Below, piece after piece: positions 1 through 64,000 of a stretch of DNA of 64,000 bases. The stretch comes from Legionellales bacterium. Lineage in GTDB: Bacteria > Pseudomonadota > Gammaproteobacteria > UBA1113. How positions within the stretch are numbered: position 1 is the first letter of the stretch; every line of letters begins with the position of its first letter. Made by a program: the position numbers and the translations under genes. Where the stretch lies: the NCBI GenBank assembly GCA_002709565.1, contig PAPY01000040.1, positions 2,319 through 66,318 on the forward strand, in the 5' to 3' direction. The notes under the pieces were generated by a model. The model saw only the letters and a program-made list of their open reading frames with translations, had not been told where the DNA came from and ran no database searches.

Positions 1-1076
1 TGTCCATGGCTTATACCCCCGGTGTAGCGCGGGTGTGTATGGCAATCCATAATGAGCCTGAAAATGTTTACAAGCTTACCTGCAAGCGCAATACCATCGC
101 CGTTGTTACCGACGGTACGGCAGTACTTGGTCTTGGGGATATTGGTCCTGAAGCAGCAATGCCAGTCATGGAAGGTAAAGCGATGTTGTTTAAAGATCTC
201 GGTGGTGTGGATGCTTATCCGATTTGTTTAGCGACTAAAGATGTGGATGAAATTGTAAAAACAGTCAAATACATGGCGCCAGGGTTTGGTGGTATTAATC
301 TCGAAGATATTTCTGCGCCCCGTTGTTTTGAAGTGGAAGCGCGCCTCAAACAAGAATTAGATATTCCGGTTTTTCATGATGACCAGCACGGCACGGCTGT
401 TGTCCTAACAGCGGCGTTCATCAATGCGATGAAGATAGTGAACAAAAAACCGAGTGATCTCAAAATTGTTGTTAGTGGTGTCGGTGCTGCCGGTGTTGCT
501 TGCACGAAGATGCTGCAAGAAATGGGCGTTAAGAATATCATTGGTTGTGACTCCAAAGGTGTGATTGCGAAAGATCGCGGGGATCTAAATTCAGCGAAAC
601 AAGAGTATCTCGCAACAACGAATCCCAATAATGAAACCGGTACCTTGAAAGACGTCATCAAAGGTGCGGACGTATTTGTCGGTTTGTCAGCCCCTGATAT
701 GTTAGATGAAAAGGATATCAAAGGTATGGCCAGTGATCCGGTGATTTTTGCAATGGCGAATCCTCGTCCTGAAATTATGCCGGAAGTGGCAGGTCCCCAT
801 GTGGCTGTTATGGCAACGGGCCGCAGTGATTATCCGAACCAAATTAATAACGTACTGGCATTCCCAGGTATTTTCCGCGGTGCGTTAGATTGTTATGCCA
901 AAGACATTAATAGTGAAATGCAATTAGCGGCCGCTTATGCTATTGCGAATGTTATTAATGAAGAGAGCTTGTCACCGGATTATATTGTGCCTAGTGTGTT
1001 TGACACCAGCGTTGCCCCAGCCGTTGCTGAGGCAGTGATTGATGCGGCCCGACAATCCGGCGTAGCTCGTAAGTAA
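1..1076 (+). CDS. NAD(P)-dependent malic enzyme, 5' end outside the window
   Basis: Motifs [50 protein letters not shown]. The reading frame of the 6..1076 ORF is open to the window edge. Confidence 0.93.
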
Positions 1077-1130
1077 GTTCCCTTGGCGCCAAGCACATTA
1101 GATGGCTTGGCGTCGAAGCTGGACTTTATT

Positions 1131-1275
1131 CAGCAATTCCCGCTGAAAGCGGAGAATTGCTTCCCAAATACTATCGCCAGCGCGGCAAAGCCGCGCGCAT
1201 GGCGACCAAAGGGGGAAAATCGCGATTTCCCCCTTTGGAAACCCCCATCGCGAGAAGTTCAGCGGGAGCCGCTGA
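1131..1275. mobile_element. MITE-like structured repeat, family A, copy 1 (145 bp)
   Basis: Imperfect terminal inverted repeats CAGC...GCTG and four internal hairpins. Flanked by 8-bp direct repeats ACTTTATT (1123-1130, 1276-1283). Homologous to 8221-8364 and 63787-63931. Confidence 0.82.
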
Positions 1276-1278
1276 ACT

Positions 1279-2217
1279 TTATTGTAAAGTGAAACTCATT
1301 TGCGCTAGGGTTTTCCATTCGGTTTGCCCTGGTGGCAATAATTGATAGAGTACTTTCCATTGGCCTTTTTGTACGCCATTCATGTGGCCCTTAATGGGAT
1401 AACCGCCATACGCTAACCAATCCCGCAACGGTTGTTTGATATCACTTTCTTGGGCTTGGCCGTAGAGTTGGCCATTGGGTTGATAGAATTCAAACCGTTG
1501 TTTGTAACCAGTCTGTAGACCATACACTCTTACCCAGGCAACGACAGATTCATCATCGAATGAAAATTGATTCTTGCTCGTGGTTTGTTGTTGAAGTTGC
1601 TGAATGTTCACAGGGGCAGTACTTAAGCCCGACGCAATTAAACCAATAGCCGGCGCTTTAAAAGGCTGAGCCCATATATCCGGTGTGAAAGGATTAACGG
1701 CTTTGCCATTAAAGCCGACCGCGAAATACAATTGTGGGAAGTCAGCCTTGCCGGAAGCACCGACTTGGCCGATGACTTGGCCAGCTTTGACCATATCGCC
1801 GGGTTTGACGGTGATGGAGCCATTTTTGAGGTGGCAATATTGGGCTTGCCAACCGCTAGGATCACGTAACAAAATGCCATTGCCGCATTCTTGGCCTTTT
1901 TGGATGGTATATTGGGTGTCTTTATTGTCTGCCATACCATCGCGGCTTTGCATGACTTGCCCCGCCAGGGCAGCCACAACGGGAACTCCCTGCTGCATCT
2001 CAGCCTGGGTGGGCAGAGCGATATTCAGGGCACCATCACCATTGGGGGCGATATAGCAGGTTTGGCCTAGCTGACATTGGGCTGGGAAGCTGAGCTTGAT
2101 GCTCGGCAATTGTTGCTGAGGGGCCTGGTTTGGGGCTTGATTAGGCTGGGGGTTATTCTGGGCTAAGGCTGGCGCTGAAAGGATACATAGTAGAGATAAC
2201 AATAGTTTTTTTGGCAT
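1279..2217 (-). CDS. Exported M23 (LytM) family protein, probably catalytically degenerate
   Basis: Signal peptide after a GGAGG RBS (MPKK start; the ORF track starts at 2238), QPN-rich linker, CGNG...QYCHLK...GQVGASG. The usual HxxxD and HxH zinc ligands are replaced (FPQLYF). Confidence 0.8.
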   Translation of the reverse strand: MPKKLLLSLLCILSAPALAQNNPQPNQAPNQAPQQQLPSIKLSFPAQCQLGQTCYIAPNGDGALNIALPTQAEMQQGVPVVAALAGQVMQSRDGMADNKDTQYTIQKGQECGNGILLRDPSGWQAQYCHLKNGSITVKPGDMVKAGQVIGQVGASGKADFPQLYFAVGFNGKAVNPFTPDIWAQPFKAPAIGLIASGLSTAPVNIQQLQQQTTSKNQFSFDDESVVAWVRVYGLQTGYKQRFEFYQPNGQLYGQAQESDIKQPLRDWLAYGGYPIKGHMNGVQKGQWKVLYQLLPPGQTEWKTLAQMSFTLQ

Positions 2218-2295
2218 ATTTCCTCCTAGAAATGACATTTTTGTCGATTTTATGCTAAAAATCCCGGAATTTCACGGTTTATTAGGGAATAATTA

Positions 2296-2325
2296 TTAGC
2301 ACTCAGGCGTTGAGAGTGCTAGAAT
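2296..2325 (+). promoter_or_regulatory. CIRCE (HrcA operator) overlapping an extended -10 promoter of rpoH
   Basis: TTAGCACTC-N9-GAGTGCTAG at 2296-2322 (one mismatch to the consensus). TG-c-TAGAAT at 2317-2325. Confidence 0.88.
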
Positions 2326-2356
2326 AGCCAACATAATGACTCTATGGAGGTATTAT

Positions 2357-3214
2357 ATGACGAAAGCGCTACAACCTATCACCATGAATTTACCCGTCGG
2401 CAGCATTGATGCCTATATCCAACGGGCCCATCAAGTGCCTATGCTCAGTGAGGCAGAAGAGCACGATCTGGCCGTCCGTTTTGCCGAACATAATGATCTC
2501 GACGCTGCTCGAACCTTAGTTATGTCCCATTTACGCTTTGTGGTCCGTATAGCCCGTGGTTACAGTGGCTATGGCCTTAATCAAGCGGATTTAATTCAAG
2601 AAGGCAGTATCGGTCTCATGAAGGCGGTCAAACGTTTTGACCCCCACTATGGCGTGCGGCTTGCTTCCTTTGCTGTGCATTGGATCAAGGCCGAAATCCA
2701 CGAATTTATTATCAAGAATTGGCGTATTGTCAAAATTGCCACCACGAAAGCCCAGCGCAAATTATTCTTTAATCTTCGTAATGCCAAAAAGCGTCTCGGT
2801 TGGTTCACCAAAGACGAAGTTGAAGGCGTTGCTGAAGACTTAGGCGTTACTACAGCGGATGTGTTGCATATGGAAGCCCGCTTAAATGCCCAAGATGCGT
2901 CTTTTGATCCGGTATGGGCAACCAATGATGAAGAAGCCTATGCGCCGGCTCATTATCTTGAAGACAAGCGAGCCAATCCAGAGCAGCACGCGTTGCAAGA
3001 TGATTGGTCAGACCAAAGTCGCGATAAGCTGTATGATGCATTGGCACAATTAGATGAGCGTAGCCAAGATATTTTACAAGCGCGCTGGTTAGGTGAGTCT
3101 AAAGCGACGTTACATGAATTAGCCGCTAAGTATAGTGTCTCGGCTGAGCGTATCCGTCAGTTAGAACAAAATGCCATGAAAAAGCTTAAACAAGCGATCC
3201 AAACTGAGCTATAG
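2357..3214 (+). CDS. rpoH: RNA polymerase sigma-32 factor RpoH
   Basis: RpoH box [37 protein letters not shown] at 2346-2350 favours the ATG at 2357. Confidence 0.97.
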
Positions 3215-3245
3215 TATCCTTATCAAAATTGATTTGGAGTTCATT

Positions 3246-3872
3246 ATGAATAAGCCTTTTGTCACGGCAGCAGTTGCTGTATCTGCCCTATTCCTATCAT
3301 CATCGAGTTATGCTTTTTTCTTCTCTTCCAGTACGGCAAATTGTTATATGAATGTCGGTGATAGTATGACCACTATCGAGCAAGCCTGTGGTGCTCCCAC
3401 GTCAAAAGAACAAAAAGAAACCGGCGGTCCCTCAAGCAGCATTGTGCAATATTGGAGTTATGATAATACGGTGCGGGAAGGTAACTTGGCGCCACGGGTG
3501 AATCAAAACCCCGATCAAATCAGTGGCCAACGGGGGCGTTTTAACCAGAGTGAAACCTATACCATAGCCAAACAAGGACCGAATTTAATTTTTGCGATTG
3601 ATGGCCAGACTATCAAGTCGATTACTAAGAATGGCAAAAAAGTCTCTCGAGCCAGTTGTCAATCGAGCAGTGTACAAGTGGGTCAAGGGATGCAAGATTT
3701 ACTCTCAGCCTGCGGTAATCCTTCAAACAAGAATATTGGCCACAAAAGCACAGACAAACCAGAAGAAACACTGACTGTGTGGAAATATGATCTCGGCCAA
3801 TTCCGCAACCCAGTGGTATTAACCTTCGGCCCTGATGGTAAGTTACGCAATATCAATGCGGATGGGCAGTAA
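3246..3872 (+). CDS. Exported protein with two DUF2845-like repeats
   Basis: Signal peptide, then two VGxxMxxxxxACGxP...W-x-Y repeats. Confidence 0.7.
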   Translation: MNKPFVTAAVAVSALFLSSSSYAFFFSSSTANCYMNVGDSMTTIEQACGAPTSKEQKETGGPSSSIVQYWSYDNTVREGNLAPRVNQNPDQISGQRGRFNQSETYTIAKQGPNLIFAIDGQTIKSITKNGKKVSRASCQSSSVQVGQGMQDLLSACGNPSNKNIGHKSTDKPEETLTVWKYDLGQFRNPVVLTFGPDGKLRNINADGQ

Positions 3873-3921
3873 TCTAAAAATAAGTTTGATCATTATATAA
3901 AAATGCATTATATCGTATATA

Positions 3922-4245
3922 ATGAGTGGAGTGCAGGGCAAGAATCGTGATGAGTTGCTCCAACAAATCCACGCACTGGCCAAACAAGATAAGAGGTACG
4001 GTATGGTAACACTGGGTGAAGTATTAAATGATGAGTTCAAACGAATTGGATTAGAAATGGGCCTTGAGCAAGGTCTCGAGCAAGGTCTCGAGCAAGGCCT
4101 CGAGCAAGGTCGGCGGCAAGAGCGAGTCGAGATCATTAGACGCATGCTGACACGAGATATTACGTTAGATCTTATTGAAGCGGCCACTGGTGCGACTCGA
4201 GAACAAATCCTCGAAGTCGCAGCGGATGAATCAATCGGCTCTTAA
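3922..4245 (+). pseudogene. C-terminal fragment of an Rpn/YhgA-like (PD-(D/E)XK) protein, with an intact RpnS-like ORF at 4003-4245
   Basis: GLEQ x4 followed by ERVEIIRRML...DLIEAATG, the typical Rpn tail. No nuclease domain. Internal ATG at 4003 is preceded by AAGAGG. Confidence 0.78.
4060..4107 (+). repeat. 12-bp coding tandem repeat x4 (GLEQ)
   Basis: ggYctYgagcaa repeated four times. Confidence 0.95.
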
Positions 4246-4454
4246 CGACGGGGGGTGTTTGAACGCTCTCTCTGAGATACTGAGCCATAGCTTTTTCTCG
4301 TACTAGTCTCTGCATCATCTGGTGGGCCATCAGCAATGGCTTTATGATCAGTTTTAAACACTCCGCGTATTGAGCGTGGTAGCGTACTAGCGCTGGGTTG
4401 TGTTTTCTTATCACCCGTAATAGCTTGCTTCTCAGTTGAAGTACCTTGACCCAT
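4242..4454 (-). CDS. Small hydrophilic hypothetical protein (70 aa, MGQGTS...)
   Basis: GAGGAG RBS upstream of the ATG at 4454, directly downstream of ychJ on the same strand. Confidence 0.5.
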   Translation of the reverse strand: MGQGTSTEKQAITGDKKTQPSASTLPRSIRGVFKTDHKAIADGPPDDAETSTRKSYGSVSQRERSNTPRR

Positions 4455-4492
4455 GATAGTCTCCTCATTGTTATGATTAAAATAAAGCGTTG

Positions 4493-4867
4493 TTATGCAG
4501 TACCGATGTAATACCATCGACCAAGTATGCGACGAAAGACGCTATTCTCCTGCATGACTTGCAGTTTGCCATTATAGACATAATAAGCTCTGAATTCGAC
4601 TGTCGCGCGGTCTTCTTGTTCATGACTATTTAAGACGTCTAGTTTTTGCCATTGTACTTGCTCGGCCCAGGCTTTGGCGTCTTTTGAGTCAAAGCCTTCT
4701 AACGCTTGTTCTTTCATGGTGTCGGCAATGTAGTTAATATTTGCCAAACTATAAGCAGTGTAACGGGAACGCATGAGGGCTTCAGCGGTAGGCGGTATTT
4801 GTTTACCATCTAGGTAAGATTTACAGCAAGCGTCATAGGTCTTTGATGAACAGCAAGGACACATCAT
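4493..4867 (-). CDS. ychJ: YchJ family protein (SEC-C motif, NTF2-like)
   Basis: CPCCSSKTYDACC, PTAEALMRSRYTAY, VEFRAYY, ENSVFRR...WYY. Confidence 0.92.
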   Translation of the reverse strand: MMCPCCSSKTYDACCKSYLDGKQIPPTAEALMRSRYTAYSLANINYIADTMKEQALEGFDSKDAKAWAEQVQWQKLDVLNSHEQEDRATVEFRAYYVYNGKLQVMQENSVFRRILGRWYYIGTA

Positions 4868-5370
4868 GCTTGTGTTGCCTCAAGGGGCGATAATGCAATG
4901 GGCGTTAAGGACGATTTGTCACGATATGCCTCCCACAGCTCAGCAAAGCTTAGGTTAAACAATGGATGCTTTCGTGAGCCGGCAATATCTGCTAAGGGTC
5001 GTAAGACAAACGGGTACTGTAGAATATCATTGCGTGGCAATGTTAACTCAGAACTAAAAACCACACTGTCACCGTAGAGTAGCAAGTCAATATCCAAGGC
5101 GCGGGGGGTGAAGGCTTTGCTATCAGGTGCACGGCCAAAGCGTAGTTCGATATCAGACAGTTGTTCGATGATATCAACCAGAGGAAGATCAGTCACAACA
5201 TGAACCACACAATTTAAAAATACTTCACCGTCGAAACCAACGGCCGATGACGCATAGGTGGGTGAGCAGGTTATAGTATTGAAGTGAGCTTCGATGGCGT
5301 TAATACCCTCTCGTAAGTTTTTCTGGGGCGCAATATTACTGCCTAGTGCTAAGAAAACATCAACACTCAT
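4864..5370 (-). CDS. folK: 2-amino-4-hydroxy-6-hydroxymethyldihydropteridine pyrophosphokinase
   Basis: LALGSNI, FLNCV, PRALDIDLLLY, FVLRPLADI. Coupled to folB. Confidence 0.95.
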   Translation of the reverse strand: MSVDVFLALGSNIAPQKNLREGINAIEAHFNTITCSPTYASSAVGFDGEVFLNCVVHVVTDLPLVDIIEQLSDIELRFGRAPDSKAFTPRALDIDLLLYGDSVVFSSELTLPRNDILQYPFVLRPLADIAGSRKHPLFNLSFAELWEAYRDKSSLTPIALSPLEATQA

Positions 5371-5722
5371 CCGCTACCTCGCCACGGCTAACGCTGACAC
5401 TGACCGTACCTGCTTTGATAGCGCCAGGCTTAGCGACCCGTAATTTTACCCAGGGCATATTGAAACTGTCTTGAATAAACCGTGCAGTCTTATCAGCAAG
5501 GGTTTCGATGAGTTTGAATTCGCTTTCTCGAATAAAGGTTGATGTGATAGTGGCAATGTCAGCGTAGTTAGTGGTTTTGTCCAAATCATCATCCTGGGCT
5601 GCAAGTGCTGCATCACAGGGAAGTTCCAAATCCAAAATCACGGTTTGTGGGCATTGGCGCTCCCAGGGTAAGACACCAATAATAGTATCAACCCGTAACC
5701 CGCTAATATGGATGCTATCCAT
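5360..5722 (-). CDS. folB: Dihydroneopterin aldolase
   Basis: IIGVLPWER...Q, NYAD, FKLIETLA, VAKPGA. Confidence 0.95.
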   Translation of the reverse strand: MDSIHISGLRVDTIIGVLPWERQCPQTVILDLELPCDAALAAQDDDLDKTTNYADIATITSTFIRESEFKLIETLADKTARFIQDSFNMPWVKLRVAKPGAIKAGTVSVSVSRGEVADEC

Positions 5723-7256
5723 GGTTCACCAATGCAGCTTGTTTGACGATGCTAGTCTCAAAATTATTAAACTGCGATTCTAAACGCCACTGCAAACGGG
5801 CTTTGGCATTATTCTGTAAAAATCCATCACAACTCTTGGAGCGCAATGTGTCACCCAAGTTATCCCGGCGGCAAGCCTTAACGACTTCGGCTGTCTCGGC
5901 ATTGTCCCATAAACTATTACCGGGCATAAAACTATAGGTAATGCTATTACGGACAATGGTTTTGACGGTAGGGTAATCCAAGTCATAGGTTTCGATAGCC
6001 CGCTGGTATTCTCGGGTAATATTGGTTCGCAAAATCCCTTCATCATCAGTTGCTAGTACCACAGGCACGTGCTTGCTGAGATATAACGGCAACGGATGTC
6101 GGTCACCACTGACATGGAGCAAAGTATCGTTGCTGGTTAAGTTGATTTCAACAGGGATATGTTTAGCGGCCATTTCAGCTAATAAATTATTGGCATTATT
6201 TTCCCCAGCGATATCCACACCATGACCAATGCGTTGGGCATTGCCCATGTGTACGGCATCAGCAATGTGGTAACTCAAGTCTGCTGGCGTGACGACACTA
6301 GGGCTTAACTCACCGGCATGCAGGGCAATATTGACGCCCGGATAAATGCCATGAAGGTAATTCATCATTAGCATTTGTAAATGATAGTCTCGTAGTGCTG
6401 TGACACTGTCTTCGGGTGCCACCAAGTTGACAGCAACGATTTGTGGGTCGCGTTTTGCGAGCTCAAAGGCAGTTAATAATTGCGCGAACACCAACTTCGG
6501 CTCAACATCGCGCACAGCAAGGTATTCATAACGAAACGTCATGTTACAACCCGGCTCTGCCTTATCGGTGCCGCAATGCATTTTTTGGCGGGCAAGGTTT
6601 GTGTCGGATTTGATTTTTGCTTGGATCTCATTAACCAGTTCTGGTATACCTTGCTTCATGAGTTGTTGGCGTAGCACACTCAAATCTTGATTCCACTCAA
6701 CTTGGCTACCAATCTCCATGGCTTTGTCACCCATGGTCGTTAGCATAGGCTCCATGTAAATTTCATGTTGTTTGGCACCGCGGTTTAAAATTTCGGCCAA
6801 GGTGTCAGCACCATGGTCCGAGGTCACGGGATAAATTCGTGGGAAAATACCAAAGAAATGCTGTTCATTGGTTTCATGGCCTTCAACAAAGCTACGCATA
6901 GACCAACTGTCCACGACTCGGTTATAGAGGGCTTCATCCTTGGGTAAATCAGCGAGGGTGACGCCACTGTTACAGGTTTTGCTGGCATGGGGGGTGAGGG
7001 TATGCTCATCGACACAGATATTGTCTTTTTGGCCATAGCGGATGAGGTTCTCAGCATAGGCGGCGCCGGAGCGATGGATGTGGAGATCCCCACCTTTGGG
7101 CATTGTATCGAGGAAAAGCTGTAAAGAGCTTGGCTGCTGTTTTGCCTGCTCAAAGATGGCACTTACTTGGTCTTGCTGGCTAAGGGTTTGATTTAACATG
7201 GCATTTGCGCTGCATGTCAGGCTTAGCCCCAGTAATATGGCAATAGTTTGTTTCAT
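5715..7256 (-). CDS. Secreted adenosine/AMP deaminase family protein (ADGF/ADA2-like)
   Basis: Signal peptide, MPKGGDLHIH, LHAGE, RIGHG, TDDEG metal and catalytic motifs. Confidence 0.88.
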   Translation of the reverse strand: MKQTIAILLGLSLTCSANAMLNQTLSQQDQVSAIFEQAKQQPSSLQLFLDTMPKGGDLHIHRSGAAYAENLIRYGQKDNICVDEHTLTPHASKTCNSGVTLADLPKDEALYNRVVDSWSMRSFVEGHETNEQHFFGIFPRIYPVTSDHGADTLAEILNRGAKQHEIYMEPMLTTMGDKAMEIGSQVEWNQDLSVLRQQLMKQGIPELVNEIQAKIKSDTNLARQKMHCGTDKAEPGCNMTFRYEYLAVRDVEPKLVFAQLLTAFELAKRDPQIVAVNLVAPEDSVTALRDYHLQMLMMNYLHGIYPGVNIALHAGELSPSVVTPADLSYHIADAVHMGNAQRIGHGVDIAGENNANNLLAEMAAKHIPVEINLTSNDTLLHVSGDRHPLPLYLSKHVPVVLATDDEGILRTNITREYQRAIETYDLDYPTVKTIVRNSITYSFMPGNSLWDNAETAEVVKACRRDNLGDTLRSKSCDGFLQNNAKARLQWRLESQFNNFETSIVKQAALVNHG

Positions 7257-7367
7257 TAAGGCGCCCGTATTGTTATTTCAGCGCGAATTCTACCATGAGT
7301 GATAGCTAAATACACACAGATAACGTATGATTCTTAAAGGTCCTAATCACCTAATCTTGGAGGCTTA

Positions 7368-8177
7368 ATGAAAACCAAATCGATACTCGCGACTCTTTTT
7401 ACCTTAATGTTTACCCTCGGCATGGCCAATAGCCTGTATGCCGACACGCCAGCCAATGGCAAGGGCAAAACCCTGGTGGAGAAGATCCTTAGCAACCAAG
7501 GCAAAGTGGTGGATGAATTCAGCTCGCTGGGTAATCTGCAAGGGTTTGTGGTCAAAGCTAACAACGGCCAGCAAGCTATCGTCTATGCTGACAAAGACGG
7601 TCAATTCGCGATAGTCGGCGCATTGTTTGATGGCAATGGTGAGAATGTCAGCGAAAAAGACAACCAAGCGCGCATTATGTCGCCAGTTGCTAAAGAAGCC
7701 CTCAAGGCTGCCAAAGATACGGCCTGGGTAAGAGATGGTGATGATGACGTCAAAAAAGTCATTTATGTTGTCGGCGATCCCAACTGTTCTTATTGCAACA
7801 AATTCTACCAAGAAGCCCGCTCATTGGTGAAAAATAAAGACGTTCAACTACGTTGGATTTGGGTTGGTTTCTTGAAGCCTTCCAGCAGTGGTATGGCCCA
7901 AGCTATCTTGGCGGCTAAAGATCCCGCAAAAGAAATGGCGAAGAACGAAAACAACTTCAAATCCGGTTCTGAAGACGGTGGCATCAAGCCTCTCAAAAAA
8001 CCGTCCAAAGAGGTATTGGAGAAATTCAACAAGAACATGGAATTTATGAATACTTATCAATTCCCTGGCACACCGGTGTTAATTTACCAAGACAAGGACG
8101 GCAAACCACAAACCGTCTTTGGTGTCCCTGTGGGCGACAATCTGAAGAAGTTAGTGGACAGCGTTGCCTCAGAGTAG
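7368..8177 (+). CDS. dsbG: Thiol:disulfide interchange protein DsbG
   Basis: Signal peptide, DPNCSYC, LRWIWVGFL, GTP cis-Pro loop. Confidence 0.85.
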   Translation: MKTKSILATLFTLMFTLGMANSLYADTPANGKGKTLVEKILSNQGKVVDEFSSLGNLQGFVVKANNGQQAIVYADKDGQFAIVGALFDGNGENVSEKDNQARIMSPVAKEALKAAKDTAWVRDGDDDVKKVIYVVGDPNCSYCNKFYQEARSLVKNKDVQLRWIWVGFLKPSSSGMAQAILAAKDPAKEMAKNENNFKSGSEDGGIKPLKKPSKEVLEKFNKNMEFMNTYQFPGTPVLIYQDKDGKPQTVFGVPVGDNLKKLVDSVASE

Positions 8178-8220
8178 CAACGATAAAGAGCTAAATTAAG
8201 CCATCGTTTAGCCCTTTTCT

Positions 8221-8364
8221 CAGCAATTCCCCGCTTCCGGCGGGAATTGCTTCCCAAGTATTACGCTACGCGCGAAGTAAATTCGCACTTGCGCCTAAGA
8301 GGGAGAATCGCGATTCTCCCTCTTAGGAAACTCCCATCGCGAAAAGTCGAGGGGAAGCAGCTGG
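8221..8364. mobile_element. MITE-like structured repeat, family A, copy 2 (diverged)
   Basis: Same layout as 1131-1275, with a perfect 34-bp palindrome at 8294-8327. Flanking repeats are degenerate (CCTTTTCT versus CTTTTTTG). Confidence 0.75.
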
Positions 8365-8455
8365 CTTTTTTGAATTATTCTTTAAATTATTTACATAAAA
8401 TGCTTGATCGCATAAATCCGCCATGTTAGCGTTGGCTTCACGGTTAGGAGTCACT

Positions 8456-8893
8456 ATGCGATTGATGTTTATGTTCTTAAGTCTTCTCTTGCTCGGCGGT
8501 TGTGCGTCATCGAAAATTGCTATCAGTGTTGATGCTGCCCCCTATCTTAATCCCAATCAAACGGGCATTGCGGAACCGGTGGAACTGGTGGTGTATCAGT
8601 TACGGACCAGTGATGGTTTCCAGCAGGCGAGCTTTGACCAACTGTGGCAACAGGATGAGATGACTCTTGGGACACAATTATTGCGTAAACAAAAATATTA
8701 CATCTCCCCTAATAGCCACCAGCTTTGGCAACTACAACGTGATCCTAATGCCGAATATGTGGGTGCGGTGGCCTTATTTCGTCAACCCGACAGTGAACAT
8801 TGGCGGGTTGTGACACCCCTCAATAAAACAGCCCCGGGATTTGATAACCATGTGCGCTTATCCCTCAAGAGTAATCAATTAAGGGAGCAATGA
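8456..8893 (+). CDS. tssJ: T6SS outer-membrane lipoprotein TssJ
   Basis: Lipobox LGGC, LNPN...PVELVVYQLR...FQQASF, YVGAVALFR...WR. AGGAG RBS before 8456. Confidence 0.88.
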   Translation: MRLMFMFLSLLLLGGCASSKIAISVDAAPYLNPNQTGIAEPVELVVYQLRTSDGFQQASFDQLWQQDEMTLGTQLLRKQKYYISPNSHQLWQLQRDPNAEYVGAVALFRQPDSEHWRVVTPLNKTAPGFDNHVRLSLKSNQLREQ

Positions 8894-10179
8894 CAGTGAT
8901 TGAAATGCAACGCTTGCTTTGGACTGAAGGGATCCCTTTAACGCAACAACATTTTCAATCCTGGGAAGCATTTCTGCTGGCGCAGACCACGATGATTCAG
9001 CGCATAACTCGCAATGTGCAATGGGGTATTGCTGAATTGGATGTCTGCCAACGACAACTCGGTGAAGGCAAACTACAATTGTTGCGTTGCTGTTGTATTT
9101 TCCCCAGTGGATTGATGGTGGAATATGATAGTCGCAATGATGGCCCATTGCCGTGTGATATTCGCCGTGATGACTATACGTCTCAAGCATTGTATCTCGC
9201 GGTGCCGACCAATAACTGTATACAAGGTATTGCTGGTTATCCTGAATTACAACAAACGCCCCGATGGCACTGTTATCATGGGGAGATTGCCGATGATTTT
9301 GATCCAAAGCGGCAAGCAAGACTCGCTTTCATCAAACCTAATCTGCAATTATTAACGGACTTGGATAATCTTGACGGCTTTGAAACCATCAAGATAGCCG
9401 AGTTTGGCAATGATGACAGCCAGCGTCAACGGTCTCACTACATTCCACCGTGTTTGTGTGTGGGTGCCAGTCAGTCACTACAAGATACCCTAAAAGATAT
9501 CAGTCAAACGATAAAGTCCTACTATGTTAATTTACAAGATAATGCCAAACCCATAGCAGCGCGGTTATTGGCACTAGTAGATCTGAGTATTGCTGACTAT
9601 AGCACTTCTCCCAAACATTTATTTCAGCAGTTGTGTTTAAGTTTACAAGAATTAATCGCGCTGTCAGATGCAGATGTCATGGATATATCATTAACATATC
9701 AGCATGAATCAATGTCGATAACTTTTGCTACATATCAACAGACGATTAATGACTTATTAAAGCGTTTAACCGTCATAGTTCAACAACGGCGCAGCCTAAT
9801 CCAAGTGTCGGGTAATTATTTTTGTTTGGATAAATTAAAAGAAATTGGCGGTGGGCAAATTGTGTTATCTTGTGAAAATAACGCAAGCTATTTGGGTTGG
9901 ACCCATAATTTTGTTCAACAAGTGAAAATCAGCACTCGCATTAAACTTGAAGGCATCATCGCGGCGGCGTTGCCAGGCATAGTTTTGAAGCATCTCAAAC
10001 AAAGACCAACTAAACATAAGTATGACGGACTTGTTGAATATTTTCTCCTGGACAAGACTAGTCCGGATTGGCAAGAAGCTGTCGCTGATAACAAGTTATA
10101 CCTATTCTTGCCACCGCAATTTGAACACTGCCATTTGGATATAGAAATTTATGATGAAGACACTAGAACAATGTTGTGA
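8890..10179 (+). CDS. tssK: T6SS baseplate-to-membrane connector TssK
   Basis: LLWTEGIPLTQQHFQ, WGI, IFPSG, YLAVP, YIPPCL, ALPGI. ATGA overlap with tssJ. Confidence 0.88.
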   Translation: MTVIEMQRLLWTEGIPLTQQHFQSWEAFLLAQTTMIQRITRNVQWGIAELDVCQRQLGEGKLQLLRCCCIFPSGLMVEYDSRNDGPLPCDIRRDDYTSQALYLAVPTNNCIQGIAGYPELQQTPRWHCYHGEIADDFDPKRQARLAFIKPNLQLLTDLDNLDGFETIKIAEFGNDDSQRQRSHYIPPCLCVGASQSLQDTLKDISQTIKSYYVNLQDNAKPIAARLLALVDLSIADYSTSPKHLFQQLCLSLQELIALSDADVMDISLTYQHESMSITFATYQQTINDLLKRLTVIVQQRRSLIQVSGNYFCLDKLKEIGGGQIVLSCENNASYLGWTHNFVQQVKISTRIKLEGIIAAALPGIVLKHLKQRPTKHKYDGLVEYFLLDKTSPDWQEAVADNKLYLFLPPQFEHCHLDIEIYDEDTRTML

Positions 10180-10819
10180 GCCGGTATTTGATGCCGTGGT
10201 TGGGATACTACAAAATACCCTACAGGATGAAGCCGCTCTGCTACGCAAACATATGATTAAAGTGCTAGCAAGCTTTGAGGCCAGTGCTACTCAGGCAGGT
10301 CATGACAGTGCGAGTATTGGTGCGGCGAAATTAGCGCTGGTCGCCCTGATTGATGAAACAGTCATGCAAGAACAAAGTGACAGGAAAGTCGAATGGTCCA
10401 GACAATTATTGCAAGTGAAGTATTTTTCGCACCATTTGGCCGGTGAGACGTTCTATGATAATTTGCGCGAACTGCAGCAGGCCCCCTATCAACACATCGA
10501 TGTTATCACCGTGTACTACCTGTGCTTAGGCTTGGGATTTCATGGCAAATATGTCAATGATGTCGACAAAGTAAAGTCCATCAAATATAGCCTTGAACGC
10601 CAAATCAGCACTATTAGCCAATTGAAGAGTGACGGCAATTATCATATTAGCCAGGCCAGTCAAGCAACATTGACTAGCAAATTGATGAGACTGCCTTGGT
10701 GGGCTATGTTGGGCGTAACCGCAGGGATATTATTGAGTATTTATTTGGGCTACTCATTCGCTATCGATATAACCAGCCATCACTTACAACAAAAACTTCA
10801 CCATGTGAGGCAATACTAA
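10151..10819 (+). CDS. tssL: TssL/DotU family inner-membrane protein
   Basis: AKLALVALIDE, W...LQVKYF...AGETFY, VYYLCLGLGFHGKY, C-terminal TM. Confidence 0.9.
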   Translation: MMKTLEQCCEPVFDAVVGILQNTLQDEAALLRKHMIKVLASFEASATQAGHDSASIGAAKLALVALIDETVMQEQSDRKVEWSRQLLQVKYFSHHLAGETFYDNLRELQQAPYQHIDVITVYYLCLGLGFHGKYVNDVDKVKSIKYSLERQISTISQLKSDGNYHISQASQATLTSKLMRLPWWAMLGVTAGILLSIYLGYSFAIDITSHHLQQKLHHVRQY

Positions 10820-13800
10820 TGCAAACACCGTCTGTTTCTATTATTCAATTTCTAAAATTTGCTAGTATTAAACTAATAAATGCTCTACCCCGTCGACTAT
10901 TGATTGTGGGTGGTGGTCTACTCGTGGTGGGTGCCATGCTCGCCTGGTTAGCACCACTGTTGGGTATTGATAGTTGGTGGTTGCGGAGCTTTATCGTTAT
11001 CGTGCCATTGATAATTGGTATCCTATGGCGCATGCACAGCATAATTCACGCGTGGCTGCAGAATAATAAACTTTCACAAACATTCTTTAATCCCAGTGTG
11101 CAGGGTGATAATCTCGGCAAACAACTGGAACTAAATCTCCTAAAAGAAAAACTACAACACGCCGTCAAGACGGTACAGCGTAATCAACGGGGTTTTTGGC
11201 AACGACAAGCCGCTTTGTATCAGCTCCCTTGGTATGTCTTGATTGGCCCGTCTGCTGCGGGTAAGAGTAGTCTTTTGCGCCACTCTGATCTCAACTTTCC
11301 ATTAGCTAATACTGACGATATACGGGTGCAAGGCTATGGCGGTACTCGTAACTGTGATTGGTGGTTTGCGGATGAAGGGATCATTCTCGATACCGCAGGA
11401 CGTTATACCACAGCAACCGAAGATGAGGCTGAATGGTTGCGGTTTTTGGGGTTGCTGAAACGTTACCGGCCAAAATATCCATTAAACGGTATTCTCATTA
11501 CTCTGAGCTTGCCCGAATTATGTGAGGGCGACAAACAAGACTTACAACGTCATGTCACCGTCATCAGCCAGCGTATTAATGAAATATTTACCCGTCTTGG
11601 TTATGTTGTCCCGGTGACGATTATTTTGAGCAAAATAGATTTGTTGCCGGGTTTTGATGCTTTTGCAAAAGACTTGTCGGCTGAGTCAGCCAATGCACCA
11701 TTCGGTGTAGATTTGTCGGCAACGGATGTTGATAGTTCAGCTGCCCTACAAGCGGGTTTCGACGAACTGCGAGAGACGTTGTTTGCCAAACAACTGCAAA
11801 CGTTTGCGCACCATGATTCGCCTACCTTTAACAGTAGGGTATATCTGTTTAATCAAGCTTTCACTAAAGCAGCAACGCAGGTATCAGCCTTAGTCGAGTT
11901 ATTAATCACCGACTCTCCCTATCGCAAAAGTTTTCATTGCCAAGGGGTATATTTCACCAGTAGTTTGCAAGACTGTACAGACGAAAGTAACAGCCGTAGT
12001 TATTTTGTCAAAAATTTATTTTATCGTGTTATCCTGCCACATCAGCATGCTATCATCCCAACCCCTGAACAACGTAGACGTCAACAAACAGTCAATACAA
12101 CTGTTGCCTTTTTGTGCCTTGGCAGCATTATCGCAACAGCATGGCTCTATCACAGCGCATATCATTATAACAAACATCAATTACAACAGTTCGCGTTGGC
12201 AGGTAAACAACTCAGTGCTGAATTGTTACAGTCTGGTATTAACCAACAAACTTTTGTGGATATGATTGCATTAGCTGAACAACAACAGGCAGCAATCTCC
12301 AAGCACAAAACGCCGTGGCACTTACGACTAGGATTAAATCGACAATCTGCAATGGCGCTGTCATTAGAGCAGTTATTACAACGTATCGTGCGACATTACT
12401 ACCAACCCACGTCTATGCCAGCGCTGGCCTCCCAGTTACAACACTACCATACCCAGTGGCAACAACTGAACAAAATGGAACAACAACGCCTTCGAGGGGA
12501 ATATTACATAACCCTCAAAGCCTATTTGATGTTGGCAGATCCAGGTAACATGCGGGCAGACGCCATTGCTCCATTGTTGGTTCAGCATTGGCAACACACT
12601 GTCGGAATCCCGCGATTATCCAAACAACAAAAGACAGTGCTAGAAACACTGATGGGAAATTATTTAACCGTATATGGAGAGCAGAACCACTCACAGCCGA
12701 TAAATAATCAACTTGTTGATAGTGCTCGTAAGCAATTAGCCACAGGAACGAGTGCCAGTAATATCTATGCGGCGCTTAAACAACATTTACAACAGACAGC
12801 TTCGACTCTTAGTTTGCAACAAGTACTGGGTGCGCCCGCGCAACCGTTGTCAACGGCCATGGGGTTGCCGACCATGTATACCAAGAAGGGTTTTGATAAC
12901 AGTGTTCTGCCGGCAATTAAACAGCTTGCTGCGACTAGCAAGACCGATGCTTGGGTGATGGGAATTGCTGATGATAGTCATCATCGTCATGCCCATCTCG
13001 ATGATGAATTATTGCAAGCCTATTATGCTGATTCCCAAGATCAATGGCGCTATTGGCTAGGAACAATTCATATTCAGCCCTTTAGTACGGCGCTCGATGC
13101 GAGTCAACAATTGCATCGCTTGGCGAAGGCTAATGGTCCATTAGCCCATTTGTTAACGGCTATTGATACCAATCTTGGATTTACAATGCTGAATTATCAA
13201 CCCACAAAGTCTCTCCAGCAAGCGCTAATGCCTGCGCTGATGCATTTGGCTGATCCTATCGATGAGGCAGCCATTAAAGTGAATAGTAACAAACAGCGTT
13301 TTACCGCAGCGCAAGCGTTATTAACCGATAAAGGCGATCCCAGTAATCTTAGTACGACGCTAGCTACGGTGAATCAGCAACTGCAGGGACTCACTGATCC
13401 CAGTCAACAAGCCCTGTTGCGTCCCCTATTCTACTTGCCGCTAAAAACTACCTGGGAATATTATTTACAAGGCGCAGGGGAGTATTTACAACAGCGATGG
13501 CAACAAACCCTATTCCCTGTTTATCAAACTACGATTGCGGGTAAATTTCCCTTCGCTCACCATGGTCAAATAGCCTATCCAGAAGACATCGACAGCTTTT
13601 TTGCTCCCAGCAACGGTATCTTTTGGCAGTTTGTGCAAACTGAACTTGCAGGGTTTATCGAGCGAGGAGACCAACACTGGGTGACGCAACAATGGTTAGA
13701 TGAGGGGCTTCAATTATCCTCATCATTCATGGCGAGTCTTAATCGTGCATCTTACTGGACTCAGCATCTCTACGGTATTGATCCCCAGCATTTACGCACC

Positions 13801-14193
13801 CAGTTTGCTGTCTATCCCACCCCAACCCGTAATGTGAGTTCTGCAGAGCTTAGGATCTGTGACAAACATATTCATTATGCCAATGGCCCACAACAATGGC
13901 ACCAAGTACAATGTCCTAACCAAGGGATCAATGATAGCAGCGTGTTGACAGTGACTGACAGTAACGGGCGTAGCTATCAAAGCACAGTTTATTCAGGCAG
14001 TTGGGGCTTTTTGCAATTATTACAAACTGCTACTCTTGAGCGTCTGTCGCCTATCAGTTATCGACTGCATTGGCAATTGCAGCAACCATCAGGTAACAAA
14101 GTTATTCTCGAGTCATTATTACAAGATCCACAAAAGAGTCTTACGATGTTACTTCAGCCGCAGATCCAATTGCCCCGGCGGATGATACAATAA
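10819..14193 (+). CDS. tssM: TssM/IcmF family membrane-complex protein
   Basis: LYQLPWYVLIGPSAAGKSSLL (Walker A), GGTRNCDWWF, LDTAGRY, PLNGIL, GVYFTS, LKAYLML, GKFPF, GSWGFLQL. TAATG overlap with tssL gives the start at 10819. Confidence 0.93.
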   Translation: MQTPSVSIIQFLKFASIKLINALPRRLLIVGGGLLVVGAMLAWLAPLLGIDSWWLRSFIVIVPLIIGILWRMHSIIHAWLQNNKLSQTFFNPSVQGDNLGKQLELNLLKEKLQHAVKTVQRNQRGFWQRQAALYQLPWYVLIGPSAAGKSSLLRHSDLNFPLANTDDIRVQGYGGTRNCDWWFADEGIILDTAGRYTTATEDEAEWLRFLGLLKRYRPKYPLNGILITLSLPELCEGDKQDLQRHVTVISQRINEIFTRLGYVVPVTIILSKIDLLPGFDAFAKDLSAESANAPFGVDLSATDVDSSAALQAGFDELRETLFAKQLQTFAHHDSPTFNSRVYLFNQAFTKAATQVSALVELLITDSPYRKSFHCQGVYFTSSLQDCTDESNSRSYFVKNLFYRVILPHQHAIIPTPEQRRRQQTVNTTVAFLCLGSIIATAWLYHSAYHYNKHQLQQFALAGKQLSAELLQSGINQQTFVDMIALAEQQQAAISKHKTPWHLRLGLNRQSAMALSLEQLLQRIVRHYYQPTSMPALASQLQHYHTQWQQLNKMEQQRLRGEYYITLKAYLMLADPGNMRADAIAPLLVQHWQHTVGIPRLSKQQKTVLETLMGNYLTVYGEQNHSQPINNQLVDSARKQLATGTSASNIYAALKQHLQQTASTLSLQQVLGAPAQPLSTAMGLPTMYTKKGFDNSVLPAIKQLAATSKTDAWVMGIADDSHHRHAHLDDELLQAYYADSQDQWRYWLGTIHIQPFSTALDASQQLHRLAKANGPLAHLLTAIDTNLGFTMLNYQPTKSLQQALMPALMHLADPIDEAAIKVNSNKQRFTAAQALLTDKGDPSNLSTTLATVNQQLQGLTDPSQQALLRPLFYLPLKTTWEYYLQGAGEYLQQRWQQTLFPVYQTTIAGKFPFAHHGQIAYPEDIDSFFAPSNGIFWQFVQTELAGFIERGDQHWVTQQWLDEGLQLSSSFMASLNRASYWTQHLYGIDPQHLRTQFAVYPTPTRNVSSAELRICDKHIHYANGPQQWHQVQCPNQGINDSSVLTVTDSNGRSYQSTVYSGSWGFLQLLQTATLERLSPISYRLHWQLQQPSGNKVILESLLQDPQKSLTMLLQPQIQLPRRMIQ

Positions 14194-15096
14194 ATGGGGA
14201 TCATCACACAGTTATACCGTTATTTAGCGACCACGCCAGATAGGTACAGTTGTTTTGGTAAGCGAGCGACGGATGTGGAGTTTGTGCAGTTTGGCGAACG
14301 ATTTCCCGAGGCTCAGTGCCTTGATAGCTTGATTCAATCATTGTTTCAACGTCTGTGTGCTAACCGTTCAGCTACATCACTACAGGATTTTGGTGAGTTT
14401 CATTTTATTAGTCAAACTCCTCAGGGGATCTGTCTCGGCAAAGTCATCCCTAGCGCAGACAAGTCTGGACGCGAATATCCTTTAGCCGTGATTGTGAAGA
14501 GCCAGCAACAACACTATCAACAGCAAATATTTTTGCTACCGTATCGATATCACGAGCTATATGATCTGTCACTAAATTCCGAGCCTGGATCACTGCCGCA
14601 ACGCATCGAAGCAACGCTTGCTAATGTGCCAGATAAAGCCACTGTGTTATCGACCTGTCTTAGCGATTTGCGCTCACTCAGTGTAGGAGATTATCTAACA
14701 GCTTGTCCTTTTCAAGCCAGCGAAACTGGATTCATAGCAGTCTTATCAGGTAACATAAAAAAAATTTTAGCTAATGATCCCCTTTGCTTACCATTGCCGA
14801 ATGATCAAACCGTTACCGCCAGTGTTGCATTTTGGCTTTATTGCTTTAGTCATTCAATGACGGGTGATACGGTGCAGGTGATTTGGCGGCGTCCACCTAA
14901 TGCAAGCGCGGCCTGGCTTTATCTATGGCAATCGCCGGTGACGGCAGAAAGATTCAGTGAACTACTGGTAGAACAATATGCCCTGAGTCAGCTAGTCTGT
15001 ACAGACACAGTGACCACTATTGATGAAGCAAGACACAGAAGTTTATTTAGTCTATTAGAAGATCAATCTAGCTTTTCGCACCAGAGCTATTTTTGA
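14194..15096 (+). CDS. tagF: TagF/ImpM-like T6SS-associated protein
   Basis: FGK...EFV and PSADKSGREYPL motifs, positioned directly after tssM. Confidence 0.78.
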   Translation: MGIITQLYRYLATTPDRYSCFGKRATDVEFVQFGERFPEAQCLDSLIQSLFQRLCANRSATSLQDFGEFHFISQTPQGICLGKVIPSADKSGREYPLAVIVKSQQQHYQQQIFLLPYRYHELYDLSLNSEPGSLPQRIEATLANVPDKATVLSTCLSDLRSLSVGDYLTACPFQASETGFIAVLSGNIKKILANDPLCLPLPNDQTVTASVAFWLYCFSHSMTGDTVQVIWRRPPNASAAWLYLWQSPVTAERFSELLVEQYALSQLVCTDTVTTIDEARHRSLFSLLEDQSSFSHQSYF

Positions 15097-15135
15097 TGCA
15101 GAAAAGGGTAAAAAATTAACGAAAAAGCGGAATGT
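15071..15135 (-). repeat. Half copy of repeat family B overlapping the tagF stop codon
   Basis: Near-identical reverse complement of 24661-24724. Confidence 0.88.
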
Positions 15136-15139
15136 CGGA

Positions 15140-15415
15140 TCAATGGGTCGAAAAATCGGAATAATGCATCCAATCCATGGCTGCGCTGGTCACATCGGTG
15201 ACTTCAGCCCGTTCAGGTCCCTGCCAAAGCCATTTTTCGAGTGTATCAATTGCTGCATCATCACCACAGGCCACTACTTCAACGCGACCATCGGCAAGGT
15301 TTTTGGCGTAACCCGTGATCCCGAGTTTGTCTGCTTGGGCTTGAGTATTGGCCCGGTACCACACTCCTTGCACATGACCACTGACCCAGAATTTTTTACA
15401 CACTTGTGCCATCAC
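15140..15415 (-). CDS. acyP: Acylphosphatase
   Basis: VSGHVQGVWYR, GYAKNLADGRVEV, WLWQGP. Confidence 0.95.
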   Translation of the reverse strand: MMAQVCKKFWVSGHVQGVWYRANTQAQADKLGITGYAKNLADGRVEVVACGDDAAIDTLEKWLWQGPERAEVTDVTSAAMDWMHYSDFSTH

Positions 15416-15894
15416 GAGGCCTTTTGGTGGGGTTTTAGGTGCATGAATTCTGCTAATTGATCAGCCGTCTGCAAACCGTAAAGTTTTGCTACTAATTGTC
15501 GCTGCGGTGAGAAGACAAAGGTTGCGGGCATGTGATCGACTTCGCCAACGCCCAGTCTGTCGCCAGGATTATTGGCCAGTAATACATAATCGATATGTTT
15601 GCGGGTGGCGAACTCTGCCATCGCGAGGCGTGCCATGCCATCAGGGTTGACGCCGAGCACGGCAACGTCGTCACCGTAGTTATGGGTCAGGGTATTTAAT
15701 TCGTCGATTTCTTGATAACAGGATTTACACCACCATGACCAGTAATTCACAACTAACCATTTGCCATGGTATTGGGAGAAACGCACAGACTTGCCATTGC
15801 TGTCGATGCCATCAGGGCTACAAGCGGTAAGAATACTACAAATAAGTAAAATGAAACTGCAATGAAGTAATCGTGTCACGGTCCTTGTCCCCAA
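15412..15894 (-). CDS. TlpA/ResA-like thioredoxin lipoprotein
   Basis: Lipobox LTAC, GKWLVVNYWSWWCKSC, MPATF. Confidence 0.88.
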   Translation of the reverse strand: MGTRTVTRLLHCSFILLICSILTACSPDGIDSNGKSVRFSQYHGKWLVVNYWSWWCKSCYQEIDELNTLTHNYGDDVAVLGVNPDGMARLAMAEFATRKHIDYVLLANNPGDRLGVGEVDHMPATFVFSPQRQLVAKLYGLQTADQLAEFMHLKPHQKAS

Positions 15895-15937
15895 GCTATC
15901 GACTCAGGTTTTACTTTGGCAGAAATAATAGAATAAA

Positions 15938-17455
15938 TCAATCAGACTTGGGTTTGAAAGCGCTGAATTGCTCAGCAACTTTTTCACACACCGCTTCCCA
16001 GGTGCCGAGTTCTGCTTGGCGGAATAATTCCATACTGGGGTACCAGGTGGTTTTGTTACCGGCATTGCTCCATAACCAATCGTGTTGCCAAGGTAGCAGG
16101 TTCCACACGGGGATGTTTAACGCTCCCGCTAAATGGGCAATATACGAATCCACACAAATGATTAAATCCATCCGGGTCATGGCTGCCGCGACATCAGCAA
16201 TATCAGTAAAGTGTTCACTGAGATCATGGATTTGAGAGTCTTGTTTTAAGCCATCAGCAATAGCATTGTTGGGCTGCAGACTGTAGATGCGGGTATTCTT
16301 GCGCGACGTTAGAGTGTCTAATGCAGCCAGTGGACAATGGGCTGTACTTTGTAAATCAGCACTGTGTTTGCTGTACCAGAAAAAACCCACTGTCGTTGTT
16401 TTTTTGTCAGTTTTAATGAGTGCCTCCCACGGTTTGATAATGTCTTTGTCGAGTTTGAAATAGGGTACTTTGTGGGGAATTTTTTTGAGGTTTGGTACAA
16501 ACAATTCACCAAAGTCTTGAATGGGAATGTGCATATCGAATTTCGGTTTGCGTTTGCCATGTACAATGACTTTGTCGACATCTTTGTGTTGTTCAAATAA
16601 ACGCACAAGCTCTGGTTGTGCGTTAACAATAATAGTAGCATCTTTGTGTTTGATACTATCGATAAAACGAGCAAACAAAATACTATGCCCGAATGAAACT
16701 TCATTATTAATAAGTAATGTCTCGCCTTTTTTGAGGGGTTTGCCGTCAAAATGTTTTTTGCGGCTAGTAATTTTGAGTGATTTATACAGAGGTAACTTCA
16801 GTCGCCATTGGTATTCTGACCAGGCTTCATCGGTCATTGCCGCACGCAACAAAAACAAGCTGTGATCAAAATGCGGTTGTGGTTCTTTCTTATTAAGACT
16901 AATAGCCGCTTCATAATAGTACTTAGCGTCATCAATACGATTTTGCACAATAAAGACTTGAGCAAGTTTGGTATAGGCCGGCAAATAATCAGGATCGTTA
17001 TTAATGGCTTGTTGGAAATAGCTGGCAGCTTCGGCGAATAGGCCTTTGTCCGCCATCAATAAACCCACATTATAATAGGTCACAGGACAATCGCCATTGA
17101 GACTCAAGGCTCGTTGCAATTGATCGATAGCTTCATCGAGGCGAGCTTGTTGTTTTAAGACTAAACCCAAATTATAAAACAAGGTCGGGTTGTCGGGATT
17201 AAGTTCGGTGGCAGCACTGAGTAATTCCTCGGCCCGCTCTGTTTGACCACTACGCTGGGCGATGATGCCCATTAAGTTTAATACTTCCCAGCGGTCGGGA
17301 TTATTCAGTAATAAGCTTTTGCAAAACTCAATACAGTCTTTGATTTGACCTTCCTCAAAGAGCTTCTTTGCCAGTATATGATGGGTGCTGCTATGGGCAC
17401 CAATCACATGCTGTAGCTGGGGGGTGGCTTTGCTGGCTTTTGCTGCTTTTGTCAT
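15938..17455 (-). CDS. TPR-repeat protein with C-terminal glycosyltransferase (GT9-like) domain
   Basis: About six TPR units, then YQWR and MDLIICVDSYIAHLAGAL...WYPSMELFRQ. Confidence 0.85.
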   Translation of the reverse strand: MTKAAKASKATPQLQHVIGAHSSTHHILAKKLFEEGQIKDCIEFCKSLLLNNPDRWEVLNLMGIIAQRSGQTERAEELLSAATELNPDNPTLFYNLGLVLKQQARLDEAIDQLQRALSLNGDCPVTYYNVGLLMADKGLFAEAASYFQQAINNDPDYLPAYTKLAQVFIVQNRIDDAKYYYEAAISLNKKEPQPHFDHSLFLLRAAMTDEAWSEYQWRLKLPLYKSLKITSRKKHFDGKPLKKGETLLINNEVSFGHSILFARFIDSIKHKDATIIVNAQPELVRLFEQHKDVDKVIVHGKRKPKFDMHIPIQDFGELFVPNLKKIPHKVPYFKLDKDIIKPWEALIKTDKKTTTVGFFWYSKHSADLQSTAHCPLAALDTLTSRKNTRIYSLQPNNAIADGLKQDSQIHDLSEHFTDIADVAAAMTRMDLIICVDSYIAHLAGALNIPVWNLLPWQHDWLWSNAGNKTTWYPSMELFRQAELGTWEAVCEKVAEQFSAFKPKSD

Positions 17456-17531
17456 TGCTCTCTCGGGCTATTCATAGAATACAGAGTGCTCCATAATAAT
17501 AGGACGCACTCCTGTCAGTATAGACTATTGA

Positions 17532-18182
17532 TTATGCGGTGGTAGCTACCATTTCCCGTTTTAGATCCTGCAAGATCCCTTCTGCTGGGGCGTTGCTGTG
17601 GTAGGCATAGATAAGCGCCCCCTGGGGGTTGACCAAATACAGAACAGGCCGATTATCCGCTCGGACCAACTCTGGCACGAGTTGGTTGAATTCATTGAAT
17701 TCCGATGGGGTTAAGGTGGCATATTGGGCCGTGGGGTATTGGCTCTCCACCAGTTGGTAAATAGGGTTATCGGTTTCTTTGGGCAAGCTGACCACTAATC
17801 GGGCAACCCGATTGCCTTGGCTTTTGAGACCGGTGCGGACCTGGCCCATTTTGTATACAGTATCAATGCACGCTTCCCGGCAAGCCACAGGCGTCATATA
17901 AAGTAAAATCCAACGGCCGCGATAATGGGAAAAGCTTAACGGTGAGCCATCGGCACCAATCATTTGAATTGTGTCTAGAGATACTGGTGGCATGATAGCG
18001 GTACCAACATTGAGACCAGATTCCTGCCAAATGCCACGATTGCTGTAGACTGCGATAGCGATCATGACAGGGGCTAAAAACATCAAAAAAATCATCAGCC
18101 GCGTGCGCTGCTTTTGTTTCTTCTCGAGTTCCGGGCGTTCTTCGACTTTGGTAATTTTAATTCTAGCTTCTTCGCTCATCAA
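17532..18182 (-). CDS. Membrane-anchored SCO/thioredoxin-like protein of cytochrome oxidase loci
   Basis: N-terminal TM, GRWILLY...CREAC, LYLVNPQG. Lies downstream of subunit III. Confidence 0.7.
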   Translation of the reverse strand: MMSEEARIKITKVEERPELEKKQKQRTRLMIFLMFLAPVMIAIAVYSNRGIWQESGLNVGTAIMPPVSLDTIQMIGADGSPLSFSHYRGRWILLYMTPVACREACIDTVYKMGQVRTGLKSQGNRVARLVVSLPKETDNPIYQLVESQYPTAQYATLTPSEFNEFNQLVPELVRADNRPVLYLVNPQGALIYAYHSNAPAEGILQDLKREMVATTA

Positions 18183-18249
18183 GCGGATGATCCTTTTGCT
18201 GCATTAAGTGACTAAGCATAAACCATTTGGTTTGTTTTTCAATAGTCGC

Positions 18250-19119
18250 TTATAGCCAATAAACGAACACGAACAAAAACAACCATACCACATCGACAAA
18301 GTGCCAATACCAAGCAGAAGCTTCGAAAGCAAAATGGTGCTCTTCGTCAAAATGTCCGCGCAAACAGCGGGCTAAAATAACCATCAACATGATGAGACCA
18401 ATAGTGACGTGAGCACCGTGAAAGCCCGTCAGCATGAAGAATGTTGTGCCGTAAATGCCGGAACTCAAGGTCAAACCGTAGTGATGATGGGCTAAGATAT
18501 ATTCATAAACTTGGCAACCCAGGAATGTCAGTCCCAACACGATAGTCAGGGTCAGGCCAAAGATCATGACTTCGCGTTTGCGGTTTTTCAAAGCCCAATG
18601 GGCCCAGGTTAAAGTCACGGCACTGCTTAATAACAATACAGTATTTAACGCAGGGATCCCCCACGCACCGATGACTTTATCGGGACCGGGAAATAATTCA
18701 GGATTAGGATTTTTGAACAATGGCCATGTTGCTTGGAAGTGGGGCCAGAGCAAGGCATGGGTGGCATCGCCATGGCCTAAACCACCGAGCCAGGGCACGG
18801 CATAGACCCGCGCATAGAATAACGCACCAAAAAAGGCCGCAAAAAACATCACCTCTGAGAAAATAAACCATATCATCCCCCACCGGTAAGAACGCGCCAC
18901 CATGGGACTGTGTAAACCTTGTTGAGCTTCGGCAATACTGTTAGCAAACCAACCAAACATCACGCCGACGATCAATAATGATCCCGGCAAGAACATGCCC
19001 CAGCCAGTATTGTTGTTGCCATGGAGCAAATTCACCGTACCAGCGGCGAAGAAGAATAAGCCAATTGCGCCAATGATGGGCCAGTAACTGGTGGCGGGGA
19101 CATAATATCTGGGGGTCAT
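18250..19119 (-). CDS. coxC: Cytochrome c oxidase subunit III
   Basis: WFIFSEVMFFAAFF, NTVLLLSS, FFMLTGFHGAHV, WYWHFVDVVW. Confidence 0.96.
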   Translation of the reverse strand: MTPRYYVPATSYWPIIGAIGLFFFAAGTVNLLHGNNNTGWGMFLPGSLLIVGVMFGWFANSIAEAQQGLHSPMVARSYRWGMIWFIFSEVMFFAAFFGALFYARVYAVPWLGGLGHGDATHALLWPHFQATWPLFKNPNPELFPGPDKVIGAWGIPALNTVLLLSSAVTLTWAHWALKNRKREVMIFGLTLTIVLGLTFLGCQVYEYILAHHHYGLTLSSGIYGTTFFMLTGFHGAHVTIGLIMLMVILARCLRGHFDEEHHFAFEASAWYWHFVDVVWLFLFVFVYWL

Positions 19120-19272
19120 GAAGCATCCTTTGCTGTAAAAGTCCGCGATTTATTAAGCCTACATCTATGATAGACTTCTCGCAACAGTAGGGCTTATGTA
19201 AAACGCGCTTTGCATCGTTTTCCAAAAGCCCTACAAACGCCTAAGTTTTAATTTGTAATAAGAGGGTTATTC

Positions 19273-19755
19273 ATGCAAATCGCATTGATCGCCGCCATGG
19301 CCAAGAATCGTGCTATCGGAAAAGATAATCAATTACTCTGGCACTTGCCGGCGGATTTGGCCCATTTTAAGGCATTAACCTTGGATAAACCCATTGTCAT
19401 GGGCCGCAAAACCTACGAATCTATCGGCCGCCCTCTGCCGCGTCGGCAAAATATCATCGTGACTCGAGATGAGGCCTATACAGCTGAGGGTTGTGAAGTG
19501 GTGCACAGTTTGCCAGCGGCGTTGGATTGTGGTCATGACGCCACCGAGATAATGATCATCGGCGGGGCTGGGATTTATGCCCAAGCTATCGACATGGCCC
19601 AGCGCATGTACCTAACTATGGTAGATGTGGAATTGCCCGGTGATTGTTTTTTTCCGCAATGGGATCCCAATGAATGGCACGTGGTGGAGCGCGAGCATCA
19701 TCAAGCCGATGATAAGAATGCTTACGACTATACGTTTATGACCCTGGAACGCTAG
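19273..19755 (+). CDS. folA: Dihydrofolate reductase
   Basis: IGKDNQLLWHLPADL, MGRKTYESIGRPLP, IIGG. Confidence 0.97.
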   Translation: MQIALIAAMAKNRAIGKDNQLLWHLPADLAHFKALTLDKPIVMGRKTYESIGRPLPRRQNIIVTRDEAYTAEGCEVVHSLPAALDCGHDATEIMIIGGAGIYAQAIDMAQRMYLTMVDVELPGDCFFPQWDPNEWHVVEREHHQADDKNAYDYTFMTLER

Positions 19756-20558
19756 TCAATACTATGAACGTGGATGATTTTGTCATCGCCTAATCGTATC
19801 GCCGTTAACCCATTCCCCCAAACACAACCAGTGTCTAGGGCAAATACGCCCTGTACGTCGGCGTGACCTTCAAGGGCGGCCCAATGGCCGAAGAGAATTT
19901 TTTCGTTAATGGCTTCGCGGTCAGGAACCAAGAACCAGGGCTTAAAACCTTGGGGAGCTTTAGAGGCTGGGCCCTTTTCCCTTAACGACAAGGTGCCTGT
20001 ATCATCACAAAAACGCATGCGGGTAAAACTGTTCACAATAAAACGCAGCCGATCCCAGTCCGCAAGACTGCCTTCCCACAGGCTTGGCCTATCGCCATAC
20101 ATGTGCTGAAAGAAACTGCGATAATCGTTGCCTCGTAGGACGTCTTCTAATTCTGCCGCGTAACCGATGGCATCATCCAAGGTCCAAAATGGATAAATGC
20201 CCGCGTGTACTAACACGTACCCCTGTTGTTGATGAATAATGGGTTGCAGGCGCAGCCATTCACACAGTTCTAAGCGGTCCGGCGCATTGAGGACATCGCC
20301 GAAGGTATCGACGGGGCGTGGTTGTTCAAGACCATAATGCACTGCCAACATGTGTAAGTCGTGGTTACCCAGCACGGTGATGGCACTAGTACCTAGAGAT
20401 TTAACTAAACGTAATACGTCCAGCGAGTTAGGACCGCGATTGACTAAATCACCGGTGAACCAGAGGGTATCCTGGTCGGGATTGAAGTCTATAGTCTCCA
20501 GTAAGTTCTGTAGCTCGCGGTAACAGCCTTGCACATCACCAATGGCATAGGTAGCCAT
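19752..20558 (-). CDS. apaH: Symmetrical bis(5'-nucleosyl)-tetraphosphatase
   Basis: IGDVQGC, GDLVNRGP, GNHD, FGHWAAL, LDTGCVWG. Confidence 0.96.
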   Translation of the reverse strand: MATYAIGDVQGCYRELQNLLETIDFNPDQDTLWFTGDLVNRGPNSLDVLRLVKSLGTSAITVLGNHDLHMLAVHYGLEQPRPVDTFGDVLNAPDRLELCEWLRLQPIIHQQQGYVLVHAGIYPFWTLDDAIGYAAELEDVLRGNDYRSFFQHMYGDRPSLWEGSLADWDRLRFIVNSFTRMRFCDDTGTLSLREKGPASKAPQGFKPWFLVPDREAINEKILFGHWAALEGHADVQGVFALDTGCVWGNGLTAIRLGDDKIIHVHSID

Positions 20559-21001
20559 CAGTCATCGTCCAAGGTTAAAGCTAATACATTACAAGGTAAG
20601 GCGTGTAAAAGTGAATCCGCGGTAGAGCCCATCAACAAGGCCAGGCCGTGTTTGTCATGGGCACCGACAACAATCAGATCACAGCTAATTTCGTGGACCA
20701 GTTTGACGATTTCGTCTTTTTTTGAGCCCACTAATACCCAGCGATTGTCCTCAGGGATATTCAGTTCACTGGCTTGTTTGGCCAAGTGTTCATGGGCTTG
20801 CTCTTCGAGGGATTTTTCCACATCCAAGTCTAAGGGCACAGCAAACTCACCACTGCCATAGAGCATCGGTGAATGTTCAATCACATGCACCAAACTCAGC
20901 TTGGCATGCAAATCTTCAGCCAATTGCTTCGCCTTGACGGCAATCGTGTAACTGCCATCGCTCAAATCAGTGGTAAAAAGAATATGTTTAAAACTGCCCA
21001 T
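20558..21001 (-). CDS. Universal stress protein
   Basis: FKHILFTTDLS, DLIVVGAH...LMGSTADSLLH...CNVL. Confidence 0.92.
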   Translation of the reverse strand: MGSFKHILFTTDLSDGSYTIAVKAKQLAEDLHAKLSLVHVIEHSPMLYGSGEFAVPLDLDVEKSLEEQAHEHLAKQASELNIPEDNRWVLVGSKKDEIVKLVHEISCDLIVVGAHDKHGLALLMGSTADSLLHALPCNVLALTLDDD

Positions 21002-21055
21002 AGTCGTCGCTCCGTCCAAGATTTGGATCATCTTAAACGAAGCGTCTGTGAAGAT

Positions 21056-21652
21056 CTAGCGGGAGGTCATAGTTGCTTTAAGCTCTTTATTAAGAGCATC
21101 TTCATCGCGGTGGTATCCCACCCCCCAACAAGCCAATGCTACAATACTACCCACTAAAATGGCTGTTGATGTTGCGGCTGAGGTCAGGAATATCAACAAT
21201 AAAGCCGTGGGTATGCCGATGGCAAGGCCAACAGCCATACCAGCCAATGAGCCCTTGTTGCGGCTAAAAAATCCTTGAGGATTTGCAGAGGCGGGTTGTT
21301 CTTGACGTGGTTGAAATTCTCTTTGACCAGTGCCGAAGTTCTCCATAGAGCCAGTTTTGGGAGAGTGGTCCATTGCTAGGATTATGTCACCATCTTCATG
21401 AATATTAGGTCCTCCTTGGTATGGTACTGTTGTATCTATTGAGTGGGGCTGTTCAGATGGGCGTTTATCAAGTGAAGCTAATATCGCAAGTTCAGTTGCA
21501 AACCGCTTCTCTGAGTTTTCTGTATACCCTGCACAAGTAAGGTCTTCATCATGCACATAAAATTCATTGCCGGTGGCTGCTGGCTGACACATCACTCTGA
21601 ATGTTCTATCGTTATATTTAACTGTATGGGCCACAAATACTGGAGAACTCAT
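21056..21652 (-). CDS. Orphan protein with C-terminal bilobed hydrophobic hairpin (candidate effector)
   Basis: GAGAGG RBS and a TTGCAT-N16-TACAAT promoter upstream of the ATG at 21652. Two adjacent TM segments near the C-terminus. Confidence 0.65.
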   Translation of the reverse strand: MSSPVFVAHTVKYNDRTFRVMCQPAATGNEFYVHDEDLTCAGYTENSEKRFATELAILASLDKRPSEQPHSIDTTVPYQGGPNIHEDGDIILAMDHSPKTGSMENFGTGQREFQPRQEQPASANPQGFFSRNKGSLAGMAVGLAIGIPTALLLIFLTSAATSTAILVGSIVALACWGVGYHRDEDALNKELKATMTSR

Positions 21653-21781
21653 CACTAATCCTCTCTTGTCTTTATTAGTCCGGCCATTGTAACAAAATTT
21701 GGACAAAATGCAAGGGCTTTGATGTTTCATTGATGCCCTGTGATATACTGTGCTTCATTTATAGGACTATGGGAGCAACCC

Positions 21782-23095
21782 TTGCGTTTTTTGTATAACT
21801 GCTTGATATATTGTGCGATGCCCTTTGCTTTGTTGCGGCTGGTGTGGAAGTCGCGGCGCACGCCGGCCTATTTGAAACGCTGGAACGAACGTTTTGGTTT
21901 TGTGGATTTGCAATCAGCCCAGGGGGGGATTTGGGTTCATGCGGTCTCCGTGGGTGAAACCATTGCCGTGGTGCCACTGATTAAACGCTTGCAAGCCAGT
22001 CATCCGGATTTACCTATTACGGTGACCACCATGACCCCGACCGGTTCCGAACGGGTCACCACCATGCTTGGCGATACCGTGCATCATACCTATGTGCCCT
22101 ATGATTTGCCCGGTGCCATGAAGCGTTTTCTCAAACGTCTACAACCCCGTTTGTGTTTAATCATGGAAACCGAAATTTGGCCGAACCTATTACACCAATG
22201 CCAACGTCAGGGGGTGCCGACCTTGCTTGCCAATGCTCGCATGTCAGCGAAGTCTGCCAAAGCCTATCGACGTGTTGCCCGTTTCAGCAAATCTATGATC
22301 AACGAAATCACTATCATCGCTGCCCAAAGTGCCAGTGATGCTGCTCGCTTTCGTGAACTGGGCGCCACTGCCGAACAACTCCATGTTACCGGGAGTGTGA
22401 AATTTGATGTGACGATTCCTGCTAGTCTGCACGAGAAAGCCGCCGTGTTTCGTGCCCGTTGGGGCGGGACACGCCAAACCTGGGTAGCAGCGAGCACCCA
22501 CGAAGGCGAAGAAGAACTGGTCCTCAAAGCCTTCGCTAAAGTACTTGAACAATTACCGGATACTTTATTACTCTTAGTCCCCCGTCACCCAGAGCGTTTT
22601 GCCAAAGTCGCAAGTCTGTGTGAAAAACACGGCTTCGCCACGGTCTTACGCAGTCACAATCAACCTTGTTTGGCTGAGACAAAAGTGTTCTTAGGCGATT
22701 CCATGGGTGAGCTGGGTGCCTATTACGCCGCTAGTGACTTAGCCTTTGTTGGCGGGAGTTTAATTCCCATCGGCGGCCATAATCTATTAGAACCAGCGGC
22801 GGTGGGTGTTGCTGCTATCACTGGACCTAATGTCTTTAACTTCACCGAAATCACGCGTTTGTTAATGGAAGCGGGAGCGGTAAAACTGGTCCAAGACTAC
22901 CACGCCCTGGCTGAACAAGTCATTGCCTTATTGAATGACCGTGATGCTCGGTCCAAAGCCGGCCTCGCCGGCCAACAAGTGGTTGAACAAAACCGCGGTG
23001 CCGTCGATGCCCATCTGGCATTGATTGATGGGATTGTGGCGGGCTCATCTAGTCCTAGTCAGCAAACTGCGCCAGAATGTCATTCTTCCCCATAA
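21782..23095 (+). CDS. waaA: Kdo transferase
   Basis: IWVHAVSVGE, METEIWPN, AASTHEGEE, VPRHPERF, GGHNLLEPA. Probable TTG start at 21782. Confidence 0.96.
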   Translation: MRFLYNCLIYCAMPFALLRLVWKSRRTPAYLKRWNERFGFVDLQSAQGGIWVHAVSVGETIAVVPLIKRLQASHPDLPITVTTMTPTGSERVTTMLGDTVHHTYVPYDLPGAMKRFLKRLQPRLCLIMETEIWPNLLHQCQRQGVPTLLANARMSAKSAKAYRRVARFSKSMINEITIIAAQSASDAARFRELGATAEQLHVTGSVKFDVTIPASLHEKAAVFRARWGGTRQTWVAASTHEGEEELVLKAFAKVLEQLPDTLLLLVPRHPERFAKVASLCEKHGFATVLRSHNQPCLAETKVFLGDSMGELGAYYAASDLAFVGGSLIPIGGHNLLEPAAVGVAAITGPNVFNFTEITRLLMEAGAVKLVQDYHALAEQVIALLNDRDARSKAGLAGQQVVEQNRGAVDAHLALIDGIVAGSSSPSQQTAPECHSSP

Positions 23096-24306
23096 GCAAT
23101 TTGCGCATCAATGGAGCCATAGTAAATGTGGTCGCGCCATTCTTTGGTGTAGCCCACCAATTTGTCATTGAGCAAGCGGGATAAAATATTCGAGATATAA
23201 CTGGGGTTTTTCTCCAAAGCTTCGGCAATTTCCTTAACTTGCAAAGGGCCGGTTTGAACAATAGTTTTTAGGACGGCTTCTTCATTATCGGTAAGTTTAA
23301 AGCCTTTGATCCGACTTTTTGCATAGTCAATAACGATAGGTTTCGCAAGAGCCAACGTAATTCTATCCGTTAAAGTGCCGACTTGTAGTGTATTAAATAA
23401 TCGATTTAACAAACCAAAGACATAACGTAGACGTCCATTAGTGATGCTATAAAGGTAGAGCAATACGTCTTTATCCACCGGTAATTCCACATGTTTATTG
23501 ACACGATAGGTTTCGACACGTTTTTGAATTAAAGCTAGATAGTTATCTTCTGATAAAGGGGTAATTTCAGTTTCATGGGCAATAATGTCATCGAGCCTGT
23601 CAACTTCTTGAGCGATAAAGTGACGCAATGATATGTCGCCTACCAAGAGCCAGCTTGAACCATTAATCTGAAAATAATCCCGCATAATATTGAGTAGTGA
23701 TTTGATATGCTCTTCTTTCTGTACAACGCCAATATCAAGATTATTGAGTTGGATCAGAATGCCATACTTGTAACCGAGTTCATAACTGACTTCAATCAAG
23801 TCTTCTAAATGTTGCGATAATACTTGAGTCGGCATTACCATTGGCTGGGTAACACTGCCAGAATGGCCATAGTTAGTACCAATACCAAATGCAGAAACAC
23901 CAAATGAGCGGTACATCTCTGTTACCCGCCTGACAACGGCTTTTGCTTCGGTGAATTTGGGTGAGTCTTTGACTTCTTTGAAATGATTCAATTCAAGGGT
24001 TGAAATGAGATTAGCGATGACTGCTGCAAGCAATGTGTCAGCATTCCAGTTAGGTTCGACTCGGATCTCACTGGTGGGTGTGAGATATTTTTTTTCTTGT
24101 TCAGCTTGGAAACGTAAGTAGTTGCCAAATGATGTCGTGCCAACACCGCGGGATCCCTCTATCACCATGACGATATTGTTGGAATGTAAGGCAAATTGAC
24201 ATTGCTCCATCTTGTCCGTATTGCCGGTATAGAGCGTCAGAGTATTACTAGTGATGGGTTGTGTTTTGAAGGGCTCATTGCTGAATCCCAGGGAGTCCCA
24301 TTGCAT
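23080..24306 (-). CDS. AAA+-like P-loop protein with C-terminal winged helix-turn-helix
   Basis: LGFSNEPF N-terminus, degenerate Walker A GSRGVGTTS and Walker B IQLNNLD, TNGRLR lid, then VKEIAEAL...YISNILSRL...LV. Confidence 0.75.
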   Translation of the reverse strand: MQWDSLGFSNEPFKTQPITSNTLTLYTGNTDKMEQCQFALHSNNIVMVIEGSRGVGTTSFGNYLRFQAEQEKKYLTPTSEIRVEPNWNADTLLAAVIANLISTLELNHFKEVKDSPKFTEAKAVVRRVTEMYRSFGVSAFGIGTNYGHSGSVTQPMVMPTQVLSQHLEDLIEVSYELGYKYGILIQLNNLDIGVVQKEEHIKSLLNIMRDYFQINGSSWLLVGDISLRHFIAQEVDRLDDIIAHETEITPLSEDNYLALIQKRVETYRVNKHVELPVDKDVLLYLYSITNGRLRYVFGLLNRLFNTLQVGTLTDRITLALAKPIVIDYAKSRIKGFKLTDNEEAVLKTIVQTGPLQVKEIAEALEKNPSYISNILSRLLNDKLVGYTKEWRDHIYYGSIDAQIAYGEE

Positions 24307-24315
24307 TTGAAATTC

Positions 24316-24535
24316 CTCATATCACTAAAATGTACGTTCCAGTGATTATATCACAAATATTTCTTATATCACTAAAAACTTCTTATATAAGAAAATTTTC
24401 TTATATAATAAAAATTATTGGCGCAGTGTGATATGATGGTAACCTCTTGATTTATATGAAATTGCTATTATTTGGCCGCCTCGATATGTTACTAAAATAA
24501 GTAACGTTACTTTTTTTAGTCTCGGGGTAGTAACA
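24316..24535. promoter_or_regulatory. AT-rich iterated and palindromic operator array upstream of the AAA+/wHTH gene
   Basis: TTCTTATAT at 24361, 24380 and 24398. ATATCACTAAAA occurs twice. Perfect 26-bp palindrome at 24383-24408, IHF consensus at 24440-24452, near-perfect 30-bp palindrome at 24491-24520. Confidence 0.6.
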
Positions 24536-24590
24536 TGTTATCCAGGCGTGTGGCTAGAGTTAGCTATTTGATTTTGATGGATTTTCCTAA

Positions 24591-24727
24591 CCGGCATTCC
24601 GCACCAGTCTTGCGCATAAAAGGGTAAAAACTCAACTCAAAATGCTCAGGTATTGCATATACATTCCGCTTTATCGTTAATTTTTTATCCTTTTCTGCAT
24701 CAAAAATAGCTCTGTGCGAAAAGCCGG
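24591..24727. mobile_element. MITE-like repeat, family B, full copy (137 bp)
   Basis: Terminal inverted repeats CCGGCATTCCGCAC / GTGCGAAAAGCCGG. 7-bp direct repeats TTCCTAA at 24584-24590 and 24728-24734. A partial copy lies at 15071-15135. Confidence 0.8.
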
Positions 24728-24730
24728 TTC

Positions 24731-26548
24731 CTAAGCAAATGGCTTTGGTAGCTCTACTGCGGATAATTGATCGCCCTTAGGCTTGGTCATGGAGGGGACC
24801 TTGGCTTTGTCGGCGGGGGCGGTTGCTGATTTCGCGGCATCGGTTGCCGTGTTAGAAGAGGCGCTGGCTTTTGTCTGGGGGGTTGTTTTGCTTGCCGGTG
24901 CTTTGCTGGCAGTTTTAGGCTTACTGCTGGATTTGGCTGCTGTGGTTTTTGCTTTAGCGGGGGTTGCTTTTGCATCGGGGCCTGGTGTGGAAGGAGCTTG
25001 CTTGCTTGTCGGTGTCGTGCTTGGCGCAGTGGATGAACTTGAGCCAGTCGCACCGGTGGCTTTCTTTTCGGATTCTTCCAGTCGATTAATTTCTTCGTCA
25101 GTGCCACCTGTGATTTCACCACTCAACTCCATGTGGCCGGCGGGTTTGCTTTCTTTTAAGGAGTCAACGGTGATGTCCTTATAGGATGGGCGGTTCTTAG
25201 TGAGCCAGGCATTGATTTCACGAATATCATTCAAGCTCAAGGTCCCCGCTGCTTCTTTGAGGGCAATGGTAGCCTTGATGTAATCGTATTGGTCGCGGGA
25301 ATATTGGCGCTGGGTGTCATAGAGATTACGTTGGGCTTCTAACACGTCTAACATGGTTTGAGTGCCAACTTTGTAACCTTCGATGGTGCTGCGTAGTGAT
25401 GCTTCATTAGACACAATCGCTTGGCGGTCGGCTTTTACCTTACTGATCCCAGCAACAATATTGTTATAACTTTGACGAGAATCAGTTACCACAGCACGGT
25501 AAGTGATCTCGCGTTGGTCAAGCGCGCCTTGATAATCGTACTCTGCTTGTTTGGTTTCGGCCATTACCAGTCCCCCTTCAAAAACAGGGAGCGCTAATTG
25601 TACACCGACGCTGCCAACACGGCTGTTGGTCGTACCAACGGGGGTGCGGCTCGTCTTTGAGCGATCAAAACCGGCGACTGCATCCACGGTGGGCAGATGA
25701 CCAGAACGTTGAACCTTGATTTCATCTTTGGCCGCCTCAGCCGTCCAACGCGCGGCTTGCAGGTTCCAGTTTTGTTTGGTCGCGGTGTCTACCCACTTGT
25801 CGACATTCTCAGGTTCAGGTGTCACTAACGGCACTTCTGATCGCAAACCGGCCAAGTGTGTATAGTAAACCCCGGTGATCTCACGCAGATCTTCACGGGT
25901 ATTGATGATGGCGTTTTTGGCGGCAATCTCGGTGGCAATAATATTGTCATATTCTGCTTGAGCTTGGTACACGCCAGTGATGGGCACGAGACCAACTTTG
26001 AATTGTTGGCGGACTTGATCCAGTTGACGATAGGTGGAACGTTTTTCAGCTTCTGTGTAACGCAAGTCGTCTTCTGCTTGTAATATATTGAAGTAAGCCG
26101 TAGAGGTACGGCTTATCAAACTCTGTGCGGCAGCCGCATAGGTGGCATCGGCAGCTTTCACCCCAGCTTTAGCTTCACCTAAATTTGCCCAGGCTTGTAA
26201 ATCAAAAATAGGCTGGGACAGGGTGATATCATAACCGTGGCTGATGAAATCATAGGTTGGGTCGGCCAAACCCGCATTGAGGCCTGTGGATGTCAGTGCA
26301 CCAGTAGACTTGTTATCCGCCCAATTCTTCAGTCGATTGGCAGAGGCATTAAGACTCGGTAACAAGAAGGCACGACTGATGGGCACATTTTCGTGCTGTG
26401 ACAATTGCTCAGCTTGGGCTGCTTTGTAAGTGGGATCACTGCTCAAGGCTTGGTTGAAAACTTCGACTAAGTCTTCAGCCGCCGCCAGGCTGCTAAAACT
26501 TAAGCATGCCGCGCCGACAGTGACAAGTGGTAACCATTTTTTCATCAT
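24731..26548 (-). CDS. tolC: TolC family outer-membrane channel with long low-complexity C-terminal tail
   Basis: Signal peptide, LLPSL, LSQPIFD, SGHLPTVD, GYKVGTQTMLDVLEAQ. About 150 extra residues, ending in an A/K/T/P/S-rich stretch. Confidence 0.94.
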   Translation of the reverse strand: MMKKWLPLVTVGAACLSFSSLAAAEDLVEVFNQALSSDPTYKAAQAEQLSQHENVPISRAFLLPSLNASANRLKNWADNKSTGALTSTGLNAGLADPTYDFISHGYDITLSQPIFDLQAWANLGEAKAGVKAADATYAAAAQSLISRTSTAYFNILQAEDDLRYTEAEKRSTYRQLDQVRQQFKVGLVPITGVYQAQAEYDNIIATEIAAKNAIINTREDLREITGVYYTHLAGLRSEVPLVTPEPENVDKWVDTATKQNWNLQAARWTAEAAKDEIKVQRSGHLPTVDAVAGFDRSKTSRTPVGTTNSRVGSVGVQLALPVFEGGLVMAETKQAEYDYQGALDQREITYRAVVTDSRQSYNNIVAGISKVKADRQAIVSNEASLRSTIEGYKVGTQTMLDVLEAQRNLYDTQRQYSRDQYDYIKATIALKEAAGTLSLNDIREINAWLTKNRPSYKDITVDSLKESKPAGHMELSGEITGGTDEEINRLEESEKKATGATGSSSSTAPSTTPTSKQAPSTPGPDAKATPAKAKTTAAKSSSKPKTASKAPASKTTPQTKASASSNTATDAAKSATAPADKAKVPSMTKPKGDQLSAVELPKPFA

Positions 26549-26579
26549 AGTTCAACTTTAAAGAGTTACTGGCCTAGTG

Positions 26580-27236
26580 TCAAAAGATAAAATCAGCCCG
26601 GCTGACAGTTTGACTCAAGGGTGGGATCACGGTTTCGAATAAAGTGTCATTGCGCCAGTCATTTTCACCAACCCGAGTGATGAGCGTTGCTTCCATCGGT
26701 GCATCTTTGCCCAAAATAACAAACAAACGGCCGCCGATAGCGAGTTGTTGTTTGAAGGCTTGGGGTAATGCCGGCATAGAACCGGTGATGCAAATGACAT
26801 CGTACGGTTTTTGTTTATCCCAACCGGTTGCAGCATCGCCTTGTTGTAAAGTGACATTGGTAATGCCGAGTTCGGCTAATTTGTCACCAGCAGTTTTGAT
26901 AAAACCGTCATCCATGTCGACACTGTAAACATGCTGGCCGAGTTTTGCTAAGGCCGCCGTAACGAAGCCGGAGCCGGTGCCAATTTCGAGGATTTTGTCA
27001 GTTGCTTTGATAGCCAGAGATAAGAGCATCTTTGCCTCAATGCTTGGTGTCATCATTTGTTGGCCATGGCCTAAGGGAATATTGATATCGGCAAAGGCTA
27101 AGTCTCGGTATTCAAGAGGGACGAATTTTTCCCGTGGTAATTCCGCGAGCAAATCTAACAGTTGTTCATCAAGAACATTGGTGGTGCGTAATTGGCGCTG
27201 GATCATATTGCTGCGAGCTTGTTCAATATTCATCAT
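26580..27236 (-). CDS. pcm: Protein-L-isoaspartate O-methyltransferase family
   Basis: ARSNMIQRQLR, PREKFVP, ILEIGTGSGF, QLAIGGRL. Usual position upstream of tolC. Confidence 0.9.
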   Translation of the reverse strand: MMNIEQARSNMIQRQLRTTNVLDEQLLDLLAELPREKFVPLEYRDLAFADINIPLGHGQQMMTPSIEAKMLLSLAIKATDKILEIGTGSGFVTAALAKLGQHVYSVDMDDGFIKTAGDKLAELGITNVTLQQGDAATGWDKQKPYDVICITGSMPALPQAFKQQLAIGGRLFVILGKDAPMEATLITRVGENDWRNDTLFETVIPPLSQTVSRADFIF

Positions 27237-27368
27237 GTTGGTGTGCCCTTTCGTCGGTGTCATTAAGACGGTAGAATGCCGCAATGAGGTGCCGATGACA
27301 AGCGAAAATTGAGCGCAATTGCGTTACAATGGCTGCAGCTGAATAACAATCCTTTACATGAGACATTT

Positions 27369-29255
27369 ATGGCAGAAACTTATACCGCAGAATCAATAGA
27401 AGTCTTAAGTGGTCTAGAACCGGTGCGTTTGCGCCCGGGGATGTATACCGATACCCGTAACCCCAATCATATTGCCCATGAAGCAATCGACAACAGTGTC
27501 GATGAAGCTATCGCCGGCCATGCCCGGGAGGTGCATGTCACCTTATATAAGGATGGCTCACTGGAAGTTGCCGATGATGGCCGTGGCATGCCGGTGGATA
27601 TTCACCCTGACGAAAAAATTTCTGGCGTCGAATTGATCATGACCCGCCTCCATGCCGGGGGTAAATTCTCCCACAAAAATTATGAATTCTCCGGTGGTCT
27701 CCATGGTGTGGGGATCTCGGTTTTAAATGCTTTGTGCAAGCAAGTGATTGTACAAATTAAACGGGATGGCCAATTGCACGAAATTCGTTTTGCCGATGGC
27801 GAGAAGACCAAGGACTTAAATGTCGTCGACAGTGTTGGCAAGCGCAATACCGGTACCACTATCCAGTTTTGGCCCGACGAAAAATACTTTGACAGTCCGA
27901 AGTTTGCCGTGGGCAGACTCAAACATGTGTTAAGAGCAAAGGCTGTGTTATGTCCGGGTCTTAAGACGACGTTTTATGACGAAAAGACCAAAGAACGTCA
28001 CGAATGGTATTACGAAGATGGCCTGCAAGCGTATTTGTTAGATACGCTGGGTGATCTACCCCGCTTACCAGAAGAGCCTTTTATCGGTTCCTTTAGCGGT
28101 AACCTTGAAGCGGTGGATTGGGCTGTGGCTTGGTTACCAGAAGGCGGCGAAGGGGTTGAAGAAAGTTACGTTAACTTAATTCCAACCGCGCAAGGTGGTA
28201 CTCACGTTAATGGTTTGCGTACCGGCTTACTTGAAGCCATGCGCGAGTTTTGTGAGTTTCGTAATTTATTACCGCGGGGGGTGAAGTTAACCGCCGATGA
28301 TATTTGGGAAAGTTGCGCCTATATCTTGTCGGTGAAGATACAAGATCCGCAATTTGCTGGACAAACCAAAGAACGTCTCTCATCGCGTCAATGTGCAGCT
28401 TTCGTCTCAGGCGTGGTGAAAGATGCGTTTAGTTTATGGTTAAATCAACACGTGCAGTTGGGCGAACAATTAGCGGAGCTAGTGATTAGCCAGGCACAAA
28501 AACGCCTACGCAAAGGCAAAAAAGTCGCCCGCAAAAAAGTCACCACGGGTCCAGCATTACCGGGTAAATTAGCAGATTGCTCGAGCCAAGAACCGATGGC
28601 GTCAGAATTGTTTTTAGTCGAAGGTGACTCCGCGGGTGGCTCTGCCAAACAAGCCCGTAACCGCGAATTCCAAGCAATCATGCCCTTGCGCGGTAAGATC
28701 CTTAATACTTGGGAGGTGGATCCCACCCAAATCTTAGGCTCCCAAGAAGTGCATGACATTGCTGTTGCTATGGGTATCGACCCGGCAGCAGATAGCCTCG
28801 AAGGTTTACGTTACGGCAAAATTTGTATTTTGGCAGATGCGGATTCTGATGGTTTGCATATTGCGACATTATTATGTGCACTCTTCTTACGTCATTTTAA
28901 ATCATTAGTAAAGGCAGGCCATGTGTTCGTAGCAATGCCGCCGTTGTATCGTATTGATGTGGGCAAAGAAGTGTTTTACGCCTTGGATGATGGTGAGAAG
29001 CAAGGCATTCTAGACCGCATCGCCGCCGAAAAACTCAAAGGCAAAATCAACGTGCAACGCTTCAAAGGCTTAGGTGAAATGAATCCCATGCAATTGCGTG
29101 AGACGACCATGGATCCCGACACCCGCCGTTTAGTGCAATTGACCATCGACGATGGTGACGATAGTCATCAAGTGATGGATATGTTACTCGCGAAAAAACG
29201 CGCCGCAGATCGCAAAGCCTGGTTAGAAACCAAAGGCAATTTAGCAGAGGTATAA
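27369..29255 (+). CDS. parE: DNA topoisomerase IV subunit B
   Basis: [48 protein letters not shown]. Confidence 0.97.
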
Positions 29256-29259
29256 TGAT

Positions 29260-31509
29260 ATGGCTGAAACCAGCGCAAGTATTGAAGGTATCGAACAACT
29301 ACCGTTAAAAGTATTCACCGAGAAAGCCTATCTCGATTACTCCATGTATGTGATCATGGACCGAGCGCTTCCCAATATTGGTGATGGCTTAAAGCCCGTG
29401 CAACGACGTATCGTTTATGCGATGTCAGAGTTGGGCCTCAAGGCTACCGCCAAATACAAAAAATCCGCTCGTACGATTGGTGACGTGTTGGGTAAATTCC
29501 ACCCCCATGGTGATTCAGCCTGTTACGAAGCTATGGTGCTGATGGCGCAGTCATTTTCTTACCGCTATCCCTTAGTGGATGGGCAAGGTAACTGGGGTTC
29601 CCCCGATGATCCGAAGTCATTTGCGGCAATGCGTTATACCGAAGCGCGTTTGTCACCTTATGCTGAGGTATTATTGAGTGAACTTGGTCAAGGTACGGTT
29701 GATTGGGTGCCTAACTTCGATGGCACACTTGATGAGCCTGCCACACTCCCTGCCCGTTTGCCCAATATTTTATTGAATGGCACCACGGGTATCGCAGTAG
29801 GGATGGCGACGGATATTCCACCCCATAACCTCAAAGAAGTCGCATCGGCCTGTATACATTTACTGGAAGATCCGAAAGCCACATTGAGTGATTTGTGCAA
29901 ACACGTTAAAGCACCAGATTTCGCCACAGAAGCCGAAATCATCACCCCGCAAAAAGACATCCAAGCCATTTATAAGACCGGTCACGGTTCTGTACGCATG
30001 CGCGCAGTGTATAACAAAGAAAATGGCGATATCGTGATTACTGCACTGCCTCATCAAGTCTCTGGTGCCAAGGTGCTTGAGCAAATCGCCAGTCAAATGC
30101 AAAACAAAAAATTACCCATGGTGGCCGATCTCCGCGATGAATCAGATCATGAAAACCCCACCCGCTTAGTCATCGAGCCCCGTTCTAACCGTGTTGATAT
30201 TGAATCATTAATGAATCATTTGTTTGCGACCACCGATCTTGAGCGCAGTTACCGGGTCAATTTAAATATGATCGGCATTGATGGCCGACCTCAGGTTAAA
30301 GCCCTTGATACTATCCTCAAAGAGTGGCTTGAGTATCGCCAAGCCACGGTGCGCAAGCGTTTGCAATACCGTCTCGATAAAGTTCTTGCCCGCTTGCACA
30401 TTCTTGATGGTTTGTTGATTGCATTCTTGAATATCGATGAAGTGATTAGGATCATTCGTGAAGAAGATAATCCAAAGCAAGAACTCATGCAGCGTTTTAA
30501 ACTGAGTGACAAACAAACCGAAGCGATTTTAGATTTAAAATTACGCCACTTGGCACGACTCGAAGAAGTCAAAATCCGCGGTGAGCAAGAAGACTTGGCC
30601 GCTGAGCGTGACACCCTTGAGAAGACCTTAGGTTCCAAAGCCCGTCTCAAAACACTTATCCGCAAAGAAATCACCGCGGATGCAGAGAAATACGGCGACG
30701 ATAGACGTTCGCCGTTAGTGGAGCGCGGCGAAGCCCAAGCCATGAAAGAAACCGATCTAATGCCAACGGAACCGGTCACGGTTGTACTATCCAAAAAAGG
30801 CTGGGTGCGTGCGGCTAAAGGTCATGAGGTGGATGCAGAGAACCTTAATTACAAGAGCGGTGATAGTTATCTGTCATCAGCCAAAGGCCGCAGTAATCAG
30901 CACGCGATATTCCTGGATACCACCGGACGCACTTATGCGGTAATGGCTCATAGCTTGCCGTCTGCCCGTGGTCAGGGTGAACCATTAACCGGTAAATTAA
31001 ACCCACCTGCAGGCGCATCGTTCACTGATGCCATTATGGCGCCGGAAGATCAATTATTGTTGTTTGCGTCAACCGCAGGCTATGGTTTTATCGTCAAGAC
31101 CGAAGAATTGATCAGCAAGAACCGCGCCGGTAAAGCCATGCTTAAAGTGCCCAAAGGTTGCACGGTGGTTTCGCCGCAACCAGTCGCTGATTTGGACAAT
31201 GATTACATTGCGGCGGTGACTAACGAAGGCCGTTTGTTGATTTTTGATGTGAAAGATTTACCGCAATTGTCTAAGGGTAAGGGCAACAAGATCATTGGCA
31301 TCCCTTCGGCTCGCGCAGCTAGCGGCGAAGAGTACTTAGTCAATGTTGCTGTGTTTAATGACAAGCAAGCGTTAAAAGTCTATGCCGGCAAACGCCATAT
31401 TACCTTGAAATTTAAAGATCTCGAACATTACATCGGCGAACGCGGCCGACGGGGCAACAAGTTACCCCGCGGTTACCAAAAAGTCGATAGGATGGAGATT
31501 GCAGAGTAA
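29260..31509 (+). CDS. parC: DNA topoisomerase IV subunit A
   Basis: [27 protein letters not shown]. Confidence 0.97.
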
Positions 31510-31533
31510 AAACCTTAACCACAAGGACACGCT

Positions 31534-32739
31534 ATGGGAAAATTAATTGGCGGGATGTTACTGATTGTCGGGACATCCATTGGTGCAGGGATCTTAGCCT
31601 TGCCAGTATCGACGTCAGAGGCGGGTTTTATCGGTTCTAGTTTGTTCTTGCTGGGTTGTTGGATGCTCATGACCTTTTGCGCATTCCTCATCCTTGAAGT
31701 GAATCTCTGGCTACCCCAGGGTAGCAATATGATATCTATGGCCAAAAAGACTTTAGGCCCCTACGGTGCAGCCGCCGCATGGTTTGTGTATCTATTGTTG
31801 CTATACTCCCTACTCTGCGCCTATGTGGATGGCGGTACCGATGTGTTTACCAGTCTTTTGCATATGGCAGGATTACCTATCCCAGAATGGGGTAGCGCGC
31901 TGATTTTTACTATTATCCTAGGCTACATCGTCTATCTCGGCACCCGTTCTATCGATTATGCGAATCGCGCCTTGATGTTCATCAAATTGGGTAGCTTTTT
32001 TGTATTATTATTTTTGGTGTCCAATCATATAAAGTGGGAACAGCTACTGCATAGTGAACCCCACAAATTATTAGCCTCAGTGATGTTGATGATAACCTCG
32101 TTTGGCTATGCGACTATTTTGCCAAGTCTCAGGACCTATTTTAACAGTGATGTCGTAGCATTGCGCAAAGTGGTGATCCTCGGTAGTTTAGTACCGCTGA
32201 TTTGTTATATCTTGTGGGAGCTAGTGATTTTGGGCTCTTTGCCTTTAGAGGGTGACCACGGTTTGATTTATATTTTGAAGACCGGGCACACCACCAGTGA
32301 ATTAATGGCTGCGCTGGATTTCTTTATCCACTCGGATTTAATTACTGATATTTCGCGGATTTTTATTTCCATCAGTGTATTGACCTCGTTCCTCGGGGTA
32401 GCATTGTCACTGTCGGATTTTCTCTCTGATGGCTTGAAATGGCCTAAGCAAGGTTTTGGCAATATTAAAGTGTATAGTTTAACCTTTATCCCACCGTTTA
32501 TTTTTGTGATCTTTTATCCCACGGCATTTATCCTCGCATTAAAATACGCCGGCGTGTTTTGTATTTTACTGTTAGGCTTATTGCCTGTGGTTATGGCTTG
32601 GCGTGGCCGCTATCATCATCAATTGGATGCAAGCTTTCGTGTACCAGGCGGTAAAGTAACATTGCTCATTGCAGGTTTCATTACAGTTGTGTTAGCTATC
32701 TTTGGCCTATTGCAAGAATTGCAGTTGGTAAGTTTCTAA
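31534..32739 (+). CDS. Aromatic amino-acid permease (TyrP/Mtr, HAAAP family)
   Basis: GTSIGAGILALP, ITSFGY...PSL, TSFLGV, multiple TMs. Confidence 0.92.
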   Translation: MGKLIGGMLLIVGTSIGAGILALPVSTSEAGFIGSSLFLLGCWMLMTFCAFLILEVNLWLPQGSNMISMAKKTLGPYGAAAAWFVYLLLLYSLLCAYVDGGTDVFTSLLHMAGLPIPEWGSALIFTIILGYIVYLGTRSIDYANRALMFIKLGSFFVLLFLVSNHIKWEQLLHSEPHKLLASVMLMITSFGYATILPSLRTYFNSDVVALRKVVILGSLVPLICYILWELVILGSLPLEGDHGLIYILKTGHTTSELMAALDFFIHSDLITDISRIFISISVLTSFLGVALSLSDFLSDGLKWPKQGFGNIKVYSLTFIPPFIFVIFYPTAFILALKYAGVFCILLLGLLPVVMAWRGRYHHQLDASFRVPGGKVTLLIAGFITVVLAIFGLLQELQLVSF

Positions 32740-33080
32740 TGTGGTTTTATGGCGTTAAAATATTAATCACTGCCTTGTTGGTAGTGGCGGTGTCAGAAGT
32801 CGCCCGTCGTAGCACCATTGCTGGTGCAGTATTAGCGTCAATTCCACTAGTGTCGTTTCTTGCGATTGTTTGGCTCTACATCCAAACCAAAAACACCCAA
32901 CTGATCAGCCAACTGAGCCAAGATATTGTCTGGCTAGTGCTGCCATCACTGGTATTTTTTATCATGCTGCCCTGGCTATTGCGGCATAAATGGCATTTTT
33001 CAGTAGCTATCAGCTTGGCGACGGTGGCAACGATTATTTGCTACCTTCTGGTGTTATTAGTGCTGCGCTGGGTGCGATAA
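32739..33080 (+). CDS. DUF3147-like small membrane protein
   Basis: KILITALLVVAVSEVARRS...LASIPLVS...WLVLPSLVFF. Confidence 0.75.
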   Translation: MWFYGVKILITALLVVAVSEVARRSTIAGAVLASIPLVSFLAIVWLYIQTKNTQLISQLSQDIVWLVLPSLVFFIMLPWLLRHKWHFSVAISLATVATIICYLLVLLVLRWVR

Positions 33081-33246
33081 TCCTATTAAGCGAGCTAACT
33101 GATTGATATATAACAAAAAACCATCATTTTTGATCATGCCCTGATCGATTAATCGTTTGTTGCATAATTCAAGTGACATCTAACCGTATATATGGTAGTA
33201 TTCCGCCCCTAATGCTAATGAATAGACATGACACAGGATTATTACA

Positions 33247-35124
33247 ATGAGTTATCCACCTGCCAGACCAAACCAGCGCGTGAATTCCACTGCTGAGACG
33301 GCAACAGGCACAACAGGCGACGTCAGGCCAAATTTTGAAGCCGAGTTGCGCTGGCGAGCAGATCTCAAAAATGCGCGTCGCGTAGAATACAGCGCACTAC
33401 CTGGCCTTGAATATTGGCGCAATAATGCTGACAGTTATGCAGGATATGATGATCACCGTAGTGTTTATGATCATGAATTAGCTGATGGCATTGACCGTGG
33501 GGCAATCAACGACATATTCCAAGAGATTGAACAGTTATCAACTTTTGTCGATCAACTTAGAGAGTACCGCAGGTATTTGCCTAGAGACCAAGAAGAGTTT
33601 GCAATGGAATTCGAAGAATATTCTAAACGCTATCAAGACTTAAACTGTCAGCTTACAGAGTACAATGCGGCCATCGAGGCTGGCGGTGCGGTTACGCAAG
33701 GCCAAATGGTGGAATTATTACAGTTATTTATTGATTTAGTGGGTAATACAATCGAGTTGTACATCAAAATGTCTAAATTAACTAATCAATATAATAATAT
33801 TAAGCAGCAGCTTGATAGGCTTAAAGCAGAGATTGACAAATCAGTACCTAAAGTTAGTGGTTCTCCCATGTTACGCAATCAATTATTAGCTGAATTAGGT
33901 TGGGAGGTAGAGCTTCATAATATCTCCACTAAAGGACGTGATAAGCGACTACGAACCCGAATTGTTAATAATGGACAACAGCAATGTGAAGAAGTTATTC
34001 CTTCAACAGAGGCGCAAATTCATCAACGTGTCCATAAGTTAAAACAAGTTTACGAGATGATTAATGCGTATTTAACCAAATCTGAATCTATGGAACTTGA
34101 TGCGTCAAATAAAGAATTGGGGCTCGAAAGCCTTGAGTCAGCTGCCGATGTCAAAGAACTCCGTGACCATTTGCGAATTTTGCTCAATGTGCATGACCAT
34201 ACTCATCGGGATTACATCCACAATATGTATGAAATTATTTCAGAGAAATTCACAAAAAACTGCAGTGAAATCGGTAGCGATTATAAACATGAAGGTGCAC
34301 CTATTCCCCATAATATGGTGTTTGGCAAGAACTTCATAGAAGAGATGGACAACCTCATGATGTATCAATTGCAACCGTTCATCATACGGATAGCTTTGCC
34401 TGGAATTATTAATGTTCTCATAGATTTTGAGAACGCACTAAAAGATCCTAAAGACCAGCCAATTCCTTTCCAGCCTTATAGAAGTCATTCTGCCACTACG
34501 GAAGAATGGAATGCAATGTTCATAACAGCCAATGACATGTCTAAAAACTTACAAGTATTTATAACGTTCTCGGAAAATTTTTCAGTAGAGAGTGAAATAG
34601 TGGAGATGGTTGGTGAGCTGAATAGCTATTGTATGTTGTATTTTGCGATGTTGACTATGTTTGAGGTTGGCACCCATGAACCAGCTGACCAAAATAAGCT
34701 TTATAATAACGCAAGCAATTTACAAAAGCTTATCCGCGATAAATTTATGCAGTGTCAAGAGCTGAAATCCTATTTACAAGAACAAGGCGATATTGATCAA
34801 AACGGTGCACCAGCGGAAGAAGTCACGGCTACGGTAGAATCCATGACTAGCGAACAAGAAGTGTATACTGCAACCCAGCGTGTAGATGCTACTCCACCGA
34901 AAGGGGCAGCCCAGCAAGTGGCGATGATGAGTAGTGTATTTGCTAGCCAAGAGAATGCACATCGCAACGGTAGTGATTCAAATGATAAATCATACCCAAC
35001 AACGCCATCAAAGCCAAAACAACCCCTTGGTGAGGAAAGAGAGAGACTAGCAGACATCATGCGTGAGAAGCGGAGAACGGAAAAGCATGGAAATGGTGAG
35101 CAACGACGCTGTTTATTTCGCTAG
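33247..35124 (+). CDS. Orphan alpha-helical/coiled-coil protein, candidate Dot/Icm effector
   Basis: 625-aa ORF with CAGGA RBS, no signal peptide, helical heptads and a disordered C-terminus. Confidence 0.7.
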   Translation: MSYPPARPNQRVNSTAETATGTTGDVRPNFEAELRWRADLKNARRVEYSALPGLEYWRNNADSYAGYDDHRSVYDHELADGIDRGAINDIFQEIEQLSTFVDQLREYRRYLPRDQEEFAMEFEEYSKRYQDLNCQLTEYNAAIEAGGAVTQGQMVELLQLFIDLVGNTIELYIKMSKLTNQYNNIKQQLDRLKAEIDKSVPKVSGSPMLRNQLLAELGWEVELHNISTKGRDKRLRTRIVNNGQQQCEEVIPSTEAQIHQRVHKLKQVYEMINAYLTKSESMELDASNKELGLESLESAADVKELRDHLRILLNVHDHTHRDYIHNMYEIISEKFTKNCSEIGSDYKHEGAPIPHNMVFGKNFIEEMDNLMMYQLQPFIIRIALPGIINVLIDFENALKDPKDQPIPFQPYRSHSATTEEWNAMFITANDMSKNLQVFITFSENFSVESEIVEMVGELNSYCMLYFAMLTMFEVGTHEPADQNKLYNNASNLQKLIRDKFMQCQELKSYLQEQGDIDQNGAPAEEVTATVESMTSEQEVYTATQRVDATPPKGAAQQVAMMSSVFASQENAHRNGSDSNDKSYPTTPSKPKQPLGEERERLADIMREKRRTEKHGNGEQRRCLFR

Positions 35125-35174
35125 CTGAAGAATACTTTATAATTTTTAATAACAATAAAATACAGGACAACACT

Positions 35175-36701
35175 ATGCCAAATCCAAAAATAGCCACAGA
35201 GCCAACAATTAAGACGACCGATAACTCGATCACTAATATGACGGGCGCGCCTGCCGCAATCAGTTCGGCTCAGATAACCACGAGTGAGATAGTTGATGCC
35301 TTAGAAGATGCGCGTGCAGATATTGAGAGCTTAGCTGATGTTAACAAGCACTCAGAAAGCGTTCGTGCAGCAGCGCGACAGGAATTTATACGACTACAGT
35401 CAGAATATGTAGCAATCTGGGAAATGATTAATACCCTAAAAACAAAGGAAATAAAACCCAATGACATTGCAAGCATAATTTCGCAACTATACGACTTAAC
35501 AATTGATGGATTGCAGTTCATTCATATGATCCAAGCGCTGTGGCAAATAACAGAAGACAAAATACAGAGCATGAGACTAAGCCGGTCCAGTCTTAGTCAA
35601 TGCCTTGGTAAATTACCGCTTGACCTCAGTGTGTTACCAGGCGAACAGCTATTTCACCGACGTTATGGGTTATTGACCGATCTAGTATCGGACCTGCCTT
35701 TATTACTATCGGACATAGCAGCACCAGATGAATTAACCACAGAAGAGTCACTGATTGAAGTGCTGCGGTTGTTAGTGCCTGCATATGAATGCCTTTTGCA
35801 ATACCGAGAGAGTCATGATGTTGCATTACTGGATAATTTACGTGAAGTTTATGGTATTGAGTTTGCGCGTGATCAAGTTGATAAGGTAATAACACATTTT
35901 GAGGAATTATTACAATGTCATGGTGAATTGACGCTGCGGAATTTAAGCAAAGACTTTGCGTGGCTTGAGGATGAGTTAGGGCCTTTGCAGTGCAGCTTAC
36001 AACAAGCTCATAAGGCGACTCAGGGAAATATTATCAGTGTAGTGCTGACACGCTTAACCGATGCGGTGAGGTTGTTTGAGATAACCTACAATGATGGTGA
36101 GAAGAAGTTGTCTCAGGTGTTGCAGAGAACGGACTTCTTCAATCTTGAACAAGAGAATCTCAGTGAACTACTCCAGGAGTTACGAACTAAGTGTGATAAA
36201 TTTGTCGCTATAGAAGCTGCACTCCCTGATGAAGCTGTATATCAAAATCTTCATAACTATGTCAGCGCCTTTGATAGATATTTAGTGCTTTTTAAGCACT
36301 TATTGGCAGTGGATACCGGTGCATTGGATGAAGAAATCAAAGTGATTTTACAATCACAATTGTGTGTCATCATCCAAGTTTGTCATTTCAAACACGAACA
36401 GTGTGTGCAAGAGCGGCTACGTTTGTATAAAGGGGATCGTATTGATTTCGCGGGTAAGGCATTAGCACTGCCTGCAGCAATGTTCTCAACCACTTCTGAC
36501 ATTGCCCCCGAGAGTGCAGCTGCTATAGCGCAGTTCGGTGTGCTCAAAGTTGGCAATCGTTGTGAGGCTGCACCTTCAGCACAGCCAGGCGCGCATTCTG
36601 ATGAAGAGAACCAGGGAGAAGCCAGCCAGTTGCCCAGGGATGATGCTGCTGAAGCCTACAAACAAGCTCGGGTCGGGTTCGGGTCAGATGGCGGTGTTTA
36701 A
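35175..36701 (+). CDS. Orphan alpha-helical protein, candidate Dot/Icm effector
   Basis: 508-aa Leu/Glu-rich ORF with CAGGA RBS and an acidic disordered C-terminus. Confidence 0.7.
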   Translation: MPNPKIATEPTIKTTDNSITNMTGAPAAISSAQITTSEIVDALEDARADIESLADVNKHSESVRAAARQEFIRLQSEYVAIWEMINTLKTKEIKPNDIASIISQLYDLTIDGLQFIHMIQALWQITEDKIQSMRLSRSSLSQCLGKLPLDLSVLPGEQLFHRRYGLLTDLVSDLPLLLSDIAAPDELTTEESLIEVLRLLVPAYECLLQYRESHDVALLDNLREVYGIEFARDQVDKVITHFEELLQCHGELTLRNLSKDFAWLEDELGPLQCSLQQAHKATQGNIISVVLTRLTDAVRLFEITYNDGEKKLSQVLQRTDFFNLEQENLSELLQELRTKCDKFVAIEAALPDEAVYQNLHNYVSAFDRYLVLFKHLLAVDTGALDEEIKVILQSQLCVIIQVCHFKHEQCVQERLRLYKGDRIDFAGKALALPAAMFSTTSDIAPESAAAIAQFGVLKVGNRCEAAPSAQPGAHSDEENQGEASQLPRDDAAEAYKQARVGFGSDGGV

Positions 36702-37247
36702 GTGGGTTCTGTGACTGTTAGTATGGGTCTGAAAGCAACCATTTCAGTCTCAATACTGCTCGTTAGGGTGTGTGCGCTAGTTCTGAAAGCTTTATATGGT
36801 CGCATTAATGCCAGTTGTGGAAGGTGATCTAGGCTATTTTGCCGATATTTTTGTTTAGCTTCTAGCGCAAAATCCGCCTTAAAATCAACCAATTGCTCCT
36901 ATCCTGATCAGCCTAAGCCCTTGTTATCACTACAGATCGGAAAATGACACAATTTTTTTTGTCGAAAATCAAAGTTTTTTTTCGGGATTTTCTGCGCAAA
37001 AAATAGCTAATAACCTGCACCAGCAAAAGTCGCTAACTTACTAATTTATAAGAGATTTACCCTAAACTTAATGTATTTTCTCTGGTCATAAAAGCAGCAA
37101 AAAAGACCAAAACATTCATTCGTTCAAATTTTTAATATGTGCTAACGCTTTGTTTTTACTGAAATTTGTTTTACAGGCCCAAAAAGGGCTGTTATAGTCC
37201 AGCGAAATATCACTACGGTATTAGTTTCAAGAATAAGGAATATTACT

Positions 37248-39779
37248 ATGTATGCATTGACTGATGATCTCTTAGCTCTACTTGTTAATCCACAAGAAAA
37301 CTTGATTCCACAGAACAAGCAGCCGAACGCAACGTTGCCAGACGGGCTCCAAGTGCTGCAGCAGTTCCTGATTGATTGTGAACAGGCCAAGCTAAAGTTG
37401 TCCAAGAAGAAAGTCGTCATTAATGGCAAACAGGAGTTGGTACCACAAAACTTCAAAGATGAGGTGTTAGTGACGTTCCAAGAGGCACTGGAGCTATTAA
37501 TCTTTGACTATGCTTACATAGAGGCAACGAATAAAGGTGCGCAAGTTTCTCGACGTTCTTCACTAAAGCCCCAGGCAGCAGGTGATTCTCAGGGAATGGT
37601 AGGCGCAAGAAATGCTGCCAGAATGCTGCTAGATAAAGTCGCCGGGCACGAGGGACTAATTAAATCAGCAGGAGACTCTTCTTTAAGTAGCTTGGTCAGA
37701 AGTAAAAAAACACCACTACTTCAAAAAGCAGACGAGAACACGCTTATTATTAATCGTTCATTAGTCGCGTTATTCATGAGTGTATATTGCATTATTGAAC
37801 AGGCGCTTCATCAATCATTATCAACATTTTCAAGTCAGGAGCCTCTTACACAAGCGATAGCGAAATACAAAGATGCTAAATCACTAGAGGCTAAAACTGC
37901 GGCAAAGGCTGAAATTATCCAACTATTACTAGCTAGAGTTTGTCATGATAAATACCCACGTAAAAAAACAGCTTATGAAGAGGAGTATTATGCCTATGTT
38001 AGACGGGGAAATGAATGGTTGGCAAGGGAGAATGTTTTAACCGAATTTGAGGCGCGCCTAAGCAGGATTGAAACATTATGGGAACAACAGGACATTGTGG
38101 ATGACCATGATCCATTATTACATTCTAAAACAGCGATATTAACTGTTATTGGTCAGATTAAACAAGATATTGATAAGTATAAAAAAAATGCTAAAGAGAG
38201 CGGAGTATTACAATTCAGTGTATTAGAATTTGTTCATAATTCTCGGGATACGCTGAAAACATTTATGAAAACTATGCCATCTGCTAGCCACATAAGTAAT
38301 GAATTATACGGAGGTAGCGTACGACTATTAAAAGATATACCAGGACTTGTTAAAATTGAAAGAGAATCAAGAAGCGCAATTAAACTTCAATATAATAGGC
38401 CACGCTCTGGTACGGGTCTAGAAAAACTTACAAATTCAACATTGCGACACTCAATTCAGCTATCACAAGGATTGGATGATACTGTCAGAATTGCAGAGTC
38501 TGCAGATATTACTCCCTATGACAAACACTTTAAAGAGCTATATACTGTTTTAAAAATGGTTGAGGTTTTCTATAAGCGATTTGTGAGTCTTCACGACACG
38601 CTTTCTGATGATAAGCGAAGAACTCTTAGCAAAATTTTTAAAAATGCCGAGCTCGAGGATGATAAAAAGTTTTATGTGAATAATATTGCTAGGTTTAATA
38701 AGCTAGTCAAAATGCTTAATACATATGATGGAATATTTAAGAAGTGTAACTTATCTCAAGAGCGATTAAGCAGTCTATCAAAGCAAGGAATGGAGCATAG
38801 TAAGCTTGCTAGAGAACTAATTAAGCTTTTGCTATTGATGTCTTTACAGGAACTAGGTGTAGAGTATTATGGAAGATCAGACGTAGTAAAATTGCTTGAA
38901 GAATTAAAGATATCATTGGCGGAAAAAGACCTCCGCCAACTGATTGCTGAGGCTAAGCAACAGTGTGCTCAACTTGATAGTCAAATGTATCTGCCGACAA
39001 GTATATCGAAAGCCAGTATGACAGATAGCCTTGATGAAGGCGATGATGTGGTGGACAAAATTTACGATACTCCAGCGCCGCAACCACAACGGACAGGAGC
39101 GATGCAAGAATCAAGAGAAGGTGGTGCTGAATTTCTAGTTGGTTCCGGTGGAGGTGCGACTGAAATTCAAGCTGAGAAAGCTATGGCAATTGGGGGGGAG
39201 CAACCAAGACATACCAGACAGCTATCTCATCGGGGGGATAATCCGGTCCTTGTGATTCAAGGATCTACTCCACCCCCTCTGCCGTCTCGAGGTAATCCAA
39301 AATCGGATCCTCGTCGTGAATCTGATGCTGGTACACCACCAACAAGTCATACTCTAACTACCCGCTTAGAACAAGCTAATATTGATGGATCTTCAGCTAG
39401 TGCGGAAACAGGAGCAGGCGGTGGTAGTCGTGACTCTGTTGCACAACCACTCTCAGGCTCTGGCAGTGCATCACAACTTCCGTCACCACCAAGTAGCGAT
39501 GATGACGTCGGTGCGTGGAAACGCGTTACACAAAACTCTTGGACTTGGAAAACTGCTGCCGGGCTTGAATTTTTTGTTGGCGGCGGTGTCATTGGCACAA
39601 AAGTGGGTGTTGGTTTGGGGTTATTTACTTTAGGTTTCTCGTTATCCAATCCAGTAACCGCAACAATTATGTTTGTTGCATTTGCCTTGGTTGTCGGCGC
39701 CGCAATCACAACTTTATTAGCAGGAAGCTTGACGATTAAAGATGGAATACAGAAGTGTATGAGTCCAAGCAATAGTTGA
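37248..39779 (+). CDS. Orphan protein with helical N-terminus, Pro/Ser-rich linker and C-terminal TM hairpin (candidate effector)
   Basis: 843-aa ORF with TAAGGA RBS, IYDTP and PPLPSR motifs, and a bilobed hydrophobic segment. Confidence 0.72.
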   Translation: MYALTDDLLALLVNPQENLIPQNKQPNATLPDGLQVLQQFLIDCEQAKLKLSKKKVVINGKQELVPQNFKDEVLVTFQEALELLIFDYAYIEATNKGAQVSRRSSLKPQAAGDSQGMVGARNAARMLLDKVAGHEGLIKSAGDSSLSSLVRSKKTPLLQKADENTLIINRSLVALFMSVYCIIEQALHQSLSTFSSQEPLTQAIAKYKDAKSLEAKTAAKAEIIQLLLARVCHDKYPRKKTAYEEEYYAYVRRGNEWLARENVLTEFEARLSRIETLWEQQDIVDDHDPLLHSKTAILTVIGQIKQDIDKYKKNAKESGVLQFSVLEFVHNSRDTLKTFMKTMPSASHISNELYGGSVRLLKDIPGLVKIERESRSAIKLQYNRPRSGTGLEKLTNSTLRHSIQLSQGLDDTVRIAESADITPYDKHFKELYTVLKMVEVFYKRFVSLHDTLSDDKRRTLSKIFKNAELEDDKKFYVNNIARFNKLVKMLNTYDGIFKKCNLSQERLSSLSKQGMEHSKLARELIKLLLLMSLQELGVEYYGRSDVVKLLEELKISLAEKDLRQLIAEAKQQCAQLDSQMYLPTSISKASMTDSLDEGDDVVDKIYDTPAPQPQRTGAMQESREGGAEFLVGSGGGATEIQAEKAMAIGGEQPRHTRQLSHRGDNPVLVIQGSTPPPLPSRGNPKSDPRRESDAGTPPTSHTLTTRLEQANIDGSSASAETGAGGGSRDSVAQPLSGSGSASQLPSPPSSDDDVGAWKRVTQNSWTWKTAAGLEFFVGGGVIGTKVGVGLGLFTLGFSLSNPVTATIMFVAFALVVGAAITTLLAGSLTIKDGIQKCMSPSNS

Positions 39780-39814
39780 TGGAAGCAAAATCATTTCAAC
39801 ATGGGAAAATCTCA

Positions 39815-39873
39815 GTCATCCCGGGCATATATACTTTTGCGACTGCAAAAGTATATAATGCGCCCCGGGATCT
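39815..39873. repeat. REP-like hairpin (GTCATCCCGGG...CCCGGGATCT) between convergent genes
   Basis: Outer stem ATCCCGGG/CCCGGGAT and inner stem TATACTTTTGC-GACT-GCAAAAGTATA. Confidence 0.7.
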
Positions 39874-39920
39874 TTATCCTGTCTCCTCAATCTTAGCTAA
39901 GGCTTTGTTTATTACAACCG

Positions 39921-40214
39921 TTAAACCAACAAACTAGAAATATCTCGGTAGCCACTCAAAACGCGGACAACTTTGATAGGGAAATCATAACTGTAAACAA
40001 TGAGGTAGTGTGCTTTGAATGGCCAGAACCTCACAGGTTTATTTGTTAGATCAGGTCTTTCATGACCCATCATGGGGTTTTCGGCAAGCATAGCTAATGA
40101 TTTGAATAATGAATCGAGTAGTTTTAGAGCTGCATTTTTGTTTTCAACAGCGATATAAGAAACAATGTCATCAATGTCTTGTTCTGCAATCTCGGTAAGG
40201 TAATAATTTGTCAC
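39921..40214 (-). CDS. ParE/RelE family toxin
   Basis: LTEIAEQDIDDI...LAENPMMGHERPDL...VVRVLSGYRD. Confidence 0.9.
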   Translation of the reverse strand: MTNYYLTEIAEQDIDDIVSYIAVENKNAALKLLDSLFKSLAMLAENPMMGHERPDLTNKPVRFWPFKAHYLIVYSYDFPIKVVRVLSGYRDISSLLV

Positions 40215-40477
40215 TCTTCATCCTGGTTTATGTTCTCAATTTTATTTTTTAGTCGTTGATAAGACTTTTCTGCATCAACAATATTTCCTGATGTTAACTC
40301 ATGAAAACCAAGATTGATAGACTGATTAAGCTGTTGGATACGCTGTTGTTGTAAAGTATCATGGGTATGCATTAATCGTAATGACTCACGAATCACTTCG
40401 CTAGCTGAAGTATAGAGTCCACTGGATACTTTTTCTTGGACATACTTCTCGAGTTCAGAGGTAAGAGATATATTCAT
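40211..40477 (-). CDS. ParD family RHH antitoxin
   Basis: MNISLTSELEKYVQEKVSSGLYTSASEVIRESLR. Overlaps the toxin start by 4 bp. Confidence 0.92.
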   Translation of the reverse strand: MNISLTSELEKYVQEKVSSGLYTSASEVIRESLRLMHTHDTLQQQRIQQLNQSINLGFHELTSGNIVDAEKSYQRLKNKIENINQDEE

Positions 40478-40508
40478 GGTTTTGCACCTTTTTCAATAAC
40501 AATTAACT

Positions 40509-40544
40509 ATAACAAAGTATAGCAATCTTTGTTATTTCTTGCCA
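40509..40544 (-). promoter_or_regulatory. TA operon promoter with an overlapping inverted-repeat operator
   Basis: Minus strand TGGCAA-N17-TATACT. ATAACAAAG-N9-CTTTGTTAT at 40509-40535 covers the -10. Confidence 0.7.
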
Positions 40545-40673
40545 TTAGGCCGACAATTTTTGTTAGGATTCAGTTAAAATCGTTATTTTGACTACTTATA
40601 TTCATGAGCATTCTTCGAATATGAATATTTGTTATAGAAATCAAAGGCTTGGTTGGCCTTGGATTTGAACGTA

Positions 40674-40940
40674 CTACCTCCTCCCAAATGCAGGTTGTCG
40701 CTTCAATACGAGTTTTTGAGCTTCTTGGCTATCTTCTGTTTCAGTAACTGAGGCCTGTAATGCCGCTGCTGCCTCACTACAACAGTTAGCACCGGCTACA
40801 GCCATATTCTTTAACGCCGTCAAAAACTCAAGTGCTTTTTCAGGCGGGATAGGATTATCATTTCTGCGTCTACGTACTAAGTCACCTGTGCCCATATTTT
40901 CTTTTCCCGATGCTCGTTTTACGCCGCCGTTTTTCACCAT
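40674..40940 (-). CDS. Small hypothetical protein
   Basis: 88-aa ORF with a GAGGAG RBS. No recognisable family. Confidence 0.5.
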   Translation of the reverse strand: MVKNGGVKRASGKENMGTGDLVRRRRNDNPIPPEKALEFLTALKNMAVAGANCCSEAAAALQASVTETEDSQEAQKLVLKRQPAFGRR

Positions 40941-41092
40941 TATGCTCCTCTAAATGCATCAAAAACAGCGCCAATATATCCCATCAAAATCACAAAATCT
41001 ATAATAAATACAACGAGTTAGGAATGTCTTACACGGCATGTGAGATCCAGTCCACGAACTGCAGTTAGGTTTAGGTGATGTAGTAGCCGTGA

Positions 41093-42835
41093 CTATTCTA
41101 TCTCATCCCAGGCAGAGTCTAAGTCACTGTCAATGTCATCTTTGGGACCTCTAATAGCACTGACTTGATCTTTAATGGTCGAAATCGTTTCGTAAGCGAA
41201 TTGCTGAAAACTATTATTCGAAATCAAACAGCGGTTGAGTTTGACTTCGGATTCGAGATTTTGACTGATGATGTGGGCGGTGTCCCCTTCTTTGGCTTCT
41301 AGCGGTGGTAATATTAATGTACTGGGTTGACCGATATTGACTAAATCAGGCAGCAGCAACCCGCGTAAATAATCAGTATTGGTATCCCGTCGAATTTGTA
41401 TGGCAATGCCAACAGCACTCGGCGCGAGTATTTGTATCCCCAGTTTGACCATCGTATTTTCGCATCGTACCCAACGGATCATGCCGATACGCCACTGGTA
41501 GGCGTATTTTTGTGATGGTTCTTGTAGACCAATAATTTCACCGGCGAGTAAACTGACGTTATCGCTGGCTTTGGAGGCAAGACACAAGCCTGTGGGGCTG
41601 GCGTCAATAATATCCCATTGTTGTGGTTTATATTTGGGTTTTTGTACGTCTTCGTCAGTGCCCATATCAACCAGGGGTTTAATTCCAGCGAGAGCATCAG
41701 TATTAATATTGGTGTACATGATTTCCCAGGGGTCAGGGGTGGCCGAGGATTGGTCTTTTTCCCAACGTTTAAGGGCGGGACTTAATTCAACGTCTTCGGG
41801 GCTGGTTTCAAGCTCGGTGGATTTGGCTTGTTGTAATTTAGCAAAAGGTTTCTCGCCGCTTAATGAATGATGGGTGGCGGACAAGCCAATACAAACATTA
41901 AGCTTACCGCTTTCGGGCATGCGCGGATGTTCCCGCGGGGTGAAGACTCCCCAGACATGGCGCAAGTGTTGCAGCGCGCTCACACTGATGCCGTCTTTTT
42001 TTTCGGTGTAAGTTTCTAAAAACTTATTAATGACTTGCGGTAGTTTTTGGGTGACTAGGCCACGGCACGTGGTCTTTTCGGTTTGTTTTTGATCGACCAA
42101 ACGGTACTGCGGCATTTTGTCCTGATCCAACTGCCAGACAAATAAGGCTTTATCAAAATCCCTCTCAATGATATCAACCAAATCATACCAATCATTGAGT
42201 TTTTGATCGATAAGTCCAATTTCTTGATGGCGAAAGCGATAGGGATCAGTGGTTGCTAATAACAAGCAGCGTTTGTAAGCGTTTAAGACGGTGGATTTTT
42301 TATCATCGCCAATACAAATGGGGATATCGGTGAGTTCATTTTCATCGGCAAAGTGATAAAGCCGGTGGATCTTGAGCCATAATTCTTTGGGCGGTAAACG
42401 GTATAACTGAAAACAAATTACCAGGATATTACATAAGTGTGTTAACGCTTGATAGATGGCGCTAACAATTTGGCGGGAGTTAGGTTTTAGTTCTTTTTTG
42501 AGTTTATTTTCTCGCAAACAAAACGCATAGGCGCTAGCAGCGCGGGATTCGAGAGCGAGAGAGATTTTGATGATTTTGGGTTTTTGTGCGGTCGAGGTAT
42601 TGGTTGGCCCAAGGTAGTATTTCTTCAGGCTGCGGCGAATGAATTCTAGGGTTGGCTCTAATGCGATAAGTATAGCGATGTTGTCTTTGATGGAGAGTGC
42701 ATTTTTGGCAATACCCCCCAAATAGTCATAGACTAGCTCAGAGGTTTTGCTCACATTCGCTAAGGGCAATGCTTCAATCCAATGCTCTGCTTCACGCACG
42801 GAGTTGCTTTTTTGGGGTTGCTTTGGCGCGTCCAC
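41093..42835 (-). CDS. FimW-like c-di-GMP receptor (atypical PilZ-type motifs)
   Basis: WIEALPLAN, LLLATTDPY, RxxxR (REHPR), DxSxxG (DASPTG), IGMIRWVR...GIQIL. Confidence 0.68.
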   Translation of the reverse strand: MDAPKQPQKSNSVREAEHWIEALPLANVSKTSELVYDYLGGIAKNALSIKDNIAILIALEPTLEFIRRSLKKYYLGPTNTSTAQKPKIIKISLALESRAASAYAFCLRENKLKKELKPNSRQIVSAIYQALTHLCNILVICFQLYRLPPKELWLKIHRLYHFADENELTDIPICIGDDKKSTVLNAYKRCLLLATTDPYRFRHQEIGLIDQKLNDWYDLVDIIERDFDKALFVWQLDQDKMPQYRLVDQKQTEKTTCRGLVTQKLPQVINKFLETYTEKKDGISVSALQHLRHVWGVFTPREHPRMPESGKLNVCIGLSATHHSLSGEKPFAKLQQAKSTELETSPEDVELSPALKRWEKDQSSATPDPWEIMYTNINTDALAGIKPLVDMGTDEDVQKPKYKPQQWDIIDASPTGLCLASKASDNVSLLAGEIIGLQEPSQKYAYQWRIGMIRWVRCENTMVKLGIQILAPSAVGIAIQIRRDTNTDYLRGLLLPDLVNIGQPSTLILPPLEAKEGDTAHIISQNLESEVKLNRCLISNNSFQQFAYETISTIKDQVSAIRGPKDDIDSDLDSAWDEIE

Positions 42836-42871
42836 GATTCTCTATCCAAACAGTTAAACAAGGCCTATTTA

Positions 42872-43897
42872 TTAAGAGTATATACCATCTACAGAGAGTG
42901 GTGATTTGTAGGGTACTCCTGCAATCTCTTTGACCAATTTTGGTACAAGATAGCCGGGGAGTTGGCGCAGTAATGCATCATAGAGTGCCCTGATACGGGT
43001 GGGCTCCAAGGCAAAGTGAGCACTGCCCTGCACGGGATCTAATTGATGCAGATAATAGGGCAAACAGCCGTGCTTGAAGAGCGTATGGCTCAATTGTGCT
43101 AGCACCCCGGCATTGTCATTGATGTCCCGCAGTAATACCGTTTGATTGAGTGATGTGACATTCGCCTGTTGCAATGCCTGAAGGGCATGTCCTACCTCAG
43201 TATCAATTTCTTGGGGGTGGTTACAGTGCATGACCACAACCGGTTGTAGTCGGGTGCCAGTGAGCCAATTGAGTAATTTGTCATTGATGCGGCTGGGCGT
43301 GACGATGGGCAAACGGCTATGAATGCGCAAAATAGTCACATGGGGGATGTCGGCAATAGCCTGGCATAATTCAGCCAATAAACTATCACTGGCCAGCAGT
43401 GGGTCGCCGCCACTCAAGATAACTTCGCTAATGTCGTCGTGTTCGCGGATATAATCCAGAGCTTTATGCCAGCCTTGGCGGCCGGGGTTATTGTCTTGGT
43501 AAGGGAAATGACGACGAAAACAATAACGGCAATTGATAGCACAACTACCAGCGACAGTGAGTAGAACCCGACCATGGTATTTGTGTAATAGGCCTGGGAT
43601 TGGATTGGCGGCGTGTTCTTTGAGGGGATCCTGGCTGTAACCGGGATGAATGTCTAACTCTTGGGCAACCGGTAACACTTGCAGTAATAAAGGATCCCGA
43701 GGATTGCCCTTTTCCATGCGATTGACGAATTCTCGCGGCACTTTGAGGGGGAAGTCCGCAGTACTGTTTTCGCCTGACAAGACCTGGTTTGGGTCCAGTG
43801 CTAACACGTCACACAGTTCAACGAGGGAAGTAATTGCGGATTTTAAGCTACTTTGCCAGGTTTCAGCCTGCCATTTTATCGTTGTTCGAGGTATCAT
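42872..43897 (-). CDS. epmB: EF-P beta-lysylation protein EpmB (lysine 2,3-aminomutase family)
   Basis: [35 protein letters not shown]. Divergent from efp. Confidence 0.95.
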
Positions 43898-43933
43898 AGG
43901 CGCGAATTTTATCACGTATCAGGCGGGGAGAAT

Positions 43934-44500
43934 ATGGCAAGTTACAGTACTAATGAATTCAAAGGCGGTTTAAAGATCATGCTCGATGGCGATCCCTGCA
44001 GCATTATCGAGAATGAATTCGTCAAACCCGGCAAAGGCCAAGCCTTTAATCGGGTCAAAATTCGTAACTTAAAGACAGGCCGGGTGATAGAGCGTACTTT
44101 TAAATCCGGCGAATCGGTTGAAGCGGCGGACGTTTTAGATGTGGATGCCCAGTATCTGTACAATGACGGTGAGTTTTGGCATTTTATGATTCCTGATACC
44201 TATGAGCAGCATGCCGCGGAGCACAAAGCGGTCCTCGATGCCGAGAAATGGCTCAAAGAACAAGACATGTGTACCGTTACTCTCTGGGATGGTGTACCAC
44301 TGTCTGTTAGTCCGCCGAATTTTGTCAGTCTTACCATCACAGAGACCGATCCTGGCCTCAAAGGCGATACCTCCTCCGGCGGCAGCAAGCCTGCGACCTT
44401 AGAGACCGGTGCTGTAGTGCGGGTTCCCCTGTTCGTCCAAGAAGGCGAAATGATCAAGGTGGATACCCGGACCGGGGAGTATGTTTCGCGGGTTAAATAA
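43934..44500 (+). CDS. efp: Elongation factor P
   Basis: [39 protein letters not shown]. Confidence 0.98.
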
Positions 44501-44646
44501 CGGGCCCCCGCAAAACGCGCTATGCTTGGTTGTTCGTAAGTCCCGCCTGATTTGCCGAAGCTTAGCATTTCCTTAACCCAGCACATAAAAATTTCTTATT
44601 TCTCAAATAATTGCGCTCGATGAGCCAATACACTACACTGAAAGCC

Positions 44647-44672
44647 GTAAAAAATTGTAAATTTTTGGTAAA
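44647..44672 (+). promoter_or_regulatory. CpxR-like box triplet
   Basis: GTAAA-N5-GTAAA-N6-GTAAA. Confidence 0.6.
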
Positions 44673-44703
44673 TAAGCGCAATATGCCCTAAATCCGGGGA
44701 TCC

Positions 44704-44736
44704 TTTAATAATGCATTAACATTCCCTACCTACAAT
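44704..44736 (+). promoter_or_regulatory. PmrA-like box plus -10 element
   Basis: tTTAAtaaT-N2-aTTAAcatT-N7-TACAAT, resembling the Legionella/Coxiella cTTAAtatT direct repeat placed just upstream of a -10. Confidence 0.65.
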
Positions 44737-44821
44737 GAATCCACGACTGTATAAGAGTAGTACAGTTCCTAAAAGGGATTTTGGGTGAAACACGCAAGAC
44801 GCCAAGAATGAGAGTAGAGCG

Positions 44822-46906
44822 ATGAGTTATCAAGATTTAAGCCCTGAAGCGAAAGCCGGCCTACAATTATTGTGGACTGACTATGTTCGTGATCGCGTAA
44901 CTCTCTTTGGCCTCAAATGTTTGACGTCACATGAAAGACTTGCATTTGTAGAACGTAAGAATGCCAGAATAAGAGGCGAGAATGAAACCCGTAAATCTGA
45001 AGCAAGCCAGCAAGGCCGTGAGGTTGGTGAACTTGCCAAAGAGCTATATGCTGAACCGACTACTGATGATGAAGGACAAGATAGTTTTTACAAACTACAT
45101 TTGATTGAACTTTTTGAAAATCAAGCCTCCGAAAGTGATGATACTGAGCTTGATGACGCAATATACCAGTCAACAAATACACCTCAAAAACTGCTTGAAG
45201 GGTTCTGCAGCTTTCTTGAAAGTAAGCTGAGAAATGCCGTTATATCGGTTGAGGATTTCGTACACAATTACAATCAATACTATCTCAAGAATTGTGCTGA
45301 TGCCTTGAGTGTCTCTCCACGTCATGAACAAAAAGATGATGAGATCATTATATTTAATGCAAGAGATCTTAATGAGCCCGAAGAAGCTAGTATTCACATA
45401 GAAGATGGTGAAGTGTTTTTCTTTGGTCAATTCTCAGTTCCTAAATTTACCTTATATGCTTATGAAAAAGGAACTTTTCACTCAGAGGATATTGATGAGA
45501 GTCATCAACTTTCTGGGAAAATGCAAGTAAAACTGAAATTTAATAGAGAATATAAAAAATTCGAGAAACCGGATGTCCAGGCTGGTAATGCTAGAGGAAC
45601 AGGTGACGTTGATAGGCTCTTACAGAAAGATCAAAACTTTCTGAAAAGAAAGGTTCAAGCCATTTATATTGCTAATCTTAAGAATGCTGATAACGAAGGC
45701 AAATACAAAACGGTTATTGAGGCACTGGAAAATCATAAAACAGATGATATCGATGTGCAGTGGGTTAGATTATGCAAGGAGATAGCAGCGCGTTTAGATG
45801 ATCAATCTGGTGAAACTGATGAACTGTTATTTACCCTAGCTTACAATAAGCTCAGTGGCACTCGAAATGCTTTTGTGGATATTATCAAAACATTAGACAT
45901 TAAAAGTTTTTATGACAGCAATGATCGATTTAAGACTATAGTACCATACTATCTGGATGATATTAGCAATACTGAATTTGACCAAGCCATCCTCGAAGAT
46001 GCTATCAAGCGCTTGTGTGACCGTTATAATGAAGCGGAAGAAGCCAAACCCAAAGGGTTTCTCCAAAGCATGGTTGTAAAAGCATTACAGGCGCATCCGG
46101 ATTATAAGAAAGAGGGTAAGCCGAATTCTCTACTTGTTGGTGGAATACTTGGTAGCGACAATCAAGCGCTTGCCACAATCATAGGTTTGTTAGATCAAGA
46201 TACCAGTACTACTCAGCCATATGCTGCCGAGGTGACTCGTGACGTGGCTAAGCTTGCGGCACATACCGCAAATTTTCTCGATAAGCCAACAGATCAACAG
46301 CGTCAAGTAGCCGTTCGAGAAGAAGCTTATAAAGCACTGAGTACCTGGCAGAAACGTTGGGTGAAGGCAAAATTAGTCGCTGGAGCTGCTGCTTCAATCG
46401 TGGTTGGTTTTGCCTCTTTAGTGCTTGCCGCCGTCGGAGCCGTAATAGTTGCAGCAGCAGCTGGAACGACCCTCTTATCCGCAGGCATGGTTACACCAGG
46501 AAGTATTCCTGCTGCCGTGGCCGGTGGCGGTGTTTTTGGTGCAGGCTGCGTGGGGGTGGTAGCCTCTGCTGGTTTTTTTGCTCAGAATGTTAGGAAACTA
46601 AGACGCTTCAATCGGAATACAGATGCTTTGACAGACAATCCTACCACAGTTCTTGATGGCGCTAACCAAACTGCAGACGAGTTGCTGAGTAATAATAACG
46701 CTCAATCAGATTTTGTTACTGACAGACGCCCATCTGATGAGGAACATAGCGGTGATGAAATGTCACCATCACGAGGGAGTTCACAAAGTGGTTCACCAGT
46801 GAGTTCACCATCAACCTCACCCTCAGCTTCACCGAGAGGAGAGCATAAAGGAAGTGATGCGGACAATACTTCAGAAGACTTAACTGTCGTCATAGGCTCA
46901 CCTTGA
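44822..46906 (+). CDS. Orphan protein with Inc-like bilobed hydrophobic domain and Ser-Pro-rich tail (candidate effector)
   Basis: 694-aa ORF with a hydrophobic hairpin of about 70 aa, an SP-repeat C-terminus and upstream CpxR/PmrA-like boxes. Confidence 0.72.
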   Translation: MSYQDLSPEAKAGLQLLWTDYVRDRVTLFGLKCLTSHERLAFVERKNARIRGENETRKSEASQQGREVGELAKELYAEPTTDDEGQDSFYKLHLIELFENQASESDDTELDDAIYQSTNTPQKLLEGFCSFLESKLRNAVISVEDFVHNYNQYYLKNCADALSVSPRHEQKDDEIIIFNARDLNEPEEASIHIEDGEVFFFGQFSVPKFTLYAYEKGTFHSEDIDESHQLSGKMQVKLKFNREYKKFEKPDVQAGNARGTGDVDRLLQKDQNFLKRKVQAIYIANLKNADNEGKYKTVIEALENHKTDDIDVQWVRLCKEIAARLDDQSGETDELLFTLAYNKLSGTRNAFVDIIKTLDIKSFYDSNDRFKTIVPYYLDDISNTEFDQAILEDAIKRLCDRYNEAEEAKPKGFLQSMVVKALQAHPDYKKEGKPNSLLVGGILGSDNQALATIIGLLDQDTSTTQPYAAEVTRDVAKLAAHTANFLDKPTDQQRQVAVREEAYKALSTWQKRWVKAKLVAGAAASIVVGFASLVLAAVGAVIVAAAAGTTLLSAGMVTPGSIPAAVAGGGVFGAGCVGVVASAGFFAQNVRKLRRFNRNTDALTDNPTTVLDGANQTADELLSNNNAQSDFVTDRRPSDEEHSGDEMSPSRGSSQSGSPVSSPSTSPSASPRGEHKGSDADNTSEDLTVVIGSP

Positions 46907-46918
46907 TAAAACACTTAC

Positions 46919-48247
46919 CTAACTACCCCGCCGCAGCAATTTCACTTTGATTTGCTCGCGGGGTTTCAGGGTCACAAAAAAATCTTTATTCACTGGATTA
47001 AACGATTGAATCAATAATCGATAGCGTTGGGCTATCATCACCAAAATAATATGGGCTTGTAACATGGCAAGTCCGCCGGCAATACACACTCGTGGACCGA
47101 TGCCAAAGGGAATATAGGCAAACTTGGAACGGCCTTGTTTATTCTCATCACTGAAACGCTCGGGATCAAACCGATGGGGCTCAGGCCAATAATCGGGATT
47201 GCGGTGGGCGGCGTAGGTGGAGACAAACAAGTTGGCTTCACTTGGGATGTAATAATCACCCAGCTCAGTTTCGCACATGGTTTGTCGGATCAGTGCCCAC
47301 AGCGGCGGGTACAAACGCAAGGTTTCTTCAATGACCATGCGACAATAGGGTAGACTATCCAAGTCTGCTAACTCCGGCGCGCGGCCATTTAAGGTATCGA
47401 CCTCAGTATATACTTTCTCCGCAATCTCTGGATGGCGGCACAATTCATACAAGGCCCAGAGTAAGGTGTTGCCGGTGGTTTCGTGGCCGGTCACCAAAAA
47501 AGTTTGCATCTCCCCCATCAACACCTCATCAGTAATATCTGAGTCCGCTTGTTGTTGCGCCTCGAGTAATAGGGATAATAAATCATCGGGTTTGTTGGTG
47601 GCGGCACTGCGTTCTGTAATTAACTCACGAAAATTATGGTGTAAGCGTTTCAGCGCGCGCTTAAAACGAATATTGGCAGGTGTTGGCACCCAGTCTGGCA
47701 ATATAAATTTGTAACGCAGCATGCGGTTGCCAATCTTGACGGCGTTGAGAGTGTTGGCTATCTCCCCGCTAAAATCTTTGCTGAAAAGAATGTGGGTTGC
47801 CATATTCAATACCAAGCCCATGATGTCATCATTGAGGCTTAGGGTTTTGTTTTTTTGCGCAGCCACTTCCCAGCGGTCAAGCAATTGTTTGGTTTCGGCA
47901 ATGATCAGCGGAATGAAGGAATAAATGCGTTTGGGGTGAAATTGTGGCTGAATGCGCTTGCGCTGGTTACGCCACAGACTACCATTGTGGACCACTAAAC
48001 CGCGCCCAAGTACACGCAATAGGTAATCGACATAGCGCCCCCGGCGTTGGTATGTCTCAGTGTCTTTTTGCATGACCTGTTGGATATAAACAGGATCACT
48101 GACGATGTAGAGTTCTTCAGAGCCAGAGACTTTGACTAAACCGCCCTTTTTGAGCATGTATAGCTCGAGCACATCACCACTACCTTCTGGCAATTGACCA
48201 AGGACATCTGTGAATTGTATAACTGGCGGTGTTTTCTTTTTTGACAT
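46919..48247 (-). CDS. Cytochrome P450
   Basis: TGHETT (I-helix), ETLRLYPP (ExxR), FDPERF, PFGIGPRVCIAG (heme Cys). Confidence 0.95.
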   Translation of the reverse strand: MSKKKTPPVIQFTDVLGQLPEGSGDVLELYMLKKGGLVKVSGSEELYIVSDPVYIQQVMQKDTETYQRRGRYVDYLLRVLGRGLVVHNGSLWRNQRKRIQPQFHPKRIYSFIPLIIAETKQLLDRWEVAAQKNKTLSLNDDIMGLVLNMATHILFSKDFSGEIANTLNAVKIGNRMLRYKFILPDWVPTPANIRFKRALKRLHHNFRELITERSAATNKPDDLLSLLLEAQQQADSDITDEVLMGEMQTFLVTGHETTGNTLLWALYELCRHPEIAEKVYTEVDTLNGRAPELADLDSLPYCRMVIEETLRLYPPLWALIRQTMCETELGDYYIPSEANLFVSTYAAHRNPDYWPEPHRFDPERFSDENKQGRSKFAYIPFGIGPRVCIAGGLAMLQAHIILVMIAQRYRLLIQSFNPVNKDFFVTLKPREQIKVKLLRRGS

Positions 48248-48306
48248 TTTTTAGGTCTGGCGTATTTCTTGCCCATACTGTACCATCAACAGTTTAGCGG
48301 TACTAG

Positions 48307-48945
48307 ATGGAAACCCTCGTGGCAATTGAATGTAGGCCAAACAAATTCGTTCACATACTGATGACAGTGCTCTGTGTGTTAGTTCTTAGTGCCTGTACCC
48401 CAGATCAATCCTTGCCACCGGTAGGCAGTGATAATTTTGCTACGGGTCCTGAGAGTAAAGCCAAGACTTATTATCCCTTACCCCCTTCCGAGAAATTAGA
48501 ACCCGAAGATATGTGGACCAAGGTAACGCCAATTGCCTCTGACCGCTTGCGGGAGTTTCATGTGGGGATTTATCCCGTGGGTGAAGATATGTTGATTGTT
48601 TTGCCTAGTGAATTTTTCTTTTATCCCAATTCGTCCCACATGAATCCGGGCTATCGACCGGTATTGGATGGTGTGATTAAATTTATTAACCGTTACGATG
48701 TAGAGACTATCAAGGTAGCAGGTTATACCGATGCTGCAGGCAACAAATTGCGCAACAAGGCTTTATCACGGCAACAAGCCCAAAATGTTGCCCGCTACTT
48801 ATGGCGTCATAACCTTAACGCTCGTTATGTGTATGCAACCGGTTATGGCAGTGAATACCCAATTGCGAACAATGTGACCCCTGAGGGGCGTTTGGCAAAC
48901 CGGCGGGTGCAAATCACCTTCCGCCGCCTAACCCCTGAGAGTTAA
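48307..48945 (+). CDS. icmN: IcmN/DotK OmpA-family lipoprotein
   Basis: Lipobox LSAC, VAGYTD...ALSRQQAQNV...GYG...PIA...ANRRVQI. First gene of the icm block. Confidence 0.8.
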   Translation: METLVAIECRPNKFVHILMTVLCVLVLSACTPDQSLPPVGSDNFATGPESKAKTYYPLPPSEKLEPEDMWTKVTPIASDRLREFHVGIYPVGEDMLIVLPSEFFFYPNSSHMNPGYRPVLDGVIKFINRYDVETIKVAGYTDAAGNKLRNKALSRQQAQNVARYLWRHNLNARYVYATGYGSEYPIANNVTPEGRLANRRVQITFRRLTPES

Positions 48946-49751
48946 TGGAGACAACAATGGCGATCAAGAGCAAAACAGCCCCGAAGACCAAGGCGACAGA
49001 CAAAACCACCAAAGCTAGCGCAAAAGCCACCAAGCGCGCGGCGAAACAACAAAAAAAAGGCGCGCTGGAACTGATCCGTTTGCGTAATTTTTATTACCGT
49101 GACAATTATCGTCGTTTGGTGGTGATTTTGTTTTTGTTGGGCATTGTGGCGGCAGGCTTAGGGGGTGTGATTTTTTATCTCGTCACCCATCGGCCGGCGC
49201 CTGTGTATTTTGCTACCAATATCCAAGGCGGATTGATTGATTTACAACCGTTAAATCGCCCTTCTGTCTCCCAGGCGGAGCTCTTGAATTGGGTACAACG
49301 GGCGGTGGCGTCGACATTTACGATGAATTATGTTCAATACCGTCAACAAATCAGTGATACCTTGAATACTTATTTTACCCCTCAAGGCGGACAAAACTTC
49401 CAAGATGCCTTGTCTGCGTCTAATGACTTAGGGGCACTGCAAGCCGGTAAATACATTGTCACCGCGAATGCGACAAGTGCGCCGATTATTGAGGCCCGTG
49501 GTCCATATCCTAACCCACCGTACCGTGGTCGTTACGCCTGGCAAATTGCTATCCCAATGCAGTTAACGGTGCAAAATGAATCTGGCAAGCGCAATCGCTA
49601 CAGCTGTGTGCGTCTGCTGGTCGTGCGCTCCTCGCCGATGGTGGATACCAAGGCAAAAAATCTTGATGGTGTACGGGGTATTGGTATCGGCCAATTCCTA
49701 GCACAGCAAATGACCAGTCCCCAGCAGGATTGTCCGGCACGGCGTGCCTAA
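48945..49751 (+). CDS. icmL: IcmL/DotI type IVB secretion protein
   Basis: LRNFYYRDNYRR, TM, PVYFAT, NYVQYRQQ...YFTPQG. Confidence 0.9.
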   Translation: METTMAIKSKTAPKTKATDKTTKASAKATKRAAKQQKKGALELIRLRNFYYRDNYRRLVVILFLLGIVAAGLGGVIFYLVTHRPAPVYFATNIQGGLIDLQPLNRPSVSQAELLNWVQRAVASTFTMNYVQYRQQISDTLNTYFTPQGGQNFQDALSASNDLGALQAGKYIVTANATSAPIIEARGPYPNPPYRGRYAWQIAIPMQLTVQNESGKRNRYSCVRLLVVRSSPMVDTKAKNLDGVRGIGIGQFLAQQMTSPQQDCPARRA

Positions 49752-49760
49752 GGAAAGGCA

Positions 49761-50378
49761 ATGGCAGCAGAAGGCGGCGCGCGTAATAAATATTTTCTCG
49801 GACTTTGTAGCGCTTTATGTTTAGGTCTCATTGTTGGTATTGGTGTGGTGATTTGGTTTTTGTCCCACCAAAAAGTCCCAGGCTATGCCGCAATCGTACA
49901 AGGACCTGACAAAAAAACCTACGCAGTTACTATGCCGCCATTGGCGCGGCCGATACTTACCCGGGAAGCCATCGTCGACTGGGTTGAAGAAGCAGCAACA
50001 ACAGCGTATACCTACGATTTCGCCAATTATAATGATCAATTAAAACTCACCATGGATACCTACTTCACACCAGACGGTGCTGATCAATTCATGCGGGCGT
50101 TGGAAACCTCCGGTGCCATCAAAAATCTTACCGCAAAGCAATTGGCCGTGAGTTCCGTCGTCTCTGGCACGCCAGTGTTATTGCGGGAAGGCTACTTGAT
50201 GGGGAAATATTCTTGGAAATACGAGTTACCGCTGTTGGTAACGTATCAAAGTGCCAGTGAACGGCAAACCCGTTCGTTGATGGTGACTATCTTGATCGTC
50301 CTGGTGCCACCAAGCGAATCCCCTAAAGGCATCGGCATTGATCAATTTTTATCGAGAAATTATGTGGCACGTAGCTAA
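49761..50378 (+). CDS. icmL: Second IcmL/DotI paralog
   Basis: TM, AYTYDFANY...YFTPDG...F, WKYELPLLVTYQSAS, GIGIDQF. Confidence 0.88.
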   Translation: MAAEGGARNKYFLGLCSALCLGLIVGIGVVIWFLSHQKVPGYAAIVQGPDKKTYAVTMPPLARPILTREAIVDWVEEAATTAYTYDFANYNDQLKLTMDTYFTPDGADQFMRALETSGAIKNLTAKQLAVSSVVSGTPVLLREGYLMGKYSWKYELPLLVTYQSASERQTRSLMVTILIVLVPPSESPKGIGIDQFLSRNYVARS

Positions 50379-50551
50379 CGCAGTTAGCTACGTGCCACGT
50401 GCCACCGCAGATATGTAGGAAGTCTCCCTACGCACCTGCGGTGCTTCGGGAGACAGCCTAGTTAATGCCTTCGGTATGCAGGACGTCTCCCTACGCACCT
50501 ACGGCGCTTCGGGAGACAGCCTAGTTAATGCCTTCGGCATTAACTAGGCTG
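50364..50551. repeat. Hairpin array: 16-bp stem over the icmL' stop, 63-bp tandem repeat x2, and a terminal 16-bp stem
   Basis: GTGGCACGTAGCTAAC-GCA-GTTAGCTACGTGCCAC at 50364-50398. Units start at 50412 and 50475. CAGCCTAGTTAATGCC-TTC-GGCATTAACTAGGCTG at 50517-50551. Confidence 0.9.
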
Positions 50552-50610
50552 GACTCAATCCTCTAGCTATGGGAAACTGACTGATACATTGGGAATGATG
50601 GGCGTCCTCT

Positions 50611-51933
50611 ATGGGCTTTATGAAAAAAATGAAATTATCAACAGTAATGGCAACAGGTGTTGCGGGAGTATTGCTGAGTACGTCTGGATTTGCCCAACTG
50701 CCGCCCGGGATAATGCAACAGGCGGGCCAGCAGCAACAAGCAGCCATCGACCCTTTGCAGATGCAAGACATGACGCGCCAATTAATGACGATTGCTAAAC
50801 AAAACCCCGATCTCGTTAAACGTTATACCAAAGCCATGAAAGAAAACCCCCAGGCGATGCAATCATTGATCACAAAGCGCAATATCACGCCCTATGATCT
50901 CCAAAAAGCCATTGATAGCGCATCAAAGACCGCAACCCAGACCCAAACCTCTTTGCAAAATCAATTACCTCAGCCGCAACGTCCACCAGCTGCAAATCAA
51001 ACCCAAGCGGGAGGTGCCCAACAAGCTAACCAAGCACCTCAAACAGCAGCGCAAGGAGCGCCTGGTGCTGCGCAGCAGCCACCGAATTTAACGGCCGGCA
51101 AAGCTGTTAATTTAACCGCTAGTGGGGATGCAGGGGGCTTGACCGACGATCAAGAGGCTTTGGCCAACAAACAAGCATTCAAAGAAGTCCGTCGCAGTGC
51201 TTTTCCGATGAGTTCCGAGCAGATCCATACTTTTCGTAATGATCTTGATGATACCCAACGGGCCACTGCGGCTGATCCATACCATGCGCCGCCCAAGCCA
51301 ACCTCAACGTCAATGGTTGTTAATTTAGCCCCTGGTTCTACGCCGCCGGCGATTCGTTTAGCAAAAGGGTTTGTGACGTCATTATTATTTATTGATTCTA
51401 CCGGTGCGCCCTGGCCTATTGTGGCTTATGATGTGGGTGATCCCCAAGCATTTAATATTTACTGGAACAAAAAAAGCAACACATTGATGATTCAAGCCAA
51501 GACCCCTTACAACTACGGTAATTTGGCGGTGAGATTACAAAACCTCGACACACCGGTGATGTTAACGATGGTACCTGGCCAACGGGTGGTGGATTACCGG
51601 ATTGATATGCGGGTACCGGGTATGGGACCTAACGCTAAACCCATGGTATCTGGTGATGATTTACCGTCAGGGACCAATCCGATTCTGTTGGATTTTTTGG
51701 ATGGCATTCCACCAAAAGAAAGCAAGCGTTTAACGGTATCAAATACCTATGCCGAAGCTTGGTTGTTTGAGGACAAACTTTATGTCCGTACGCGATTTAA
51801 CGTATTGTCACCAGCGTGGCTAGCAACTATGGCGAGTGCTGATGGTTTACATGTGTACGAAATGCAAAAAACCCCCCTTGTACTACTCGCTCGGCATGGT
51901 AAAGCCACGCAACTGAAAGTTGAGGGTTACTAG
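50611..51933 (+). CDS. icmK: IcmK/DotH core complex protein
   Basis: VNLAPGSTPPAIRLAKGFVTSLLFIDSTGAPWPI, GNLAVRL...VDYRID, LSPAW. Confidence 0.95.
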   Translation: MGFMKKMKLSTVMATGVAGVLLSTSGFAQLPPGIMQQAGQQQQAAIDPLQMQDMTRQLMTIAKQNPDLVKRYTKAMKENPQAMQSLITKRNITPYDLQKAIDSASKTATQTQTSLQNQLPQPQRPPAANQTQAGGAQQANQAPQTAAQGAPGAAQQPPNLTAGKAVNLTASGDAGGLTDDQEALANKQAFKEVRRSAFPMSSEQIHTFRNDLDDTQRATAADPYHAPPKPTSTSMVVNLAPGSTPPAIRLAKGFVTSLLFIDSTGAPWPIVAYDVGDPQAFNIYWNKKSNTLMIQAKTPYNYGNLAVRLQNLDTPVMLTMVPGQRVVDYRIDMRVPGMGPNAKPMVSGDDLPSGTNPILLDFLDGIPPKESKRLTVSNTYAEAWLFEDKLYVRTRFNVLSPAWLATMASADGLHVYEMQKTPLVLLARHGKATQLKVEGY

Positions 51934-51935
51934 TT

Positions 51936-53354
51936 ATGGCCAGTGAACGCATGAAGAATCTATCCAGTTTACTCTCTGAGGGAAAAACGCGGACGATTAT
52001 TATTTTCACCGGGATAATTATTGTCACTGCAGTGGGTATTGGGGTGACGGGACTCATGAAAAAAACCAGCTCCAGTTCAACGGCGGGTGCTAAAGTTGCC
52101 TCTACGCCCAGTATTGCGTCAGTCCCTGGAACAACAGTAACCACCCAAGATTATGCCAAATTGCAACAACAGGCCAATGTCCAACGTTATCAAGACGCCT
52201 CTAAATCTGGCGGCAGTGCTATCTCGACCGTGATCACAAAACCATCAGACAGTGATAATGGTTTTGACATCGGCGGTCTTGCGGGCGGTGGTGGTGCCGG
52301 TGGCGCGGGCGGAGCTGGTGGCTTAGGCGGCCAAGGTGCTGATGGTCTTGGCGGAGCTGGTGGTGCCGGTGGCGCGGGCGGTGCTGGTGGATTGGGAGGT
52401 GCTGGTGCCGGTGGTCTAGGCGGACTTGGGACCGCGGGTGGCCAAGGTCAATTAACTGCGGCACAACAAGCCATGATGGATCAAATGGCCCAACAACAGG
52501 CGCTGTTACAGCAACAACTCGCGGATATGGCTAACGCACAAGTGCAACAAGAGCAACAACAAGTTCAACAAAATATGCAAAATGAAGCCAAAGCCTTATT
52601 GAGCGCCTGGAATAAAGTGCCCAATCAGCAGTATGTCGCGGGCCAACTTGAGACTCAAGGGGACAAAGGGGCTAAGGGCAATGCTAAGGATGGTGCTGAC
52701 GGTAACGGTGGCGATGGCGATGATAGCAATGGCACAGATGGTAATGGCGGTAAGAGCGGTAATGACAATCCGCCTATCGTCAAAGCCGGCGATATTATGT
52801 TTGCGGTATTGAACACCGAAGTAAACAGCGATGAGCCAGGGCCAATTTTGGCGACTATCGTGCAAGGCCCACTCAAAGGCTCCAAATTAGTCGGTGGGCT
52901 ACAAAATATGCCAGAGATCACAGGTACTAACGGCCCAGAAACAGTAACCCTGACGTTCAGTACCATCAATATGCCGGACAAATCCAAAACCTTTGGTATT
53001 AATGCGGTGGCAATTGATTCAGATACTGCCCGTACCGCGGTGGCCAGTGAAGTAGACCACCACTATTTATTGCGCTATGGTACTCTATTCGCGTCAGCTT
53101 TCATGGAAGGTTACGGTAATGCTATCACCCAAGCAGGACAAGTCTCAGTGGCATCCGATGGCACGGTAACCTCAGTACATGATAAGTTAGATCCGAAAGA
53201 AGAATTTTTTGCTGGGCTTGGTCAAGTTGGTACCAACTGGGGTAGCCAGATGAGCGACGTATTTGATCGAGAGAACACAGTCATCGTGCATTCTGGCGAA
53301 GGTTTAGGTATATTATTTTTATCCGATGTCACAGTACCATCGGATGCGGGTTAG
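51936..53354 (+). CDS. icmE: IcmE/DotG (VirB10/TrbI-like), short Gly-rich form
   Basis: KAGDIMFAVLNTEVNSDEPGPILATIV, AVAIDSDTART...DHHYLLRYG...GILFL. Confidence 0.92.
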   Translation: MASERMKNLSSLLSEGKTRTIIIFTGIIIVTAVGIGVTGLMKKTSSSSTAGAKVASTPSIASVPGTTVTTQDYAKLQQQANVQRYQDASKSGGSAISTVITKPSDSDNGFDIGGLAGGGGAGGAGGAGGLGGQGADGLGGAGGAGGAGGAGGLGGAGAGGLGGLGTAGGQGQLTAAQQAMMDQMAQQQALLQQQLADMANAQVQQEQQQVQQNMQNEAKALLSAWNKVPNQQYVAGQLETQGDKGAKGNAKDGADGNGGDGDDSNGTDGNGGKSGNDNPPIVKAGDIMFAVLNTEVNSDEPGPILATIVQGPLKGSKLVGGLQNMPEITGTNGPETVTLTFSTINMPDKSKTFGINAVAIDSDTARTAVASEVDHHYLLRYGTLFASAFMEGYGNAITQAGQVSVASDGTVTSVHDKLDPKEEFFAGLGQVGTNWGSQMSDVFDRENTVIVHSGEGLGILFLSDVTVPSDAG

Positions 53355-53379
53355 GTGCGATTCAGGAGTTTAATGATCC

Positions 53380-54366
53380 ATGGCTGATGATTTTGACGAA
53401 TTCGAAGACGCCTTTGGTGACGAAGAAGACTATCAATTCGAAGATACAGATGATGAATTTGCTGTTGGCGAGGAATCGCAGGATTTTGGGCTAGAGGATG
53501 AAGCTACCGACGAAGACATGATGGATGAAGATGACACTATCACTGAATCTATCACCAAAAAGTCCCCCCTAAAGCTCGCTATTATCGCTGGCGCAGTGCT
53601 CTTTGCGATATTTATTTTGTATCTATTGATGCGTAGCCCATCACCACCACCCCAAAAAGCCCCTAGCCAGTCGGGCCAGCAAGCAAAATCAGGCGCAGCG
53701 ATACGATCAGATGTGCCCATCGAAGCGGTGAGTCAGCCTCCGGGCATCGATAAGCAATTTGGCATGATCAATGATCAGCAAAAACAAAACCAACAGCCCT
53801 TGGCTTTACCTTCCCAAGATCAGGCTAAAATGAACCAACTGACTAGTAGTGATCGACAACAAGATAGCCAGCTGACCAAGTTTGACAAGCGGTTAACGGA
53901 TTTGGAAAAACAAACCACCACCGTGACACAAAAATTCAGTGATCTTGAGAAACAAAATGCGCAAAATACCCAGCGCCTGAATCAACTGTCCAATGGCATG
54001 ATGAATATCCAAAACGAAGTCATGAAGTTAAATGGCGCCATGCATCATTTGGTGGATCTACAAAAGAAACAACAAGCCTCAGCTCAAGCCCAACAACGGC
54101 CTGCCCCAGCTCGTCAACCTACGGCCCAAGGACGTGATGATGACGATCAATCTCAAACGCGCCAAGCGCCAGAGCCACCACGGTATTTTGTTCAAGCTAT
54201 CATCCCTGGCCGTGCTTGGTTGACCGATAGCGAAGGTAAGACCATTACTGTTACTGTGGGCGACAAAATCCACGGTTTTGGGGCGGTCACCAACATTGAT
54301 CCCCAGCAAGGGGTGGTGAAGACCAGTACCGGCACCACCATTGAGTATGGGGTCTCCGAGTACTAG
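53380..54366 (+). CDS. icmG: IcmG/DotF
   Basis: Acidic N-terminus, TM, coiled coil, YFVQAIIPGRAWL...GDKIHGFGAV. Confidence 0.9.
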   Translation: MADDFDEFEDAFGDEEDYQFEDTDDEFAVGEESQDFGLEDEATDEDMMDEDDTITESITKKSPLKLAIIAGAVLFAIFILYLLMRSPSPPPQKAPSQSGQQAKSGAAIRSDVPIEAVSQPPGIDKQFGMINDQQKQNQQPLALPSQDQAKMNQLTSSDRQQDSQLTKFDKRLTDLEKQTTTVTQKFSDLEKQNAQNTQRLNQLSNGMMNIQNEVMKLNGAMHHLVDLQKKQQASAQAQQRPAPARQPTAQGRDDDDQSQTRQAPEPPRYFVQAIIPGRAWLTDSEGKTITVTVGDKIHGFGAVTNIDPQQGVVKTSTGTTIEYGVSEY

Positions 54367-54486
54367 TCAGGGCTGACGCAAAACCTGGCGTCATGTGGGC
54401 AAATACCACTGATTTAATCAATGCTTAAGGCACAAACTGACCAAATCAATTATACTTACCCTCATTGTAGGAATGAAGGGCCGCAA

Positions 54487-55116
54487 ATGTCAGTAAAGTT
54501 TTCGAAGATTCTCCGTTATAGCCTGATAGTGCTGGGTTTATTTGCCCCGGTGGGGGTGGCTTTGGCCCAGACGGGGGGATTAAATACGCCTTCAGCCTCC
54601 GGAGTGCCAGATGTTGATAAAATGCTGGCAAACATTCAAGCTCAACTCCCCTATTTAATCCAATTTATTACCGCGTTTGCCTATGTGGCCGGGTTTTTTT
54701 TGATGTTCAAAGCGTTCTTTCACCTCAAGCAGTATGGTGAAATGCGTACCATGATGTCATCCCAAGCCGACTTAAAAGGCCCCTTGGCGAATATTTTCTT
54801 TGGCATGGCGCTGATATTCTCTCCGACCATCATCAATGTTGGTTTGACCACGGTGTTTGGTGACGCCAGTGTCTTGTCTTATCCCGGTGATAACCGCGGT
54901 TGGGATGAAATGGGACAAACAATTGTGTTAATTGTGAACTTTGTCGGTGGTGTTGCTTTCATCCGTGGCTTATTTCATCTCAACAAAGTTGGTTCCGGTC
55001 AGGCACAACAGGGTACATTTGCCAAAGGCATCATCCATTTGATCGGTGGGATCTTATGTCTGAACATCATTGGCGCTAAAAATGTTCTGTATACTACCCT
55101 TGGCTGGGCAACCTAA
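54487..55116 (+). CDS. icmC: IcmC/DotE
   Basis: AYVAG...LKQYGEMRTMMSS, AFIRG, KGIIHLIGGILCLNI. Expected position after icmG. Confidence 0.85.
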   Translation: MSVKFSKILRYSLIVLGLFAPVGVALAQTGGLNTPSASGVPDVDKMLANIQAQLPYLIQFITAFAYVAGFFLMFKAFFHLKQYGEMRTMMSSQADLKGPLANIFFGMALIFSPTIINVGLTTVFGDASVLSYPGDNRGWDEMGQTIVLIVNFVGGVAFIRGLFHLNKVGSGQAQQGTFAKGIIHLIGGILCLNIIGAKNVLYTTLGWAT

Positions 55117-55151
55117 TTGTCCTTTCCACGTTGTTTTATTCCTACTCTCCA

Positions 55152-55179
55152 TTGCCAAATCTTGAACTATCGTTATAAT
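55152..55179 (+). promoter_or_regulatory. Internal sigma70-like promoter upstream of icmD
   Basis: TTGCCA-N16-TATAAT in the icmC-icmD gap. Confidence 0.55.
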
Positions 55180-55232
55180 AAATACATCGTAGGTTTCACA
55201 ACAAGTCTAGATACATGGGGAGTAAGTTCACA

Positions 55233-55637
55233 ATGGCACAGACAAACAAAAAACACTGGTTAAAAATCATCTTAATGACCACAGCTGCATTCAGCTGTTT
55301 TTTTGTGGGGGCAGTTTTTGCTCAGGATACTCAAGGCACGATCGCAGGCATTGCCTCTAACGTCAAAGATTCTTTTGGTGCCGTTGCTCAGCTAATCACC
55401 GCAGGCGCATACATTATGGGGATGGGATTTGTGCTTGGCGCTATTTTCAAATTCAAAGCCCACAAAGATAACCCAACCCAAGTACAGATTGGTGGACCAA
55501 TTGCTTTGTTATTCATTGGTGCTGGCATGTTATTCTTACCAACAGTATTCAGTGTCACCGGTAAAACTATCTTTGGCCAAAGCGGTAAAGTCGGCGGTGT
55601 CACCGGTGTCAGTAGTTTTGGTAGCTTCTCAAGCTAA
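55233..55637 (+). CDS. icmD: IcmD/DotP
   Basis: LITAGAYIMG...IFKFKAHKDNPTQ...PIALLFI...LFLP. Confidence 0.92.
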   Translation: MAQTNKKHWLKIILMTTAAFSCFFVGAVFAQDTQGTIAGIASNVKDSFGAVAQLITAGAYIMGMGFVLGAIFKFKAHKDNPTQVQIGGPIALLFIGAGMLFLPTVFSVTGKTIFGQSGKVGGVTGVSSFGSFSS

Positions 55638-55657
55638 CCACCAACAATGGGGTTGCT

Positions 55658-56284
55658 ATGCATAGCATTACGCTGAATGCGTCGCTGTATAATTACTCGT
55701 TATTTCGCCAGCGGAAGGCAAACCCCGCCTTCCGCAAACTCGCTAAACAAATCTGGCAGCGTGATGATTACACTTGCCAGTTTTGTGAATTCCAAGCCCG
55801 TCAATTTCAAGAAATTGTCAATCTTGATCAGAACTATCGTAACAACAAAAAAGAAAACTTAGCCACGGCATGTTGTTTTTGTACCCAGTGTTTCTTTTTA
55901 GAATCTGTGGGCGAGGGTGGTTATGGTGGTGGGTTGATTATCTATAATCCTCACATGAGTCAAGGTGAAATCAACAGCCTTTGTCACGTGCTGTTTTGTG
56001 CCATGATCAACAATACGGAATACAAAGAAAGCGCGCAAGCCATGTACCGTACGTTACGAATGCGTTCAGGCATTGTCGAAGAAAAATTTGGCGAAGGCAT
56101 GAGTGACCCGGCGGCGTTTGGTCAGACGCTATTAGATTTTAAAATGGCACAACGAAAAAACCCCAAGAAACTATTACAGAACTTGCGCCTACTGCCGTCT
56201 CGGACTCGTTTCAAAAAACAAATTGAACGTTGGGCCCAACAGGCTGGCATGTCATCCCCCCCTGAAAATACGGAGACCCCCTAG
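55658..56284 (+). CDS. icmJ: IcmJ/DotN
   Basis: RDDYTCQFC...NL.TACCFCTQCFFLESVG...GYGGG. Confidence 0.95.
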   Translation: MHSITLNASLYNYSLFRQRKANPAFRKLAKQIWQRDDYTCQFCEFQARQFQEIVNLDQNYRNNKKENLATACCFCTQCFFLESVGEGGYGGGLIIYNPHMSQGEINSLCHVLFCAMINNTEYKESAQAMYRTLRMRSGIVEEKFGEGMSDPAAFGQTLLDFKMAQRKNPKKLLQNLRLLPSRTRFKKQIERWAQQAGMSSPPENTETP

Positions 56285-56286
56285 TC

Positions 56287-59200
56287 ATGCCCAGCTTTAT
56301 GGATCCCATTGTCGACGGAATCGACACCGTACTTGCTTGGTTAAGCACCGGCTTAAAGCAAACCAATGATGCCTATTGTGATCTTGAAACTGCTGAATCC
56401 CGCACTACCCTAGTAGCCCGTGATGGGTCGCTTGTGACAGTGCTCAAAGTTCACGGCGTTACCGAGATGGTTGGTAATATTGAATTTGAGCGATTACACC
56501 AAGGTATTGGCCAGAGTTTAGAAGCCACCCTTTCTCGGCCTGGTCATGCAGTTCAGGTTCTTTTTACTTACGATAAGGATGGAGTGAAGCAAGAGATTGA
56601 TAACATCTATGCCCCCGCGCGACAAACTGCAGACGCATTGCATTTAAAGCTTGATGATCTCTTTAAAGAACGTACCGAATACATTGCGCGTTACTGTGCA
56701 AAAGAAAGCGTATTTTTGGTGCTATGGACGCGTCCGAATGTCATGACGAATGAACAACAAAAACGCGCGGTCAAAGACAAACAAAAAGCATTCCGTAACG
56801 CAAAAGTGCCACCGTTTAAAGATACGCAAAATATGATTGCTGGATTTCCTGATATGCGTAATGCCCATGATTCGTTTGTTCGGGCAACGGTGAATGACTT
56901 TAATGCCTTGAATCTGTATACGGTGGTGCTTGATGTTCATGAAGCCTTGCATGAAGTGCGCCAAACTGTAGATCCGGAATTCACCGACAAATCTTGGCGT
57001 CCAGTGTTGCCAGGCGACAAGATTCCTAAGCGTTATTTAGAACGTTTTCCCGACGATATTTCAAATGTGTTGTACCCAACCCTCGCATCACAGTTAATGC
57101 CACGGGATTCTGAACGTCTAGACTTACGGACTATGCGCATTGGCGATAGAATTTATACGGCGGTATTAGTTGAGTTGTTCCCGAAAGACATTAAACCTTT
57201 TATGCATTTGTTCCAACGAGTCTTGGCCACACAAATTCCTTGGCGTATTTCTTATCTGGTGGAGAGTAATGGTTTAGCCTCCATGCAAATCAAACAAACG
57301 TTGTCGGCGATTTTGAGTTTTACCACCGCCCATAACCGTTTGTTGAATGATTCCATTAACAAATTGCGAGAGATGGAGTTAAACTCTAATGATGCTATCG
57401 TCAAGTTTCGGGTAGCTGCTTGTACCTGGGCGCCTGCCGACAACATTCGCCTATTGCGGACCCGCACTTCCCAATTAGCTAAAGCCATGCAAGGTTGGGG
57501 GAATTGCGATGTAGCAGAAATTTCTGGTGATCCTTTCGGGGGTGTGGTTTCCAGTATGTTGGGTATCTCTTCCAAAAGTGAAGCTATTGCTGCTGCTGCG
57601 CCTTTGTACGAAACTGTGTATATGATGCCAATCACCCGCCCGGCCTCATTGTGGAAGAACGGCGCTATTCTATTCCGCTCACCCGACGGTAAACCCTGGC
57701 CCTTCCAGCCCGGCTCAACCTTACAAACCACCTGGATTGATTTGTACTATGCACGTCCCGGTTCCGGTAAATCCGTATTGTCCAATGCGGTGAATTTAGC
57801 CTTGTGTTTATCCGGCGGTCTAAAACGATTACCACGGATTTCGATTATTGATATTGGCCCTTCCAGTAGTGGTTTGATTTCTTTGCTCAAAGAAGCCTTA
57901 CCGCCGGATCAAAGTCATTTAGTGGCTTATCATCGTTTGCGAATGACGCCGGAGTATTCTATCAATCCGTTTGATACGCAATTGGGTTGCCGTTATCCAA
58001 CACCCCAAGAGCGTAGTTTCTTGGTGAATTTCCTCACCTTATTGGCTACACCATTGGGTGTGGCCCGTGCTTATGATGGTATTGCCGATATGTCAGGATT
58101 GGTGGTAGATGAGCTTTACAAGAACTTAGCCGATGATGGCAATCCTTATACTTACAGTACGGACTTAGAGCCTCTGGTTGATGGCATTCTCGAAGAGATT
58201 GGCTTTGTGCGGGATTCCCATACCACCTGGTGGGAAGTGACGGATGCATTATTCTTGGCAGGCTTTGAACATGAAGCCATGCTCGCACAGCGTTATGCCA
58301 TGCCTTTATTAGCAGATGCGGCGTCCATGTGCCGCTCTAAAGCGGTGGAAGATCTCTATGGTGAAATTGTCGCACCTACCGGAGAATCATTGATTGATGC
58401 CTTCTCGCGCATGATTTCAGGTGCAGTCCGTGAGTACCCTATCCTTTCGCGCGTGACCTGTTTTGATTTAGGCGATGCGCGGGTGATTTCTTTAGACTTG
58501 GATGAAGTTGCGAAGACTGGCGGTGAAGCCGCTGATCGCCAAACGGCGGTGATGTATATGTTAGCCCGTTATATTTTGGGTAAGAATTTCTATCTCACCG
58601 AAGAAAATTTAGCGGACATGCCGGAGAAATACCACGATTATCAACGCAAACGCATTACTCAGTTGCGCGATGATCCCAAACGGATTGTTTACGATGAATT
58701 CCACCGCACATCCAAAGCCCAAGCCGTGCGGGATCAAGTTGTCGTGGATATGCGTGAGGGCCGAAAGTGGAAAGTACAAGTAGCCTTGATTTCACAATCC
58801 GTAGAAGACTTTGACTCAGTGATGATCGAGTTTGCAACGTCGATTTATATTATGGATGCGGGTCCAGCCCAATCGGTACGACGTACTGCCGAGATTTTCG
58901 GTTTGTCGGATACCGCCCAAACAGCGCTAGTTACCCGAGTTCATGGTCCACGGGAAGGTGGTTCGACCTTCTTGGCCCAGTTTGCTACTAAGCAAGGCAT
59001 GAATACCCAATTACTCACCTGTACCATTGGCCCGATCGAGTTGTGGGCATTTAGTACCACAGCTGAAGATGCCAAGCTTCGTAATAATCTCTATCGCCGT
59101 ATTGGTCCCGCCAAAGCGCGGCAAGTCTTAGCACGACTATTCCCGTCAGGTTCTGCGGCCAAATACATTGAGAACCGTCTCAATGTCGCCCGCGAGCAAG

Positions 59201-59307
59201 AGGGCCTCATTGCTGAAGTAGACGAGCTAAGCTTAGTCGACCAACTCGCCGAAGAAATCGTCGAAGCCTACAACCAGAACCCTGAGGTTAGTTCCCTGGC
59301 AGAGTGA
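56287..59307 (+). CDS. icmB: IcmB/DotO ATPase
   Basis: YCDLETA, LFRSPDGK, ARPGSGKS (Walker A), YDEFHRT, DMREGRKW, PIELWAFSTT. Confidence 0.97.
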   Translation: MPSFMDPIVDGIDTVLAWLSTGLKQTNDAYCDLETAESRTTLVARDGSLVTVLKVHGVTEMVGNIEFERLHQGIGQSLEATLSRPGHAVQVLFTYDKDGVKQEIDNIYAPARQTADALHLKLDDLFKERTEYIARYCAKESVFLVLWTRPNVMTNEQQKRAVKDKQKAFRNAKVPPFKDTQNMIAGFPDMRNAHDSFVRATVNDFNALNLYTVVLDVHEALHEVRQTVDPEFTDKSWRPVLPGDKIPKRYLERFPDDISNVLYPTLASQLMPRDSERLDLRTMRIGDRIYTAVLVELFPKDIKPFMHLFQRVLATQIPWRISYLVESNGLASMQIKQTLSAILSFTTAHNRLLNDSINKLREMELNSNDAIVKFRVAACTWAPADNIRLLRTRTSQLAKAMQGWGNCDVAEISGDPFGGVVSSMLGISSKSEAIAAAAPLYETVYMMPITRPASLWKNGAILFRSPDGKPWPFQPGSTLQTTWIDLYYARPGSGKSVLSNAVNLALCLSGGLKRLPRISIIDIGPSSSGLISLLKEALPPDQSHLVAYHRLRMTPEYSINPFDTQLGCRYPTPQERSFLVNFLTLLATPLGVARAYDGIADMSGLVVDELYKNLADDGNPYTYSTDLEPLVDGILEEIGFVRDSHTTWWEVTDALFLAGFEHEAMLAQRYAMPLLADAASMCRSKAVEDLYGEIVAPTGESLIDAFSRMISGAVREYPILSRVTCFDLGDARVISLDLDEVAKTGGEAADRQTAVMYMLARYILGKNFYLTEENLADMPEKYHDYQRKRITQLRDDPKRIVYDEFHRTSKAQAVRDQVVVDMREGRKWKVQVALISQSVEDFDSVMIEFATSIYIMDAGPAQSVRRTAEIFGLSDTAQTALVTRVHGPREGGSTFLAQFATKQGMNTQLLTCTIGPIELWAFSTTAEDAKLRNNLYRRIGPAKARQVLARLFPSGSAAKYIENRLNVAREQEGLIAEVDELSLVDQLAEEIVEAYNQNPEVSSLAE

Positions 59308-59315
59308 GAGTTATT

Positions 59316-59540
59316 ATGAAAAAATCAATAGCAATTTCAGATGAGCTTTATGAAATGGCTAGCTGCATTGCCAAAAAACGGAACTGTTCAGCTGATAGCC
59401 AGATAGAGTACTGGATAAAGATAGGTAAATGCATAGATGACAATCCTGATTTACCTGTACAATTTATCGATGAAGTCTTAAAATCTAAAAATTATAATGG
59501 AAAAGACGCCAAGCCCTTTAAGTTTAGAGGCGAAAAATAA
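59316..59540 (+). CDS. ParD-like antitoxin, orphan
   Basis: SIAISDEL...SQIEYWIKIGKCIDDNPDLPVQFI. No toxin ORF follows. Confidence 0.78.
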   Translation: MKKSIAISDELYEMASCIAKKRNCSADSQIEYWIKIGKCIDDNPDLPVQFIDEVLKSKNYNGKDAKPFKFRGEK

Positions 59541-59541
59541 C

Positions 59542-62500
59542 TTACCCCAATTTCTCCGGCAAACTAAAATCTTGTAGCAAATTTGGCGTAAATGGATTCA
59601 AGTCTGTTTTACTGGTGATAGTTGTTGCGGTGGAGAAACCATTCAAGTCAAAGGCGACGTTCAGTTGCTTCGGTGAATTGGTCGTAGTAATGGTAGCTTT
59701 GTCTAAGACGCGCAACCAAGCCCAGGGGCCTGCTTCAGTTTGCTTGTTGGTATCATGATTATTGTCAGTATAGGCAATGGTGGCAGAATGCATGGCAGAG
59801 TCATCAGGCCATTGGAAATTGGCCGGCTTGTTGCTCGCTGGCTTGAAGCTACCATGCTGCTTATCGATATCCAGACTGAATTCAGCAAGATTGTTATCTA
59901 ATTCTTTAGCGCTAACACTGAAGGCCACATTCACTTGGACACTATTATCAGGGAAAAACACACTCTGGATAATAGCAGCTTGGTGTAATGTAGTAATGAT
60001 GTCATCATTAAAACCAATGGCTAAGCCATCGACTTTTTGCCAGGTCCACTTGCCTTGTTTAGTATCAATAAATGGGAATAAATAATTCGCGAAAAAACTA
60101 TTCAGTACACCATTGGGGGAGAAGAATTGATTGAACGCGGCCAAACTGGTATCGGTTAAGGCTTGTTTATCCATGGGATAGTGACCACTGATGTCATTAT
60201 TATAAGCGGGTACTACCGTGCTCGCCCATTGTTGACTGATATAGTGATTGGCATCTTTTAAAATATAACGCCAACTATTCTCGGTAATATTAGCCAACCA
60301 CCCTTTAATAGGTTGTGGTGCATTGTAGGCGGCTTTGAGCAATGCATCAAAGGCGTCGTCTTTACCTTTGATCACCATACGAATTTTGGCGGTGTTAAAT
60401 GCCATTTTGTTAGGTTCGCTGTCGGTGGTGATGTTCAGCAAAATTGTTTTGAGTTGCAATAAATTGCCGTGCAGAGAGTTCGATGATTTGCTATTAATAT
60501 CCGCCATGGTCTTATGGAAACGGGCAAACTTGATAGACACTGGTGTGGGTAGGTTGTCATAACTCAGGTGGGTGTTGTTATCGATAGCATTCAGTATCGT
60601 TAATAGTGGCGAGCTCTCAGCGGATAAGGCGTCAATTACCTGTATGGCTTGTTCAAGGTTCGCAATATTCACCATGTCTAAGGGTTCGAGCGTGGCTTGC
60701 CAGGCCGCCGTGTAGGCTTTCATGTAATGATCCCGCAATTGCCGGAACCAGGCGTCGTCGACAGTTTTTTTGTGGGTAGTATTGCCCAGGACCCAGTTAC
60801 CAGTCACGGCTTCTTGGACTGCAGCAGGCAATAATTCATTATAAACTTTAGCGAAATTCGTTTTGGTATAGATAGCCGGGATAGACAGCGTGTTGTCTTT
60901 TGCCTTAAAAATCTTGCCATAGGCATTGCCCGAAGGAATACTGAGACTGAGTGGCGGATGTTCTAAGGCAAAATCATTCTCAAGTACGGTCATCGTTAAT
61001 TGTTCAGGGGGCAAATGCGTCAATGCTTTGCGGGCTTGTTGGATTAATGCTGGATTTAGTTTAATGGGTTGTGGCTGATGAGCGAACAAGTAGTCCAAGT
61101 GGCTTTGTAATTGTTGTCGTTTTTCATCACTGTTAATTTGCTCGGCCCAGTGTTGTTGTACCCAATGACTAACAACAGACTGGTCTAATTGTTGTGGCGA
61201 GCCCAACATTAAATACGCTTCTAACGCGCTGTATAAGCTAGCCCCATCAATGTGTTTGCTATCGTGTAGCTGCTCGTGAATATTTTGTTGTACCGCTAAA
61301 CTGACAATGGATTGAATGGCATTAAGGTAAGCAAGTTCTGCGCTTTTAGCAATACGTTCTTGATGACGGTGAGCAAAGGGTGTAATGCGTTGGAAATTGT
61401 TATTCTGCAAATTACTCGCTGCCAGACCCAGAGCGTTAATAGCATCCAATGCTTGGCTTTCATCAAGGTGCTTTTGGGGTTGTTGCACGAGCACATCATA
61501 GTGGGCCATGGCAGACTCTGCTTGATTGACTTGCAAGAATGACGTCGAAAAATTATGGGTCCAATAGGCACCGGTGGCAATGACTAACAAGCCTGCGGCA
61601 CTCAAGGTCAAAGGCTGTAGCCATTTGTCTGTGGTCTTAGCTGGTGTCTCTTGCAATAGTTGTAACCGTTGGGCTTCAAGGAAAATTAAATCTCGAAACA
61701 AACCCATGGTAAAGAAAGCCTTGGGGATGCGAGGTTCTTGCTTTGGATTATAGAGTTGCAATTCAAAACTATTAGACAAAGGGTTTAACAGCCGGTCAAT
61801 GGTTTGACCTTGGGGGAAGGCGCTAGTGAAATAAATCCCACGTAATTTGCTAGGGCTGTTTAGAGTCGTAATGTCAGCAATATGCTGCAAGAAGTAAGCG
61901 ATGGGTTTTTTGATGCTTTCCATCTGTAGGGGGAAGTCTTTAATAAGCTCCCGTCGCTTTGGTGTGATTTCGTGGTGCATGACACTGATAAGGCGTTCAT
62001 TGAGACGCTTTAGGAGTTCGTCAAATTCGCTATCAAAGGTATCTAATACCCGCTGTTGTGAATTAGCAAGCTTGGCAAAGTTAATTCCCCACAACTGTTG
62101 TCGCTCTTCTTGATTCAAATGCTCAAAGAACTCACTGAAGCCTGCCAGATAATCGCATTTGGTGAATACCACATACAACGGAAATTCCCCTTGCAAGTGT
62201 TTTTGTACATCGAGGATCCGTTTACGTAAACTGATAAATGTCGCTCGCTGTTCTTCTTTGCTCTGCAGTGCCAAGCGTTCAACGCTAACCGTTAGAATCA
62301 AACCATTGAGACTTTGTTTGCGTTGGGATTTTAATAGCTCCAAAAACGCCAACCAAAGCTTGCGCTGACGGGGTTTGCGTTTGTGTTGAATGACAAAACT
62401 GCCCGAGGCATCGATAAATACGGCTTCTTTGGTTGCCCACCAATCGCAGTACTCAGTTTTGTTGAGAGGAAACACGGTATTGGATTTTTTGGCGAGGATA

Positions 62501-62928
62501 AAGTTTAAACCGGAGTTGGCAAGTAAGGATGATTTGCCGGCATCCAGGGTGCCCAGCATCAAGAACCACGGTAAATCAAACAGTTTCGCTGAGCTACCGT
62601 CTTTTTGGGTAGTGTCTGTGGTTTTAAGGAATTGAATCGCCCCCAAAAAACGCTGGCGCAAGCCTTCGGTTTCGAAATTATTGTCATCGTTAAAATCGTG
62701 TTGTGCGGCCCATTGTCGGGCTTTTAGCTGGATGCTCGCACACACACCGACCGTGAGCGTGAGACAAATCAAGATGGCAATAACCCGTGCTTGCGTCGCC
62801 AACAGGGGTAAGTTACCCGAGATATTCAGCAAGGGACCGTATTGCCAAATGGCCACGTTCAACGATAACGAGAGTAATACGGTAATGGTAATAAGAAATA
62901 AAGGGATTTTATTATTGTGCTGTTTCAT
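59542..62928 (-). CDS. icmF: IcmF (TssM family)
   Basis: LPWFLMLGTLDAGKSSLL, CDWWA, LNGLIL, LRGIYFTS, LEAYLML, GPWAWLR. Convergent with icmB as in Legionella. Confidence 0.92.
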   Translation of the reverse strand: MKQHNNKIPLFLITITVLLSLSLNVAIWQYGPLLNISGNLPLLATQARVIAILICLTLTVGVCASIQLKARQWAAQHDFNDDNNFETEGLRQRFLGAIQFLKTTDTTQKDGSSAKLFDLPWFLMLGTLDAGKSSLLANSGLNFILAKKSNTVFPLNKTEYCDWWATKEAVFIDASGSFVIQHKRKPRQRKLWLAFLELLKSQRKQSLNGLILTVSVERLALQSKEEQRATFISLRKRILDVQKHLQGEFPLYVVFTKCDYLAGFSEFFEHLNQEERQQLWGINFAKLANSQQRVLDTFDSEFDELLKRLNERLISVMHHEITPKRRELIKDFPLQMESIKKPIAYFLQHIADITTLNSPSKLRGIYFTSAFPQGQTIDRLLNPLSNSFELQLYNPKQEPRIPKAFFTMGLFRDLIFLEAQRLQLLQETPAKTTDKWLQPLTLSAAGLLVIATGAYWTHNFSTSFLQVNQAESAMAHYDVLVQQPQKHLDESQALDAINALGLAASNLQNNNFQRITPFAHRHQERIAKSAELAYLNAIQSIVSLAVQQNIHEQLHDSKHIDGASLYSALEAYLMLGSPQQLDQSVVSHWVQQHWAEQINSDEKRQQLQSHLDYLFAHQPQPIKLNPALIQQARKALTHLPPEQLTMTVLENDFALEHPPLSLSIPSGNAYGKIFKAKDNTLSIPAIYTKTNFAKVYNELLPAAVQEAVTGNWVLGNTTHKKTVDDAWFRQLRDHYMKAYTAAWQATLEPLDMVNIANLEQAIQVIDALSAESSPLLTILNAIDNNTHLSYDNLPTPVSIKFARFHKTMADINSKSSNSLHGNLLQLKTILLNITTDSEPNKMAFNTAKIRMVIKGKDDAFDALLKAAYNAPQPIKGWLANITENSWRYILKDANHYISQQWASTVVPAYNNDISGHYPMDKQALTDTSLAAFNQFFSPNGVLNSFFANYLFPFIDTKQGKWTWQKVDGLAIGFNDDIITTLHQAAIIQSVFFPDNSVQVNVAFSVSAKELDNNLAEFSLDIDKQHGSFKPASNKPANFQWPDDSAMHSATIAYTDNNHDTNKQTEAGPWAWLRVLDKATITTTNSPKQLNVAFDLNGFSTATTITSKTDLNPFTPNLLQDFSLPEKLG

Positions 62929-63757
62929 AGGTTATGGTCTGTTGGGCGTTAATGGTATTCAGTCGCTGCTCTAAGGGTGTGCTTGTTAAGTTCAGCACAT
63001 AGCTATAGCCCAAATAAATCGTCGCCACGAACGCACCGGTCGCAATAGCGGTGGTTAACGGAGAAAAGTTAAATACGCTACGCTTTTTGCGGGGTAAGGC
63101 TTCATCATTGGCAGGGGCTTTTGCGAGTTTAGCGGTATAGTCCCCCCGTTCGTCTCGGATCAAACGGTAGAGTTCATCAATCAGATTAATTAATTGTTCG
63201 CCACCCTGTTCTTGGTTACGGAATTTGCCAGCAAAACCAAAACTCAAACAAATATAAATAAATTCTAACAAATCAATATGCGCCTGAGCATCATCGCGCA
63301 AGCGGTCCAGCATCATAAAGAATCGGTCACCACCCCAGGCTTCTCCCTGGAAGGTATGTAGCAAATTATTGGCATGCCATTGGGCCTCCATACCCCAGGC
63401 GGTTCCTTGGATGGTTTCATCTAAGGCACAACACATGGCATAACGGGCAGCAAGAATCTCATTGTCCCGATAACCACGGGTTTGGGCGGCACATTCAAAG
63501 GCTTTGATTTCATGGATAAGATTTTGCCGTAAGGCGTCGATATCATTATAGCTGTCACAACGCTTTAATTTGCTGATGAGCGAAAACAGGGCCGAGGCGG
63601 CAGCAATTAACGGGTTAACGCCGGTTTTGGCGATGAAAGTCTTAGATTGGCAATAACTTTGCAGACTCGACAACGGTTCCCGGGCCTTGCCAGGCTCTAA
63701 TGTCCCAGCAGCCTCGGGGGCAGACCCATCGTGTTGTAATAAGGATTCCGTTGGCAT
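62912..63757 (-). CDS. icmH: IcmH/DotU (TssL family)
   Basis: NPLIAAAS, ARYAMCCALDE, W...LLHTFQGEAWGGDRFF, LEFIYICLSFGFAGKF, C-terminal TM. Confidence 0.92.
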   Translation of the reverse strand: MPTESLLQHDGSAPEAAGTLEPGKAREPLSSLQSYCQSKTFIAKTGVNPLIAAASALFSLISKLKRCDSYNDIDALRQNLIHEIKAFECAAQTRGYRDNEILAARYAMCCALDETIQGTAWGMEAQWHANNLLHTFQGEAWGGDRFFMMLDRLRDDAQAHIDLLEFIYICLSFGFAGKFRNQEQGGEQLINLIDELYRLIRDERGDYTAKLAKAPANDEALPRKKRSVFNFSPLTTAIATGAFVATIYLGYSYVLNLTSTPLEQRLNTINAQQTITYETAQ

Positions 63758-63786
63758 AATACGTCCTGTTATTTATTTGGTTTGTT

Positions 63787-63931
63787 CAGCAGCTCCCGGC
63801 TAAGCCGTAAAGCTGCTTCCTGTGTACTATCGCCTGCGCGGCCAAGCCGCACGGACGGCGACCAAAGGGGGAAAATCGCGATTTCCCCCTTTGGAAACCC
63901 CCATCGCGAGATGTTAAGCGGGAGCCGCTGG
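63787..63931. mobile_element. MITE-like structured repeat, family A, copy 3 (145 bp)
   Basis: Same length and core palindrome as copy 1. Flanked by 8-bp direct repeats GGTTTGTT (63779-63786, 63932-63939). Confidence 0.82.
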
Positions 63932-64000
63932 GGTTTGTTTAACTGCTTTATCGCCAATATCTCGCCGATAAAACATGTTCGGCCATTCTATGGGGGCGAT

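Follow-up and report, generated by a model that had tools for sequence, protein, structure and literature searches.

The five genes at positions 8423-15096 constitute, with a probability of about 0.88, the half that anchors a T6SS-i in the envelope, in a vertically inherited system with its genes distributed among several loci. They lie in a 64-kb stretch of DNA, hereafter the window, on contig C40 of a genome (G000) that is 99.58% complete and assembled in 40 contigs. A preliminary description of the window had proposed either half of a split T6SS or, as the option it favored, an envelope complex that lacks a tail and would have a new role. The former proposal is supported by tail genes on contig C5, by vgrG genes on contigs C26 and C22, and by synteny in three sister genera. 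The latter did not survive the finding of tssB, tssC, hcp, tssF, tssG, and vgrG in G000. As genes for the sheath, tube, baseplate, and spike are present at other places in the genome, we regard the locus as part of an ordinary split system and not as a new tail-less machine.

ORF calls showed that 8423-15096 holds five intact genes in the order tssJ-tssK-tssL-tssM-tagF, all transcribed from the + strand (Table 1). The first three junctions are overlaps of 4, 29, and 1 nt, and the last two genes abut (0 nt). The ORFs and their family matches agree with the initial description of five intact, overlapping or abutting ORFs between dsbG and acyP. TssJ scored 104.5 bits against TIGR03352 (cut-off, 31.6), TssL 157.6 bits against PF09850 and 147.9 bits against TIGR03349 (cut-off, 89.95), and TssM 618.2 bits against TIGR03348 (cut-off, 388.15), so that all three proteins by which a T6SS-i membrane complex is recognized exceed their curated cut-offs. 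TssK matched PF05936 with 188.3 bits over profile positions 1 to 425 of 429 and TIGR03353 with 209.3 bits (cut-off, 100). The tssJ frame contains an internal ATG at 8456, which is the start given in the preliminary description and yields MRLMFMFLSLLLLGGC; this codon, rather than 8423, is likely the true start. The frame of tssM is open over 10696-14193 from a TTG at 10696, and its ATG at 10819, which overlaps the tssL stop codon by 1 nt, gives a product of 1124 aa. The motifs reported earlier were read again from the translations, namely the TssJ lipobox (LLGGC) and, in TssM, a Walker A motif (GPSAAGKS) and DTAG. The tagF product matched TagF_N with 31.0 bits (cut-off, 27), yet its 38.7 bits against TIGR03373 are below the cut-off of 41.2. 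A profile built from this protein and 11 homologues matched ORFs located directly after tssM in loci of Planctomycetota and Myxococcota.

Table 1. Features of the window that bear on the T6SS membrane operon
Feature	Position	Strand	Basis
Dispersed palindromic intergenic repeat, ~85-105 nt	8242-8347		Inverted-repeat scan; blastn against the genome
tssJ, T6SS membrane-complex outer-membrane lipoprotein, 156-aa ORF	8423-8893	+	PF12790, 103.3 bits; TIGR03352; lipobox
tssK, baseplate subunit joining baseplate to membrane complex, 429 aa	8890-10179	+	PF05936; TIGR03353
tssL, DotU family short form, inner-membrane subunit, 222 aa	10151-10819	+	PF09850; TIGR03349
tssM, inner-membrane NTPase-like subunit	10819-14193	+	TIGR03348; four IcmF/TssM Pfam domains including IcmF_C
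tagF-like gene, TagF N-terminal domain, 300 aa, C-terminal half without assigned family	14194-15096	+	PF09867
39-nt dispersed repeat directly after tagF	15097-15135		blastn of the intergenic stretch
acyP, acylphosphatase	15140-15415	-	PF00708, 82.8 bits
Dot/Icm dotU-icmF, second TssL/TssM-like pair in the window	59542-63757	-	IcmF above the NCBIfam TssM equivalog cut-off

Profile searches of the genome located the tail genes on contig C5 (C5:21441-28053), which carries tssB-tssC-hcp, an orphan 430-aa ORF (X430), and then tssF-tssG, with every frame open. TssB (134.2 bits, TIGR03358), TssC (619.8 bits, TIGR03355), and Hcp (165.7 bits, TIGR03344) scored above their cut-offs. TssF and TssG passed the Pfam cut-offs (PF05947, 200 bits; PF06996, 70.9 bits), and their NCBIfam scores were 208 and 66.2 bits against equivalog cut-offs of 260.3 and 143.3, respectively. 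On C26 and C22 lie three orphan vgrG genes, whose products have Phage_GPD matches of 101.4, 86.9, and 66.5 bits (cut-off, 30.1); one of the three also has the OB domain, and all remain under the TIGR03361 cut-off (best score, 145.6 versus 186.35). Except for vgrG, the T6SS genes of G000 are single copy. They are spread over at least four places (C40, C5, C26, and C22) and thus do not form the one cluster that single-locus detection models presuppose. The membrane block and the tail genes are at least 24 kb apart, a value obtained by adding the 10.7 kb between the membrane block and the nearest end of C40 to the 13.7 kb between the tail genes and the nearest end of C5. The observation that the 64 kb contain no tail genes was correct, since the matches for TssC, VgrG, Hcp, TssB, TssF, and TssG are all on other contigs.

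The split layout recurs in relatives. In G005, G007, and G008, which represent three sister genera, tssJKLM and tssBC-hcp-tssE-tssF-tssG occupy separate contigs, and the two loci have kept their chromosomal neighborhoods. The membrane block is followed by acyP in G005 and G007 and by a TPR gene in G008, and a pteridine reductase gene adjoins tssB in all three. TssK and TssC co-occur in the identical 5 of 21 family genomes, G000 included. An isolated tssJKLM block was also found in five further genomes (G043 to G047), each with TssC elsewhere. Contiguous clusters of the form tssJKLM-(tagF)-tssBC-hcp-tssE-tssF occur in Planctomycetota, Myxococcota, and other Gammaproteobacteria. This is the usual order in the 24 loci, out of 80 collected with the TssK alignment, in which tssK-L-M is followed by tssB on the same strand. 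We infer that the two-locus split arose by an ancestral rearrangement of such a contiguous cluster. The alignment-based locus scan gave 23 to 27% identity between TssK and its nearest relatives, a distance at which dN/dS is beyond saturation. A word-based search of 5.8 billion proteins with TssK returned only the query itself and was uninformative on distribution; the 90%-identity cluster of TssK consists of one sequence, seen on 9 contigs.

We then compared this operon with the Dot/Icm genes of the window (icmL, icmK, icmE, icmG, icmJ, icmF, and dotU), whose presence, along with the lack of tail genes in the 64 kb, is what speaks for a tail-less envelope complex that would serve, for instance, as a gated channel, as a docking platform, or as a second localization module for Dot/Icm, and that would represent an intermediate in the co-option of TssL/TssM into DotU/IcmF. 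We consider this explanation highly improbable. Tail and baseplate genes are present in the same genome, and a membrane block without TssC was found in none of the nine genomes tested (G000, G005, G007, G008, and G043 to G047). The Dot/Icm system has its own dotU-icmF pair, and IcmF is found in 20 of the 21 family genomes versus 5 of 21 for the T6SS block. TssL shares 27% identity with the window's DotU over 209 residues and TssM 23% with its IcmF; on the IcmF_IVB model, the cut-off of which is 1000, TssM scored 148.7 bits. The neighbors of the TssL/TssM pair are tssJ and tssK, not icm genes. A TssM/IcmF tree of 64 rows was built by quick search with SH-aLRT support. The 19 IcmFs group together in it (100), and their sister group consists of the canonical TssMs of G008 and G003 (98). 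The window's TssM belongs to another clade, made up of 11 T6SS TssMs (100), and five canonical TssMs lie closer to the Dot/Icm IcmF clade than this clade does. The tree thus argues against the proposed intermediate in the T6SS-to-DotU/IcmF co-option: the families are homologous to DotU/IcmF but differ in clade and gene context.

As a separate observation, the window's Dot/Icm IcmF scores above the cut-off of the NCBIfam TssM equivalog, and automated annotation of such genomes could therefore arrive at a wrong number of T6SS loci.

The surroundings of the operon carry repeats on both sides, as first described. The upstream flanking gene is dsbG, the product of which matches DsbG (NF008657, 198.3 bits). 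Within the upstream repeat, positions 8294-8327 form a perfect palindrome of 34 nt (17 + 17 nt, 100% complementary), and blastn revealed many copies genome-wide, with matches of 80 to 92% spread over many contigs and in some cases located at their ends. The 39-nt repeat has at least 18 further copies of 93 to 100% identity among the matches listed, several of them at contig ends. We rejected the idea that these repeats are the ends of a mobile element, as they are generic intergenic repeats. Composition gave no signal of a genomic island, the GC content being 0.44 to 0.46 across 8-16 kb versus 0.41 to 0.49 elsewhere in the window. Scans for promoters and terminators gave counts no higher than in shuffled sequence, and no RNA sequencing run containing 8423-15096 was listed.

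Across the whole genome, searches for the genes of the tail and baseplate and for ClpV turned up TssB, TssC, Hcp, TssF, TssG, and VgrG and did not turn up TssE, ClpV, or ImpA_N-type TssA. TssE was found in G000 neither by TIGR03357 nor by PF04965, and our own profile of 53 TssE sequences had no match at an E value of ≤10 among all 23,878 stop-to-stop frames. A tblastn search for a tssE remnant with TssE from three relatives, against C5:23000-26200 and the whole genome, gave a single 17-residue chance match (E value, 0.24). No ClpV scored above the cut-off in G000; the best match (842.2 bits versus 884.95) looks like ClpB. Neither PAAR nor a TssA with an ImpA_N domain was found, the latter search being blind to TssA proteins that lack ImpA_N. 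A small gene could also sit in a gap, since the assembly consists of 40 contigs. Among G005, G007, G008, G041, and G042, the sole ImpA_N match adjoins a separate canonical cluster of G008, and ClpV exceeded the cut-off in one of these five other genomes tested, solely through that same cluster. For the T6SS lineage of the window, neither ClpV nor ImpA_N was found in four other genomes tested. TssE, by comparison, is encoded between hcp and tssF in G005, G007, and G008 (58.0, 56.5, and 77.4 bits, respectively, against TIGR03357; cut-off, 53.2), and its loss looks specific to G000. In G000, the tssE slot is occupied by X430, which has no NCBIfam family and, in Pfam at an E value of ≤1, a single chance-level match of 12.9 bits. 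A HMMER search of 1.84 billion representatives with X430 returned only an identical 93-aa fragment, and a family-wide search found it in G000 alone (1 of 21 genomes). The mean pLDDT of its Atlas model is 0.38, the structure rows all have TM scores of ≤0.26, and there was no usable feature match.

As the tail set lacks TssE, ClpV, and ImpA_N-type TssA, a decaying relic stays an alternative, according to which the same split T6SS has lost contractile injection in G000, with the loss of tssE marking the onset of erosion and disabling mutations yet to come in the still intact tssJKLM-tagF genes. This alternative bears only on function and does not conflict with the identity of the locus as part of a split T6SS; we hold it to be possible but unlikely. 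It is consistent with a slot that holds TssE in the three sister genera and a family-less ORF in G000, an ORF with no relatives except the 93-aa fragment and with a low-confidence model, and with the failure of tblastn to detect a tssE remnant. The patchy distribution of the T6SS (5 of 21 family genomes), which suggests that loss is common, points the same way, as does the report that a Vibrio cholerae tssE mutant forms ∼1000 times fewer structures (PMC6745524). However, the same report describes that mutant as still killing, at a reduced rate (PMC6745524), so that the loss of TssE need not be fatal to function. Moreover, all ten T6SS genes still present, and likewise all three vgrG genes, have open, full-length frames with near-complete profile coverage, and the overlapping start and stop codons of the operon are retained. 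The opposite extreme is a working contractile T6SS with 10 of 13 core genes (without TssE, ImpA_N-type TssA, and ClpV) that would fire in a Dot/Icm-bearing intracellular bacterium, the mostly disordered X430 serving as a wedge stand-in or as a cargo or effector loaded on the baseplate. We view this as quite a long shot; if true, it would be a naturally minimal T6SS operating alongside a type IVB system.

With the locus taken as half of a split T6SS, we infer that the membrane half and the tail half on C5 work together. From what is known of these families, TssJ-TssL-TssM would form the trans-envelope channel, onto which TssK would dock the TssF/TssG/VgrG baseplate. The Hcp tube and the TssBC sheath would polymerize from the baseplate, and contraction would expel Hcp-VgrG, the spike presumably being supplied by the three orphan vgrG genes on C26 and C22. 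In characterized systems, TagF acts post-translationally to hold assembly in check. By analogy with the V. cholerae tssE mutant, the machine of G000 may work at low efficiency.

Our results matter mainly as a correction: a T6SS membrane operon found alone in 64 kb of sequence gives no ground for assuming a tail-less machine, and a search of the whole genome soon decides the matter. They also describe, in an uncultured Dot/Icm-bearing gammaproteobacterial family, a two-locus T6SS at fixed chromosomal positions in four genera, for which no ClpV or ImpA_N-type TssA was found. Since an orphan gene takes the place of tssE in G000, this genome offers a natural test of the dispensability of TssE.

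The block order tssJ-tssK-tssL-tssM-tagF is that of canonical proteobacterial T6SS-i clusters, such as the H1-T6SS of Pseudomonas aeruginosa. The window shares with such clusters the five families, their order and translational coupling, the TssM Walker A motif, and the TssJ lipobox. In related clusters the block is followed by tssBC-hcp-tssE-tssF, whereas the block of the window is far removed from the tail genes and, unlike in canonical T6SS-i, ClpV, ImpA_N-type TssA, TssE, and PAAR were not found in G000. The T6SS proteins of the window are also very divergent, TssK being at most 27% identical to any relative in the locus scan.

A 2026 preprint on the Legionellales symbiont “Ca. Centrionella anaeramoebae” has already described a comparable partial T6SS, which it calls degenerate (bioRxiv 10.64898/2026.04.11.717937). 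As described there, the symbiont has three orphan VgrG proteins, Hcp, TssJ, TssK, TssM, TssB/C, and TssF/G and is listed without ClpV, TssA, TssE, and TssL (bioRxiv 10.64898/2026.04.11.717937). Like G000, it is described as a Dot/Icm-bearing member of the Legionellales with T6SS genes at several loci; TssL, given as absent from the symbiont, is clearly present in the window (147.9 bits). The T6SS-ii of Francisella is reported to lack ClpV and to rely on ClpB (PMC5481754, PMC7182274), and by that account it resembles G000 as a T6SS without a dedicated ClpV in an intracellular bacterium. A role for ClpB in the T6SS of G000 would be pure conjecture by analogy, and the genes of the window fit the T6SS-i models, with TssJ, TssK, and TssM matching as equivalogs, rather than the Francisella island proteins.

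Five plus-strand ORFs, each overlapping or abutting the next, occupy positions 8423-15096 of the window, and their order and profile scores bear out the T6SS operon tssJ-tssK-tssL-tssM-tagF proposed in the preliminary description. Family identity, as judged from the profiles, is firm for tssJ, tssK, tssL and tssM. The TagF N-terminal domain of the fifth protein scores above the Pfam cut-off (31.0 versus 27) and below that of NCBIfam (38.7 versus 41.2). TssM carries four Pfam TssM/IcmF domains, C-terminal IcmF_C among them, and the Walker A (GPSAAGKS), DTAG and lipobox motifs noted earlier are all seen in the translations. The tssM frame opens at a TTG within tssL, and the start is more likely ATG 10819, which overlaps the tssL stop by 1 base and gives 1124 aa. 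Position 8456, the start first given, is an ATG internal to the tssJ ORF, from which a cleaner signal peptide is read (MRLMFMFLSLLLLGGC). As described, the operon lies between dsbG (upstream, 198.3 bits) and acyP (downstream, 82.8 bits) and has repeats on both sides; the upstream one is a palindromic element and the downstream one a 39-nt repeat. We rejected these repeats as island boundaries, since many copies of both families across the contigs of the source genome (G000) make them ordinary intergenic repeats; no GC anomaly was found at the operon. Several copies lie at contig ends, so the assembly breaks are probably due to these short dispersed repeats.

Features of the window (C40:2319-66318) and of other contigs of the source genome
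Feature	Location	Strand	Remarks
Palindromic repeat	window 8242-8347		~85-105 nt; includes a perfect 34-nt palindrome (8294-8327)
tssJ	window 8423-8893	+	156 aa; TIGR03352 104.5 bits (cut-off 31.6)
tssK	window 8890-10179	+	429 aa; TIGR03353 209.3 bits (cut-off 100)
tssL	window 10151-10819	+	222 aa; TIGR03349 147.9 bits (cut-off 89.95)
tssM	window 10696-14193	+	open frame; TIGR03348 618.2 bits (cut-off 388.15)
tagF-like	window 14194-15096	+	300 aa; TagF N-terminal domain
39-nt repeat	window 15097-15135		at least 18 further copies among matches listed
Radical-SAM-like ORF	window 42872-43915	-	among the large ORFs of the low-GC block
Cytochrome P450	window 46919-48247	-	302.8 bits; after the low-GC block
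Dot/Icm icmF	window 59542-62928	-	TssM equivalog and IcmF_IVB models
Dot/Icm dotU	window 62912-63757	-	IcmH/DotU_IVB model
tssG	C5:21441-22256	-	Pfam 70.9 bits
tssF	C5:22220-23827	-	Pfam 200 bits
X430 (430-aa ORF)	C5:23853-25145; locus L018:3854-5146	-	no family
hcp	C5:25575-26060	-	165.7 bits
tssC	C5:26070-27560	-	619.6-619.8 bits
tssB	C5:27544-28053	-	134.2 bits
VgrG-like, stand-alone	C26:36288-38228		Phage_GPD 101.4 bits
VgrG-like, stand-alone	C22:41113-42855		Phage_GPD 86.9 bits
VgrG-like, stand-alone	C22:109488-111227		Phage_GPD 66.5 bits

A search of the whole genome (2.41 Mb, 40 contigs, 99.58% complete) recovered TssB, TssC, Hcp, TssF and TssG on contig C5 and three VgrG on C26 and C22; TssE and ClpV were not found. 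The best ClpV match (842.2 bits, cut-off 884.95) looks like ClpB, and profile searches of G000 detected neither an ImpA_N domain nor PAAR. TssE gave no match with TIGR03357 or PF04965, and a 53-sequence TssE profile found none at E≤10 across the full set of 23,878 stop-to-stop frames. In a self-search, vgrG was the only T6SS gene with more than one copy. Both the membrane block and the tail module are contig-internal, with housekeeping genes on either side; hence the two loci are genuinely separate, and the split does not stem from the assembly. We conclude, with a probability of about 0.88, that the window operon is one half of a split T6SS, which was one of the two readings first offered. 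The other, a tail-less envelope complex standing as an intermediate in T6SS-to-DotU/IcmF co-option, is highly improbable: the tail genes are in the same genome, and TssC was present elsewhere in all five genomes (G043 to G047) chosen for a tssJKLM block standing alone within the fetched flanks.

The co-option part of that reading also conflicts with the Dot/Icm genes of the window (icmL/dotI, icmK/dotH, icmE/dotG, icmG/dotF and icmJ/dotN), which already come with their own icmF and dotU (59542-63757, minus strand). A quick IQ-TREE search under LG+G4 covered 64 TssM/IcmF sequences, leaving out the 804-aa TssM of G007 (below the 850-aa length limit) and three duplicate loci; SH-aLRT was the sole support measure, and several branches were flagged as long. 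In this tree the 19 IcmFs formed one clade (support 100), sister to the canonical TssMs of family relatives G008 and G003 (98), with three more canonical TssMs joining next (100). The window TssM fell within a separate clade of 11 gammaproteobacterial T6SS TssMs (100) and is 23% identical to the window IcmF, so we rejected it as an intermediate towards IcmF; TssL and DotU of the window are 27% identical. IcmF was found in 20 of 21 family genomes, versus 5 of 21 for the T6SS block. The window IcmF scores 808.8 bits on the NCBIfam T6SS TssM equivalog (cut-off 388.15) and 386.3 bits on IcmF_IVB (cut-off 1000), and DotU scores 197 bits on IcmH/DotU_IVB (cut-off 50); automatic annotation could label this pair a second T6SS.

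Directly upstream of the Dot/Icm genes, positions 33247-46906 have a GC content of 0.41-0.42, against 0.45-0.49 around them, and hold five large ORFs (625, 508, 843, 580 and 694 aa) without a Pfam family, candidate secreted effectors or an island.

The two-locus layout recurs in relatives, among which no other genome of the G000 genus was available. The window TssK matched 6 of 41 genomes including G000, and within the family 4 of 20 others (G003, G005, G007 and G008); the TssC model picked out exactly the same family genomes (5/21 counting G000). In each of G005, G007 and G008, a tssJ-tssK-tssL-tssM block stands without tail genes in the fetched 16-20 kb, and tssB-tssC-hcp-tssE-tssF-tssG lies on a different contig; G003 and G008 have a separate canonical T6SS cluster besides. 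After the membrane block, acyP is common to G000, G005 and G007, an AhpC/thioredoxin-like gene to G000 and G007, and a TPR gene to G000 and G008. A pteridine reductase adjoins tssB in G000 and all three relatives, and the G000 chromosomal context shares a methyltransferase with G005 and G007 and an alpha/beta hydrolase with G007. The split therefore arose before the four genera diverged, and all of them have retained both halves.

In two relatives the tail module and Dot/Icm icmF share a contig, ~18 kb apart in G005:C65 (tssC 16513-17880, icmF 35832-38918) and ~24 kb apart in G008:C6 (tssC 40724-42082, icmF 66301-69677). The latter icmF (loci L128 and L150) matches in two pieces, the longer with two TGA stops, and may be broken or split; G008 also has two T6SS loci. 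Large ankyrin-repeat proteins, which match Dot/Icm Ank effector models below threshold, lie a few kb past tssG in G007 (874 aa, L041:1137-3761, minus strand) and G005 (1227 aa, L043:1947-5630, minus strand).

A scan of species-representative genomes with a four-sequence TssK alignment produced 251 pattern matches, of which 136 were confirmed as relatives; the 80 best were kept and are 21-27% identical to the window TssK. In 24 of these 80 loci tssK-tssL-tssM is followed by tssB on the same strand, usually as tssJKLM-(tagF)-tssBC-hcp-tssE-tssF (Planctomycetota, Myxococcota, Ectothiorhodospira, Natronospirillum and uncultured Gammaproteobacteria). A TagF profile found homologues directly 3' of tssM in Planctomycetota and Myxococcota loci; thus, G000 appears to retain an ancestral tssJKLM-tagF unit, cut just ahead of tssB. 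In the tssJKLM loci of G005, G007 and G008 the TagF profile found no homologue. ImpA_N with an above-cut-off ClpV occurred in one of five other genomes (G005, G007, G008, G041 and G042), where both adjoin the canonical cluster of G008; therefore, neither ClpV nor an ImpA_N-type TssA was found for the window's T6SS lineage in G000 or these five.

In G005, G007 and G008, TssE (119-173 aa, 56.5-77.4 bits, cut-off 53.2) lies between hcp and tssF. The corresponding G000 interval contains X430 together with a 430-bp non-coding stretch, and tblastn found no tssE remnant in G000. X430 is charged and of low complexity, its Atlas model (mean pLDDT 0.38) suggests a largely disordered protein, and its only relative among 1.84 billion representatives is an identical 93-aa fragment. 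Excerpts of one study describe a Vibrio cholerae tssE mutant with ~1000-fold fewer structures in which killing persists at a lower rate, and a tssA mutant that retains reduced activity (PMC6745524). The G000 machine, for which TssE, ClpV and an ImpA_N-type TssA were not found, could therefore be weakly active or dead; we consider outright loss of function unlikely.

By curated models, the window and C5 genes are T6SS-i family members, and G000 departs from the canonical T6SS-i in four respects: TssE, ImpA_N-type TssA, ClpV and a single locus. In Francisella, according to the portion consulted of PMC5481754, a ClpV-less T6SS can depend on ClpB, and ClpB might play such a role in G000. One preprint reports T6SS in restricted Legionellaceae clades (10.1101/2024.10.21.619444). 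A close counterpart is a multi-locus "partial" T6SS in a Legionellales symbiont, for which a 2026 preprint reports three orphan VgrG along with Hcp, TssJ/K/M, TssB/C and TssF/G, and no ClpV or TssA/E/L (10.64898/2026.04.11.717937). Apart from TssL, which is given as absent in the symbiont and is clearly present in the window, the gene set described there all but matches that of G000.
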